Shown here: one piece after another, positions 1 through 64,000 of the stretch
How the letters are laid out: each line of letters starts with the position of its first letter
Position numbering within the stretch: position 1 is the first letter of the stretch
Source of the DNA: Macrostomum lignano
Lineage: Eukaryota
Assembly (NCBI GenBank): GCA_002269645.1
Contig: NIVC01002736.1
Coordinates: 34,473-98,472 of the forward strand
Direction of reading: 5' to 3'
DNA length: 64,000 nt
Notes under the pieces: model-generated
What the model was told of the DNA's origin: nothing
The model's database searches: none
What the model saw: the letters and a program-made list of their open reading frames with translations, nothing else
Translations under genes and position numbers: made by a program

Positions 1-534
1 TCCTAGATATTGATATCTCGAGTTGAGTTTGAGCTCGGTGTATTTCCGCCGTTCCAAAGCACCCCGGACTGATGCCCAATTGCGGGACTCCGCTAGGAGA
101 GAGCGGTGGATAAAAGAAGAGAAAACACATGTTCTGAGCTAGTTCTTTATTTATTTATTTCATTCCTTGTTGCCAAGGCGGTTGGAAGCAAGAAGAAGAA
201 ATATTTTTGAGTTTAAACAGCTGCTCTGCGCAATTGCTAAAAAGACGAGGCCTCGATTACATCGTAGTCTGATTATTATTTTTGTAAAATTAAAGCTCAT
301 GCTATTATAATTGTTGCGCCGTTTGTGTGATAAATTTTGACTGCGTATTAATGACTCAATGCGTGTTTCACTGCGGTTCTTTGATGTCTTCTCTCACTGC
401 TTTTCTGCACTCCTCGCTTCGAGTTCGAAGTCTCTACCCTCATCTCCTTCTTCCCCTCTCCTCTCCTCTTATATCACTATCTCTTGTCTCCTATATCCCC
501 ACAACTCCTTCTTCATCTCTCCCCTCTCTCTGTC

Positions 535-1125
<591 letters not shown>

Positions 1126-1799
1126 CATGTCTCCCTGTCCCTTAATCTCTTTCTAATAAAAATATCTCATCTCTTCTTTCCACCTCTCTTCTCTTGTCTC
1201 TTCTCTTTTCCCCTTATCTTCCATCTACTCTATTCTCTCTTTCTCTCTCTTTCTCTATCCTCTTCTAGCCCTTCTCTACCCACCTGTTTTTACTTCGATT
1301 TCCGCAGTTTTAAGCTTCACTTCAGGGCGTAACAGCGCACAAGATGGGTCTCAGCAGCCTTGAACCCACAACTTTTTCGCTACGGCACTCATCCCCTCTC
1401 AAATGAAATAATCATTATTTAGTCTTATCCCCGCTTCGGTATGCGTTTTTTATGCGTCTACTGTACCCTCCGATTCTTCCTATCAGTTTTGTAAACGATT
1501 CCCAAACTTGTTTGTAGGTTTGAAGTGTGTCTCTCGGCCTATGCAGTGTTTTTTTCTGCAGCGTACGGCATAATTTTTATATTCCACCCGGTCTAAGCTC
1601 GCAAATCCAGCGAAACAATTGCCCGATAATCCTTGTTATCATTTGGCACTGTTTAACCGACCGTGGGGCCGCGTTTCCAGTTTATACTGTAAACAGATGT
1701 AATCCAACACTGGATGGGACCACACACGGAACTCATGGTACAATGCTTAGCGTTGCACTTACTGCGCAACATTTCTGTGCAATATTTCTGTGCGCTTTC

Positions 1800-1826
1800 C
1801 TATCTGTCTGTCTGTCTGTCTGTCTG

Positions 1827-1875
<49 letters not shown>

Positions 1876-1914
1876 TTCTGTCTGTCTGTCCGTGTGTCTG
1901 TCTGTCTGTCTTAG

Positions 1915-1947
<33 letters not shown>

Positions 1948-1966
1948 TAGTGTCTGTCTGTCTTAG

Positions 1967-2011
<45 letters not shown>

Positions 2012-2030
2012 TAGTGTCTGTCTGTCTTAG

Positions 2031-2095
<65 letters not shown>

Positions 2096-2127
2096 GCCTA
2101 CCTACCTACCTACCCACCTACCTACCT
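1800..2127. repeat. (GTCT)n microsatellite followed by short (ACCT)n
   Basis: Read directly. Confidence 0.95.
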
Positions 2128-2902
2128 AGATGTAATCAGATATCTCTTCAGTTTTTCAGTGACACAAGATTCAGTTTTAACAGAAGGTTTAAACCGCTGT
2201 GCATCCAACTGGCACCATGGACTGCTGAACTTAAGACGCCGCAGGCGTCACAATTACTAAAGCCAGTCAAATCGCTGCAATCAAACTATGAGATGCAGAT
2301 TATGCATTGCATAAGCCAGAGTGTTTGAACTTTTCAACTCGCGCAATTGCCAAAGGCCATTGCTTGCCTTGCTTTTAAAGCGGCGCAGTCTAATAAAATC
2401 TTGACTGGCCAGTCAGGCCACAGCCGCAGCGCCCGGACAAAGACGATGGGTGCGGGCAACCGCTGGAATTAAAAATCGAAAGCGGGCATGCAAGCCGCAA
2501 GCAGAAGATAAGAAAATTTCAGGAAACAAGGGAGAGAATAAAAAGCAACAAGCCGATAAAAACTACAGTAAACTCCGGTATTGGCAGTATTATAATATTA
2601 GCATTTTTGTGTACTGCATACCAATAGAAGGATGGTGCATTGTGTGGCCATGCATACGAAACGCATAGTAAATGCAGACAAGTACGAACAAAACATTGGG
2701 GAACTTTTTTGCATAAAGGGGATCTCGGAGCGAAGAAGAGAGGCTGACGGAGAGTGTATATTTTTGTTTTTTAGTTGAACACTTCAAGGTCATATCCAAA
2801 TAGCAAAGTAGAATTTAGTCCGCGGACTCTATACATGTACGCTCGAAAACGTAAAGCTAACATGGACTATAAAGCCATTGCACAAGGACATTATAGACTG
2901 CC

Positions 2903-3500
<598 letters not shown>

Positions 3501-3669
3501 TCTTATTGTCTGTCCGTCTGTCTAGTCCAAGTGAGAGTTCAAAAGTCCATGATCTGTGGCAGGCGTAGCAATCTGTTTAGCATTAAAAAACGGGGTTCCT
3601 CTTTTAATATCTCCCCTTGTACGAGCGTATTATCCCATCCCGCCGGGCATTGGCGCGAGCGCGGATCCT

Positions 3670-5444
3670 TTAGCATAGAAATTTATAGCCAGCTCTCCGG
3701 AGTTTTTGGCAATTTGGCATTTTTGGCTGGGGAGCGGTATTGGGGATTGGATAGAAGTTGGGACTGCCAGTCCCAAGTGTAAATGTTGAATCTATAACTC
3801 GAATGCTGAAATCATTCTGGGCAAAGAGATGGAAAATTCAGGCACAGATGCCAGACAGCGGGGCTGAGGCAGCAGCTTCCAGTGTTCATGTGACTAACCA
3901 AGACGGAGAAGACTGCCGAATTTGGGACCAAGGGTTACCTTCTGTTTATCCTTAGCTATTTTGAAGTTTTCCACCCATCTGTCTTTCTGTTTTTTGCCTG
4001 AGTGGGTATCAAGCTTCTGCATAGCTGAATACATAGTAATAAAAATCATTTGACTCAAAGTAATGATTAGATATCAAGATCTGAGGATTCTGGGACTTAG
4101 GATCTGAAGGTTCTGGATTTGGGATCTGAGAATTCTGGGACTTGGGATCTGAGGATTCTGGGACTTGGGATCTGAGGATTCTGGGACTTGGGATCTGAGG
4201 ATTCTGGGACTTGGGATCTGAGGATTCTGGGACTTGGGATCTGAGGATTCTGGGACTTGGGATCTGAGGATTCTGGGACTTGGGATCTGAGGATTCTGGG
4301 ACTTGGGATCTGAGGATTCTGGGACTTGGGATCTGAGGATTCTGGGACTTGGGATCTGAGGATTCTGGGACTTGGGATCTGAGGATTCTGGGACTTGGGA
4401 TCTGAGGATTCTGGGACTTGGGATCTGAGGATTCTGGGACTTGGGATCTGAGGATTCTGGGACTTGGGATCTGAGGATTCTGGGACTTGGGATCTGAGGA
4501 TTCGGAGACTTGGATTCTGAAGGTTATGGGATTTGGGATCTGGGGATTCTGGGACTTGGGATCTGAGGATTCTGGGACTTGGGATCTGAGGATTCTAGGA
4601 CTTGGGATCTGAGGATTCTGGGACTTGGGATCTGAGGATTCTGGGACTTGGGATCTGAGAATTCTGGGACTTGGGATCTGAGGATTCTAGGACTTGGGTT
4701 CTGAGGATTCTGGGACTTGGGATCTGAGGATTCTGGGACTTGGGATCTGAGGATTCTGGGACTTGGGATCTGAGGATTCTGGGACTTGGGATCTGAGGAT
4801 TCTGGGACTTGGGATCTGAGGATTCTGGGACTTGGGATCTGAGGATTCTGGGACTTGGGATCTGAGGATTCTGGGACTTGGGATCTGAGGATTCGGAGAC
4901 TTGGATTCTGAAGGTTATGGGATTTGGGATCTGGGGATTCTGGGACTTGGGATCTGAGGATTCTGGGACTTGGGATCTGAGGATTCTGGGACTTGGGATC
5001 TGAGGATTCTGGGACTTGGGATCTGAGAATTCTGGGACTTGGGATCTGAGGATTCTAGGACTTGGGTTCTGAGGATTCTGGGACTTGGGATCTGAGGATT
5101 CTGGACTTGGGATCTGAGGATTCTGGGACTTGGGATCTGAGGATTCTGGGACTTGGGATCTGAGGATTCTGGGACTTGGGATCTGAGGATTCTAGGACTT
5201 GGGTTCTGAGGATTCTGGGACTTGGATGACTCAGATGAGAATCTAAGCTTTAGGCTCTGAGCCAAAACTCGAGGCGCACTGAAAATCTACTGGAAATCGG
5301 TAGGGCAGCGCTGCTCATAAATAAATTCTCGTTTCTGTCATCTATGAATTCCGGCTTAAAGTGAATTGAGCGATTTAAATGACTCGACACAAAAAACTTA
5401 CGATAACGAGAATATGATTGTAGAAGCTTTGTTCTCATATTACC
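3670..5444 (-). CDS. Tentative small spliced Lys-rich protein; candidate exons 5444-5402, 4024-3939, 3816-3670
   Basis: Canonical sites (catcttag|...tatc|gtaagt; gtattcag|...gaag|gtaacc; ttgcccag|) with compatible phases give (GN)MRTKLLQSYSRYPMQKLDTHSGKKQKDRWVENFKIAKDKQK-NDFSIRV...YKFLC*. The 23-bp array would lie in an intron. No recognisable homology. Confidence 0.25.
4077..5225. repeat. 23-bp minisatellite CTTGGGATCTGAGGATTCTGGGA (~50 copies)
   Basis: Read directly; the 23-aa period in the ORF translation confirms the unit length. Confidence 0.95.
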
Positions 5445-5999
5445 CTAAGATGGGAATAGAAATTTGGAGAGTTTAAAGCCCAAGAGAGGGAGAGAAAAGA
5501 GCATCCATCAAAAAATGAATGAATCGCGCGATACAGAGCAGATACGGAGCCATATAGTAGTCAAAGGTAAAAATTGTATGACCTGCGACCATGTGAAGGA
5601 TTGACTCCATTACTGCATGCAGGCTTGCAGCTCCTATACGATACGCAAAACAACATTCTTAATCATACCGAGGCAGGGAGGGAGGCTGCAACCAGCAGGC
5701 TTAGCTTAGCGGATGGTCAGATAGTAAAACTGTCACGGATGGGATTCATGATGGTTGATGGGGTCTGCGGCTGCGGCAGGCTAGGCTAGCTGAAGCCTCC
5801 GTGCAAGGCAGCATTCAGTGAATATAGATTTTTAAGTCAAAAAAGTATCAGTCCTAGCCAATGCTTTGATAAGCGCGTTAAATATATCAGGGCTAAATGC
5901 GATGTAAGTTTAAGTAATACAATATATATTAAATTTCTCTCTATGAAAATCCCAGATTTAAATGAAACTAATGCACCAATGCTATAATATAAAGTAGAG

Positions 6000-6372
6000 C
6001 AGGGGTAGGGACTCTTTTATCTCAAGGGCCAGATAGAGATTGCGAACCTAGAGTATGACTGCGGGCCGAAACAGGGGAGAGAGGAAATGGAATGGAGAAA
6101 AGATAAGAGATAGGGGGAGGAGAGGCGAGGGAATGAAGGAAAAAAGAGAAGAGGAGAGGAGAGAAGAGGAGAGAGAGGAGGAAGGAGGAGAGGATAGAGG
6201 GGGAAGGAGAGGAGAGGAGAGGAGAGGAAAGGAGAGCAGAGAGGAGAGGGGAGGAGAGAGGAGATTATAGAGAACAACGTTGAGAAGAGATACAAACGTT
6301 TAGCGGACCGGATTGCCGTTGTGAACTTTCTAAGGACCCGAGGGCCAGATAGAAAGGCTTTGGGGGGGGCCC
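6000..6372 (+). mobile_element. hAT-type MITE copy with expanded internal GA tract; right end obscured by the adjacent minisatellite
   Basis: Colinear with the reverse complement of 51666-51908 (ttttatct..ggggccagatag, atgactgcgg, ggattgc..ttgtgaa..aaggacccgag..gatag..aggct); begins CAGGGGTAGG. Confidence 0.65.
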
Positions 6373-6379
6373 TAAGAGT

Positions 6380-7050
6380 CTAAGACCCTAAGACACTGGG
6401 ACCCTGAGACACTGAGACACTGGGACCCTAAGACACTGAGACACTGGGACCCTAAGACACTGAGACACTGGGACCCTGAGACACTGAGACACTGGGACCC
6501 TAAGACACTGAGACACTGGGACCCTAAGACACTGAGACACTGGGACCCTGAGACACTGAGACACTGGGACCCTAAGACACTGAGACACTGGGACCCTAAG
6601 ACACTGAGACACTGGGACCCTAAGACACTGAGACACTAAGACACTGAGACACTGGGACCTTAAGACACTGAGACACTAGGACCCTAAGACACTGAGACAC
6701 TGGGACCCTAAGACACTGAGACACTGGGACCCTAAGACACTGAGACACTAGGACCCTAAGACACTGAGACACTGGGACCCTAAGACACTGAGACACTGGG
6801 ACCTTAAGACACTGAGACACTAGGACCCTAAGACACTGAGACACTGGGACCCTAAGACACTGAGACACTGGGACCCTAAGACACTGAGACACTAGGACCC
6901 TAAGACACTGAGACACTGGGACCCTAAGACACTGAGACACTGGGACCTTAAGACACTGAGACACTAGGACCCTAAGACACTGAGACACTGGGACCCTAAG
7001 ACACTGGGACCCTAAGACACTGAGACACTAACCCTAAGACCCTAAGACCC
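6380..7050. repeat. 24-bp minisatellite GACACTGAGACACTGGGACCCTAA
   Basis: Read directly; 8-aa period SQCLRVPV. Confidence 0.95.
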
Positions 7051-7974
7051 TAGACTGGTAGAAACTAAGACATCGAGACGCCGAGGCGTCAGGCCAGGAC
7101 AAACCCACAGTGCTTAATAGAGAAAAAGAGACCATAGAAAAAATGAAACACTGTTTGCCAGCCAACCAAATTCGATCTCGTGGCTATGAAGCGGCCGGGT
7201 TGGTGGACAGTGTACTGTGCAAATGTAGAGAGCGTGCCACTGCAAGTGAAGGGATAGGAAAAGCAGGGTTTTCCTTACATATGCATCTCTCCCCTCCCGT
7301 ACATCCATCCTTCCTGGATTCGCTCATATATATAGTTACCAGACACGGCCATGCATTTTGAAGCGACCTGTCTTCTGAATAAAATTATAAATGGCTAACT
7401 TCTATAGTGGTTGTTCCTATTAAAATAAACCACGATTAAGTTGTAATTTAAAATTAAGCTCCTTAATAGTGAGGCTTAAGATAATAACAAAGGACATGCA
7501 CAATAGTACATAAATTGTTAGTCTGTTAAATTTTATTTAATTTTTTTTATTTCTGGCCTCTACTAGTCTGAAGCAAGAATCAATAGCAATTTTATCGATA
7601 TGGAAAATAGAGCATTATTAATTTTAAGTCTTCTGTCAATTATTGGATGGAGAATTTCTCAATGTGTTGATCGTAAGTAAAAATTTCTTTTCTTGGTTTA
7701 TTTTTTGCCATGGTTGAGTAGAGAACACAGTGGTACCGTAGGTACTGTAGTGTTGAAATAGTAGAATGGCAACGTGTAGTATAGTAGATTAATAGTGTAA
7801 GTAATGTCGAATTTATATATCGTTTAGAGTTCGTTGAGTTAGAGTAGCTGGTTGGTAATTAGAGCGACAGAGTAGGTAAATAATAGATTAGGCAGAGTAG
7901 GTAATTAGAAGATTAGGGGGAATAGGTAATTAGTAGAGTAGACAGAGTAGGTAATTAATTAGAAGATTAGGCAG

Positions 7975-10900
7975 GGAATAGTAGGTAGCTAATTGGTAGG
8001 TTAGCTAGAGTATGGCAGAGTAGGTAGCTAATTGGTAGGTTAGCTAGAGTATGGCAGAGTAGGTAGCTAATTGGTAGGTTAGCTAGAGTATGGCAGAGTA
8101 GGTAGCTAATTGGTAGGTTAGCTAGAGTATGGCAGAGTAGGTAGCTAATTGGTAGGTTAGCTAGAGTATGGCAGAGTAGGTAGCTAATTGGTAGGTTAGC
8201 TAGAGTATGGCAGAGTAGGTAGCTAATTGGTAGGTTAGCTAGAGTATGGCAGAGTAGGTAGCTAATTGGTAGGTTAGCTAGAGTATGGCAGAGTAGGTAG
8301 CTAATTGGTAGGTTAGCTAGAGTATGGCAGAGTAGGTAGCTAATTGGTAGGTTAGCTAGAGTATGGCAGAGTAGGTAGCTAATTGGTAGGTTAGCTAGAG
8401 TATGGCAGAGTAGGTAGCTAATTGGTAGGTTAGCTAGAGTATGGCAGAGTAGGTAGCTAATTGGTAGGTTAGCTAGAGTATGGCAGAGTAGGTAGCTAAT
8501 TGGTAGGTTAGCTAGAGTATGGCAGAGTAGGTAGCTAATTGGTAGGTTAGCTAGAGTATGGCAGAGTAGGTAGCTAATTGGTAGGTTAGCTAGAGTATGG
8601 CAGAGTAGGTAGCTAATTGGTAGGTTAGCTAGAGTATGGCAGAGTAGGTAGCTAATTGGTAGGTTAGCTAGAGTATGGCAGAGTAGGTAGCTAATTGGTA
8701 GGTTAGCTAGAGTATGGCAGAGTAGGTAGCTAATTGGTAGGTTAGCTAGAGTATGGCAGAGTAGGTAGCTAATTGGTAGGTTAGCTAGAGTATGGCAGAG
8801 TAGGTAGCTAATTGGTAGGTTAGCTAGAGTATGGCAGAGTAGGTAGCTAATTGGTAGGTTAGCTAGAGTATGGCAGAGTAGGTAGCTAATTGGTAGGTTA
8901 GCTAGAGTATGGCAGAGTAGGTAGCTAATTGGTAGGTTAGCTAGAGTATGGCAGAGTAGGTAGCTAATTGGTAGGTTAGCTAGAGTATGGCAGAGTAGGT
9001 AGCTAATTGGTAGGTTAGCTAGAGTATGGCAGAGTAGGTAGCTAATTGGTAGGTTAGCTAGAGTATGGCAGAGTAGGTAGCTAATTGGTAGGTTAGCTAG
9101 AGTATGGCAGAGTAGGTAGCTAATTGGTAGGTTAGCTAGAGTATGGCAGAGTAGGTAGCTAATTGGTAGGTTAGCTAGAGTATGGCAGAGTAGGTAGCTA
9201 ATTGGTAGGTTAGCTAGAGTATGGCAGAGTAGGTAGCTAATTGGTAGGTTAGCTAGAGTATGGCAGAGTAGGTAGCTAATTGGTAGATTAGCTAGAGTAT
9301 GGCAGAGTAGGTAGCTAATTGGTAGGTTAGCTAGAGTATGGCAGAGTAGGTAGCTAATTGGTAGGTTAGCTAGAGTATGGCAGAGTAGGTAGCTAATTGG
9401 TAGGTTAGCTAGAGTATGGCAGAGTAGGTAGCTAATTGGTAGGTTAGCTAGAGTATGGCAGAGTAGGTAGCTAATTGGTAGGTTAGCTAGAGTATGGCAG
9501 AGTAGGTAGCTAATTGGTAGGTTAGCTAGAGTATGGCAGAGTAGGTAGCTAATTGGTAGGTTAGCTAGAGTATGGCAGAGTAGGTAGCTAATTGGTAGGT
9601 TAGCTAGAGTATGGCAGAGTAGGTAGCTAATTGGTAGGTTAGCTAGAGTATGGCAGAGTAGGTAGCTAATTGGTAGATTAGCTAGAGTATGGCAGAGTAG
9701 GTAGCTAATTGGTAGATTAGCTAGAGTATGGCAGAGTAGGTAGCTAATTGGTAGGTTAGATAGAGTATGGCAGAGTAGGTAGCTAATTGGTAGATTAGCT
9801 AGAGTATGGCAGAGTAGGTAGCTAATTGGTAGGTTAGATAGAGTATGGCAGAGTAGGTAGCTAATTGGTAGGTTAGCTAGAGTATGGCAGAGTAGGTAGC
9901 TAATTGGTAGGTTAGCTAGAGTATGGCAGAGTAGGTAGCTAATTGGTAGGTTAGCTAGAGTATGGCAGAGTAGGTAGCTAATTGGTAGATTAGCTAGAGT
10001 ATGGCAGAGTAGGTAGCTAATTGGTAGGTTAGCTAGAGTATGGCAGAGTAGGTAGCTAATTGGTAGGTTAGCTAGAGTATGGCAGAGTAGTTAGCTAATT
10101 GGTAGGTTAGCTATAGTATGGCAGGGTAGGTAGCTAATTGGTAGGTTAGCTAGAGTATGGCAGAGTAGGTAGCTAATTGGTAGGTTAGCTAGAGTATGGC
10201 AGAGTAGGTAGCTAATTGGTAGGTTAGCTAGAGTATGGCAGAGTAGGTAGCTAATTGGTAGGTTAGCTAGAGTATGGCAGAGTAGGTAGCTAATTGGTAG
10301 GTTAGCTAGAGTATGGCAGGGTAGGTAGCTAATTGGTAGGTTAGCTAGAGTATGGCAGAGTAGGTAGCTAATTGGTAGGTTAGCTAGAGTATGGCAGAGT
10401 AGGTAGCTAATTGGTAGGTTAGATAGAGTATGGCAGAGTAGGTAGCTAATTGGTAGGTTAGATAGAGTATGGCAGAGTAGGTAGCTAATTGGTAGGTTAG
10501 ATAGAGTATGGCAGAGTAGGTAGCTAATTGGTAGGTTAGATAGAGTATGGCAGAGTAGGTAGCTAATTGGTAGGTTAGATAGAGTATGGCAGAGTAGGTA
10601 GCTAATTGGTAGGTTAGCTAGAGTATGGCAGAGTAGGTAGCTAATTGGTAGGTTAGCTAGAGTATGGCAGAGTAGGTAGCTAATTGGTAGGTTAGCTAGA
10701 GTATGGCAGAGTAGGTAGCTAATTGGTAGGTTAGCTAGAGTATGGCAGAGTAGGTAGCTAATTGGTAGGTTAGCTAGAGTATGGCAGAGTAGGTAGCTAA
10801 TTGGTAGGTTAGCTAGAGTATGGCAGAGTAGGTAGCTAATTGGTAGATTAGCTAGAGTATGGCAGAGTAGGTAGCTAATTGGTAGGTTAGCTAGAGTATG

Positions 10901-11275
10901 GCAGAGTAGGTAGCTAATTGGTAGGTTAGCTAGAGTATGGCAGAGTAGGTAGCTAATTGGTAGGTTAGCTAGAGTATGGCAGAGTAGGTAGCTAATTGGT
11001 AGGTTAGCTAGAGTATGGCAGAGTAGGTAGCTAATTGGTAGGTTAGCTAGAGTATGGCAGAGTAGGTAGCTAATTGGTAGATTAGCTAGAGTATGGCAGA
11101 GTAGGTAGCTAATTGGTAGATTAGCTAGAGTATGGCAGAGTAGGTAGCTAATTGGTAGGTTAGCTAGAGTATGGCAGAGTAGAGTAGCTAATTGGTAGAT
11201 TAGCTAGAGTATGGCAGAGTAGGTAGCTAATTGGTAGATTAGCTAGAGTATGGCAGAGTAGGTAGCTAATGGGTA
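7975..11275. repeat. 39-bp minisatellite GGCAGAGTAGGTAGCTAATTGGTAGGTTAGCTAGAGTAT (~84 copies, very homogeneous)
   Basis: Read directly. Confidence 0.97.
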
Positions 11276-12149
11276 GAGTAGACAATGTTAATTATGGTAT
11301 AATATGTTGTCAGAGTAGACAGCTAGTGGTAGACTGTTAGAATAGGTAGTTAGGGTATACAGCGGTAGAGTAGGTGCAGGTTCACTGTGTTAGCAAAACA
11401 GGGGGAAATGGCTTGCAGTTACGTTACGGAGCTACAAGGCTAAGAGAGCCAGAAAGCGAGCATTTCCTAAGAACGTATTTTGCGCAATAAAAGCCAAAAG
11501 AACCTCTTCTGACTCGATTTCGGGCTCGAATTTTTTTTATTACGTTGGCCCTCGAATCGAATCCGTGGCTGAGACTGGGGAGTAGGGTAGAGGTCCTTGA
11601 TTCGGGACAAATGCTTTCTGGGGGGGGGGGCTGCTCTCTACCACCACCTCTCTTCTACCTTCTATAAGTCTATCTGCAGCTGGTCATATAACTCAACCTT
11701 CCTTTGTCGGCAACGTCATCATCAACTGTTTTTGCGCGCGCGTGGCAATATATTACACAGTATGGTATTATATATATATAAATTTTATTCGTTCCACTAT
11801 TGAGGACACGCCCGAATCCGTGCATAACCTTATACTGTAATTTATAATGTGTGGCATCTGGCCCGAGCACCAGACACTGGACACCGGGGCGGGGGGGGGC
11901 TGTCTCCAAAGCCAGCCAGTTAGTTGAGCCGTGAAAATTGATCCCGGCCGTTTTCAGTGTTTTTTTATAGGCAGACAGTTTTGCGACGTTGAGGCTTTTA
12001 TCCGGAAATAATTGCCGCCTGCCTCTCTAGAGGTGATAAATATTTTTAATCGTTTAATTACAGGCGAATTAAGAAACTATATATATTTAGGACGAGTGTC
12101 TCTTTATTCTCAACTTCTCTCTATACGCACCTACTCATGCTCTGTGCAT

Positions 12150-12925
12150 TCTACTGTCACTAATCATTGTCACTCTCTCACCTACTGTCACTCTAACCAT
12201 CGTCACTCTCTCACCTACTGTCACTCTAACCATTGTCACTCTCACTTTACTGTCACTCTAACGATTGTCACTCTCTCACTCTACTGTCACTCTAACCATT
12301 GTCACTCTCACTCTACTGTCACTCTAACCATTGTCACTCTCTCACTCTACTATCACTCTAACGAGTCTAACCACTGTCACTGTCTCTACTGTCACTTTAT
12401 CACTGTCTCACTCTACTGTCACTCTTATCATTGTCACTCTCTCACTCTACTGTCACTCTAACCATTGTCACTCTCTCACCTACTGTCACTAATCATTGTC
12501 ACTCTCACTCTACTGTCACTCTAACCATTGTCACTCTCTCACTCTACTATCACACTAACGAGTCTAACCACTGTCACTGTCTCTACTGTCACTTTATCAC
12601 TGTCTCACTCTACTGTCACTCTTATCATTGTCACTCTCTCACTCTACTGTCACTCTAACCATTGTCACTCTCTCACCTACTGTCAGTGTAATCATTGTCA
12701 CTCTCACTTTACTGTCACTCTAACCATTGTCACTCTCTCACTCTACTGTCACTCTAACCATTGTCACTCTCACTTTACTGTCACTCTAACCATTGTCACT
12801 CTTTCACCTACTGTCACTCTTATCATTGTCATTCTCTCACCTACTGTCAGTGTCACTTATCACTGTAACAGTGACTATTGGCACTTCTATCACTGTCACT
12901 GTCACTCTACTGTCACTCTCTCATT
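12150..12925. repeat. Degenerate ~32-34 bp minisatellite built on TGTCACTCT (CTACTGTCACTCTAACCATTGTCACTCTCTCA)
   Basis: Read directly. Confidence 0.9.
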
Positions 12926-13636
12926 CTACTGTCAAACCCCATCTCGCAACCGTCATTCTTTCACTTATCCATCATTTGTCGCTTGATCACTGAATCCCAA
13001 GTTTCATTCCTACATAACTCTATCTATATGCTTCTAAAAAAACTGAAAACTAGCAAACAAACAGTTAAGTTATAAAACAAGAGAATAGCTCAACGTTTAA
13101 ACCTAAACCTGCATTGACCTGGAAATAGAGCGTGCTTACAAAGAGAGAGAGGGAGAGAGAGAGAGAGAGAGATCTATCTACATCAGAATTTTATGCTCCC
13201 CAAGAGAGAAGCTATACGCTTAAAGCTGCTAAGCTACTACTAGAGCTTCATGGTCCAGCGTTAATACCGATTTGGTTGGGTTGTAAATCTTCTTGGTGGG
13301 GGGGGGGTGATTTCTCTCTCTCTATCCCTCTAAAACTTACGGAACCCGCTGTGAGGGGGGGCATTGCAGGTTTTTCGCAATACAGGGAGACACGCGCGCA
13401 CACACACACACACACAAACTAGCCGCACAGCTAACTGAAGACCGACCTTAACTTTGGCGGTATAATACGCCTTATTTATATGCATATACTGTATATTGCA
13501 TATGCAGTGTGGGGGCTCTTTTTCAGAAAAAAGGAATGCCGCCTCTACTGCCGCTGCTGAAATAGAGAGACACACACACCAACACGCAGACAGAGAAAAA
13601 AGCTAACTAAGGCAATACGGCATTGCTTTGCCACCT

Positions 13637-13640
<4 letters not shown>

Positions 13641-13698
<58 letters not shown>
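13641..13698. repeat. (CT)n microsatellite
   Basis: Read directly. Confidence 0.95.
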
Positions 13699-13701
<3 letters not shown>

Positions 13702-14339
13702 GTTTCTACCTCTTGTAAAAGTTAATAACTGAGTTAGAGAGAAAGGCGTATATTGTGATAGATCGAGTACTGCTTTGGCGGCGCTCTGGTGTGTTTGGGT
13801 TTCTTTCTGCTTGTGGGGGTTTAGGTGGGCTGGTTTTTGCTTTCTATTGCCGCCGCTAAGCAAGCCGAGACAGACAGTGTGGGGGGGGGGGGTAGTGGCG
13901 CGCGGCTTACGTTCTAGCACAGACACTCTGAATAGAGAGTTGCTCATTTTTGCGGGCTTGACTTTTCTCTTCATATAATTTTCATGCCCGTTTTGTTTTG
14001 TTCATCAAAAACCCACTGCTTCTGCTGAGAAGGTTAGCCAATACTTTAACCGTTTCTCTGCTTCATATCAGCTAGCTATCGCTGTTAGCTTTGATTTCCA
14101 TCACTGGGATTTCAGGTTTGAGGTATTAAAAATCAAGAATTACAAGTAAGAGATTTCCAGAAGGAAATACCATCGGTATGGAATTTCTCGTTTACAAGTT
14201 TTCCGAAACTGGGAATGCATACGATAGGGAGTCCTCGAATTTGGAAATTCCCAGAAGCGGGAATCCTTAAGATAGGGAATTACCGAGTTTGGAGTTGGAA
14301 ATTCCTAGAAATGGAACTTATAAGATTAGAATTCCCTAA

Positions 14340-14712
14340 TTCGGAGATTCTCAAAAAAGGATTCCATACAATAGGGAATTCCCAGATTTAGAGGTTCCCA
14401 GAAGGGAATTCCATACGATAGGGAATTCCCAAATTTGGAGATTCCTAGAAGAGAAATCCATCCGATAGGGAATTCCCAGATTTGGAGGTTCTCAGAAAGG
14501 GGATTCCATACGATAGGGAATTCCCAAATTAGGAGATTCCCAGAAGGGGAATCCATCCGATAAGGAATTCCCAGATTTGGAGGTTCCCAGAAGGGGAATC
14601 CATCCGATAAGGAATTCCCAGATTTGGAGGTTCCCAGAAGGGGAATCCATCCGATAAGGAATTCCCAGATTTGGAGGTTCCCAGAAGGGGATTCCATACG
14701 ATAGGGAATTCC
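14340..14712. repeat. 47-bp minisatellite AAGGAATTCCCAGATTTGGAGGTTCCCAGAAGGGGAATCCATCCGAT
   Basis: Units start at 14562 and 14609 (47 apart); degenerate copies continue leftwards to ~14170. Confidence 0.88.
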
Positions 14713-15519
14713 GTTAGGGCAGTATCTGAGCTGCATTATCTGAGATTAGGATGCCCAGCTTAGGATCAGTAATGTCCGCCAATTCTATCCCGGTCTGAAA
14801 TTGGTCAAGAGTCCCATGACAATAAAAAACTTCGTCTTTGAGCAGAAAATGCCAAACACAGACTCTCCGTTCGCCGCAGCTTCATCACGTTCAAAGTCAA
14901 ACTGCGATTTTGCTTTCCCTCTAGGGGAGGAGCGAACTGGACTCGGGGATCTCTTCCATCTAATTTTGCTTTGCATAAAATTTTTAGATCGACAATTTTT
15001 TTGCCTACAAAATGCGATCTACTTTATACTTGGAGACTCATCTTACAAGAAAGTTTTATGCGAATTGAAATGCCTGGAATGCATAAATCTTAGATTAGAA
15101 AATATCTGGCATAAAACCATCTTTTTCTCAGCGCTAGCTCATAGCATCGGTCCGCGGCAGGGAAATTAATTTTAGTGCCAATATTATTTAAGAATTTGGC
15201 ACTTTGATGCCTTTTATAATCGGTTTTGGATGCTTTCTAGAGGCTTCTTTTGCGGCTTGACTTGGCCTTGAAGGAAGATTATGAGAGTAATAAAATTTTG
15301 ATCCTTGGCAGGGGATGGGAATGGGATAAGATTGCTGCTGCAAAAATGGTGTGTTGAACTGACTGGGACTGGTTTATAGTTGAAGAGAATTTCTTGCACA
15401 TTTTATAATTAAGCTGCGTTACTGAGCAGAATAATTGCTCATACGCTCGTACCTGCTGATAGGAACCATTTTAAGATTATTGGTGTTTATCTACCTGGGA
15501 TCTGGATCAATTTAAATAT

Positions 15520-16085
15520 GTGGGATTTATCTACGTGAGCTTGGGATCTACCTACCTGAAATTGGGATCTACCTACCTGGAATTGGGATCTACCTACCTG
15601 GAATTGGGATCTACCTACCTGGAATCGGGATCTATCTACCTGGAATCTGGATCTATCTACCTGGAATTGGGATCTACCTACCTGGAATTGGGATCTACCT
15701 ACCTGAAATTGGGATCTATCTACCTGGAATCGGGATCTATCTACCTGAAATTGGGATCTATCTACCTGAAATTGGGATCTACCTACCTGGAATTGGGATC
15801 TACCTACCTGGAATTGGGATCTACCTACCTGAAATTGGGATCTACCTACCTGAAATTGGGATCTATCTACCTGGAATCGGGATCTACCTACCTGAAATTG
15901 GGATCTACCTACCTGAAATTGGGATCTACCTACCTGAAATTGGGATCTACCTACCTGAAATTGGGATCTACCTACCCGAAATTGGGATCTACCTACCTGA
16001 AATTGGGATCTACCTACCTGAAATCGGGATCTACCTACCTGGAATCGGGATCTACCTACCTGAAATTGCGGATCTACCTACTATG
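15520..16085. repeat. 21-bp minisatellite GGATCTACCTACCTGAAATTG
   Basis: Read directly; 7-aa period. Confidence 0.95.
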
Positions 16086-16859
16086 AATCGCGATGAAATT
16101 TAGACAACAGGAGAATCTCTACAGAGGAATTGGCAAAGCTAGTTAGCATCTGAATGCTAATCTACCTTCAGTAAGACACACCAAGGCCATACTATCCATA
16201 GATTCATAACAGCGGAGGCTCACGCAAGACTGCGGAACAGAAATCCGACCTGAAATTGGGGTAAAGGCTTCTTTGCGTTGTGTGAATTTCTGCCCAAGGC
16301 ACAGTTCCGGGACACTCTGGAAAAGAGGGATCTGTGAAATGAAATCCCAGCGAAAAAAATTATAGTGCTAAGAGCAGCCAAAGTCTCACCCTAAATGCCT
16401 TGTCTCCGTCTTGATTTTTTTACATTCTCCCTCTCATATCCGAAGAAAGTGGTCAAAACTACAACTACAAGAACTTAGAGAAACAGTAAGAGTTATGATT
16501 GATGTGTATGCATATTAATGCTTCCTTTTTCGTTTCGTTCCCTATAGTGCTGTGCACTGTCGCTTGCGTCTCTAACTCTCTCGCTCTCTGTGAGTTTCTG
16601 TGCACCCGTGCGCCCAATACTTGTCATGCACGCATTTCAGTTTCCTATTCCTAGTTCTGTACGATCCCTAGTGCCTGTGTCTGGTGCGGTCTTGCATTAG
16701 GACAGTCACCGCGCCTAGCCGAGGATTAGAAGTTATTGCGCATTAGCACGATAGAGGAGCTGCTGGGTTGTGGCCGTGTCAGCGGTTGGGCAGGCGGTTG
16801 CACATTCAGTCATTCTAGAATTTGTCAGGCCCGTTCTTTGCAAGCTTTGTAGGTTTCTG

Positions 16860-18080
16860 GATAAGAGAGTGGAAGAGTAAGATACGACAGTGGGAGAGTA
16901 AGATAAGAGAGTGGGAGAGTAAGATAAGAGAGTGGGAGAGTAAGATAAGAGAGTGGGAGAGTAAGATAAGAGAGTGGGAGAGTAAGATAAGAGAGTGGAA
17001 GAGTAAGATAAGAGAGCGGGAGTGTAAGATAAGAGAGTGAGAGTGTAAGATAAGAGAGTGAGAGAGTAAGATACGAGAGCGGGAGAGTAAGATAAGAGAG
17101 CGGGAGAGTAAGATAAGAGAGTGGGAGAGAAAGATAAGAGAGCGGGAGAGTAAGATAAGAGAGTGGAAGAGTAAGATAAGAGAGCGGGAGAGTAAGATAC
17201 GAGAGTGGGAGAGTAAGATACGAGAGTGGGAGAGTAAGATAAGAGAGCGGGAGAGTAAGATAAGAGAGTGGGAGAGTAAGATAAGAGAGTGGAAGAGTAA
17301 GATACGAGAGCGGGAGAGTAAGATACGAGAGCGGGAGAGTAAGATACGAGAGCGAGAGAGTAAGATACGAGAGTGGGAGAGTAAGATACGAGAGCGGGAG
17401 AGTAAGATAAGAGAGTGGAAGAGTAAGATACGAGAGCGGGAGAGTAAGATACGAGAGCGAGAGAGTAAGATAAGAGAGTGGGAGAGTAAGATACGAGAGC
17501 GGGAGAGTAAGATAAGAGAGTGGAAGAGTAAGATACGAGAGCGGGAGAGTAAGATACGAGAGCGAGAGAGTAAGATAAGAGAGTGGGAGAGTAAGATACG
17601 AGAGCGGGAGAGTAAGATAAGAGAGTGAAAGAGTAAGATACGAGAGCGGGAGAGTAAGATAAGAGAGTGGGAGAGTAAGATACGAGAGCGGGAGAGTAAG
17701 ATACGAGAGTGGGAGAGTAAGATACGAGAGCGGGAGAGTAAGATAAGAGAGTGGAAGAGTAAGATACGAGAGCGGGGGAGTAAGATAAGAGAGTGGGAGA
17801 GTAAGATACGAGAGCGGGAGAGTAAGATACGAGAGCGGGAGAGTAAGATACGAGAGCGGGAGAGTAAGATAAGAGAGTGGGAGAGTAAGATACGAGAGCG
17901 GGAGAGTAAGATAAGAGAGTGGGAGAGTAAGATACGAGAGCGGGAGAGTAAGATAAGAGAGTGGGAGAGTAAGATACGAGAGCGGGAGAGTAAGATAAGA
18001 GAGTGGGAGAGTAAGATACGAGAGCGGGAGAGTAAGATAAGAGAGTGGGAGAGTAAGATACGAGAGCGGGAGAGTAAGAT
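16860..18080. repeat. 21-bp purine-rich minisatellite GAGAGTAAGATAAGAGAGTGG
   Basis: Read directly; 7-aa period. Confidence 0.95.
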
Positions 18081-18441
18081 TGCTCCCAAAAGAGTTGGGG
18101 TGTAAGATAAGAAAATCGCTAAAAGCGACCAACGTCTCGAATGGCGTTATCACGTCGTCTGAAAAGTTGACATTTAACTTAAAATCCTCGTCTCGGTCTC
18201 TGCATTATTTGTTGTATCATTAAACATATCATTACGCATAAATGTATTGATGTAACAAAAATGTCATCAAAGGGCACGGATTTGCTAATCAATCGTAATA
18301 ATTTCCTGTCTGTGCGAATGGGTGCAGGTGGAATATACGACCACCTATGCAGAAATTATTGCTTTAGGATTATTACTGCCAATATGATTATTGTTGTTTT
18401 TTTGTTGCTGTTGCTGCCACTGCTGATGCTTTTGCAAAGAA

Positions 18442-18514
18442 ATGGGCCCCAACCTTCACGAGAATCGGTTGTTGCAGACACTTCCGCTAGTGTTCGTCTT
18501 CCTGTCAGCCACGT
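18442..18514 (+). CDS. Candidate first (signal-peptide) exon of the PTK7-like gene
   Basis: MGPNLHENRLLQTLPLVFVFLSAT plus a phase-1 donor (t|gtgaca, weak) joins exon 19412 to give ...[17 protein letters not shown], a plausible signal peptide. An overlapping frame (MIIVVFLLLLLPLLMLL) is an alternative. Confidence 0.3.
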
Positions 18515-18734
18515 GTGACAGGCTGTTTTGGTTTCTCAATAATCATAATAATAATTATAATCATAATCATAATCATAATCATAATCATAAAATATTGCTA
18601 CACGTTATAAACGCTAGTGTTCATTCACCGTCTTTTTGTCGAACATTGCCCCTAAATAAATCACTGAAATGTGAAATACAAATCACGCCATTAGCGCAAA
18701 GCGCCTTTAGCCTGCCTCACCTTGAAAATCGACC

Positions 18735-19300
18735 GAATCTCACCCTGAGAATCGCTCTAATCTCACTCTGAGAATCGCTCTAATCTCACTCTGAGAATCG
18801 CTCCAATCTCACTCTGAGAATCGCTCGAATCTGAACCATGAGATGAGAATCGCTCCAATCTCACTCTGAGAATCGCAGTAATCTCACTCTGAGAATCGCT
18901 CCAATCTCACTCTGAGAATCGCAGTAATCTCACTCTGAGAATTGCTCCAATCTCATTCTGAGAATCGCTCGAATCTGAACCATGAGAATCGCTCCAATCT
19001 CATTCTGAGAATCGCTCCAATCTCATTCTGAGAATCGCTTGAATCTGAACCATGAGAATCGCTCCAATCTCATTCTGAGAGTCGCTCGAATCTGAACCAT
19101 GATAATCGCTCCAATCTCATTCTGAGAATCGCTCGAATCTGAACCATGAGAATCGCTCCAATCTCATTCTGAGAATCGCTCGAATCTGAACCATGAGAAT
19201 CGCTCCAATCTCATTCTGAGAATCGCTCGAATCTGAACCATGAGAATCGCTCCAATCTCATTCTGAGAATCGCTCGAATCTGAACCATGAGAATCGCCCC
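18735..19300. repeat. Minisatellite with 23-bp (GAGAATCGCTCCAATCTCATTCT) and 24-bp (GAGAATCGCTCGAATCTGAACCAT) monomers forming a 47-bp higher-order unit
   Basis: Read directly. Confidence 0.9.
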
Positions 19301-19411
19301 AGTATCGCCCCATAAGAATCGCCAAAATCTCGCATATAAGATTTCCCAGCAATGCCTGAGTGAAAACTGTACATCTCCAAATAACCGAACCTTCGCCCTT
19401 CGCCCTCGCAG

Positions 19412-22400
19412 TGGACCGCGGCGCGAACGCGGACCCGATCACCTGGCAGGTGTGCCCGCCGGCTCGCACGGACATTCGCGAAGGCTCCCTAGCAACAATC
19501 CGATGCGAAGCGAATCTCGAATCCGAGGCCAAAGACGCCAACAACATCTACAAGTGGGAGTACAGATCCAGGGCTGGTCAGTACAGCTTCAAGCGCCTCA
19601 GCCCGCATCCCAAGCTGCACTACAGTCCCTACGGATCCAGGGGCGATTTGCACATTCGATCTGTCGATCGAGACGACGACGGCAAACAGTTTATGTGCCT
19701 GCGAGGCCCGAAGGACGCCAATAAACTGACTCGCTGTCCTAAAGAGACCACGCTGAGAGTCTTCTGTGAGTTCTCGTTTTGTAATTCTTTGCTTTGGGAA
19801 ATTGGGAAAGAGTTTGGGATCAGGGATTTATTGCGCACCTTCTTGAGGCTCGGTGTTAGAGTGGGCAGAGATGCAAGAGCTGCTCTTTTCCCTCTTCCCC
19901 TTCTTCCCCTCTGTTTTCTTGTTCCCCTTTTAGCTTCCTTCCCTGTATTTTTCCATTCTTTCTCTTCTTTCCGGCTCTCCGCTCTTTTCCCTCTTCCCCT
20001 CTTTCCCCTCTTTCCCTCTTCCCCTCTCCCCTCTTCCCTTTTGCCCCTCTTCCCCTTCCCCTCTTCCCCTCTTCCCCTCTTTCCCTCTTCCCCTTTTGCC
20101 CCTCTTCCCCTTTCCCCTCTTTCCCTCTTCCCCTTTTGCCCCTCTTCCCCTCTTCCCCTCTTTCCCTCTTCCCCTTTTGCCCCTCTTCCCCTTTCCCCTC
20201 TTCCCCTCTTCCCCTCTTTCCCTCTTCCCCTTTTGCCCCTCTTCCCCTTTCCCCTCTTCCCCTCTTCCCCTCTTTCCCTCTTCCCCTTTTGCCCCTCTTC
20301 CCCTCTTTCCCCTCTTTCCCTCTTCCCCTTTTGCCCCTCTTCCCCTTTCCCCTCTTCCCCTCTTCCCCTCTTTCCCTCTTCCCCTTTTGCCCCTCTTCCC
20401 CTCTTTCCCCTCTTTCCCTCTTCCCCTTTTGCCCCTCTTCCCCTTTCCCCTCTTCCCCTTTCCCCTCTTCCCCTCTTCCCCTTTTGCCCCTCTTCCCCTC
20501 CTCCCCTCTTCCCCTCTTTCCCTCTTCTCCTTTTCCCCTTTCCCCACTTTCCCCTCTTTTCCCTTTTCCCCTCTTTCCCCTCTTTCCCCTCTTCCACTCT
20601 CCTTTCCCTTCTCAGTTCTCACCTCTTTCCCCCCTTTCCCTCCTTTTTAGAGCATCGCTCTTTGCCACTATCCTCTCTTAAAGCTCTTCTTCAAACCGAA
20701 TTGGCGGCCTATTCTCATTCTAAAAGAAAATACTAGCAGAAAAAATATTATCTTCTCAACCAGCCAATTAAAAAAATCGCATTGGAAATATTAAAACTAA
20801 ATCTCGCCAAGCACTGACGCTCCCCGCTAAGATGGGTGGATCAAAGCGAGAAAAAGTGAAATGAAATTAGCATTGCCCTACCAGGCAACCGCTAGGCCGA
20901 ATAATAAATTCATCTGCATTGGAATTCCATTCCAGATAAGCAACTTTTCCCGTATCCCACAGCGGCAATTTAGTTGCTTTCTTTTTTCTCTCGCTTCCTG
21001 CCAATTTCCAGATAGCGAAGAGCGCTCGAATCCAATCTCAGATAGGGAAGCAATAAGATTATAATAATTTACAAGTGCCCAACAAACGGATGGGGGGAAG
21101 AAGGGAGAGAGTGAAAAAAATTCGGGAGGGGGTGGAAATTGATAGAGCCAACTTTTTTATCTAGAGCGGATTAATTTGCATTAGTCCCATCTTTTTGCCA
21201 TGGTATAGTTTATTGTCGAGGAGAATGGGTGGCGGCGTTGCCCTCCATCCCGTTCGGAGCATTGAAGTCCGTTAGTTAATTTAGCTTGCGGGTTGGAGGA
21301 GGCCGGGTGGCTGATGACAGGAATACAGCCGGCCAGGTGTGCATAGGAGGCTGGTGATGGAGCTTGCCTTCAAGCCTGCCTTTGATATCCATGCCGAGCC
21401 GACTTGCTATTTGCTTATTACTAACGAGTTCTCCGCTCCTTGCTGACTAATATCTGTATAGTTGCAACTGTTTCAAGCAATTTTTTAAGCATTTCCCAGG
21501 ATTGGCTGGCCTGTTGATGTGGGGGGCGGGGCTTAAATTTCCTACCGTAATTTCTTTGAAGCAATTCACTGTTTCCTGAAATCGCACAGCCCGAGTCTAA
21601 ATTTAATAAGCCCAATGCCAAATCACATAGTCCCAATTCTAAATCCCATAATCCCGATTCCAAATCCCATGATCTAGATTCCAAATCCCATAATCCCGAT
21701 TCCAAATCCCATGATCTAGATTCCAAATCCCATTATCCCGATGCAAATCCCATTATCCCGATGCAAATCCCATAATCCAGATTCCAAATCCCATAATCCA
21801 GATTCCAAATCCATAATCCCGATTCCAAATCCCATTATCCCGATGCAAATCCCATTATCCGATGCAAATCCCATAATCCAGATTCCAAATCCCATAATCC
21901 AGATTCCAAATCCCATAATCCAGATTCTAAATCCCATAACCCAGATTCCAAATCCCATAATCCCGATGCAAATCCCATTCTCCCGATGCAAATCCCATAA
22001 TCCAGATTCCAAATCCCATAATCCAGATTCCAAATCCCATAATCCCGATTCCAAATCCCATTATCCCGATGCAAATCCCATTATCCCGATGCAAATCCCA
22101 TAATCCAGATTCCAAATCCCATAATCCAGATTCCAAATCCCATAATCCAGATTCTAAATCCCATAACCAGATTCCAAATCCCATAATCCAGATTCCAAAT
22201 CCCATAATCCCGATGCAAATCCCATTATCCAAATTCCAAATCCCATAATCCAAATTCCAAATTCCAAAATCCAGATTCCAAATCCCATAATCCAGATTCT
22301 AAATCCGATAACCCAGATTCCAAATCCCATAATCCAGATTCCAAATCCCATAATCCAGATTCCAAATCCCATAATCCAGATTCCAAATCCTATAATCCAG

Positions 22401-25400
22401 ATTCCAAATCCCATAATCCAGATTCCAAATCCCATTATCCCGATTGCAAATCCCACTATCCCGATGAAAATCCCATAATCTAGATTCCAAATCCCATAAT
22501 CCAGATTCCAAATTTCATAATCCAGATTCCAAATCCCATTATCCCGATTCCAAATCCCATAATCCAGATTCCAAATCCCATTATCCCGATTCCAAATCCC
22601 ATAATCCAGATTCCAAATCCCATTATCCCGATTCCAAATCCCATAATCCAGATTCCAAATTCCATAATCCAAATTCCAAATCCCATTATCCCGATGCAAA
22701 TCCCATAATCCAGATTCCAAATCCCATAATCCAGATTCCAAATCCCATTATCCCGATGCAAATCCCATAATCCAGATTCCAGATCCCATTATCCCGATGC
22801 AAATCCCATAATCCAAATTCCAAATCCCATAATCCAGATTCCAAATCCCATTATCCCGATGCAAATCCCATAATCCAGTTTCGATTGCCTCATCCCACTA
22901 CAACCCATATCAGGTCATTTTAAAGAAACTCACTTGGAACTACTTACTAAACGTACACAGAATGTGAGCACTGCACTATTATGGTATTTATTAATGCAAG
23001 CCAAGTTAACTTCTCAGTCTCAACCTCTGCCTCAATATAAACCTCTGTCTAACGAGACTTGGCAATATTTTCTATCCAGCTTCCACAGCAGCCGTGTGTG
23101 TGTTGACTTGACTGCATCAAACAGGCAACCTCAGCCTACCAGCGCGTAGCTCAACTAACAGTCTAGCTAGCATTGGGCTTCTTGTGTATTTATGAAAAAA
23201 ATCAAGTGCCGTGACGAGATACGGCGCAGTCTGAGTTAGTGAGTGAGTTGAGGCGGTAACTCAGGGTCCCGCTTGAGGGAGCTGGGGCTGCTGGGCGCCT
23301 ACCTTTGAAGATGCCGCCCAGGCTAGCCCAACTTCTTTTTTTCAGCTTCGTAGCTTTCTTGCTTCTTCTGCCTTATTCTTTTCGTCCTCTTTGAAGTTTC
23401 TTACCGGCTGGACGAGCGGGCTTTGTTTGGCTTTTATGGAGTCTTCAAGCTTTAAGTAGTTCTAAGACTAGCCTAGGACTCTATGAGTTTCTCTTCTTCT
23501 CTGCCTGTTGGAGGGGTTCGCTGCATTCCTAAGACCAGTTATTATTAGAAAAATTTGTATTTCAATCCCTATTTATCGAACCGCTAAAATATTTGACCAC
23601 AAAGCCGCATTCCAATCCTCACTATTTGAATCCTCACTTTTTGAATCCCCACAATTCGAAACCTCACTATTCGAATCCATCGAATCCTCACTATTCGAAT
23701 CCCCACTATTCGAATTCCCACTATTTGGATCCTCACTATTCGAATCCCCACTATTCGAATCCCCACTATTCTAATCCTCACTATTCGAATCCCCACTATT
23801 CGAATCCTCACTATTCGAATCATCACTATTCGAATCCTCACTATTCTAATCCTCACTATTCCAATCCCCACTATTTGGATCCTCACTATTCTAATCCCCA
23901 CTATTTGGATCCTCACTATTCGAATCCTCACTATTCGAATCCTCACTATTCGAATCCTCACTATTCGAATCCTCACTATTCGAATCCCCACTATTCGAAT
24001 CCTCACTATTCGAATCTTCACTATTCGAATCCTCATTTCCTCACTATTCGAATCCCCACTATTCGAATCCTCACTATTCGAATCCCCACTATTCTAATCC
24101 CCACTATTTGGATCCTCACTATTCGAATCCTCACTATTCGAATCCTCACTATTCGAATCTTCAAAACACAAATCCCAATTATTGGAATCCTTATAATCCC
24201 GGAATCCCAATCCTCGAGACATCGAGTCCTCAACATATGATTCTGTATCATGGCACTCAATATTTGCTCATGCACTCTTTCTTAGCTTAGAGTTCAAATT
24301 TAGCGCCTCGCTAACTCAATGGCATGCATTCAGTTTGTTCAAAGTTGACCGTAGCAATGATATTTGTCCTATTTACCGTTTGTTATGTATCTATTCCTAA
24401 GCTTTGTGCAGGTCTTTGTTCTGGATTGTAAAACATGGCCATCTTCTTTCTTTTGCTTATTTTGCCTTTTTTTCTCCTCGGGTTTGTCACACAGGTAGGC
24501 TGGTGGGTTCTGGCTTCTTTTCCTACCTTTACTTATAGCTTTTATTGCGTTATGACCCTATCAAACGTACAGGTCGCCTTGAGAGAGATATGTATAGAAA
24601 TAACCCTTTATAGTGTTTCTTTCCTTCCAGTAGGAAATTTAGCACCGTAGGGCTTTTATTGCTTCCACCGCTCCCTTCCCTTTAGCCTAGGGCTTTCCCA
24701 ATGCTTGCTTGTTCCTTTTTATACGCTGAGAACGGAACAGAGGGCAAGTAGGCAGGCGGGTAAAAGATAGACGGAGTTGAAGAGAAAGAATTACAAAGAC
24801 AACAACTGTTCCTAAGAAGCTCTTTGTCGGAAGGGGTCAAACACTAACAAAACACGCTATTACACCTCAGGGCTGAATCCCAATGTGACTGTGGCGCGGA
24901 TCGAGCCGCCGACGAATCTGCAGCTGAAGTCGAACGATCGAGTGGTGCTCGAATGCCAACTGCAAGCGTCGGAGCCCCCTACCAGCGTTCGTTGGTTCCT
25001 GAATGGCAAAATGTGAGCGTAGGGGTGCCACTGCCTCCGCGTTTGGGAATTGGAAGGGGTTGGGATCATTTGGGATTGCAATGGGTTCGTTTGATAACTG
25101 ATGGGATCATTTGGGATTGCAATGGTTCATTTGATAACTGATGGGATCATTTGGGATTGCAATGGGTTCATTTGATAACTGATGAGATCATTTGGGATTG
25201 CAATGGGTTCGTTTGGGATGGGGATGGATTGATTTGGGATGGGGATGGGATCATTTGGGATGGGGATGGGATCATTTGGGATGGGGATGGGATCATTTGG
25301 GATGGGGATGGATCAATTGGGATGGGGATGGATCAATTGGGATGGGGATGGATCAATTGGGATGGGGATAGGATCAATTGGGATGGGGATGGATCAATTG

Positions 25401-28400
25401 GGATGGGGATAGGGTCATTTGGGATGGGGATGGATCAATTGGGATGGGGATGGATCAATTGGGATGGGGATGGATCAATTGGGATGGGGATAGGATCAAT
25501 TGGGATGGGGATGGATCAATTGGGATGGGGATAGGATCATTTGGGATGGGGATAGGATCAATTGGGATGGGGATGGATCAATTGGGATGGGGATAGGATC
25601 AATTGGGATGGGGATGGATCAATTGGGATGGGGATAGGATCAATTGGGATGGGGATAGGGTCATTTGGGATGGGGATGGAATCATTCGGCATGGGGATGG
25701 GATCATATGGGATGGGGATGGGATCATTGGGATGGGGATGGGATCATTTGGGATGGGGATGGGATCATTCGGCATGGGGATGGGATGTTTAGCTCTTTGA
25801 TGGGGATGGGGACCAGTTAGATTCAGGACATTAGTTCGATAATTGAATTCAGTAAGAGGTAGGCCCTATCGGTGGACTCGTGTATACCAAAAGGCTTTAA
25901 TACTGTATTCCCATATCGCCCGCAGCCTGTGCCGCCAAAATGAGCAGCGAAACAATTCGGAGTGCATTCCCATGGGAAGCGACTTTCAGCAGCCGAGCCT
26001 CAGCCAGCTTGTTATAACAAAATTAACAAAACTTCTTTCCGGTGTTTATCACTGCTACGTTGAGGCCACCGGAGGAAAAGTGCTCACCAGGAGTCCCCTG
26101 CCCGTGTTCTTTGACGGTGAGAACGGCTCACGTGAAAACTGGCTATTCTCACTAATTTATCCCATTCTAGTATCATCCCAATCCTCACCAATTTATCCCA
26201 TTCTAGTATCATCCCAATCCTCACCAATTTATCCCATTCTAGTATCATCCCAATCCTCACCAATTTATCCCATTCCAGTATCATCCAAATCCTCACTAAT
26301 TTATCCCATTCCAGTATTAACCCAATCCTAACCAATTTATCCCATTCTAGTATCATCCCAATCCTCACCAATTTATCCTATTCTAGTATCATCCCAATCC
26401 TCACCAATTTATCCCATTCTAGTATCATCCCAATCCTCACCAATTTATCCCATTCTAGTATCATCCCAATCCTCACCAATTTATCCTATTCTAGTATCAT
26501 CCCAATCCTCACCAATTTATCCCATTCAAGTATAATCCCAATCCTCACCAATTTATCCCATTCTAGTATCATCCCAATCCTCACCAATTTATCCCATTCT
26601 AGTATCATCCCAATCCTCACCAATTTATCCCATTCTAGTATCATCCCAATCCTCACCAATTTATCCCATTCTAGTATCACCTCAATCCTCACCAATTTAT
26701 CCCATTCAAGTATAATCCCAATCCTCACCAATTTATCCCATTCTAGTATCATCCCAATCCTCACCAATTTATCCCATTCAAGTATCATCCCAATCCTCAC
26801 CAATTTATCCCATTCTAGTATCACCCCAATCCTCACCAATTTATCCCATTCTAGTATCATCCCAATCCTCACCAATTTATCCCATTCTAGTATCACCCCA
26901 ATCCTCACCAATTTATCCCATTCTAGTATCATCCCAATCCTCACCAATTTATCCCATTCTAGTATCACCCCAATCCTCACCAATTTATCCCATTCCAGTA
27001 TTAACCCAATCCTCACCAATTTATCCCATTCCAGTATTAACCCAATCCTCACAAATTTATCCCATTCTAGTATCATCCCAATCCTCACCAATTTATCCAA
27101 TTCTAGTATCATCCCAATACTCACCAATTTATCCCATTCCAGTATCATTCCAATCCCCAATCCTCACCAATTTATCCCATTCTAGTATCATCCCAATCCT
27201 CACCAATTTATCCCATTCTAGTATCATCCCAATCCTCACCAATTTATCCCATTCTAGTATCCCCGTGTGGCCATCCGATCAGGTTTTTCGCCCGGTTTTG
27301 CTCTGGCTTGCTATGTTTTTTGCCCCATTTCCAGGCGAAGAACATAAACCAGGCGAATTTATCCGGTTTTTCTCTGCCTTTCTAAACCAGGCGAAATTCC
27401 GGAGGAAAAACCGTACGAGTGCTCTGGTTTTTTACCCGGTCCTTCGCCAGGTTTGGAACCAGTTTAGTAACGCAGGCAAATCCGGAGTAAAAGCGGATGA
27501 AATAACAATTCCGCCTGGAATTTTGCCCGGTTCTTTCTCTGGTTCTTCGACCGGACAAGAGCCGGAGAAAAGAGCTGGTGAAAGCCTTTAATTCAGGATT
27601 GGGTTGAAAATGGTATGGGAGACACAGTGTATAATTGACAATTGACATGAAGATTTTCTTGTAATTGTATGTCCTGTAATGTGCTCCTGTTTTGTTCTCT
27701 TGCAGTATTTTTTCCGCTCGTCTTTATATATACCATATGAGCGTCTTCGTATGTTACATTACGAGCGTAGTTCACGTAAACTGAGAATAAAAATATTGTC
27801 ATTTTAATGCTGTCATCGCACACATTTCTGAAGGCTGCATGCTACTGTGGGATTCCAACATACTTTTGGCCAGTCAGAAGTGATTTTAAATTCCCGCATT
27901 TATGCGCCTAGATGACTAGCGACTATGCGCCTACTGACTGTATTCTACAACATCTTTGGAATAAAAAAACAGAGGAGTATATTGATCTTGTAGGTGATTT
28001 GGAACAGTTTGATGAATTGCAAGATGGAACGTTACATATTTTGTATTAACACTGACAATTGTCTTACTTCTTCACTCTTCACGGTATCCGTTGACAGAAG
28101 CGCACTGTAGATGTTTTACTAAGTCGGCACTACATATTTCCGAGAGTAGACACAATTTGATAGGGATGCAGGGTTTTTCGTCCGGTTGGGTCGTCGTGTC
28201 GCTTTCGTTAGGTTTTAGTCTGATTTTGCTCCGGGTATTCGTCCGGTTGGGTCGTCGTGTCGCTTTCGTTAGGTTTTAGTCTGATTTTGCTCCGGATATT
28301 CGTCCGGTTGGGTCGTCGTGTCGCTTTCGTTAGGTTTTAGTCTGTTTTTGCTCCGGATATTCGTCCGGTTGGGTCGTCGTGTCGCTTTCGTTAGGTTTTA

Positions 28401-31400
28401 GTCTGATTTTGCTCCGGGTATTCGTCCGGTTGGGTCGTCGTGTCGCTTTCGTTAGGTTTTAGTCTGATTTTGCCCCGGTTATTTCCCGGGTTCTGCTATT
28501 GCACTTTCATCCGGTCATTTGTCGGGTTTTATTCAGGGTACTCATCAGTTTGAGTAGCCGAAGAGAAACCCGAGAAAATACCTGATGTCCTCTACGAAAT
28601 TCCTGACGAACAACCAGACGAAACTGCCGTCTTCGTCCGTTTTCGAGACCACTTTCCCGAGGATTTTCGGGTTTTTAGATAGGAAAAAATGTATTACAAA
28701 CCGGGCAAAAATCCCGATCGCCTACCGGGCGAAAAACCTGATCAGATGGCCACACGGGTCACCTCAATCCTCACCAATTTATCCCATTCAAGTATAATCC
28801 CAATCCTCACCAATTTATCCCATTCTAGTATCATCCCAATCCTCACCAATTTATCCCATTCAAGTATCATCCCAATCCTCACCAATTTATCCCATTCTAG
28901 TATCATCCCAATCCTCACCAATTTATCCCATTCCAGTATCATCCCAATCCTCACCAATTTATCCCATTCAAGTATAATCCCAATCCTCACCAATTTATCC
29001 CATTCAAGTATCATCCCCATCCTCACCAATTTATCCCATTCCAGTATCATCCCAATCCTCACCAATTTATCCCATTCAAGTATAATCCCAATCCTCACCA
29101 ATTTATCCCATTCTAGTATCATCCCAATCCTCACCAATTCATCCCATTCTAGTATCATCCCAATCGTCACCAATTTATCCCATTCTAGTATCATCCCAAT
29201 CCTCACCAATTTATCCCATTCCAGTATTAACCCAATCCTCACCAATTCATCCCATTCTAGTATCATCCCAATCCTCACCAGTTTATCCCATTCTAGTATC
29301 ATCCCAATCCTCACCAATTTATCCCATTCCAGTATCATCCCAATCCTCACCAATTTATCCCATTCCAGTATTAACCCAATCCTCACCAATTTATCCCATT
29401 CAAGTATAATCCCAATCCTTACCCGTTTACCAGTTATCCAAATACTAGATCCAAAATACTAATCCAAAAAAATGAATCCCAAGACGCTACTCTAATCCCC
29501 CACCCTACGCCCCATCTGCAGGCATCGGGAGTAAGTTCGGCAATCCTGTCCACTACGTTCGCAACGACGAGAAAGTTCGGCTGCCCACATTTGACCTTGA
29601 CGAGTCCGATCACAAGCTCTGGTTCACGCTGAAGGCCTTCGGCTACCAGCATATTGATAGGAAGAAAATCGATATGGTTATGGATTCCAGGTAGGCTGCG
29701 GATGAAAATGACCTTGGGGATAAAATGGGAAAAATGGAGGAGTGGGGGATAGAATGAAGATAAATGGAGGAGTGGGGGATAGAATGAGGATAAATGGAGG
29801 AGTGGGGGATAGAATGAGGATAAATGGAGGAGTGGGGGATAGAATGAGGATAAATGGAGGAGTGGGGGATAGAATGAGGATAAATGGAGGAGTGGGGATA
29901 GAATGAGGATAAATGGAGGAGTGGGGGATAGAATGAGGATAAATGGAGGAGTGGGGGATAGAATGAGGATAAATGGAGGAGTGGGGGATAGAATGAGGAT
30001 AAATGGAGGAGTGGGGGATAGAATGAGGATAAATGGAGGAGTGGGGGATAGAATGAGGATAAATGGAGGAGTGGGGGATAGAATGAGGATAAATGGGGGA
30101 GTGGGGGATAGAATGAGGATAAATGGAGGAGTGGGGGATAGAATGAGGATAAATGGAGGAGTGGGGGATAGAATGAGGATAAATGGAGGAGTGGGGGATA
30201 GAATGAGGATAAATGGAGGAGTGGGGGATAGAATGAGGATAAATGGAGGAGTGGGGGATAGAATGAGGATAAATGGAGGAGTGGGGGATAGAATGAGGAT
30301 AAATGGAGGAGTGGGGGATAGAATGAGGATAAATGGAGGAGTGGGGGATAGAATGAGGATAAATGGAGGAGTGGGGGATAGAATGAGGATAAATGGAGGA
30401 GTGGGGGATAGAATGAGGATAAATGGAGGAGTGGGGGATAGAATGAGGATAAATGGAGGAGTGGGGGATAGAATGAGGATAAATGGAGGAGTGGGGGATA
30501 GAATGAGGATAAATGGAGGAGTGGGGGATAGAATGAGGATAAATGGAGGAGTGGGGATAGAATGAGGATAAATGGAGGAGTGGGGGATAGAATGAGGATA
30601 AATGGAGGAGTGGGGGATAGAATGAGGATAAATGGAGGAGTGGGGGATAGAATGAGGATAAATGGAGGAGTGGGGGATAGAATGAGGATAAATGGAGGAG
30701 TGGGGGATAGAATGAGGATAAATGGAGGAGTGGGGGATAGAATGAGGATAAATGGAGGAGTGGGGGATAGAATGAGGATAAATGGAGGAGTGGGGGATAG
30801 AATGAGGATAAATGGAGGAGTGGGGGATAGAATGAGGATAAATGGAGGAGTGGGGGATAGAATGAGGATAAATGGAGGAGTGGGGGATAGAATGAGGATA
30901 AATGGAGGAGTGGGGGATAGAATGGGGATAATTGGAATATTGTAGGATAGAATGGGGATAAATAGATTAGTGGGGAATAGAATGGGAAATATGTTGTGGG
31001 ATAAATACCATAGATTAAAAATGCGATTATTAAATTAAAAACATGCACACCGAATCTCTCGGTCAGCGACCGATCGATCTCCACGTCGGGCCTTGAGTTG
31101 CGCAACAACCGCTGGCGCTCCGACACCACCAAGCTGCGCATCAGCGAAGCGTTTGCCGGGACCAGCCATTTCTATCTTGTCCGCCTGGTGCTGCTGAAGT
31201 CACAGTTCACCGCCGAGTTTCTCTACGAGGTTGTGCAGACAAGTGAGTAGTAGTATATGCAGCATTTTTTCAGGTTTTTATTGTTAAGGACGTATGGGGG
31301 CACTAAGGGGATGCTGTGATGGGGCACTAAGGGGCTGCTGTGATGGGGCACTGAGAGGATGCTGTGATGGGACACTGTAAGGATGCTGTGATGGGGCACT

Positions 31401-34400
31401 CTAAGGATGCTGTGATGGGGCACTAAGGATGCTGTGATGAGGCATTGAGGGATGCTGTGATGGGCCACTGAGGGGATGCTGTGATGGGCCACTGAGGGGA
31501 TGCTGTGATGGGCCATTGAGGGGATGCTGTGAGATGCTGTAATTGGGCATTAAGGATGCTGTGATGGGGCACTGAGGTGATGCTGTGATGGGGCACTGGA
31601 GGATGCTGTGATGGGACACTGAGGGGATGCTGTGATGGGGCATTAAAGATGCTGTGATGGGACACTGAGGGGATGCTGTGATGGGGCACTAAGAGGATGC
31701 TGTGATGCTTCACTACTTAAATTTTCTCCAAATCTCCCCTATTATTTCAGAGAACTCCGGCCTAGACGGGAACAAGAACTTCGAGCCGCCAGTGACATTT
31801 CGGCCGCTGCTGGTGCCAATCAACTCCGTATTTGTTCAACGGGTCTACCTGCCCTACCGAGACCAGAGTAGCGGCCAAGAGTGGATTCCCATGCCCAGCG
31901 TCACCTGGACCGCTCCCGGTGGCGCTCGAGTGCCGAGAGAGTCCGAATCGCCTAGCGCCAGAGTTCGAATTGTTCGAGACTATCATTTGCAGGTAAATAG
32001 TGGCCTGTTCGGCTCTCCCCTGCTGTCTTCCCCTCTTCCCCTCTTGCCTTCCCCTGTTCCCCTCCTGCCTTCCCTGTTCCCCTCCTGTCTTCCCCTGTTC
32101 CCCTCCTGTCTTCCCCTCTTTGCCTCCTGCCTTCCCCTCTTCCCCTCCTGTCTTCCCCTCTTCCCCTCCTGCCTTCCCCTGTTCCCCTCCTGTCTTCCCC
32201 TGTTCCCTCCTGCCTTCCCCTCTTCCCCTCCTGTCTTCCCCTCTTCCCCTCCTGTCTTCCCCTCTTCCCCTCCTGTCTTCCCCTCTTCCCCTCCTGCCTT
32301 CCCCTGTTCCCCTCCTGTCTTCCCCTGTTCCCTCCTGCCTTCCCCTCTTCCCCTCCTGTCTTCCCCTCTTCCCCTCCTGTCTTCCCCTCTTCCCCTCCTG
32401 TCTTCCCCTGTTCCCTCCTGCCTTCCCCTCTTCCCCTCCTGTCTTCCCCTCTTCCCCTCCTGTCTTCCCCTCTTCCCCTCCTGTCTTCCCCTCTTTGCCT
32501 TCCGTCTTCCCCTGTTCCCCTCCTGCCTTCCCCTGTTCCCATCCTGTCTTCCCCTGTTCTCCTCCTGCCTTCCCCTCTTCCCCTCCTGCCTTCCCCTGTT
32601 CTCCTCCTGTCTTCCCCTGTTCTCCTCCTGCCTTCCCCTGTTCCCCTCCTGTCTTCCCCTGTTCTCCTCCTGCCTTCCCCTCTTCCCCTCCTGCCTTCCC
32701 CTGTTCCCCTCCTGTCTTCCTCTCTTTGCCTCCTGCCTTCCCCTCTTTACACCTGTCTTCCCCTCTTCCCCTCCTGCCTTCCCTTTTCCCCTCCTGCCTT
32801 CCCCTCTTCCCCTCCTGTCTTCCCCTCCCTTCCCGCCTTCATGTCTTTCCCTTTCCCTCTCCCTCCTCTGCCCCCCAATCGCGCCTCCAAAATTCAAGTA
32901 CCGGTATCAGCTTCACTAAAAAAGCGTCTGTCTGTCCCACTCGGCCAGCTGGACTCGGCCCGCAAGTCGGACAGCGGCACCTACACCATTCGGCTGGAGA
33001 ACCCGGCCGGCAGCAGCGAGATGCCGCTAAGCCTGCTGGTGACCTACCCGCCCACGCTGAGCAAAGTGCCCGTCAGTAAAGTAGCCACCGAGGACGATAA
33101 AGGCTTGACAATTGCCTGTCCCTACAGTCCTGGCAATGTAGTGACACAGCTAACCAAATTCGACTGGTACAAGTACACACAGGGCTCCAGTCTGCCTGTG
33201 CTAGTGGCCAGCTCGAGTTCTGCACCAGATTCCGGCGCTGACTCTGCCGTTGTCGCCTCGTCGGCTATCGGCATGCCGACGGCGGCCAAAAGCTACAGAG
33301 TCAGTCCTGACGGAGCCCTGACCTTCCAGTCCGTGTCGCTGCACCACGCCGGAGTGTACGCCTGTCTGGCCGTGACCCGACTAGACGATCTGGGCACCCC
33401 CGTGTCGGAGAAGAGCGACTCTTCCGGCAATATTACCCTGAGCGTGAAAAGGAAATTTCAGTTGTGCCCGGCTAAGAATTCTGCTGTGCAGCTGGAGCTG
33501 AAGGCGAGTCTCTTTGCTGTCTTTTGTTGCAAATCACTGATCCCAGTCTTGAGCACATTCACTGATCCCAGTCTTGAGCACATTCACTGATCCCAGTCTT
33601 GAGCACATTCACTGATCCCAGTCTTGAGCACATTCACTGATCCCAGTCTTGAGCACATTCACTGATCCCAGTCTTGAGCACATTCACTGATCCCAGTCTT
33701 GAGCACATTCACTGATCCCAGTCTTGAGCACATTCACTGATCCCAGTCTTGAGCACATTGATTGATCCCAATCTTCAGTCCATTCATTGATCCCAGTCTT
33801 GAGCACATTTGATTGATTCCAATAATCTATAGAAGCCAAATCCACTAACAATAGAAGAATCCCACACTGGCATCCAGGTGCAAGAGACTCTAGACTGCCC
33901 CTGGTCGGGCGAGTACGCTCCCAGGATCAGCTGGTCCAGGCGCTCAGGCCCGGGCGACGCATTCCAGTCGATTCCAGTCGACACCCTGTCGGGCGGCGGC
34001 GGCAGCGGCGGCATCGAGCTGAGCCCAGACGGCACGCGGCTCACCTTTCACTACGTCTCGAAGGAGATGCGCGGCCAGTACAGAATAGTTGCCGAGGGAC
34101 CGCAGGGCCGGCTAGAGAAGATCTTCAACGTTGAGGTCGGCGCCAAGCCTGTCTTCCGGCGCATCTCGCCGAACACAACGGTGGAACTGGGCGACACTGT
34201 TCGCCTCGACTGCGAGGTGACCGGCGATCCGAGGCCGACCATCACCTGGACGTTTCGTCCGTTCGGCAGCGGCGGCGGCGTCGGCGACTACCGACCCACG
34301 GCGATCACGCAGGACATGTTCAAGCGCGACAACAGCAGCCGCCTGCTCACAGCTGACAGCCTGCGCCGGGAGGACTTGGAGAAGACCAGAAATCTGTTCC

Positions 34401-37373
34401 TATTCCCCAATGGCACGCTGATCATTCATCGGGCTACAATGGGCCACGCCGGGGAGTATCAGTGCCTAGCGGCCACTGTGTACATCCTTATGCCTAATAA
34501 GCACACTGTGCACCTTCGCGTCCTGGACCCCAACGCTGGCGAAGCGTCGGGTTCGTCTGACAAGAATTCCATGATGAAAACTGTCATCATAGTGGTGAGC
34601 TGCGCTGTCGGCTACCTGGGCCTCATCGTGTTCTTATCGATCTGCTGTACACTGAGGATGCAGCAGAAGCGGCAGAAACGATCGGACAACATGCAGCTGC
34701 AGGAGCAGCAACAGCAGCAACAGCAGCAGCAGCAGTTCGTCCATCCTCAGCAGCAGCCAATGTTGACCTGCGCAGCAACTTCCACCATGCTGACCAGCAA
34801 TGGCTTCAGCAATAGCGGAGCCGCTAAAAAGCAGAAACAGCATCAGCAGCCGCAGCAGCAGCAGCAGCACCTGTTTATGAATCGGCTTCGCGACTCACCT
34901 GGCGGAGTTGGCGGAGGCTATTATGAGTCAGCCGAATCGGGCAGGTCTCTGCAACAGCTGCAGCCGGAGTACAAGACTCTGCTGAGCCAGAGCGGCAGGT
35001 ACAGCCCGCCGAGAGCCGACCTCATCTACGACGGCAACAGTGTTAGCGGCATCAGCAGCTCGTTGCAGTCTACCTATGGCCGGTTGAGAACTAATACTCC
35101 CGCTAATTCCATTATTGAGACTACTCTGGACCGGCTCTGCCGAACCCATCAGACAGATAGGAAGCTCATTCAGTACAGGCCTGGGATTCTGGGTGAGTGC
35201 AACTGTATTTTCAGTTATTGCAGATCGTTGATAGATATTGAAGATCCTTGATAGATATTGTAGATCGTTCTTAGATATTGCAGATCGTTGGTAGATATTG
35301 CAGATCCTTGATAGATATTGTAGATCGTTCTTAGATATTGCAGATCGTTGATAGATATTGAAGATCGTTGATAGATATTGCAGATCCTTGATAGATATTG
35401 TAGATAGTTCTTAGATATTGCAGATCGTTGATAGATATTGAAGATCGTTGATAGATATTGCAGATCCTTGATAGATATTGTAGATCGTTCTTAGATATTG
35501 CAGATCGTTGGTAGATATTGCAGATCCTTGATAGATATTGTAGATCGTTCTTAGATATTGCAGATCGTTGATAGATATTGCAGATCCTTGATGGATATTG
35601 TAGATCGTTCTTAATATTGCAGATCGTTGGTAGATATTGCAGATCCTTGATTGATATTGCTGATCGTTGTTCTAGATATTGCAGATAGTTTATAGATATT
35701 GGAGATAGATCGTTAGTAGATATAGGGAATGTATATATAGATATCAGAAATAGATGTAGAGATGTTCAAAGACAGACATGTAGAAGATGAAAAGTAAAGA
35801 AATGAATATCGACAGTTGCTATATGCTGTAAGAGCGAGCGAGTAGATAATATTAATAAATTATGTAGCTTAAAGTCAATAAGATAGCGTAAAACCCTACT
35901 TTCGCTACTGACCACGCTTGACAAGTAGTATACATGGAAAATTTCTATCACAAAACACTGTTCACCAGGTCGCGGCCTATTTGGCACAGTCCGTATCGGC
36001 ACTCTAAACGGTGCCACGGTGCTGATCAAGGAGCTGACCACCGACGATCCTCAATTGACAGCCCAATTCGTTGAACAGATGAAATTATTCAACAAATGCG
36101 ATCACGATTACGTCACTCGCTTTGTCGGAATCTGCATCGATAGCAACCCGATGGAGGCTCCGCTCATGCTGCTGGAGTACTGCGAATATGTGAGTAACTG
36201 GGTCGAATAGGGATTTGGCGTAGCTTTTCACCTTTATTTATGAGAACTGGCAGCTGTGAAACAATATTGGGATTTAGGGAGGAAGGCTGGGATATAAAAA
36301 TAAGTATTGGGATCTTCGGGATGAGGATTGTGATCATCGAAATGAGGGTTGTGATCTTCGGGATGACGATTGGATCTTATGGATGAGGATTGCGGTTTAG
36401 GGATGAGGATTGGGATCTTCGGGATGAGGATTGGGGTTTAGGGATGAGGATTGGGAATTGGGATCTTCGGGATGAGGATTGGGGTTTAGGGATGAGGATT
36501 GGGATCTTCGGGATGAGGATTGGGGTTTAGGGATGAGGATTGGGGTTTAGGGATGAGGATTGGGATCTTCGGGATGAGGATTGGGGTTTAGGGATGAGGA
36601 TAGGGATCTTCGGGATGAGGATTGGGATCTCAGAGTTATTGGAACTGGGCTCCAACAGGTGTGGCTTGGGATTTGTTAGTAACCATTAGGATATCCAAAA
36701 AAGGAATCCCTATTTTCATTACTTTCATTATAATTCATTCCCATCACCCTGAAACGCGCAGAACAACCTGTTCGAAGTACTGACCGGCCTTAAAAAGCAC
36801 GGCGAGCACTTATCCAAAGATCACCTGGTGCGAATGTGCCTCCAAGTAGCCCAGGCATTGGAGCACATGCACTGTCTCGGCTTCGTTCACGGCGACATCG
36901 GCTGTCGCAATGTCCTAGTCGCTCAGGAGTACAACCTGAAGTTGACCAACCTGGGCCCCTGTCTGGACCGGTTCACCGGTCAGTACGCCCGCAGCAGCCA
37001 GGGCACCCTGCTGCCGATTCGCTGGCTGCCGCCGGAGGCCACCGCCTACGGCCAGTTCGGCATCAAAACGGACGTCTGGTCCTTCGGCGTCCTCGTCTGC
37101 GAAGTCTTCGGCATGGGCCGGCGGCCGTTCGCCCGACTCAGCGACTCCGAGCTGCTCGCCGCAGCTGCCAACGCGGCCGCAGCGGCTGCCGCTTCGTCGG
37201 CCGCGGCAGTTTCGGCTGCGGCCGGATTTCGGCCGGACCAACCGGACACGTGTCCGACTGAGCTGGCCCCTGTGCTAGACAGGTGCTGGAGTCTGGCCGC
37301 GGACAGACGGCCAACAGCCGGACAGATTGTGACCGAGGTGTCGCAGCTCACCAGGGATATGGCCGACGTGTGA
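19412..37373 (+). CDS. PTK7: PTK7/off-track-like receptor tyrosine pseudokinase (7 Ig-like domains, TM, polyQ juxtamembrane region, kinase-like domain); exons 19412-19765, 24871-25012, 25926-26116, 29522-29690, 31067-31242, 31751-31992, 32949-33503, 33878-35192, 35969-36189, 36762-37373
   Basis: The ten exons join in one frame (3977 nt, ~1324 aa plus a missing 5' exon) with matching intron phases and AG/GT sites (one GC donor). Ig motifs LECQL..RWFLNG..SGVYHC and [21 protein letters not shown]; [24 protein letters not shown]; kinase [21 protein letters not shown] replaced by [21 protein letters not shown]. Confidence 0.88.
19885..20645. repeat. Intronic polypyrimidine repeat (TTCCCCTC-based)
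   Basis: Read directly. Confidence 0.93.
21620..22880. repeat. Intronic 21-bp minisatellite ATTCCAAATCCCATAATCCAG
   Basis: Read directly. Confidence 0.93.
23600..24180. repeat. Intronic 15-bp minisatellite CACTATTCGAATCCT
   Basis: Read directly; 5-aa period NPHYS. Confidence 0.93.
25060..25810. repeat. Intronic G-rich 20-21 bp minisatellite GGGATGGGGATGGATCAATT
   Basis: Read directly. Confidence 0.93.
27262..28758. mobile_element. Non-autonomous EnSpm/CACTA(CMC)-type DNA transposon, 1497 bp
   Basis: 35-bp TIR CCCGTGTGGCCATCCGATCAGGTTTTTCGCCCGGT with one mismatch on the right; CCC...GGG termini; 2-bp TSD TC (27260-61 and 28759-60); subterminal CCGG / CCAGGCGAA motifs; internal 61-bp tandem x5. 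Confidence 0.8.
28177..28481. repeat. 61-bp tandem repeat x5 inside the EnSpm-like element
   Basis: Units start at 28177, 28238, 28299, 28360, 28421. Confidence 0.93.
29730..30980. repeat. Intronic 30-bp purine-rich minisatellite GAGGATAAATGGAGGAGTGGGGGATAGAAT
   Basis: Read directly; 10-aa period [10 protein letters not shown]. Confidence 0.95.
31295..31710. repeat. Intronic degenerate 22-24 bp minisatellite GGATGCTGTGATGGGGCACTAAG
   Basis: Read directly. Confidence 0.9.
32015..32870. repeat. Intronic polypyrimidine ~21-bp repeat CTTCCCCTCTTCCCCTCCTGT
   Basis: Read directly. Confidence 0.92.
33535..33810. repeat. Intronic 25-bp minisatellite ACTGATCCCAGTCTTGAGCACATTC
   Basis: Read directly; lies in the GC-AG intron. 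Confidence 0.93.
35215..35700. repeat. Intronic 20-bp minisatellite GATAGATATTGCAGATCGTT
   Basis: Read directly. Confidence 0.93.
36310..36630. repeat. Intronic 20/21-bp minisatellite GGATGAGGATTGGG(ATCTTCG/GTTTAG)
   Basis: Read directly. Confidence 0.9.
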
Positions 37374-37524
37374 GAGAAGCGCTGCCGCTTCTAGGAGACA
37401 GACAGCTGCCACTTGCCTGGCTGCCAGTTACTGTGCTTATCAGTTTTTATGATGATCAGTCAGCTGCTGCCTGCGCTGCGGGCAACTGGCGATATTGTAT
37501 GCACAATGTCTTTCCTGTCTTGGG

Positions 37525-37596
37525 ACTGTCTGTGTCTGTCTGTCTGTGCCTGTCTGTCTGTGCCTGTCTGTCTGTCTGTGTCTGTCTGTCTGTGCC

Positions 37597-37655
<59 letters not shown>

Positions 37656-37815
37656 GTCTGTCTGTCTGCCTGTCTGTCTGTCTGTGCCTGTCTGTCTGTA
37701 AGCTGTGTCTGTCTGTCTGTGCCTGTCTGTCTGTATGTCTGCCTGTCTGTCTGTGTCTGTCTGTCTGTGCCTGTCTGTCTGCCTTAGTGTGTCTGCCTTT
37801 GTGTCTGTCTGTGCC

Positions 37816-37870
<55 letters not shown>
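37525..37870. repeat. (GTCT)n microsatellite just downstream of the PTK7 stop (probable 3' UTR)
   Basis: Read directly. Confidence 0.93.
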
Positions 37871-39095
37871 TAAGCAGCTAGATAACAAGCTATGAGTATA
37901 TTTCCTAACTGATCTCGTTTGTTCAAGCCTATGAGTTCTTCAAACTGTCATATTGTCAGACAGCGTTAGTCTAACCGGTATCCAATACAATCGATATGTA
38001 GAGGATTAAATCTTGGCTTGAAAAGAATTTTTTTTAAAAATCATGTTTTAAACATACGCCAAGCCTTATATAAACGTTAATGACTTGTGCTATGTGTTGC
38101 TATGTGTGAATGTTTTTTTAGCCAGCTTTTCGACCTGTCACTCATACATGTATATTGCCGCCTAATGTCCTTCACTGGCTTTGACGCTGTGTAAGCCAGT
38201 ATTGTCTATACTTCAAATAATCTGTTTGTAAATTATTAAAAACTTGTCTTTTGATCGCACAATTGGCAAATGGTTGCAATAGGCGTTAAATAGGTGGCAT
38301 CCTACTGAACAAAGTAGCGCTTATCAGTAGTAACAGTAGGCTTTCTCTCGAAATTTTTATGAAATTACAGTTCTTATCATTTTATGTCGAATTGAAAGAG
38401 TTGCTCGAATCTGTGTTTTGCTGGGTTCTTCTCTGCTTACTTTTGCTTTTATTTTTTATCAGTCTGATTCTCGTATTAATAACTGGCAGTTTTTGTTCGC
38501 CTCTCAATTTTATGCCGTGTACAAAATTATGAAAATGGTCCCGTGTTTGCTTTAATATTGTATTACTCCTATAGTTTCAGCTTCTGTGTGTTTATATGCA
38601 TTCATGAGCGTCTGTCGTTTGATTATATTCTAATGTAGTAGAGTCAAATTTTCTTTCTCGACTATAAATACATGTATGCATGTAATAAATAGTGGAGCTT
38701 ACAACTTGCGGCCGTGTGTGTACTATGGTGTGCGACACTGCTTTACAGGCTTAGAATCGCTTTTGAAAAAAATTAAAAAATTTGAATTGACTATTTCGAA
38801 TTCATCTTAGAGTTATTTATGTTATTTATGGCCTGCCATGGAGCAAACAGGTCGCCTTTTGGCAATTAGTGATGATAGTGAGAGCTACAGTATACATAGA
38901 AATAAGCATATCAGAGAACAATTTGCACACTAAGCATTTTACAACTGCACATGTACATGTAAATGGACGTACGTGTAGAAAAGAAATAAAAAAATACAGA
39001 ATCGATTAGTAGTACATGTAAATCTGATTCAGCACCCTAGACAGACCCAAAGTGTACACTGCAATGTAAGTGAGGCTCACCGTTTTAGTGTACTT

Positions 39096-40249
39096 GTTGT
39101 TAAACGAGGGTGGGAAGCATTGCTACCCGCGGATCAGCCCGGGGTGGGCTCTGCCGCGAGGGGCACTACCAGGGGCCAAGGCATTAACTGTCCAGGGCCC
39201 GAGATACCCCATGGATGCATTGGGATTGGACCCGGCTCAAAGCGCGGTAGGGCGAGTTGACCCAAACCTACGGTACAAGACACCGCCAAACCAACAGTGG
39301 AATCAGGGACGGTGCTAGGACCGAGTCCACCCAGGCCACCCCCCCCCCCAGCTAGCGAGAGTCTTTGGGAGTGCGCAGAAAAATTGGAGAGCGAAATGCT
39401 TGGAATACTACTAAGAAAGCGGTCCGAGTGAGGAGTTACTCCTAAACCTGCGGAAATGGCTTAAACTATTGGAGCGAGTCTGGGCAGCTAATTACCAAGT
39501 GCGATCCTGACAGGGCACCCTGAAGGTCTCAAGCCTAAAGGCTTTTCACTACCCAGCTCTATTTTGGAGTGAGTCTGGAAGGCTTGTATCCGAGGGGGAG
39601 ACTCCAGGCGGGAAGACCGTCCACCTCTATTGCTGCCAACCCAAGGGCATCGCCTAACCGCTCATTATTGGGGGCCGGGCCAAGGGGTCGGGAGAAGAGG
39701 CACCCAGGGCAAGAGGACTCCGGACTCAGCCGGTTGTCTCCGGTTCGGGACGAACATCCTTCCCAGGATACCAATCCACTGTCAGGATGAGAGCCAGAGA
39801 CACGCAAGCAGGGACCTTCAGCAGGAGCCAGGAGATGGACCCGAGGACAGGGCAAGATGGACCGGGCGAGGGCAGAGCTCAAAACTCCGAAGATTGGAAG
39901 GCTTCTAGTGGCCAGATAAAAGGTTAAAAGAATAAAAGCCACAAAGGCACAAAGCTAAGGGATAAAACAGCGCTGGGATGCCAGCCCAGAAAAAAGAATG
40001 GCAGAAAGGAGGAGCACCATAGCCCTAATGCAGGCAGCTTGCCGACCTGCAACCCGGGTGCTCAGCCTCAGGGCTGGCAGTCTACTGGGTCTACCGTACA
40101 CCTTTGTGAATTGGTCATTCTTTCCTGCAGGGCGGGTACGACCGGGGGGCTCAGTCCCGTCCTAGCCACACTGCAGTCCAGAGAACCTACTCACTACGGG
40201 CACCACCCCCCCTAAACCAAGGCCGAGGGCCGAAATTCTTTTAGTGTTA
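39096..40249 (-). mobile_element. Unclassified GC-rich retroposon-like insert (non-autonomous LINE/SINE-like) with 14-bp TSD
   Basis: GTTTTAGTGTACTT is duplicated at 39082-39095 and 40250-40263; abrupt GC rise relative to AT-rich flanks; on the - strand it ends in a short AACAAC(AA) tail; no RT ORF seen. Confidence 0.6.
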
Positions 40250-42714
40250 GTTTTAGTGTACTTAGTGTGCTTTGATACATGTGAATGTCGTCGTAATATC
40301 GATCCTTCTGTCGTCGAATGTCGTAACTCTGGAACCTGAATATATGTACACGTACTCGTAAATAAATAAGGATCAGAGAAGCGAAATTCGTTCGAGAAGA
40401 TTCCCCCAGTTTCCCATTACTGCATTTTGTGACTTTATACCGTTTTATTTTAATTGATGAAGCGTGGCTTTTACCACAGCGTGGATCATGAGTTGGTTGT
40501 CCATAGCATTTTTTTATTTAATGCTTTATTTAGCTAAAATCCATTGTTCCCATAAAGTTTGTGTAAAGGAAGAACAAATCAAATTAATAAGGCATGGATT
40601 GTTGGTTTAACGACAGAATTTATGCCTGAAAACTTTTAGAATATAAATCTTGGTTCGAAAAATATATTTTTTGAATTTAGAACTATTAAAAATAAAAGGG
40701 CGCGTTCGAGTAGCTTCAAATGGCTTGAAATAACTTACAAATGACAGTGATTTTTTAGCACTATTTTAACGTACTCGGTAAAACAAAATAAATAACAATA
40801 TTTGATTCTAAAATTAGATAGGTGGTTACATATGTGTTTTTAGACTATAAGTTTCAGAAGTATTTTGTTCATTAAAAAAGCACTTAAAATCATTTTTAGC
40901 CATATTAGGCGAATCGAACGCATCATAAACCCGGTGGTTTCCGAGAATGCTAGCCTAGCAGAATCTCAATCCACAGCAGCAGTGCTAGAATTTATTCATT
41001 TTTGTTGCATAGGTCCACAACATATTACAAAAAAACTGGGTGAAATTTCATTCTAATTGAGTTCTTATTAGACAGTTTGTAAGGATTTCTTTCTTTATTC
41101 TTATTTAATTTTAAGCTATTTAAAACACGTCATTACATTAGGCTCGTCTTAAACAAAAAAGTGCAAGTCGATTTTCAAAATTTTTGTAATATATTTTACT
41201 ATTAGATATAGATCATTTTGCCCCAAACTTTTTGCCTACAAGGCCAATGCATGCATCACACCAGTCACCAGAATTTTTTGGGTGTATTATGATCTGGAGT
41301 GTTGGATAATTACTAGGCCTAATGGATGGCAATGTCCTAAATTTGTTTTCCTCTTGTAATAGATCTTATTAGGTACTTAGCATGTTAATTCAGGCTGTAG
41401 GCTAGACTAAAATATTGGTTAGATCTTAAAGATTTAGTATTTTGTTGTAATAAAAGTTGTTTCTTTAACTAGTAGGCCCCCTAGTTACCTAGTATTAACT
41501 AGTAGGGGCAACAACAACAAAGCAATAGTAACAATAATAAGAAAGAGTAAGAATTTTGTTAAAATTTCAATTTTTGATCTAGGTTTTAGGACTAGGTCTA
41601 ATATTAAAGATTAATAAAGAATTAAAAAAGTTTCTTAAGGTAGGCCTAATAGATTTTGAAATAGAGGTAAGCATTCAAATGGCCAAAGCCAAAGAAAGGG
41701 CCAACTTATAGTTTGATTAAATTGTGCTTAGTAGGCTATTGCCTTTTGTTTTTTCTAAGTTTCTACTACCTCTATGGATAGATAGGCCTACTTCTTCCCT
41801 TGATTATATTAGATATTAGTCATAGGCCTAGTATAAAATATTTGAGGCTTAGAATAATTGATTATTATTAGAATAATTGATTATTAAAATAAGTTTCAAA
41901 ATCCCATAAATGCGCAATAAAGATAAAAGAAAGTATAAGACAAAAAATTAAAACTATGATATTAGGCAAAAATGACAAATTGTCCAGAATGGAATTCTTG
42001 CTTAAGAAAAGGAAAATGTACTATGCGCATTCTCAGAACAATGCACAATGCTAGCATGCATACCAGTTAAAAGTAAGCTATAATGTAGATCATAATAGTT
42101 TGGTAGGCCCATACCCTTATATGCCAAAATAAAAATTCTAGTTTTTTTTTCAATTCTGCACCAATGTAAATGAAAAACATTATATGCCAAAAATAAAGTA
42201 CCTTGAAGGCAAGAAATTTTTTTCAGAAATTAAGAGTTTTACTAAACTTTTGAGCAAGAGTTTTTGCTAAAAACTATTATTCTTTGTTTTAATTCTGTTT
42301 TTCTCATCCAAATTTTCTAGCAAACAACCTTCAGGACTATGAAAAATAGAAGAACTTGAGTATACATAGCTGTTATATGGATGTAAAAGTCAAAGCCTAA
42401 TGTGATTCTGCAACAAACAATTTTTTGCAAGCGTGTACAAGCATACACTACCTTCTTTAAGAGCATGCAAGTGGGCCCTTTTTAGCGTGCAAGCAAATAT
42501 ATATATGCAAGCATGCACAAACATCTAATAACTTTTGTGCAAGTATTCCATCCTAGTAGATAATGAACAATAAAAAACCTAGAAAAATAACTAGCAATCT
42601 TCGCCCTCCAATGGGAGACATCTAGATAGAATCCTTATTCTTTACAAATAATAAATAGACAGCAAAATAAAGCCTTCATAAAAAACAACAGATATTCCCT
42701 CTAAAAACAAAACA

Positions 42715-42900
42715 AAGACAGCAAGCATCCCCAGACAGCATTCAAGCATTGATCCCCAAATAGCAAGCATCCCCTAGATAGCAAGAATCCTCCCAATAGC
42801 AAGCATCCCCTAGATAGCAAACATCCCCCCAATAGCAAGCATCTCTCAGAAAGCAAGCATCCCCCTGATAGCAAGTATCCATCCTTAAATAGCAATCATC
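42715..42900. repeat. Short degenerate ~20-bp tandem (ATAGCAAGCATCCCC core)
   Basis: Read directly. Confidence 0.8.
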
Positions 42901-43352
42901 CACTAGAGAACAAGTAGAGCTAATAAATGTTCTAAATTTCTACAGTTAAAGTTTTTAACTTTACAACTTAATTTAACTTAACTTTTTCTAAGTTTTTATC
43001 AATTGATAATTTTTGTATTTAACCCATTTCTATGTTTAATATATTAGATATTGTCTTTAAAAGCCTATTGTTAGAATAAACAAACCAACAAACAAACATT
43101 TTACATGTTCAGTTCCTTGCATTTCCAGAAATAAGAAAATAATATTAAAATTATTAGTTTAGCTCAATTCAATAAAAAAATATTTTTGCAAACAAAACTG
43201 CACTGGTGCCTAACACACTAAATTTTTTTTTCTCTTTAAATATCTATAATAATAATAAATCAGAAAAATAACATGAATTATTTTATTTATTAGCTAAGTT
43301 TTTGAAACTATAAATAAAATAGGTCATATTTTTTGTTATATAAACATTAATA

Positions 43353-44206
43353 TGAGGGGCGTCCGGAAAGTAGTGTTACTTTTGCTTGGTGTGGACGTAT
43401 GGACAGTCACACTTGCATGTGCTTGGTGTCATTTGAAAGTGGCAAGTCTCTTCTTTAAAATGACACCAATTGCAAGAGATTTGAATCTGTGCTTCAAGAG
43501 ATATAGACGATTAAGTAGAGAAAGGTCAGTCAAAGACTTACAGAACCTCAAAAATGTCAACAGAAAACTTTTATCACGAGCGTAATTACTCCAGAAAAAA
43601 CAAAAAACACAACAGTACAGTACAGAAGCAGGTGAAACAGATAACAAGCAAATTATCACACAAGCGAACAACATTAAAATCATTCATTGGTTGGCAGACT
43701 TGTCATCTTGCTGACAGCATGGTTGCCATGAGCTGTGCAAAGTTGCCTGTGGATGTCAGCCGATTTGGTTCCGGAGCTCCAAAGTGTAAAGATGGCATGT
43801 CGCTGCCCAGTCTTTGAATGCACATCCATTTGCAGTTCACAATTGAAAATTGAATGTCAATAAACTTTGCAGGTGCAGCAAAAGCAGTTTTACAAGTCTC
43901 GTAGTTTTATGAGACAGCCCCTCTCGTTCACTGCATCACATTTGGCCATAGACAGCCCATGATTACGAAAAAATCGATAAAATCGTAAAAGTTTTCTGTT
44001 GACATTTTTGAGGTTCTGTAAGTCTATGACTGACCTTTCTCTACTTAATCGTCCATATCTCTTAAAGCACAGATTCAAATCTCTTGCAATTGGTGTCATT
44101 TTAAAGAAGAGACTTGCCGCTTTCAAATGACACTAAGCACATGCAAGTGTGACTGTCCATACGTCCACACCAAGCAAAAGTAACACTACTTTCCGGATGC
44201 CTCTCG
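43353..44206. mobile_element. Tc1/mariner-type MITE, 854 bp, with ~220-bp TIRs
   Basis: TA|TGAGGGGCGTCCGGAAAGT ... ACTTTCCGGATGCCTCTCG|TA; 43353-43573 is the near-perfect reverse complement of 43986-44206; TA TSD; no transposase. Confidence 0.88.
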
Positions 44207-44208
44207 TA

Positions 44209-44880
44209 TTTGGCAGTCTATGGCAACTGCTCTAACCTGTTGAAGAAGAAAATTAAGAAAAGCTTCCGTAAATTCTTTAACATGCCTATTAAGATTGTTT
44301 TCCACACTGCTAAGGTCAGCCAATACGTTAGTAGACTGAAATTCCATGTTTCTCTTGCTCTGGTGGTAGGTATTGTGTATAAGTTCTCTTGTTCTGTTGA
44401 CCAGAACATTACCTATATAGGTAAAACTAAAAGGCACCTGTACACCATGTACACCTGTACAGCATTGGTTAAAAAGGTTGGCTATCCAAGACCACCTGCT
44501 CTATTGCAACAGTTGTTGCAAAATTGAGCAAACTCAGCAGTTTAAAATTATTGATCGGTGTAGAACTGATTTTAGGCTCAACATACTTGAATCCATGTAC
44601 ATTAAAGACCAAAAACCTAATCTGAATATTCAGCTCTCCCATAGTGGTGCGGGCCATTTGCTCAAGGTATTCTAAGTAAAGGCACTAGTCTGAACAATGT
44701 ACTTGCAATCTATGCTTAACATTTTTTGGAAAATTCTGCCCATGACATGCCCTTTGGACTGTACAGTTAACATTTGTTCACTTATAAAGTTGTTGTGTGA
44801 GTTAAAAATACACCAGACCCTGAAGATGGTCATTGTTGGACCAAAACGCGTCGGAAGAAAGAATTTATTATAATCTATGT
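44209..44880 (+). mobile_element. 5'-truncated Penelope-like retroelement fragment (GIY-YIG endonuclease remnant, frameshifted) with 3' pseudo-LTR
   Basis: GIVYKFSCSVDQNITYIGKTKRHL (GIY-YIG) followed in another frame by FKIIDRCRTDFRLNILESMYIKDQKPNLNIQ, typical of PLE C-termini; hammerhead motif downstream. Confidence 0.82.
44818..44854 (+). ncRNA. Minimal type-I hammerhead ribozyme of the Penelope element, core G12 apparently mutated
   Basis: CC-CTGAAGA-TGGTC-attgttg-GACC-AAAA-CGCG-TC-GG: CUGANGA box, stem II, GAAA box reading AAAA, palindromic ACGCGT stem III, UC cleavage site. Confidence 0.65.
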
Positions 44881-46825
44881 TGATTTTAACTTTTGTATTT
44901 CTCTGCCTGCTAAAGCGTGCTACCTTACCTCAAACATTAGTAGCTTTTACAAATTTTATCATTCTTAGTAATTATGTAAGTAATTATTCTAGTATTTTAG
45001 TAATCTAAGTAGCTAGTAAATGTTCTAAATTTCTATAGTTGAAGTTTTTAACTTTACTGTCTAAAAATGTCTATTATTACAATAAGTATATATATATTTT
45101 TTAGTAGACCATGGACAACTTAGGTTTTGGTCAAGTCAAATACTTGACCAAACTTTGGGAGGTTTAATCAAGTATTTGAGTTGAGTTTTGTTGGGTAATC
45201 AAATAGAATGAAAGTTTGATATTTAGTTAATTTTAAACCTCAACCTTTCATTATTGTTTTATTGTTTGTTTTTATTTTATTTTTATTTTTATTTTATAAT
45301 TACCCTCATATTTTTATTTTGTTTATATTTCTAAAAATTATGGATTCTTAAGTAATACTTTTAGCATTAAATCGAAGAAAATCAGTTAAGCTGTTTTTTT
45401 CTGAAATCTATTTCATATTTATAGACAACTCATTTTTAGTATATGGGATCTTTCTTTTCAATGACTTTTTGTAAGTTTTAAAAAACTTGCAGCTATATAA
45501 AACAGGCCATAAAAATGCCCTTAAAGTGCAATGTATGAAATAGAAACATTAAAACCAATATAATAAAGTATAACACCAACATTAAATATTCAATAAAGAG
45601 ATTTTAATACTATAATATTAGTAATTTCCTTTCCATTTTTTATTTAACCTACCGTATGTTAATGCCTTGGCTTATTATAAAATGTGGTCTATTGAATTCT
45701 TCATGGCAAAATTTATGACTTCTGTTTTGTATACAATATTTTATTTATGTAATTAGCCTTTTCTAAGCAATTGGACATTATTGTATAAGAATTATTTGAA
45801 TGTTTATTTAAGCTATAAAATGAAATATATATTTCTATAGCAGCCATTTTAATGATATGCAGAAATCTTATTTAAACTTGTAACAATGCTCATAAACTTA
45901 TTTACTCACAAGTGTCATTTTTGTTAGAATTTTAATTTTGTTATTCAGTTACATCAATAATTTTTCAACACTATAATCTAGTTATATTGATTATTCCTAG
46001 TATTGCATACCTAGTAAATCAAAATTCACTAAATAATGAGTCAATCATTTGTAAGTAGCATTCTCAGATTGAAAGTTCAGATGCCATGATTGCATCTGCA
46101 TGTCAGTTCTGTGCTTTGCAGTATGCCTAAATACTGGAATGATTTGCTATCTCATATATGATTGCATGATTTGATTAGTGCTAATTTTAATACCATATAA
46201 TTGGATTAGTTTGCAACTTTGAATGCAGCTTTAATTCTCAAAGATTGAATAAATAAGTTATAGATATTGTCGCGCCCAATTTTTGCATTGCAGCTTTTCA
46301 TCTGGGCCACTTTTTGAACTGCTTGTTTGTCTGCAGTGCTTAAAATTCTTTGTTACTACTTTTCAAAATTAATAGTAGTCTATAACAAATATAATCCAAA
46401 TTTTACTAGCTCACCATTAATGGTTAGTTGAATGCAATATTTATTATAGATGTGCTAACAGTGCCTGCAATTTAACAATAAATTATATTAGATTCTATTG
46501 TCTTCTGTATAATTTCTTATCTACAAAGAATTGTCAGCTCTCTGTGTGTCCCTAACCATATGCCTCTGGGAACTGTCACTAGTGTTGTGCGGCGCTTGCT
46601 TTATTATCGCAGCTAATGTTTTATCTCGATTGAGTTTAGCAGCCAGCGCTTATTGGCTCGCTATTGGGGAATTCGCGTATTAGCCAATCCCGTCCGCGTG
46701 CTTTCAACTTCTGCTGTGTAATTTTATTTTAGACCTCACGTAGATCTGTCTCTTACTCGTATGTTTTGTTTCTCTAACCTGCAACGGTTATTTAAAAGCA
46801 GTTAAAAAGGCCCCACGTGTGATCA

Positions 46826-48367
46826 ATGGACTGCAATGACCTGCTAGGTGGTGATAGTAGAGACTTGGATCCACCAGCAGCTGATACTGCGCCAGATGGC
46901 GATGAGCGAACACCGCTGCTGATTACGCAATCGGCTACCTATCATCGTCATCAATATCAACATCTCCGTCATCATCATTTCCAGCATCATCAACAGGCAT
47001 CGAACGCGGCTGAGCAGCAGCAGCCGCAAACACCGCCTACCCCAGCACTCATGTCGTCATCTGACATGCAGTTCAGTTTGCAAATCCAGTGTCAACCTGG
47101 CGACGAACTGGCCAACAGTCTAGATTTTAGCAACAGCAGTACCCGGCATTGTCATAGCGGCGAAACTGAACGTCGATTTCGTTACATTGCCGCGCAGAAG
47201 CTTGCTCGCCGACGCCTGGTAATTGCAGCTGTAGCCTGTCTAGTCTTCATGATCGGAGAGGTGATTGGCGGCGCTATAGCCAATAGTTTGGCTATAATGA
47301 CTGACGCTGCTCATCTGTTAACGGATCTGACTAGTTTTCTCATCAGCTTATTAGCTCTGTTTCTGGCCACTAAGAGGCCTAGTAGAAGAATGAGTTTTGG
47401 TTGGTATCGAGCCGAAGTGATTGGAGCTCTGGTGTCCGTTCTGATGATTTGGATAGTCACAGCTGTGCTAGTCTATATGGCTGTGCATCGGGTTGTCCAA
47501 AAAGATTTCGAAGTCGAAGGTGAAGCCATGCTAATCACGGCAGGTGTTGGCGTAGCATTCAACATGTTGATGGCGTTGCTGTTACACCAGGGTCACGGAC
47601 ATTCGCACGGATTGCAGCGTCAGAATTGTCAGGCTGACGGTCCCCCAGCTGTCGCCGCGGATTCGTCTTCCCAGTCCACGGTTGATAAAGACGATGAAGA
47701 AGAGCCGCCGGAACCAGTCGATGTGGATGCGGCCGACACTGCTGGCATTGTTGAACGGGATTGTCAACGGAGACGCAGGCGTCCTGAGCATCATGCTGGC
47801 GATCATGAGCATCAGGAGCACGGCGAGCACGATCGTCATCACGAGCACATTGGCAGCAGTTTCGGTCACAATCACGCTCACAACAATATGAACGTTCGCG
47901 CCGCCTTCATACACGTTATTGGCGACTTATTGCAAAGCATTGGTGTATTAGTAGCGGCTCTTATCATTTACTATCGACCGGATTATAAACTGGCCGATCC
48001 GATATGCACGTTCGTATTCTCGCTGCTAGTTTTGGGAACTACAGTGAGCATACTGAAGGACACTGTCCGAGTGCTGCTGGAGGCCACTCCCCAGGGCATC
48101 GATGTGGCTAAGTTCCGGGCCGCTCTGGCTGCGCTACCCTGCGTGATTCAAGTGCACAGCCTTCGAGTTTGGAGTCTGACTCTTGGCCGCAATGTGGCCA
48201 GCGCTCATCTAGTTGTTAACTCCAATTGCGGCGTAGTGCAACGCGACAATCTTGTTGTCAAGGCAACGGAGCTATCTAAGAAGATTTTTCAAATGTCGGA
48301 CGTGACTCTTCAAGTTGAGCCGCATGTCTTAGAGATGGACAGTTGCGAGCATTGCAGATCTGTTTGA
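46826..48367 (+). CDS. SLC30A2: Cation diffusion facilitator zinc transporter, ZnT2/3/8 clade (intronless, 513 aa)
   Basis: SLAIMTDAAHLLTD (TM2 HxxxD), RRMSFGWYRAEVIGAL, His-rich loop, NMNVRAAFIHVIGDLLQSIGV (TM5 HxxxD), ADPICTFVFS, VHSLRVWSLT C-terminal domain. Confidence 0.93.
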   Translation: MDCNDLLGGDSRDLDPPAADTAPDGDERTPLLITQSATYHRHQYQHLRHHHFQHHQQASNAAEQQQPQTPPTPALMSSSDMQFSLQIQCQPGDELANSLDFSNSSTRHCHSGETERRFRYIAAQKLARRRLVIAAVACLVFMIGEVIGGAIANSLAIMTDAAHLLTDLTSFLISLLALFLATKRPSRRMSFGWYRAEVIGALVSVLMIWIVTAVLVYMAVHRVVQKDFEVEGEAMLITAGVGVAFNMLMALLLHQGHGHSHGLQRQNCQADGPPAVAADSSSQSTVDKDDEEEPPEPVDVDAADTAGIVERDCQRRRRRPEHHAGDHEHQEHGEHDRHHEHIGSSFGHNHAHNNMNVRAAFIHVIGDLLQSIGVLVAALIIYYRPDYKLADPICTFVFSLLVLGTTVSILKDTVRVLLEATPQGIDVAKFRAALAALPCVIQVHSLRVWSLTLGRNVASAHLVVNSNCGVVQRDNLVVKATELSKKIFQMSDVTLQVEPHVLEMDSCEHCRSV

Positions 48368-50331
48368 ATGAATGTTTTCATTTTTTGGCTCATCGATTCC
48401 TGTCAGTTGTTATAATCGAACTTAGTTATTATTACCACGTAGATAAGCAGTTAGAAGACTTAAATTAAAAGTACAGAGTCTTGGAGCAAAACTGAAAGTA
48501 TCAAACAGTTGTGATCGAATGCGATGGCGCATTAAAACCATGAGTTGAATTGTTTTTCCTCGCACTAAAACTTTGATTGTGGATCTTTTATCCTGTACTG
48601 ACACCTGGATTCGGATAACTATTGAAAACGAGCATATATGTGCATTATCTTTCTATTGATTATCGTTATTTTCTTTCGACAGCGTCAAGATTTTTGTATA
48701 GATTCTTAATTTTGCTGTAATTGTTTTGCATAATGAAATCTAATGCAAAATTGACAACGATTATAGCTTTGAATGAACTCATCATTTGTTCTGCGTATAT
48801 TACTTTGTAACTAAGTCTATTATAATATGATATATAACCAAGATGAAGTAACATATGCTTCCCAAATCCATTTCTGAAAATTCGATACATTCGATTCAGA
48901 TAGCGGTTCTTTTTCTTTTCTTGGGTTTGCGTTTTTTGATTTTGTATTTTTATCCCTTCTCTTAATTTTTTGTTTTTATTAGTGCCAGTACAGTATTGAT
49001 ATATATTAACTATAAAGTGTGAGCTTGAGCTGCTAAAATGTGTTCAATTCGTTGTCTTGATCGTTTTTTCTCCGACTATATGCGATGAGAGCGATTATCA
49101 AAATTATTTAAACTGTTTTGGGCCGTTTGTCTCATGTTTAAAAAAAACAATATCAAAATGATTACGCTGCTGAGTAATCTGTCATCTCATTCGATTATAA
49201 TTATTTTTCTTATCGAACGTACTTAATTGGGGCTGGATTTTGTTATACATATAGTTCGTGTTTATTTGAACGTACTTCAATTTATTTACAGAACGAATCC
49301 CTATTTTGTTAATGTCAATCTCAGTAGAAAAGCAATTGTCCGACAAAATTAATTTGATTTCTAGCAGCGCAACCGAGAGGAACTGTTCAATTAGTACGTG
49401 TGGCTCTCATGCGGCTATCATGTCAAATATAAATGGAGACGCGCAAATGTGCTACATGTTATTTTTTGCGCAAATTGTTCGTTTGATTTATTTATTTGTC
49501 AACTTAAGAAAATAGTTTTTTAGATCAAGAACCTCGTCCCTTTCCAATCAAGGCGTAGATTTAGGAGTCTGTCATTAAGGTATTTTGCTAACCTAAACCA
49601 TAATTCCTTAAAGCTGAAATTGTCAAATTCCTACGAGCGTAGCAATTCTTAGAATCTTGTGAAAGCAATTTCTGTTCCTGTTGAGCTCTTCTTCCTTGCG
49701 AGCATAGAATCTTGTCTCCCTTTGTCTTCCGTTTTACTTTTCTTGAGCAAAAGCAAAGCCAACTTCCCAATAACACAGGAAATTAAATTCTGTGTAATAT
49801 ATTCCACTCCTTATTGCTTGGCACGAATTAAAATCCAGAATGTTACCTTACAATCCCTGTTTTCTAAGGTCGATACTAGGCAGGTAGTTGCGAACTTTTT
49901 TTGTGAAAGTTGTCTCTAGAAGTAACGGGGTGAAAAATAGTCAGTCTTTATTAATCTCTTCTATAGCCTCGGGAATTTTGCTTTAATAATTCTTCGATTC
50001 TACTCTAAGATCGACTAGTTGCATGAATTAATTAATAAGACCCTCATTTTCTGAGATTCTTCTATTGTTTTTGAATATCTTGTTTTACGCAGTCAAGAGC
50101 ATGATGTGCACTTCAGATTTCGCATTAAGCAGCTTTTAACTTACTTTGTACTTAGACATTTTTATTAATAGTAATGACGCGGAAGATGCCGCAGTCTTAG
50201 CTGTCTATGTCTTTTCGAAACGTCGACTAAACAAACAATAGTATTAATCAAGCAAAACAAAAAGAATGGTTGCTCTGTTTGTAAATGACTTTGCACTTTT
50301 GTGTATCAGAGTTATGTTTATAAAAGAAGAT

Positions 50332-52334
50332 ATGTTTCTACTGCTGCTGAGCATTCTTAATCTTGTTATTCCTGCTGGCTGGGCTACTGTACCGTTGGAG
50401 CCGTATCCCGCTATCCAGTTTACTGTCGAGGACTCGATTACCATCAAAGATTACAGTAAAGCGCGCATCACGCTACTATCAGTTGGACAAGAGCGAACCT
50501 TAGTCTGCGAATCGCCGATTAGTGTATCTGCAAATAAGCGAAAAAACCTACAAATCGATTGGTACTTTGGCGATACAGATTCTCTGACTAAAATTATATT
50601 CGATAGCAACGGCTGGTCTCTGTCGCATCGTACTACTACGAATAACAGTAGTAGTAGCGCGTTTCGCATATTATTAGACGATGGTGTCTACCGCAACAGA
50701 GGTTCTATTGTTGTTAAGTCGAGCAATATCAGCAGCTTTAGCGATAAAAATGGCTTCAGGTGGGACATTTTAAAACCCGTCTGTGTCTTTCGCTTAAAGT
50801 TTAGGAAGTCAGGACGCTACAATTGCAAAACTTGCCGATCTTGAGAATACTTTTTTCGAACTTTAAGTGGAACTTTTGAATAAAGGATTGTGGATAAAGG
50901 CTCCACTCTGAAACCAGTGGTCGACTTTTCTCTGAGTTCAGAGCCCCAAGAGTAATTCCCAGGTCAGTGCAATTATGGCTAGAGTTGGATTAAAGGTTAC
51001 TTTTTGACCATTGCTTTGGGGTGTTTCTGAGTGAACAGTTTGCAGTAAAAACCATTCCGAGTTAGTATAATTTGCGAATGTAGCGTCTTTCAGACTCTCT
51101 ACTCAAGCCTTTGCTAGCGATATCTCAATTGTCGTCCAACGCGAACTCCACTTGCAGTTACAATCATCTCTTAAATGGAATTCTGGCTTGCGTCTATAGT
51201 CGCAGCGGTGATATCTCATCGATATTTCACTTGATGACTTTGTTGCCACCGTTGCCAATCAATCGTGAGTCTGCAGCGGTGACGCAGTGTCCACCAGGTC
51301 ACGCTGCGGCTAGTTACGCTGGTCTGTCAGTTTGTCAACCCTGTTTGCCTAATGAATTTTCGCCTGGCGGCGTGTCGCCTTGTCAGCCGTGTCGAGCTGG
51401 TCAGTTTAACAGTCGGTTTGCTAGTCCTGAATGCGCTAAACAACGGTTTAAACGATCGACAACAGCAGGGAAGGCGACTGTGTTAGTCATCATTTCGTCT
51501 GGGATTTATTTGGTTGGATTTGAAAATAAATAGTAGCAATGATAATGCAGAAGTTGTAAAGTGTTCTCCATTATACGCTCGTATAGAAGCCTAATTTTCA
51601 TTTCTAAGCCAAGTCACTAAACCAAATATTTTAGCACCATTACTTCAACAATCTAGACCAGGCCGCAGGGATCGGCAAACTCCGGCCCACGAAGCCTCTC
51701 TATCACGGATCTCGGGTCCTTTGAAACTTCACAATAGCAATCCAGTTCGCTCAAGGCTTGTGTCTCTTCTCATCTCTTCTATTTCGTCTCTCCTCTTCTC
51801 CTCTATTCCCTCGCCTCTCTTTTCTTTCTCTCTTCCCCTGCTCTGGTCCGCAGTCATGCGCTTGATTGTCTATCTGGCCCCTAAGATAAAAAAGTTTGCC
51901 TATCCCTGATTTTTACTATGCTTACCAGCTTTCAACTTTTACCAGCTAGATATGCTAATTGATCGAAATTTTTATGCTTGAAAATTTACAAGAGTAGGAG
52001 AACACTTTACAATGCACATGTGGCAAGGCTACCAAACAAGCAACCATAATTCAAAACGTGATCAACCACTGTAACAAATTCTTTCTCAAGGCATCTGATG
52101 CACCGGCGTCTTCCGCTAGCCGATTTTAGAAGCGTAATAATGTACCACTGTCTGCTAATATTGCTTCTGTCGGCGGTTGTCGTGGCTCTATTATTAGTCA
52201 GCGCACTAAGCTTTGAAACTGTTTGGCACGGCGTTCTATCCGGTATTGAAATGAGCATAGCTGGAGCTCTCGATGATAGATTTGTGCTAAAAGAACCCGA
52301 AGCCGATGGGAATAATGATACTCAGGAAGCTTGA
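50332..52334 (+). CDS. Uncharacterised type-I membrane protein: signal peptide, Ig-like domain, Cys-rich ephrin-receptor-like (GCC2/GCC3-type) module, TM, short acidic tail; exons ~50332-50759, (unresolved middle), 51094-51445, 52091-52334
   Basis: MFLLLLSILNLVIPAGWA signal; LVC..IDWY..SGRYNC Ig motifs; QCPPGH..CQPCLPNEFSPGGVSPCQPCRAGQF..C; the phase-2 join caacg|gtttaa to ctcaag|g gives KQR-HLMHRR then a TM. Splicing between 50760 and 51093 is not resolved. Confidence 0.6.
51666..51908 (-). mobile_element. hAT-type MITE (243 bp) in an intron
   Basis: 16-bp TIR CAGGGATCGGCAAACT / AGTTTGCCTATCCCTG (one mismatch); related copy at ~6000-6372; no clean 8-bp TSD. Confidence 0.75.
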
Positions 52335-52552
52335 AATCTGACTTCGTATAATTGATTTCGCATGTACTCAGTAGTACTCTTTACTATACAGAAGAGATAA
52401 AACAGATCAATAAATACACGTACTTTACTCGTCTATAGTGATTGAAAATAAATCAGTTCTTACTAGTATTCCACTTTTCCACTTATTTTTCAACTGAAAC
52501 TTTCGTTTTACTAATGAATTCTTGCAATAAAACTTTACTGCTGGCCAATTCT

Positions 52553-52554
52553 AG
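52553..52554 (+). promoter_or_regulatory. Unpaired splice acceptor upstream of ISCA1 (candidate SL trans-splice site)
   Basis: TACTAAT branch-like motif at ~52509 and caattctag| 19 nt before the ATG; AATAAA motifs of the upstream gene at ~52409 and ~52447. Confidence 0.45.
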
Positions 52555-52573
52555 CTAAAAACACAATACGTCA

Positions 52574-53065
52574 ATGCTGCCACATCGGGTTGCATCATCA
52601 TCACTGAGGCTTGTCGGCCTGTGCAGAGCCCTATCAGCCAATTCGCTATTTCATCAGCAGCAAACTATCCGATGCTTGGCTTCTGGCCTATCGGCCACAG
52701 TAATACCCGGTCGTGGGCCGAATTTCCGACCAACCCGATCGCCGCTAACCCTCACCCAAGCGGCTGTTGATCGAGTCAAAGCTGCACTGGCCGAATCCAA
52801 CGGTTCAGCTAAAGCGTTGAGAATTGGCGTCAGAACAAGAGGATGCAATGGACTGTCGTATACGCTGGACTATGCCAGCGAGAAAGCGGCCATGGACGAG
52901 ACGGTTGAACAGGACGGGGTGACGGTCTACATCGATCGGAAGGCTCAGCTCACACTGCTAGGCACAGAGATGGACTACGTGAAGGGTCCGCTAGTTAGCG
53001 AGTTTGTCTTCTATAATCCCAACGCTAAAGGTACCTGCGGTTGCGGCGAAAGTTTCAATGTCTGA
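52574..53065 (+). CDS. ISCA1: Iron-sulfur cluster assembly 1 homolog, mitochondrial (intronless)
   Basis: N-terminal R/S/L-rich presequence; LRIGVRTRGCNGLSY, LTLLGTEMDY, EFVFYNPNAKGTCGCGESFNV. Confidence 0.96.
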   Translation: MLPHRVASSSLRLVGLCRALSANSLFHQQQTIRCLASGLSATVIPGRGPNFRPTRSPLTLTQAAVDRVKAALAESNGSAKALRIGVRTRGCNGLSYTLDYASEKAAMDETVEQDGVTVYIDRKAQLTLLGTEMDYVKGPLVSEFVFYNPNAKGTCGCGESFNV

Positions 53066-53888
53066 TTTTGTCTACCCGTAGTTAGTTACTCATCCTTGGT
53101 TGCTTGCACTGCTTGCTCGTCTGTCAAATCACGGATACTAAAAACATTAATAGTCAAATGAAATCTGGGGTTCCTATTGGTTGAGAAGTGTTTTGTCTAT
53201 GACCGACAAAACCGCATTCTATACGCCCAAGAGATACAGTCGTAGTGGGCGTAATAAAACAGAACAATTTATTTATTTGGCCCCAATAATTAAAATTTGT
53301 TTCCGAATGATATTACGAGTACATTTAATACCTGACACTTACACTAACTTTATTGACTAAATATCCAGGAGTCCAGAAGGTAAAGAGTGCAACATCTTGC
53401 TACTTACTAGAAGTAGCAATCCACGAATTTTCTTTGCTTTCATTTTCATCAAAAAATAAAGGATTAAAATGTTTATCATTTCTATGTTAATTGAATGAAG
53501 AGATTTCTATGAATTTTTGCTTACTAATAATTTTCGCTTGTGTACATATCTGGGGAAGTATTTTTGTTTCGTTTTATCGTGTATAGATTAAAACGTCTGA
53601 ATATACGGTAGATCCCTCTTGGTGTCAGTTAATGACTTCAGAATGGGATCTGATCAGATAAGAATATGATGGCCTTGTGAATTGACCTTCTCTGAAAAAA
53701 TGATAAATATAAGTTTCATTTAGAATAGCTCCGTTTGCATTAGTGATTTCATTTTATAAAATAACCGAATGTCTTTTTCTGTGTTTTTTCTTTATTCCAA
53801 TAGATTTAGCCAGTGCAATTTACAGAAACGTTCATTTATAGTCAGGGTCAAGCTGTCGGTCTAGCCAAATGTACATTGATACTTAAAA

Positions 53889-54040
53889 CTCTACCCTTCC
53901 CTCGCCTGATCCTCGTCTGGGCATGAAGGCCTATCGAAATGTACGTTGATATTTGAATCTCTACCCCTCTCTCGTCTGATCCTCGTCTGTGGGCATGAAG
54001 GCCTATCGAAATGTACGTTGATATTTGAATCTCTACCCCT
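53889..54040. repeat. Tandem duplication of a 70-72 bp unit (2 copies plus a partial)
   Basis: CTCTACCC...CTGATCCTCGTCT..GGGCATGAAGGCCTATCGAAATGTACGTTGATATTTGAAT occurs twice. Confidence 0.9.
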
Positions 54041-54564
54041 CCGCCCGAGTCTTATCTGCCTCATAGTGCAAATGTAACAGGTCGAATTTTAATCCAAAAC
54101 TGCCGTACAAAACTGTCTCCTCCTATTTCCTAGCAACTGCACATGCTGATAGTCAACATTCATAAGTTTTGTTTCCTGCATTTCTTTTTTTCGATTGGCG
54201 CTTCCGTTAATGAGCAACAGCATTAAGAACTTGTTACAACTTGTTAAAAATCGATCGAAATAAGAAATAAGCCTCTTGTCTGTGGCAGTCACCCATTCTT
54301 ACAATAGCGATTTCAGCCCGTCCTTTGTATGACCTTTATCTATGCTGATAGATAAAGTAAAATAGACTGCCAACTTTACGAGTAGTAATACACTTGCTAC
54401 TTGTAGGTAAAGAAACCAAACAGTATTTTTTTGCAACAGCGCTACTCATAGTTCATATCCGATTTTATTCGTTCTCTAACAAACGATAATTAGTTGATCG
54501 AATTACACCAGATTTACTTCTCAAAAATATTGGTTTATTCCATCCTCTGTAACTCTCAGTCTTC

Positions 54565-55214
54565 TTAACGCGAGCCAATTCTGTTAGTCGTCCCAGTTTC
54601 GATTTCATCTTGCATTGCCGTCTCATCAAACTCATACGGTGCAACTTGCAACTCAAAAGACAGCGGCCATATTGGATCCTGTGGGATTGGCTATGTGGTT
54701 GTTATCGTTGTCTTCGTCTTAATAGGTAAAGACTATTAATAGAGACATCACTTACCAGGCGTTTGTAAGCCTTGAGTCTGGCTAATAGCAGGTGTTGCAG
54801 GTCTACCTGGTTCCCAATTGTCATCGGCTCATCTAGCGAGCCCTGGGAGTCATGGACAGCGCTCTTCAGAGCTCGTTTAACATTCCCTGCGAAGTATTTC
54901 GACCGCGAGTTAAATGACTAAAAAACAGCTAGAGCATCACATTACCATGTACAAGTATGGAAGTACTCACACGAGTAGCAGTAGTGCAAATTGATGTGGT
55001 CGGAACAAACTGAAACGTAAATTACAAATCGTCTAGTGAGAAAATTTTCTGCTCAGTCAAACTTGATACAAAGCTTTTTTAAAAAAAACGCATGGTCTAT
55101 TTTCTTGAACAAAGACCTACCAGCATGAGAGTCTCCGAACTCGATCAGACAAGCAGCACAGAGAGCTACAATCAGCAGCTTCCAGGATCGATTTGTTCCA
55201 GCTAGCGACATCAT
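54565..55214 (-). CDS. Putative neuropeptide precursor (~125 aa); exons 55214-55121, 55009-54971, 54886-54756, 54678-54565
   Basis: Canonical GT-AG introns with matching phases give MMSLAGTNRSWKLLIVALCAACLIEFGDS-HAVCSDHINLHYCYSWNV-KR-ALKSAVHDSQGSLDEPMTIGNQVDLQHLLLARLKAY-KR-LDPIWPLSFELQVAPYEFDETAMQDEIETGTTNRIGSR*. Signal peptide, two KR sites, AATAAA ~26 nt after the stop. The last acceptor is less certain. Confidence 0.7.
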
Positions 55215-55744
55215 GGTTATGATGATTGATTAGCTTTCTAAGAAAAGATTACCAAAATGGACGATCCAACACTCGATTTGCTTCAAATACAGCTGTGTAT
55301 TTCAGCCGTATATATCATGCACAAAGCTGAATTTTATCGAATATAAAAATCCTTAACTGTGATTCGTTGGGCATTCTGAATGGTCCTGCAGTCCAGTCTA
55401 TGCAGACGGAATCTATATCGGCAGCTATACTACTAATAGTATCATAATACATTTATAGTCACTGGATAAACGGACCTCTGAATAATTTATGCACGACAAC
55501 CCACGGGTTCATTTCCAAGTGTGACGTCATCACGCTTTTACTTACACGATGTACATTGAACACAGATTGATGGTGCTTAATAAACGTTACTCATCAGGTA
55601 AAAACGTTACTATAGATTTACATGTATACTAGCCTCCCCCTTCGGGGCGGCCAAAAAATACGTGTAGGCAAGGAACGAAGGTTGTTTATGTGGATCCCAT
55701 TTGCCTTTATCCTATTTAGCAATTTCCCTTGTAATATTTGGCAA

Positions 55745-55905
55745 ATGAGTGCCTGCAGCGCTAAAATGAGTTCCTGCGGCGCCAAAATGATTACATCAGG
55801 CGTCAAAATGGATGTCTACCTGTAACGCAAAAATGAGTACCTGCGGCGAAAAAAGGAGTGCCTATGGTACCAAAATGAATGTCTTCCTGCGGCTCGGCGC
55901 TAAAA
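55745..55905. repeat. Degenerate ~21-bp tandem (AAAATGAGTNCCTGCGGCGC)
   Basis: About 7 diverged copies read directly. Confidence 0.7.
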
Positions 55906-57109
55906 ATTATAGATTTATAACTGTAATCGTTAAAAAGATCTATGACCCCAATATATCAGCACAGGTATACTAATATAGCATTTTTATTGAAGATTTTATT
56001 TAAGAATTCGAGCACTCATTCAGGGCATTGCCAATCGCATTTAAAGTTTCTACTTTCGTCTATGGTTAAACACCGTCTATGGCACAGGCACGGACTGAGC
56101 ATGAATTAAGACACAGACATGCAGCAGATGCTAATAAAGTTGTATAGTCCACGGGACGAAATCAATCTACAGGGTTGGCGTTCCATGGTACTGCAGAGAC
56201 CCTGGAGTGGATCACTCTGTCCTTGCCTCGCTGTTTGGCCCGTGAAAACATGATTGAGCACATGGGTTCTGAAGGTTTAGTCACAGTTGCAGACTTTCTG
56301 CATGCGTCACAAACTACACGATCTTGTCTAATGGCTCTGAGTTTAATGTCTGGCGGCTTCAACTGTTGGATGTCTGAAATTCAATGCTCTTCTCAATACA
56401 CGGTTTTGGTCATAGACAATCGTGGAAGCGCGGGTTGAATACCGCTTGGCCGTATCTTGAATCGAATGCACGACTTCTTAAATTAGCTGAAAATGCTAAT
56501 TTTTCTCCCATAGCCAATTTTCTACAATATTTTGCAATCGAATTTTTATTTCTTTCCTTGAAGAAGCTGTCACAGATTTTTCGCTCAGCTAACCAAGTAG
56601 AGTATTTAATCAGCTGCCCACAACAGCTGAACGGCTGCGTGACAAAGCGTGAATTGAGAAATTGAAGAGAATTCGTCAATTCACAATGACAGCTTCTCAT
56701 AAAATTAGAATTCTATCGTTTGGCACGATTGATAAGCAATAAAGAGCAATGCATTAATAAAGCTCTAATGGTGTAAAATCGACGACAAGAAAGTTGGAAT
56801 TACATAGTATTTACCATTTTATAAATCTACCAAATTTATTCAATAATTATGATCATTGATTTATAAAAGTTTTAGATGTGCGGTATAATTAACTGTAAAC
56901 TATGAGAACGACATCGAGGTACGAATCGAACGCATAGCATAATAAATATAACTGATTATTATAGTACTCAAAATTGCATATCGTATTTACACCGAGTGCA
57001 GAGTAGTCCAGAGTCAAATTAAGCATCAAAGTTTTACAACAGTAATATTATCCACACAGTCACGTGCAAATAATAAAATAGTTCTCCAAATTTTTTTACA
57101 TATAAGAAG

Positions 57110-57430
57110 CGCTCCTTATCACCCATTGGCTAAAGCCCCCACCCCACCCCTAGAGAATCCTAGAATATACAGCTAGACTAAGATAAGAGAAACTCATCGC
57201 TCATTGGCTAGAGACCCCACCCCACCCCAGAGAATACGAAAATGTACAGCTAGACTAAGATAAGAGAAACTCCTTTTCGCTCATTGGCTAGAGACCCCAC
57301 CCTACCCCACCCTAGTTCTAGAAAATCCCAGAATGTACAGCTAGACTAAGATAAGAGAAGCCCCTTATCGCTCATTGGCTGGAGCCCCCACCCCACCCCA
57401 GTTCCAGGGAATCCGAGAATGTACGCAGCT
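57110..57430. repeat. Four ~80-90 bp tandem units carrying CCAAT, CCCCACCC and AGATAAGA motifs
   Basis: CATTGGCT at 57124, 57202, 57282, 57373. Confidence 0.85.
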
Positions 57431-57595
57431 AAAAGCAACTACTCGATGTTGGTTGGCTAAACCCAGTCACTCTTATCGAAGTTGGTGATACACAAAAAAT
57501 GTTAACAATTGTTGAGTTTGTGTTTCTTGTTTAAAGAAGTGCCTTTCAAAATATCAATTTTTAAGACATTTTAAGACAGCTGAATTCATTTATAA

Positions 57596-59942
57596 TCAGC
57601 CCTCCATTAGCGACTGCTCGCACACCTGACGCTCGAGCGAGAATCGATAAGCGTACTCTGCTTCAATTTGTTCTGGCGACTTGATAACAATTTCATTTAA
57701 ATTAAAACCGCCAATCGTGGCCGCTTCGGAGCTGGCGTTCCCGCCCCAGCGTCGGCTGAGCTCGAATGGTATGCCGGACAATGGGTCGCGAATTTTGCTC
57801 GGCTGCCGACTCGGCGGAGGTCGCTGCGGCTGTACATTGATCTGTTGGACTCCGGCTCCTCGCTGCTGCTGCGACTGCGACTTCTGCTGCTCCACCGGGC
57901 CGTTCTTGACGCACAGAGTGAAACTGTTGAACTCGCTGTTTGCGGGTGGCAATTGGATGAACTAGTTACCGAGTGCCTGCTGTCTATCTCATATCTCATC
58001 TCACCCCTATCCTGCTCTCAATCTCACCCTATCCTACTCTCGATCTCACCCTATCCTATTCTCAAACTCACCCTATCCTTACTCTCAATCTCACCCTATC
58101 CTTACTCTCAATCTCACCCTATCCTTCTCTCAATCTCACCCTATCCTTACTCTCAATCTCACCCTATCCTTCTCTCAATCTCACCCTATCCTTACTCTCA
58201 ATCTCACCCTATCCTTCTCTCAATCTCACCCTATCCTTACTCTCAAACTCACCCTATCTTTCTCTCAATCTCACTCTATCCTATTCTCAAACTCACCCTA
58301 TCCTTACTCTCAAACTCACCCTATCCTATTCTCAAACTCACCCTATCCTTACTCTCAATCTCACCCTATTCTATTCTCAAAGTCACCCTATCCTTACTCT
58401 CAATCTCACTCTGTCCTATTCTCAAACTCACCCTTTCCTTACTCTCAATCTCACCCTATCCTATTCTCAATCTCACCCTATCCTTACTCTCAATCTCACC
58501 CTATCCTATTCTCAAACTCACCCTATCCTTACTCTCAATCTCACCCTATCCTTCTCTCAATCTCACCCTATCCTTCTCTCAATCTCACCCTATCCTATTT
58601 TCAAACTCACCCTATCCTTACTCTCAATCTCACCCTATCCTTACTCTCAATCTGACCCTATCCTTGCTCTCAATCTCACCCTATCCTTACTCTCAATCTC
58701 ACCCTATCCTACTCTCAATCTCACCCTATCTTTACTCTCAATCTCACCCTATCCTATTCTCAAAATCACCCTATCCTTACTCTCAATCTCACCCTATCCT
58801 TCTCTCAAACTCACCCTATCCTTACTCTCAATCTCACCCTATCCTATTCTCAAACTCACCCTATCCTTACTCTCAATCTCACCCTATCCTTCTCTCAATC
58901 TCACCCTATCCTTCTCTCAATCTCACCCTATCCTATTTCAAACTCACCCTATCCTTACTCTCAATCTCACCCTATCCTTCTCTCAATCTCACCCTATCCT
59001 TCTCTCGATCTCACCCTATCCTTCTCTCAATCTCACCCTATCCTTCTCTCGATCTCACCCTATCCTACTCTCAATCTCACCCGATGACAGCGTATCCGGC
59101 GGGAGGGCGCTTCTGCTTCCCCAGCAGAATGATGTCATTAATAGCCGAAGTGGCCTCGGATTTGCGCTGCATCTTCACAGCCAGTTGCTTCTTTTTCAAC
59201 GCCTTCTCCTCTGCAATAAAGAAACGAATATAAAACACTTGATTTACTACTTAATAAAGCAGTAGAAAATACTGCAAAAATTACAAATACGCATAAAATG
59301 GGAAAAGCACACAAAATAGTTTATAGCTTATAAAAATTTAGAGTTTATAAAGTTTCGAGTTTATGAAGTTTCAGGTTCGTGAAGTTTCGAGTTTATGAAG
59401 TTTCGTGTTCATGAAGTTTCGAGTTTTTTAAGTTTCGAGTTCATAAAGTTTCGTGTTCATGAAATTTCGAGTTTTTGAAGTCTCAAGTTCATGAAGTTTC
59501 GAGTTCATGAAGTTTCGAGTTCATGAAGTTTCGTGTTAATGAAGTTTCGTGTTTTTGAAGTTTCGAGTTTATAAAGTTTTGAGTTCATGAAGTAACTCAC
59601 GAGTATCGCAGGTGGTCTCAATGATAGTGAACTGATCCGGCACATCCATCGGGCCATTGCAGACGGCTAAATCGCAGAGCACCTGGTCGGAGTCCTGATA
59701 ACTAACACACAGGTAGCGCGTCACTCGCCGACTCAAGAAACCGTCTTTCCACAGGTCGGCATCTTCGCGACTGTCGTGAGTCTGCGTAATCTGTAAGAGA
59801 AATTTAATTAATTAATTTACTCTTTTACAATTGGGAAGTTAAATAGTTGTAAGCTTGACCGCATTATACTACTTACAGGCGAGTATTTCGGTGGCGCTTT
59901 GTTCGGATCCGTGACAATTTTCAGGTCCGTTATGTTGGCCAT
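57596..59942 (-). CDS. MVB12: Multivesicular body subunit 12 (ESCRT-I; MABP + UMA domains); exons 59942(59967)-59877, 59790-59601, 59210-59081, 57935-57596, plus a 17-nt 5' exon 61206-61190
   Basis: Spliced 241 aa: MANITDLKIVTDPNKAPPKYSP-ITQTHDSREDADLWKDGFLSRRVTRYLC...QEKALKKKQLAVK..INDIILLGKQKRPPAGYAVIGEFNS...LSGIPFEL...EYAYRFSLERQV. DLWKDG..VTRYLC and the C-terminal UMA motif match MVB12/FAM125. Confidence 0.9.
57990..59080. repeat. Intronic 21-23 bp minisatellite TCTCAATCTCACCCTATCCTTAC containing the MVB12 5' splice-site motif in each unit
   Basis: Read directly; the - strand unit is GGATAGG-GTGAGATTGAGAGTAA. Confidence 0.95.
59335..59592. repeat. Intronic 16-bp minisatellite AAGTTTCGAGTTCATG
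   Basis: Read directly. Confidence 0.9.
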
Positions 59943-60139
59943 CGGATTGAGTAGATATTTTTTGTAGCTGTCAATCACTCAGACAAAAGGAAAGATATCT
60001 AGTTTGACCAATTTTGATAGCTAGCTGTATTGGAGACCTAAACCGTGGGGGTGAATCATGCAGTAAAATTCAATATTTTTAATAATCACGTTTTTTCTCA
60101 AGCTAGCTATTCCCAATATCAACATTACCCTTTAACTGG

Positions 60140-60980
60140 CCTGTCCAATCTGACTACTAGTCCATCTAATCTGACTACTAGTCCATCTAATCTGACTACT
60201 AGTCCATCTAATCTGACTACTAGTCCATCTAATCTGACTACTAGTCTATCTAATCTGACTACTAGTCTATCCAATTTGATTACTAGTCCATCCAATCTGA
60301 TTACTAGTCTATTCAATCTGATTACTAGTCTATCCAATCTGATTACTAGTCTATCCAATCTGATTACTAGTCTATCCAATCTGATTACTAGTCTATCCAA
60401 TCTGATTACTAGTCTATCCAATCTGATTACTAGTCTATCCAATCTGATTACTAGTCTATCCAATCTGACTACTAGTCTATCCAATCTGACTACTAGTCTA
60501 TCCAAGCTGATTACTAGTCCATCCAATCTGATTACTAGTCTATCCAATCTGATTACTAGTCTATCCAATCTGATTACTAGTCTATCCAATCAGATTACTA
60601 GTCTATCCAATCAGATTACTAGTCCATCCAATCTGATTACTAGTCCATCCAATCTGATTACTAGTCTATCCAATCTGATTACTAGTCTATCCAATCTGAT
60701 TACTAGTCTATTCAATCTGATTACTAGTCTATTCAATCTGACTACTAGTCTATCCAATCTGACTACTAGTCTATCCAATCTGATTACTAGTCTATCCAAT
60801 CTGATTACTGGTCCATCCAATCTGATTACTAGTCTATCCAATCTGATTACTAGTCTATCCAATCTGATTACTGGTCCATCCAATCTGATTACTAGTCTAT
60901 CCAATCTGACTACTAGTCTATCCAAGCTGATTACTAGTCCATCCAATCTGATTACTAGTCTATCCAATCTGATTACTACC
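60140..60980. repeat. 21-bp minisatellite CTAGTCTATCCAATCTGATTA in MVB12 intron 1
   Basis: Read directly; 7-aa period SLSNLIT. Confidence 0.95.
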
Positions 60981-61206
60981 ATTTGCGATCTGCAAAAAAT
61001 TAAAGAACAACACAAGCAACTGGATGCCAAATATTTCCAATCAGAAATTGAGTAAAAAAACGAGACAAAAATGCTACTTACGCACGCGTGATAACGCTTA
61101 CTTCTGAATTACATCAACATTACCCTTACCAACTAACTGCAAATTAGTATTCCTTAGTATTTGTTTTCTTCTATTATTAAAAAACGTACCCAATGTCCTC
61201 TGTCTT

Positions 61207-61245
61207 CTGAAGAACAAAATAGATTAACAATCAGTCAATCAACAT
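61207..61245 (-). promoter_or_regulatory. Strong unpaired splice acceptor between NudC and MVB12 (candidate SL trans-splice site)
   Basis: - strand: gattgactgattgttaatctattttgttcttcag|aagacagaggacattgg|gtacgt, ~240 bp after the stop of intronless NudC. Confidence 0.55.
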
Positions 61246-61447
61246 ACGGAATTAGCGAATGGGAAACGTTATTTTAACGATAAGAGGAACGCGTTTAGAT
61301 ATATTACTGTCAGTAGTTTTATAGCGAATCGATTGATTTTGCCGAGTCTAGAACAGATATTAATTATTAACCGAATTTTAGTCTATTAAAGTTGACAGCA
61401 GGCGTTTGTTTGTTTAAAGACACGTCAGCTTCAGACGCCAGAGGCTT

Positions 61448-62461
61448 TCAATTGAACTTGCAATTAGAAAAGTCCATCTCCGGATGTTGCTTCATAAATT
61501 TCTGCAATATTTCATTCTTCTTTTGATCTTCGCTAGTTGGCAAGCCGAGCTCCTTCTGCCTCTGGTCGTACATCATCTTCTCAACAATTGATCTAGTCTC
61601 GCCGTCCAGATCGCTCAGCTTAGAATTCTCCGGTTCAACTTTTTTAGTGTTAATAACCGGATCAGTGGTGACAACTTGACCCCACCATTCCATCTGGTTG
61701 ACCTTCTCTAGGCAGATAATCAGAGTCTTGCCCTCGTCCAGAGTCCAAGTGGACTCGTCCGGTTTAATATGATGAGCCAATTGGCCGTGCAGAATCGGCG
61801 GCTGATTGCGCAATCCGGCGGTTATGTCAGACTTGGTAATGCTCACAGTCAGATCCCGGCCCTTCACCTTCACTGGCAGTGGGACTCGAATCTCAAGATC
61901 CCTCAGCGTCTGTGTCCAACTGTAATTCTCATAGTCGCCTCCATTGCCAGCATTCGGCTTCATCTTGCCCTTGTCCTCAGCGGATTCTTCCTCTTCAGCG
62001 GCATCGCCGTCGCCTTCTTTTTTCTTTGTAGTAGTAGCAGTAGCCGCCTCGCCATTGTCCGACTCTTTCGCCGTTGTTGATGAAGACGCCGGGGCATCAT
62101 TCGATTTTTTGTTCTTTTCGGCGTCTAATTCTTTCTGAAGCTGTTCCGCTTCGGCGTCAGTTAGTTCTTGGACTCGCGGGTCGCCGGCGGCGGCTTTTGC
62201 GGCGGCCTGTTTCTCGCGTTTTTTAGCTTCAGCCTCGGCTTTCTCTTTGGCTCGCTTCTCTTCAGCCTGGCGTTTGTGCAGTCGGAATGCTTTGAGCACG
62301 AGCTGTTCGCAGTCTTTGCTGCCCTGACCAACATAGAAATCTGTGCGCCTAGCCAAGAAGCCAAAGAATGTGTCCAGGATTTCAACTACGCCGCCCTCTT
62401 TGCACTGCTCGGCAATTGTCATGTAGACATTGTCGCAGTAGGATTGCTTCTGCTCATCCAT
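61448..62461 (-). CDS. NUDC: Nuclear migration protein NudC (intronless; ATG at 62461, 337 aa)
   Basis: [13 protein letters not shown]-terminal domain; [23 protein letters not shown] domain; [10 protein letters not shown]; [31 protein letters not shown]; [11 protein letters not shown]. Confidence 0.96.
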
Positions 62462-64000
62462 TGTGTTGTATACTGCTTTATTTGCTTGCTTCAAGATTTT
62501 ACTGCAATTTTGTTATGAAGAATGAAGTTGAAATAGATACTTGCAATATACTTAATAAGACATTTCAGCTAGTTCACTATCCATTGATTTCTTTGTTAAG
62601 CAAATCACCCTTGGTAATTAGTAGGTCAAGTTATAAGACTTCAGCTTTACTTAGGTTTGGGTATTTTTATTTGTGCAAAAAACTATCCTTAATTATTAAA
62701 TTGAATGGCACACAGATTTTTTGACTATTTTTGTACTGCTATACATTATACACAGCATTTTGAAAGAAAATACCAATAACTACCATGACATGTTTTGCAA
62801 AAAAAAACAAATTTTTAGGATTGATTTGCATGATTTATAGTATAATTGTTTACTATAAAACAATGGACTATAGTTTTAGCCAAAAAAGCAAATTATAGAT
62901 GATAGTATACTACATTTATATTTATTAGATGATTCTTAACTATCATAAGTATTTGTTAAATATATTTATTAATATTAATATTAAAACAAATTTACATTTA
63001 ATGAAACAAGCTTGATTTATATTTCCTCCATAACATTATTCTTCTACTAAACTTTTTTTTAAAGTTAGATTATTGTATTATTGATTTATATGCATTTAAT
63101 TGACCCATAAGCCAATTTATACCCTTTGTGGACACATGCTTACCACTACTATTGTCTTTATTGCATTTATTTTATATTGTCTATTTTCCTTTGCATTAAT
63201 GATTGTAATGATAAATTATGAAAGTTATAAAAGCTATCAAGTACAGGATGTGCATGAAATTAACTAATTTGAGAAAAAAATAACTAAAACCTAGGCTTAT
63301 AGACAACAAACACCTTTAAAATTGGGTACATAAAATTAATCCTTATAAAGAATCTTTTTAACCTTAAATTCCTATCTCTATATTTTAGCAATTGATTTTT
63401 AATTTCTATATCGATGAAATCCAGTTTTTAGGAGCTGAGAATTATAGCTTATAGAAAATTATACATAAGAATTATATTAAAAACTTAAATACATCTCCAT
63501 ATCTCTAGTTAAGATTAGATATATACTACATTAATGCGTCCAAAAAGTTCTTAGATGCCCCTCCTATCTCTGCATCTGTTCAATCGATTTTTAAAAAAAG
63601 GACACAAACATGGACCTATATATAATCAATTCAGTATTAAAGTTTCAGCTTAATTGGGTTGACAGAGCAAAAGCAATTGATCATTTACAAAGGAACCTAC
63701 AAAATTAGCAATAGGATTTTAAACTTAGCAAAATTTGAAAGTTAACAAGCAAACAGTTCAAACTGACAAGTCCAAAACTTCAAAAATAGATCACCAATTG
63801 TGAAAATCTTCAGAAGAATATTCATTCCATCAAATGTGCTTGTCATATTGCATTGGCAACTCCTGATCCTCAATTCATGCCAATCCCTAGGTGTCACTCT
63901 GATCAGCCTCTCAGTAGCCACTTGCAGCTTGGGGAAGCTGGCAAACTGCTGGGGGATACACCAAGGTGAATTTTCTATGGGAGGGGGATACACCAAGGTG

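What the first reader, a model, noticed from the sequence alone, without database searches (positions are those of the whole stretch)
54565..55214. Hidden four-exon neuropeptide precursor encoding a cyclic CX8C peptide
It is absent from the ORF track because the exons are 39-131 nt. Splicing gives signal peptide, HAVCSDHINLHYCYSWNV, KR, spacer, KR, acidic tail: a classic prohormone layout. The CX8C ring spacing is shared with elevenin/L11 and vertebrate MCH (which ends CWQV; this ends CYSWNV), but the ring residues match neither, so it may be a new or highly derived family. I do not recognise it as a described flatworm peptide.
Basis: partly seen in the sequence, partly recalled or inferred. 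Interest (0 to 1): 0.8.

Follow-up and report, generated by a model that had tools for sequence, protein, structure and literature searches.

The report
Flatworm excitatory-peptide-like ring peptide precursor gene
This is a real four-exon gene of the flatworm Macrostomum lignano, already deposited as a "hypothetical protein", that encodes a small secreted hormone-type precursor. Its disulfide-ring peptide is most likely a highly diverged, non-amidated relative of the excitatory peptide/GGNG/CCHamide neuropeptides, a family I found no report of in flatworms.

Summary
On the minus strand at 54565-55214 lies a GT-AG four-exon gene encoding a signal peptide, (HA)VCSDHINLHYCYSWNV, KR, a spacer and an acidic tail.

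The window is M. lignano contig NIVC01002736.1, and the gene equals GenBank model PAA55563.1 (125 aa). That annotation was built from RNA-seq transcript assemblies.

Two old paralog groups in the same genome keep only HAVCxDxxNLHYCYxWNVKRAL. Synonymous sites there are saturated (pS about 0.9) while pN is about 0.1, so the ring peptide and its KR are under strong purifying selection.

No relative was found outside M. lignano. Elevenin and MCH are not supported as relatives.

The flatworm peptide shares with it:
- the His two residues before Cys2, the Asn four after it, and the KR position;
- the gene structure: the ring sits on a 39-nt microexon (42 nt in EP genes) between two phase-1 introns, and the second intron splits the codon at Cys2+3, as in four real EP genes. 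Elevenin genes use phase-2 introns.

It lacks the ring Trp, the Gly-Gly and the amidation Gly of EP. Receptor and expression are untested.

The parts
55121..55214 (-). Exon 1 (94 nt). ATG at 55214-55212. Encodes the signal peptide MMSLAGTNRSWKLLIVALCAACLIEFGDSHA plus the first base of the Val32 codon. Ends in phase 1.
   Evidence: Hydrophobic core LLIVALCAA (9-residue Kyte-Doolittle mean 3.1). Cleavage sites compatible with the (-3,-1) rule are GDS|HAVC and SHA|VCS. Identical in all three near-identical copies.
55010..55120 (-). Intron 1 (111 nt, GTAGGT...TTTCAG), phase 1. It splits the codon of the residue just before Cys1.
   Evidence: 11 of 113 alignment columns vary among the three copies. 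Real EP genes have a phase-1 intron 2-3 codons before Cys1.
54971..55009 (-). Exon 2, a 39-nt microexon encoding (V)CSDHINLHYCYS(W). It carries the whole Cys33-X8-Cys42 ring.
   Evidence: Invariant among the three copies. Paralogs have the same 39-nt phase-1/phase-1 exon with many synonymous differences. Counterpart of the 42-nt ring microexon of Patella, Ruditapes and Intoshia EP genes (45 nt in Bradybaena).
54887..54970 (-). Intron 2 (84 nt, GTGAGT...TCGCAG), phase 1. It splits the Trp45 codon, the third residue after Cys2.
   Evidence: Same phase and same position relative to Cys2 and to N-x-K-R as in four EP genes.
54756..54886 (-). Exon 3 (131 nt), encoding (W)NV, the processing site K48-R49 (54873-54878), the spacer ALKSAVHDSQGSLDEPMTIGNQVDLQHLLLARLKAY, and K86-R87-L88.
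   Evidence: NVKRA is invariant in all paralogs, and L82, Y85 and R87 are also invariant. One synonymous difference among the three copies.
54679..54755 (-). Intron 3 (77 nt, GTAAGT...CCACAG), phase 0, as in the deposited model.
   Evidence: Phase-0 intron in the C-terminal Leu-rich region, as in Patella, Bradybaena and Ruditapes EP genes and in bombesin-type genes (PMC12002301).
54565..54678 (-). Exon 4 (114 nt), encoding the acidic tail DPIWPLSFELQVAPYEFDETAMQDEIETGTTNRIGSR. Stop codon TAA at 54565-54567.
   Evidence: identical to P0003/PAA55563.1. The three differences among the copies are all non-synonymous (F/Y, T/P, R/G), so the tail is weakly constrained.
54534..54539 (-). AATAAA poly(A)-signal-like hexamer starting 26 nt after the stop codon. 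A second one starts at window 54469.
   Evidence: Sequence motif only; the actual 3' end was not checked.

Best explanation
The locus is an expressed M. lignano gene for a 125-aa secreted prohormone.

Inferred processing:
1. The signal peptide is removed near residue 29-31.
2. Cys33 and Cys42 form a disulfide ring.
3. A prohormone convertase cuts after K48-R49, and a carboxypeptidase trims the KR.
4. The product is a 16-18-residue cyclic peptide, (HA)VCSDHINLHYCYSWNV, with a free C-terminus. It is not amidated, because no Gly precedes KR.
5. The remainder, apart from a short Leu-x-x-Tyr-x-Arg helix motif, is a poorly constrained propeptide.

The gene belongs to a small M. lignano family of three old paralog groups, and each group is present in several near-identical copies.

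I consider it most likely a strongly diverged flatworm homologue of the spiralian excitatory peptide (EP/GGNG) and arthropod CCHamide precursors. In that case it would signal through a G-protein-coupled receptor of the EP/CCHamide/bombesin/endothelin clade. By analogy, it would act on gut or pharynx muscle, feeding or ciliary locomotion.

Shown: the gene structure, the annotation built from transcript assemblies, selection on the peptide and its KR, and the structural and positional matches to EP genes.

Inferred: processing, disulfide formation, secretion from neurons or endocrine cells, the receptor class and the physiology.
For: Gene reality.

Prohormone logic:
- Among paralogs 33-38% identical overall, only HAVCxDxxNLHYCYxWNVKRA plus L82, Y85 and R87 are invariant.
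- Over the 22 core codons, pS is 0.90-0.93 against pN 0.08-0.11. P0005 versus P0006 gives dN/dS 0.035.
- The recent copies show no change in the signal-peptide and ring exons, while the introns vary.
- AlphaFold finds no folded domain (mean pLDDT 41.9).
- The peptide is uncharged to slightly acidic, so it is not like an antimicrobial peptide.
- M. lignano has a prohormone convertase 2 homologue whose in situ pattern suggests nervous-system-specific expression and whose knock-down is lethal (PMC4490696).

EP link:
- The precursor plan is the same: signal peptide, then a single peptide, then a dibasic site (PMC6617912).
- The CX8C spacing is that of all trochozoan EPs.
- Key residues match: His at Cys2-2 (+5.3 bits), Asn at Cys2+4 (+4.3 bits), Ser/Thr after Cys1, an aromatic residue after Cys2, and KR at the same distance. 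Permutation p is 0.007-0.03 against 20 EP cores.
- hhalign of the M. lignano family against EP/CCHamide precursors gives P = 1.9e-4 over 51 columns, including the downstream Leu-rich helix. 0 of 150 column shuffles reach that score.
- Gene structure: in Patella, Bradybaena, Ruditapes and Intoshia EP genes the ring lies on a 42-45-nt microexon between two phase-1 introns. The second intron splits codon Cys2+3, the next exon starts N-G-K-R, and the three mollusc genes also have a phase-0 intron in the C-terminal region (Intoshia lacks it). The flatworm gene and both paralog groups have a 39-nt microexon, phases 1/1/0, the same split codon, and N-V-K-R.
- Elevenin genes, by contrast, have phase-2 introns, one in the middle of the peptide (PMC9963005, PMC4237046).
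- Bombesin-type genes, the deuterostome relatives of EP, also have a phase-1 intron in the peptide and a phase-0 intron in the C-terminal region (PMC12002301).
Against: - The non-Cys residues score negatively overall against the EP matrix (-12 to -14 bits).
- Three EP features are missing: the ring Trp (present in 20 of 20 EP cores), the Gly/Ala pair after Cys2, and the amidation Gly.
- With Cys and KR held fixed, shuffles come close to the hhalign score (maximum 26.3 against 26.5; 4 of 150 reach it for the trochozoan-only profile).
- Control: elevenin versus EP gives the same hhalign score range (23.7-28.3). The sequence statistics alone therefore do not separate families.
- Intron 1 sits 1 codon before Cys1 rather than 2-3, and phase-1 introns after signal peptides are common anyway.
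- Intron 3 cannot be aligned exactly.
- No intermediate forms or orthologues were found outside M. lignano. An EP-profile search found no flatworm member, though that search is word-based and short multi-exon genes such as this may be absent from predicted proteomes (my inference).
- Receptor, expression site and mature peptide are all untested here.
Confidence: 0.6

Rival explanations
1. A Macrostomum-restricted orphan neuropeptide or peptide-hormone family with no ancestry in the EP/CCHamide family. The CX8C ring, the KR spacing and the microexon would be convergent or coincidental.
For: No homologue outside M. lignano in 1.84 billion representatives or in a profile search of 5.8 billion proteins. 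No Pfam family. Overall negative score against the EP matrix and missing W, GG and G. The hhalign score level does not discriminate, since elevenin versus EP scores the same.
Against: The exact coincidence of the phase-1 intron in codon Cys2+3, followed by N-x-K-R, in four EP genes and all three flatworm paralog groups. The conserved His and Asn sit at the two most informative EP positions. The precursor plan is identical. My rough estimate of the chance of the two intron matches is about 1e-3, and it is post hoc.
Confidence: 0.27
2. A secreted peptide with a non-hormonal role, such as an antimicrobial, toxin, seminal-fluid or adhesive-gland peptide.
For: It is small and secreted, with one disulfide and a lineage-restricted distribution. 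No expression data could be obtained here.
Against: The ring peptide has no Lys or Arg and carries one Asp, so it is not cationic. The peptide is under strong purifying selection, not diversifying selection, across paralogs with saturated synonymous sites. Only the peptide plus its KR is conserved, which is the hallmark of a convertase-processed ligand.
Confidence: 0.08
3. An elevenin-type or MCH-type precursor.
For: The CX8C spacing is shared. The elevenin peptide also follows the signal peptide and precedes KR.
Against: Elevenin: matrix permutation p = 0.62-0.91, and hhalign scores 10.5 without aligning the ring. Elevenin genes have two phase-2 introns, one in the middle of the peptide (PMC9963005, PMC4237046), against phases 1/1/0 with an uninterrupted ring here. 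MCH: from my own knowledge, it lies at the C-terminal end of its precursor and is a deuterostome family.
Confidence: 0.03
4. Not a functional gene: a chance spliced ORF or an annotation artefact.
For: None beyond the small size of the gene.
Against: A gene model from a transcript-based annotation, three syntenic copies with exon-specific conservation, and old paralogs with dN/dS well below 1.
Confidence: 0.02

Closest known systems
Excitatory peptide / GGNG peptides of annelids, molluscs, nemerteans, brachiopods and orthonectids (orthologues of arthropod CCHamide, related to bombesin/GRP/NMB and endothelin systems)
   Same: - Signal peptide directly followed by one peptide copy and a dibasic site.
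- CX8C ring.
- His two residues before Cys2, preceded by a hydrophobic residue.
- Aromatic residue after Cys2, Asn at Cys2+4, KR at Cys2+6/7.
- Leu-rich helix motif in the propeptide.
- Ring encoded on a 39-nt (42-45 nt in EP genes) microexon between phase-1 introns, with the second intron in codon Cys2+3.
- Phase-0 intron in the C-terminal region.
   Different: - No ring Trp (Ile/Val instead), and no Gly after Cys1+1.
- Y-S-W or Y-A-W in place of x-G-G.
- Val in place of the amidation Gly, so a free C-terminus.
- No Lys before Cys1, so the microexon is one codon shorter.
- Three old paralog groups.
- Receptor unknown.
Elevenin (L11) precursors
   Same: CX8C ring. The peptide lies near the N-terminus of the precursor and is followed by KR with a five-residue tail. 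Elevenin receptors are related to EP/CCHamide receptors (PMC12002301).
   Different: The ring and tail consensus C-[RW]-K-x-x-[FY]-x-P-x-C-R-G is absent. Elevenin genes have phase-2 introns, one in the middle of the peptide sequence. Here the ring is uninterrupted and the introns are phase 1/1/0.
Melanin-concentrating hormone (MCH)
   Same: CX8C ring and a short aromatic-containing tail after Cys2 (CWQV against CYSWNV).
   Different: MCH is the last peptide of its precursor, preceded by a dibasic site (not followed by one), and is known from deuterostomes. The ring residues are unrelated. These MCH features come from my own knowledge and were not tested with tools.
Bombesin-type (GRP/NMB/BN) precursor genes of deuterostomes
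   Same: [quoted passage not shown]
   Different: Bombesin-type peptides have no cysteines and are amidated. There is no detectable sequence similarity.

Membership tests
EP/GGNG/CCHamide precursors | [quoted passage not shown] | tested here: met
   Between 0 and 6 residues lie between the likely signal cleavage site and Cys1-1. KR is invariant in all paralogs.
EP/GGNG/CCHamide precursors | Two cysteines; CX8C spacing in trochozoan-type EPs | tested here: met
   15 of the 17 spiralian EP sequences examined are CX8C, and two are CX7C. The flatworm peptide is CX8C.
EP/GGNG/CCHamide precursors | His near Cys2 and an aromatic residue inside the ring (PMC6617912); Trp at ring position 4 in all CX8C EPs | tested here: inconclusive
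   His at Cys2-2 is present (+5.3 bits), and Tyr lies inside the ring. The Trp, invariant in 20 of 20 EP cores, is replaced by Ile or Val.
EP/GGNG/CCHamide precursors | Gly-Gly or Gly-Ala between Cys2 and the C-terminus | tested here: not met
   YSW or YAW instead. The orthonectid EP has L-S-A, so the feature is not absolute.
EP/GGNG/CCHamide precursors | C-terminal amidation signal (Gly before the dibasic site); described as usual, not universal | tested here: not met
   Val47 precedes KR in all paralogs. Exceptions in the family: the tardigrade EP lacks the Gly (PMC6617912), and the purified earthworm GGNG peptides are non-amidated (PMC12969411).
EP/GGNG/CCHamide precursors | Asn at Cys2+4 and dibasic site at Cys2+6/7 (trochozoan type) | tested here: met
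   (+4.3 bits for Asn).
EP/GGNG/CCHamide precursors | Gene structure: ring on a microexon flanked by phase-1 introns, second intron in codon Cys2+3, phase-0 intron in the C-terminal region. I derived this here from four EP genes; it is not a published criterion for EP. | tested here: met
   Patella (L007), Intoshia (L008), Bradybaena (L009) and Ruditapes (L010) against the window gene and paralogs in L004 and L005. Intron 1 is offset by 1-2 codons. Intron 3 matches only in phase and region, and only in the three mollusc genes; Intoshia has no such intron.
EP/GGNG/CCHamide precursors | Statistically significant sequence similarity to the family profile | tested here: inconclusive
   hhalign P = 1.9e-4 and probability 47%. 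0 of 150 full shuffles reach the score, but 0 to 4 of 150 do when Cys and KR are fixed. The elevenin-versus-EP control scores the same. The local Pfam copy gives no hit even for real EPs.
EP/GGNG/CCHamide precursors | Ligand of a receptor of the EP/CCHamide (bombesin/endothelin-related) clade, the criterion the field treats as decisive | not testable with these tools
Elevenin (L11) | Ring and tail consensus C-[RW]-K-x-x-[FY]-x-P-x-C-R-G | tested here: not met
   Matrix permutation p = 0.62-0.91. hhalign scores 10.5 with no ring alignment.
Elevenin (L11) | Conserved gene structure: phase-2 introns, one in the middle of the peptide coding sequence (PMC9963005, PMC4237046, PMC6585902) | tested here: not met
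   The window gene has phases 1, 1 and 0, and the ring is uninterrupted. The elevenin side is taken from the literature only.
MCH | Peptide at the C-terminal end of the precursor, preceded by a dibasic site; ring CMLGRVYRPC | tested here: not met
   The peptide directly follows the signal peptide and is followed by KR and 76 more residues. The MCH features are from my own knowledge.
Convertase-processed prohormone (generic) | Signal peptide, conserved dibasic site flanking a conserved short peptide, unconserved remainder | tested here: met
   No SignalP or NeuroPred was available; the signal peptide was judged from hydropathy and the (-3,-1) rule.
Convertase-processed prohormone (generic) | Expression in neurons or endocrine cells and detection of the mature peptide | not testable with these tools
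   The gene identifiers appear in no main text of the library and in none of the supplements checked.

The most novel reading that the evidence does not exclude
The three paralog groups are a genuinely new, Macrostomum-specific (or flatworm-specific) cyclic neuropeptide family with its own receptor. It would have arisen independently of EP/CCHamide and converged on the same ring size, processing-site spacing and microexon layout.
Probability: 0.25. Interest if true: 0.55.

Novelty: new variant of a known kind. Interest (0 to 1): 0.45.

Why it matters
Flatworm neuropeptide sets are, from my own knowledge, considered strongly derived, with several ancient bilaterian families regarded as missing. 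In the papers I could search, EP/CCHamide peptides are reported from annelids, molluscs, nemerteans, brachiopods, entoprocts, rotifers, an orthonectid and ecdysozoans, but not from Platyhelminthes.

A non-amidated EP-type peptide in an early-branching flatworm, kept in three old paralog groups, would be a "hidden orthologue". It would show how far a ligand can drift while its gene skeleton persists.

It would also give an experimentally tractable worm (RNAi, transgenesis) a candidate gut, feeding or locomotion peptide to pair with a receptor.

There is a practical lesson too. A 39-nt microexon carrying the whole ring may explain why protein-level searches miss such genes. Intron phase and position is a usable criterion when the sequence signal has faded.

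Tried and rejected
- phmmer of the precursor against 1.84 billion representatives found only M. lignano paralogs, plus one spurious repeat-containing 7-TM protein, P0007.
- A word-indexed profile search with the paralog alignment found only M. lignano.
- Pfam gave nothing, even for real EPs.
- Full-text searches for the peptide string and for the four gene identifiers gave nothing. Supplements of two M. lignano transcriptome papers gave nothing. Motif fragments in the nemertean/brachiopod/phoronid proneuropeptide list gave only chance hits.
- McVeigh 2009 (PMC2749192) is not held. Koziol et al. 2016 (flatworm neuropeptide discovery, cited from memory) was not looked up. Prior description there cannot be excluded.
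- The elevenin and MCH readings were rejected on residues, architecture and gene structure.
- The antimicrobial reading was rejected on charge and on the mode of selection.
- AlphaFold gave no confident fold (pLDDT 41.9), so no fold search was run.
- The three ~97% identical copies are too close for dN/dS, so I used a test of variable columns in exons against introns instead.
- I could not fetch elevenin loci for a direct gene-structure control, because look-ups accept only proteins returned by the capped search. I used published statements instead.
- The Lineus and Ostrea EP loci were not on record.
- No tRNA or Rfam family is present in the window.
Full report
**What is there**

The finding lies on the minus strand. 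The exons are 94, 39, 131 and 87 nt, and all three introns are GT...AG. No prokaryote-style ORF of 60 aa or more covers the gene.

A search of 5.8 billion proteins returned one cluster at 91% identity. Its members are all Macrostomum lignano "hypothetical protein" or "Secreted protein" entries. One member, PAA55563.1 (BOX15_Mlig023371g2, 125 aa), is encoded on contig NIVC01002736.1 of GCA_002269645.1. The fetched locus is identical to the window over all stretches compared: a 3-kb block around the gene and the 650-bp gene span.

Exon 4 starts at 54678 (acceptor cccacag|G), not 54651 (acceptor ttttgag|T), which adds DPIWPLSFE. The upstream site is the canonical acceptor, and paralog P0008 has a matching DPIEIL in the corresponding C-terminal part.

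The Mlig_3_7 GenBank annotation was produced from genome-guided RNA-seq transcript assemblies with TransDecoder ORFs (PMC5730564). The deposited model therefore comes from a transcript-based annotation, although I did not see reads myself.

**Is it more than chance?**

Yes, on three independent grounds.

1. The annotation is built from RNA-seq transcript assemblies.
2. The genome holds three syntenic copies about 97% identical, each flanked by NudC, an unnamed 241-aa gene, an IscA-like gene and a ZnT gene. This fits the known redundancy of the DV1 line. Among these copies, exons 1-3 have 1 variable column in 264, and that change is synonymous. The introns have 16 in 274 (p = 2e-4). Exon 4 has three changes, all non-synonymous.
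3. An exhaustive phmmer search found two further M. lignano paralog groups, Mlig002632 and Mlig031250. They lie head to head on contig NIVC01001937.1, with their start codons about 8.5 kb apart. They share only HAVC[STA]D[GH][VI]NLHYCY[SA]WNVKRAL and a short L-x-x-Y-x-R motif with the window gene. They have the same 39-nt microexon with phase-1 introns on both sides. Over the 22 core codons, pS is 0.90-0.93 against pN 0.08-0.11. Between the two paralogs dN/dS is 0.035.

The ring peptide and its KR have therefore been held constant while everything else, synonymous sites included, turned over.

**How it most likely works**

The N-terminus has a basic n-region and the hydrophobic core LLIVALCAA. 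Cleavage sites compatible with the (-3,-1) rule are GDS|HAVC and SHA|VCS.

The invariant KR after Val47 is a classical convertase site. M. lignano has a prohormone convertase 2 homologue whose in situ pattern suggests nervous-system-specific expression and whose knock-down is lethal (PMC4490696).

The predicted product is a 16-18-residue peptide with one disulfide (Cys33-Cys42) and a free C-terminus. It has no Lys or Arg. AlphaFold finds no folded domain (mean pLDDT 41.9), which is consistent with a precursor rather than a small globular protein.

The acidic tail evolves freely. Secretion, processing, disulfide formation and cell type are all inferred.

**What it resembles: sequence evidence**

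No relative exists outside M. lignano at the sensitivity available, and there is no Pfam family. I took real sequences from supplements.

- **Elevenin.** Against an elevenin matrix, the flatworm residues do no better than shuffles (p = 0.6-0.9). hhalign does not align the ring.
- **EP, position matrix.** Against 20 distinct EP cores, the total score excluding Cys is negative (-12 to -14 bits). The ring Trp, the Gly residues and the amidation Gly are missing. The arrangement still beats shuffles (p = 0.007-0.03), because His at Cys2-2, Asn at Cys2+4, Ser/Thr after Cys1 and the aromatic residue after Cys2 are in place.
- **EP, profile comparison.** hhalign against EP/CCHamide precursors gives P = 1.9e-4 over 51 columns, including the downstream Leu-rich helix. 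0 of 150 column shuffles reach this score. With Cys and KR fixed, however, the best shuffles come close. The elevenin-versus-EP control reaches the same score.

Sequence alone therefore cannot assign the family.

**What it resembles: gene structure**

I mapped four real EP genes, with these results.

| Gene | Exon 1 end \| ring microexon \| next exon | Microexon |
|---|---|---|
| Patella caerulea | ...TVS(G)\|KCSGRWAIHACFG(G)\|NGKR | 42 nt |
| Ruditapes philippinarum | ...TVY(G)\|KCSGRWAIHACYG(G)\|NGKR | 42 nt |
| Bradybaena similaris | ...PAS(A)\|SKCRGEWAIHACFG(G)\|NGKR | 45 nt |
| Intoshia linei | ...YLN(Q)\|KCQGIWRVHFCLS(A)\|NGKR | 42 nt |
| M. lignano (window) | ...DSHA(V)\|CSDHINLHYCYS(W)\|NVKR | 39 nt |

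Residues in brackets are codons split by phase-1 introns.

The flatworm microexon also has phase-1 introns on both sides, and the second intron sits in exactly the same codon, Cys2+3. The three mollusc genes and the flatworm gene also share a phase-0 intron in the Leu-rich C-terminal region. Its exact position cannot be aligned.

Published work gives two controls:
- Elevenin genes have two phase-2 introns, one in the middle of the peptide (PMC9963005, PMC4237046, PMC6585902).
- Bombesin-type genes, the deuterostome relatives of EP/CCHamide, have a phase-1 intron within the peptide and a phase-0 intron in the C-terminal region. This has been used as evidence of orthology (PMC12002301).

My rough estimate of the chance of the two intron matches is about 1e-3. 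It is post hoc and allows for the commonness of phase-1 introns after signal peptides.

**Membership**

I do not file this gene as a confirmed EP/CCHamide member. Two typical features are absent (the Gly-Gly and the amidation signal), the invariant Trp is missing, and the field's decisive criterion, the receptor, could not be tested.

I rate "diverged EP-type homologue" at about 0.6 and "independent orphan ring-peptide family" at about 0.27. The remainder goes to non-hormonal secreted peptide, elevenin/MCH type, or artefact.

**Novelty and interest**

The gene model is public but uncharacterised. No paper in the searchable library holds the peptide string or the gene identifiers. The EP surveys I read do not list flatworms, and an EP-profile search found no flatworm EP. 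Two flatworm neuropeptide catalogues (McVeigh 2009, Koziol 2016) were not consulted: the first is not held and the second was not looked up.

This is a new variant of a known kind. It is of moderate interest to people working on neuropeptide evolution and flatworm neurobiology, and it is directly testable in M. lignano.

Noticed in passing
window 1-38000: An almost continuous field of more than 25 different minisatellite arrays, with periods of 15-47 nt and lengths of 0.3-3.3 kb (for example a 39-nt unit repeated 84 times at 7980-11276). This explains the extreme swings in GC skew and the many spurious long ORFs there.
   Followed up: partly
window 46985-62488; L001, L002, L003: The gene sits in a conserved block: ZnT-type cation efflux gene (46985-48367, +), IscA-like Fe-S gene (52562-53065, +), the peptide gene, an unnamed 241-aa gene (57596-59942, -) and NudC (61448-62488, -). 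The block occurs three times in the assembly at about 97% identity, introns included.
   Followed up: partly
window 57994-59082: A 22/45-nt minisatellite of about 1.1 kb lies inside the span of the neighbouring 241-aa gene, presumably in an intron. A 21-nt array at 60144-60978 lies between that gene and NudC.
   Followed up: no
P0010 (UniProt A0A1I8HT83), paralog locus L004: One deposited paralog model lacks the 39-nt ring exon (...APHA-G-NVKR...). Skipping that exon keeps the reading frame, so this is either a real ring-less isoform or a missed microexon.
   Followed up: no
L004 1350-1765 and 9736-10151: The two head-to-head paralogs share a 416-nt, 99% identical inverted repeat. It carries exon 1, the 5' region and the start of intron 1, each followed by minisatellite repeats (about 21-nt register). 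Their ring exons, by contrast, differ at dS of about 1.1. This suggests gene conversion or a recent inverted duplication of the 5' ends. The P0005 model has an 8.3-kb first intron.
   Followed up: partly
L007 (Patella), L009 (Bradybaena), L010 (Ruditapes): Mollusc EP genes keep their 42-45-nt ring microexon isolated between very large introns: 33 kb and 11.5 kb in Patella, 52 kb and 5.9 kb in Bradybaena. In M. lignano the corresponding introns are 111 and 84 nt.
   Followed up: partly
window 40001-46000: A low-GC stretch (0.30-0.34) between the minisatellite field and the gene block. It was not examined.
   Followed up: no

Follow-up and report, generated by a model that had tools for sequence, protein, structure and literature searches.

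NudC and MVB12 as probable partners in an ordinary spliced-leader operon of Macrostomum lignano

Flatworm operons and leader-borne start codons

Approximately 10,000 genes of Macrostomum lignano are located in operons. The closest described system to the locus considered here is that of the spliced-leader (SL) operons of the same species, reported by Wudarski et al. 2017 (PMC5730564) and Ustyantsev and Berezikov 2021 (PMC8629364) for the same annotated assembly, among which those of two genes form the most frequent class (75%) and the spacing is commonly inflated by repeats. Under the criteria for an operon (PMC8629364), neighbouring genes share a strand without a gene of the opposite strand in between, their repeat-adjusted distance is less than 1 kb and SL-containing reads mark the 5' end of the downstream gene; the modal spacing is approximately 100 bp. 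The NudC-MVB12 pair resembles these operons in that its two genes share a strand and are separated by a short spacer, that a [T/C]TNCAG acceptor follows the first gene and that both genes carry one unit prefix, and no structural difference sets it apart from them.

A second point of comparison is the use of the 3'-terminal AUG of the flatworm SL as the initiator methionine, described by Cheng et al. 2006 (J Biol Chem 281:733) and considered here as relayed in PMC9851317 and PMC3510090. To the extent that it is relayed there, that system is similar to the present locus in that the SL ends in AUG and that one splice choice would put this AUG in frame without an intervening stop. It differs in that the well-supported cases concern ORFs without a start of their own or with a truncated N-terminus, whereas MVB12 has an orthologue-aligned ATG, and in that the in-frame reading of MVB12 would hinge on a predicted weak donor. 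An SL AUG in frame is frequent among flatworms and has been described before, being found in 28% of those Schistosoma mansoni transcripts that are trans-spliced, which is near chance (PMC9851317, PMC3510090).

The NudC-MVB12 locus

The window, i.e. the whole stretch of 64,000 nucleotides analysed, is identical to M. lignano Mlig_3_7 contig NIVC01002736.1 of the annotated assembly, and the gene features of NudC and MVB12 are all on its minus strand (Table 1).

Table 1. Features of the NudC-MVB12 locus, in window coordinates
Feature	Position	Strand	Remarks
NudC CDS	61448..62461	-	intronless, 337 aa from ATG 62461
NudC 3' UTR and intercistronic spacer	61207..61447	-	241 nt
Candidate SL trans-splice acceptor	61207..61229	-	CTTCAG, 15/20 pyrimidines; fits published [T/C]TNCAG
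Predicted 17-nt exon AAGACAGAGGACATTGG	61190..61206	-	ended by GTACGT, 6/9 donor match, not GT[G/A]AG type
Cluster of 7 donor-like sites	61065..61205	-	
Proposed intron 1	59968..61189	-	1222 nt, mostly 21-bp x 40 tandem array at 60144-60978
MVB12 first coding exon	59877..59967	-	ATG 59942-59940; 5' boundary predicted
MVB12 later exons	59790-59601, 59210-59081, 57935-57596	-	whole region 57596..59790 including introns 2-4

The GenBank model of NudC is 5'-partial and begins at 62488, immediately 3' of an AG. The protein carries the Pfam domains Nudc_N (PF14050), NuDC (PF16273) and CS (PF04969), all exceeding the curated cut-offs, and is approximately 50% identical to metazoan NudC over its full length; an exact look-up of the 337-aa sequence in a collection of 15 billion proteins gave no match. 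An 80%-identical NudC, probably from another Macrostomum, is present in Logan contigs (L007-L009), and its 5' UTR there spans 55 nt or more and does not carry the SL. As these contigs reach 360 nt 3' of the NudC stop and meet no downstream gene, they offer no test of synteny, and the MVB12B gene of Tubulanus, sought for the same comparison, has no record.

The five-exon model of MVB12 gives a product of 241 aa with 100% identity to GenBank PAA55564.1, which matches PF10240 from residue 4 onward (E = 5.8e-55, 187 bits) and is 32-37% identical to MVB12B-like proteins. Introns 3 and 4 contain 16-mer and 22-mer arrays, and a second strong acceptor lies within intron 1 at 60989. A search of the protein collection for transcript-derived MVB12 proteins found only three GenBank/UniProt models, all starting with MANITD. 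Logan RNA contigs of MVB12 homologues (L004-L006) were set aside as not flatworm-like; they do not carry the SL.

All three genomic copies (L001, L002, which is the window, and L003) contain the pair and its spacer, and every non-repeat part is approximately 99% identical among them, which leaves nothing to be learnt from finding the 17-nt exon or its splice sites conserved. A search of the window for the SL revealed neither an SL RNA gene nor a remnant resembling it, a search of positions 57000-64000 against Rfam gave no match, and approximately 7.4 kb of upstream sequence holds no annotated gene.

Evidence for a shared transcriptional unit

It appears rather probable that one ordinary SL-resolved M. 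lignano operon has NudC as its first gene and MVB12 as its second, with MVB12 starting at its ATG at 59942. A dicistronic unit had been proposed in the earlier note, and the gene names, orientation, spacing and acceptor motif all speak for it. In GenBank, NudC is named BOX15_Mlig027477g1 or Mlig032840g1 and MVB12 is named Mlig027477g3, Mlig032840g2 or Mlig032840g6; the assignment of names to contigs is ambiguous, but the prefixes Mlig027477 and Mlig032840 each include a NudC gene and an MVB12 gene. A common prefix marks genes that trans-splice and poly(A) signals have separated out of a single transcriptional unit (PMC5730564, Supplementary Fig. 5), so that NudC and MVB12 derive from one annotated transcriptional unit. 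It has to be noted that this argument relies on naming conventions and on the cd-hit clustering of transcriptional units, and that the published read mapping allowed up to 1000 multi-mapping locations, by which transcriptional units could merge artefactually across a repeat.

The geometry agrees with the published operons. The two genes (62461..61448 and 59942..57596) share the minus strand and are not separated by any gene of the other strand, the NudC stop and the MVB12 ATG are 1505 nt apart, or approximately 670 nt without the 835-bp array, and the one transcriptional unit of the annotation is accompanied by an acceptor of the [T/C]TNCAG type. The only ORFs in the spacer between the genes are in-phase artefacts of the 21-bp repeat. 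An ordinary operon of this kind is already implied by the public annotation, while the pair is not singled out in the literature covered by our full-text search and neither Mlig027477 nor Mlig032840 is mentioned in the supplementary files of PMC5816591 and PMC5730564.

The earlier note had described a strong acceptor approximately 240 bp past the intronless NudC that is served by no upstream donor, and both observations hold. The CTTCAG at 61206 lies 241 nt from the NudC stop at 61448, the sequence reading ...tattttgttcttcag followed by AAGACAGAGGACATTGG and then gtacgt, and no donor-like site (at least 6/9 match to MAG/GTRAGT) occurs between that stop and 61206. Within the 241-nt spacer AATAAA and ATTAAA are absent; the PAS-like variants TATAAA (61323) and AATATA (61305) are found approximately 95-110 nt before the acceptor, a distance near the modal operon spacing. 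The hexamer CTTCAG is weak on its own, since chance alone would give approximately 3 [T/C]TNCAG hexamers per 1.5 kb. Strong acceptors, defined as YTNCAG with at least 14/20 pyrimidines, occur in the window at 0.32 per kb per strand, and a donor follows within 8-60 nt in only 6 of 41, which leads to an expectation of approximately 0.07 such pairs per 1.5 kb; the strong acceptor with a nearby donor at 61206 is therefore more than chance. The stretch 61205..61065 is also the only minus-strand stretch of 125 nt outside recognisable tandem arrays with at least 7 donor-like sites.

In the mechanism that we favour, a promoter upstream of NudC would drive the whole unit, and the NudC mRNA would be cleaved and polyadenylated inside the 241-nt spacer. 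The first strong acceptor, 61206, is where the MVB12 mRNA would most likely acquire the 35-nt SL, and a short non-coding first exon would be joined to the first coding exon with removal of an intron of approximately 1.1-1.2 kb carrying the 21-bp tandem array, following which MVB12 would be translated beginning at its internal ATG, 59942. The gene identities, their geometry, the unit names in common and the sequence of the SL are shown directly; where the SL is joined, which donor is used and at which codon translation begins are what we infer.

The start codon of MVB12

The earlier note had gone further, proposing that the SL is spliced to 61206, that 61190 is joined to 59967 and that the SL AUG starts MVB12 in frame (MKTEDIGYKKYLLNP-MANITD...). 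Taken in full, this model would have a 256-aa MVB12 as the main product, which we consider unlikely. Several of its elements stand. The M. lignano SL, CGGTCTCTTACTGCGAAGACTCAATTTATTGCATG, is 35 nt long and ends in ...TTGCATG (PMC8629364), as had been expected from the AUG-ending SLs of flatworms, and the SL AUG acts as an initiator in vivo in other flatworm species. A GT does follow the acceptor after 17 nt, at 61189, being the first GT past it and agreeing with the donor consensus at positions -1, +1, +2, +3, +5 and +6, and the frame is open as claimed: 61190 joined to 59967 would read KTEDIGYKKYLLNP-MANITD, stop-free into the ATG at 59942. Direct splicing of the SL to 59967, the out-of-frame alternative, would moreover produce an overlapping upstream ORF of 60 codons. 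Both the 61190/59967 junction and the exon of 17 nt are themselves predictions.

The open frame is near chance expectation. Of random 14-codon stretches taken outside the arrays of the window, 40-49% (about 40-50%) contain no stop, which together with a 1-in-3 frame match gives approximately 0.15, so that an open 14-codon frame into the MVB12 ATG is not more than chance. A continuous in-frame ORF results in only 2 of the 23 plausible 5' structures enumerated, 61206/61190/59967 being one of the two.

The proposed SL-donated start would rest on one relatively weak, predicted splice choice, the extension requiring what looks like the weakest donor of the cluster. This donor reads GTACG, whereas GT[G/A]AG accounts for 65% of M. 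lignano donors (PMC8629364) and for all three verified donors of MVB12. Three GTAAG donors sit 60-125 nt past the GTACG donor at 61190, offering alternative exon-1 ends at 61130 (GTAAGG), 61102 (GTAAGC) and 61082 (GTAAGT), and with any of them the SL AUG would open a 10-codon upstream ORF, MKTEDIGYVF*, before the MVB12 start, similar to the slORFs described in PMC9851317. Whether a 15-residue extension or a 10-codon upstream ORF is made depends on which of the clustered donors is used.

The annotation and the orthologues likewise argue against the SL AUG. For each of the three genomic copies the annotation has a full MVB12 CDS of 241 aa beginning at ATG 59942, and not a 5'-partial one of 255 aa, yet NudC from that pipeline is left 5'-partial, which implies that the annotated MVB12 transcript holds a stop in frame upstream of the ATG, provided that TransDecoder behaved uniformly across genes. 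The exact 256-aa MKTEDIG... protein is absent from the 15-billion-protein collection. Orthologues carry only 3-10 residues ahead of the conserved P-ITG motif, as does MVB12 with MAN-ITD; the internal ATG gives MAN-ITDL, which aligns with the orthologous M(x)3-10-P-ITGL, and the extension is without counterpart among them. MVB12 does not need an SL AUG to obtain a full-length, orthologue-like N-terminus.

That the SL AUG serves as the main MVB12 initiator in a free-living basal flatworm, by way of a 15-residue extension encoded through a 17-nt micro-exon, is thus quite unlikely; if true, it would mean that SL-donated starts serve downstream operon genes outside the parasitic Neodermata, despite the gene's own ATG. 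As an ordinary operon starting at ATG 59942, the pair matters little beyond annotation, one more pair leaving the understanding of such operons unchanged. It does carry a caution for gene models in species with SL trans-splicing, in that the choice among clustered donors in a tiny first exon can decide between an extension and an upstream ORF.

Other arrangements of the MVB12 5' end

An operon with a long, repeat-filled spacer, in which MVB12 is SL trans-spliced near its coding exon (at 59967, 59977 or 60037) and the 61206 exon is unused, is improbable. Its spacer (approximately 1.5 kb minus the 835-bp array) would still fall below the 1-kb operon threshold, but would be far off the mode of approximately 100 bp. 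Exon start 59967 is preceded by ...gattgacag, an acceptor-like CAG, and a GAG acceptor would move the start of the first coding exon to 59977; none of the candidates fits [T/C]TNCAG, they have fewer pyrimidines, and the GAG and TAG acceptors are weak. Splicing of the SL to 59977 would give AUG-UGA, and splicing to 60037 an upstream ORF of 13 codons together with a stop in frame, the latter outcome fitting the 'complete' CDS. The acceptor and donor cluster at 61206-61065 would be left unexplained.

A monocistronic MVB12 with a promoter in the approximately 180 bp between the array and exon 2, the shared unit name being an assembly artefact of read-through or multi-mapping, is very doubtful: the A/T-rich TATTAAAAATAT, which lies upstream of 59967 by approximately 100 nt, a TGA in frame at 59981-59979 of the unspliced leader that would fit the 'complete' CDS, and the permissive published mapping would accord with it, but NudC and MVB12 genes occur in both unit-name clusters, the acceptor-like CAG precedes 59967, the splice-signal cluster just 3' of NudC would be a coincidence, and conserved genes with a human homologue, MVB12 being one of them, make up 70% of the genes that are trans-spliced in M. 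lignano.

A probable NudC-MVB12 unit

MVB12 as assembled from the window matches GenBank PAA55564.1 (Macrostomum lignano) at 100% identity. The genomic copy L002 (NIVC01002736.1, GCA_002269645.1) agrees at every base with window 47596-64000 once the latter is reverse-complemented, and its accession series belongs to Mlig_3_7, the annotated assembly from Wudarski et al. 2017. Every NudC and MVB12 feature given below is on the minus strand. Non-repeat sequence is ~99% identical across the three genomic copies of the locus, which therefore carry no conservation signal. The GenBank entries are BOX15_Mlig027477g1 and Mlig032840g1 for NudC, both partial, and Mlig027477g3, Mlig032840g2 and Mlig032840g6 for MVB12.

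Genes and tandem arrays of the locus (window coordinates)
Feature	Position	Strand	Remark
NudC ORF	ATG 62461 to stop 61448	minus	337 codons, single ORF
MVB12 exons	59967-59877, 59790-59601, 59210-59081, 57935-57596	minus	four coding exons
21-mer x40 array	60144-60978		large MVB12 intron
16-mer x16 array	59337-59593		large MVB12 intron
22-mer x49 array	57994-59082		large MVB12 intron

NudC contains Nudc_N, NuDC and CS domains, with ~50% identity to metazoan NudC. The four MVB12 exons, the first directly preceded by gattgacag, encode the annotated 241-aa protein with its PF10240 MVB12 domain.

The dicistronic unit proposed in an earlier note on this DNA probably exists. The TBONE pipeline cut transcriptional units at SL-read and poly(A)-read peaks (SL, spliced leader), and a common prefix in the annotation names genes cut from one such unit; on contig NIVC01001498.1, NudC and MVB12 share a prefix as g1 and g2, with consecutive accessions. 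The pair fits the published M. lignano operon criteria of strand and spacing: no feature separates the two same-strand genes, and the repeat-adjusted distance is <1 kb. The PAS-like hexamers TATAAA (61323) and AATATA (61305) precede a candidate acceptor at 61206 by ~95-110 nt, near the reported ~100-bp mode of M. lignano operon spacing. The ~7.4 kb that precede NudC in L002 contain no annotated gene, which makes NudC the first gene of the unit. Approximately 15% of M. lignano genes lie in operons, 75% of which comprise two genes; this operon is an ordinary one, already implied by the public annotation, and its gene identifiers are absent from the literature and paper supplements searched.

A well-placed ATG lies 9-10 codons into the annotated NudC CDS, which the pipeline kept 5'-partial since no stop closes the frame before the transcript 5' end. 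In the window copy it begins at 62488, immediately 3' of an AG, where a joined SL would be in frame with NudC; in the other two copies its start lies one codon further 5' with no AG before it, which suggests that the assembly, rather than an SL site, set the NudC 5' end. Window 62488-62507, just upstream of NudC, reads AAAATTGCAG/TAAAATC, a [T/C]TNCAG acceptor at which the SL AUG followed by TAA would make a one-codon ORF; L001 (~7330-7350) and L003 (~6960-6980), the other copies, read AAAATGCATG/TAAAATC and lack an AG there.

The intron-free NudC contrasts with a genome mean of ~5 introns per gene, and its G+C looks higher than that of its flanks; as to retrogene marks, neither a poly(A) remnant nor an SL remnant was seen at 61448-62461. 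Transcript-like Logan contigs L007-L009 (SRR28338163, SRR28338165, SRR28338166), presumably from another Macrostomum species, code for a NudC with 80% identity to that of M. lignano; no SL is present in their 5' UTR, which is 55 nt or longer, and an AATAAA lies ~300 nt past the stop. They end before any downstream gene; ~95 nt past their NudC stop is a strong acceptor-like site (tctctctctctctgcgccttttcatacag).

A candidate first exon at 61206

As the note had described, NudC is intronless and is followed, 241 nt past its stop, by a strong acceptor and a 17-nt stretch ending at a GT, tattttgttcttcag/AAGACAGAGGACATTGG/gtacgt, a predicted exon at 61206-61190. Strong acceptors, taken as matches to the trans-splice motif [T/C]TNCAG from the literature with 14 or more pyrimidines in the 20 nt upstream, occur in the window at 0.32 per kb per strand. 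A donor-like site (6/9 match or better) is present within 8-60 nt of only 6 of these 41, so that ~0.07 such pairs are expected in the 1.5-kb stretch between NudC and MVB12. Seven donor-like sites occur in the 140 nt after 61206, where about one is expected; other placeable clusters on the minus strand coincide with tandem arrays. This rarity and excess make a genuine first exon and intron start at 61206 plausible, and the balance tips slightly towards 61206 being a trans-splice acceptor.

The start codon of MVB12

The published SL of M. lignano, CGGTCTCTTACTGCGAAGACTCAATTTATTGCATG, does end in ATG. The note had the SL joined to 61206 and the 17-nt exon to 59967, so that the SL AUG would start MVB12; the predicted join indeed gives KTEDIGYKKYLLNP followed by MANITD, stop-free. 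That open frame carries no weight, since stop codons are absent from 40-49% of 14-codon stretches drawn at random from the window outside its arrays, and the joint chance with a 1-in-3 frame match is ~0.15.

The SL-donated start hinges entirely on the donor at 61190, which is GTACG. The motif GT[G/A]AG is reported at 65% of M. lignano donors, and all three verified MVB12 donors (GTAAG, GTGAG, GTGAG) fit it. Three GTAAG donors lie downstream (exon ends 61130, 61102 and 61082); whichever of them is used, the SL AUG would open a short upstream ORF, MKTEDIGYVF followed by a stop. Among 23 plausible 5' structures enumerated from six acceptors and nearby donors, only two contain a continuous in-frame SL-AUG ORF.

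Under the SL-donated start, the SL-trimmed MVB12 would be open from its first base, with an expected 5'-partial call of 255 aa. A complete 241-aa CDS from ATG 59942 is annotated in all three copies, which implies, short of proof and presuming uniform pipeline behaviour, an in-frame stop upstream of that ATG in the annotated transcript. Such a stop arises with donors 61130 or 61082, with acceptor 60037, or with an unspliced leader (TGA 59981-59979). Judged from sequence, the SL AUG would also be dispensable, because the MAN-ITD N-terminus resembles that of orthologues, in which the conserved P-ITG motif comes after 3-10 residues, and the Pfam match runs from residue 4. The SL-donated start is possible, if the less likely of the available readings, and the 17-nt exon with in-frame SL AUG is unlikely to be the main form.

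Reported flatworm SLs all have a terminal AUG. For Schistosoma mansoni, Cheng et al. 2006 (as cited in PMC9851317) reported it in frame in 28% of the transcripts that are trans-spliced, and >40 cDNAs as requiring it; in Echinococcus granulosus 143/187 SL-bearing clusters are full-length with the SL ATG, and the authors remark that close downstream AUGs often leave SL ATG use uncertain. Were the SL-donated start true, MVB12 would be one more member of this class, of the ambiguous kind that retains its own ATG.

Repeats and flanking genes

Tandem arrays make up most of all three large MVB12 introns, with copy numbers varying among the genomic copies; ORFs as long as 336 aa (60045-61055, plus strand) are artefacts of the 21-bp period, which leaves reading frames uninterrupted. 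Directly past the MVB12 3' end, window 57100-57420 holds four imperfect ~60-70-bp repeats containing GGGGTGGGGTGGGG...AGCCAATGAGCGA...CTTATCTTAGTCTAGCTGTACATTC, which Tandem Repeats Finder did not report. Some 2.4 kb beyond MVB12 comes a third same-strand gene (54565-55214, minus strand; 125 aa, signal-peptide-like N-terminus), which the 1-kb criterion places outside the operon and which is followed by an Fe-S biogenesis gene on the opposite strand. Minisatellite arrays (4-40-bp units), among them a 39-mer repeated over 3.3 kb with 99% identity (7980-11276), fill more than half of window 1-38000 and account for the extreme swings of GC skew seen in the composition profile.
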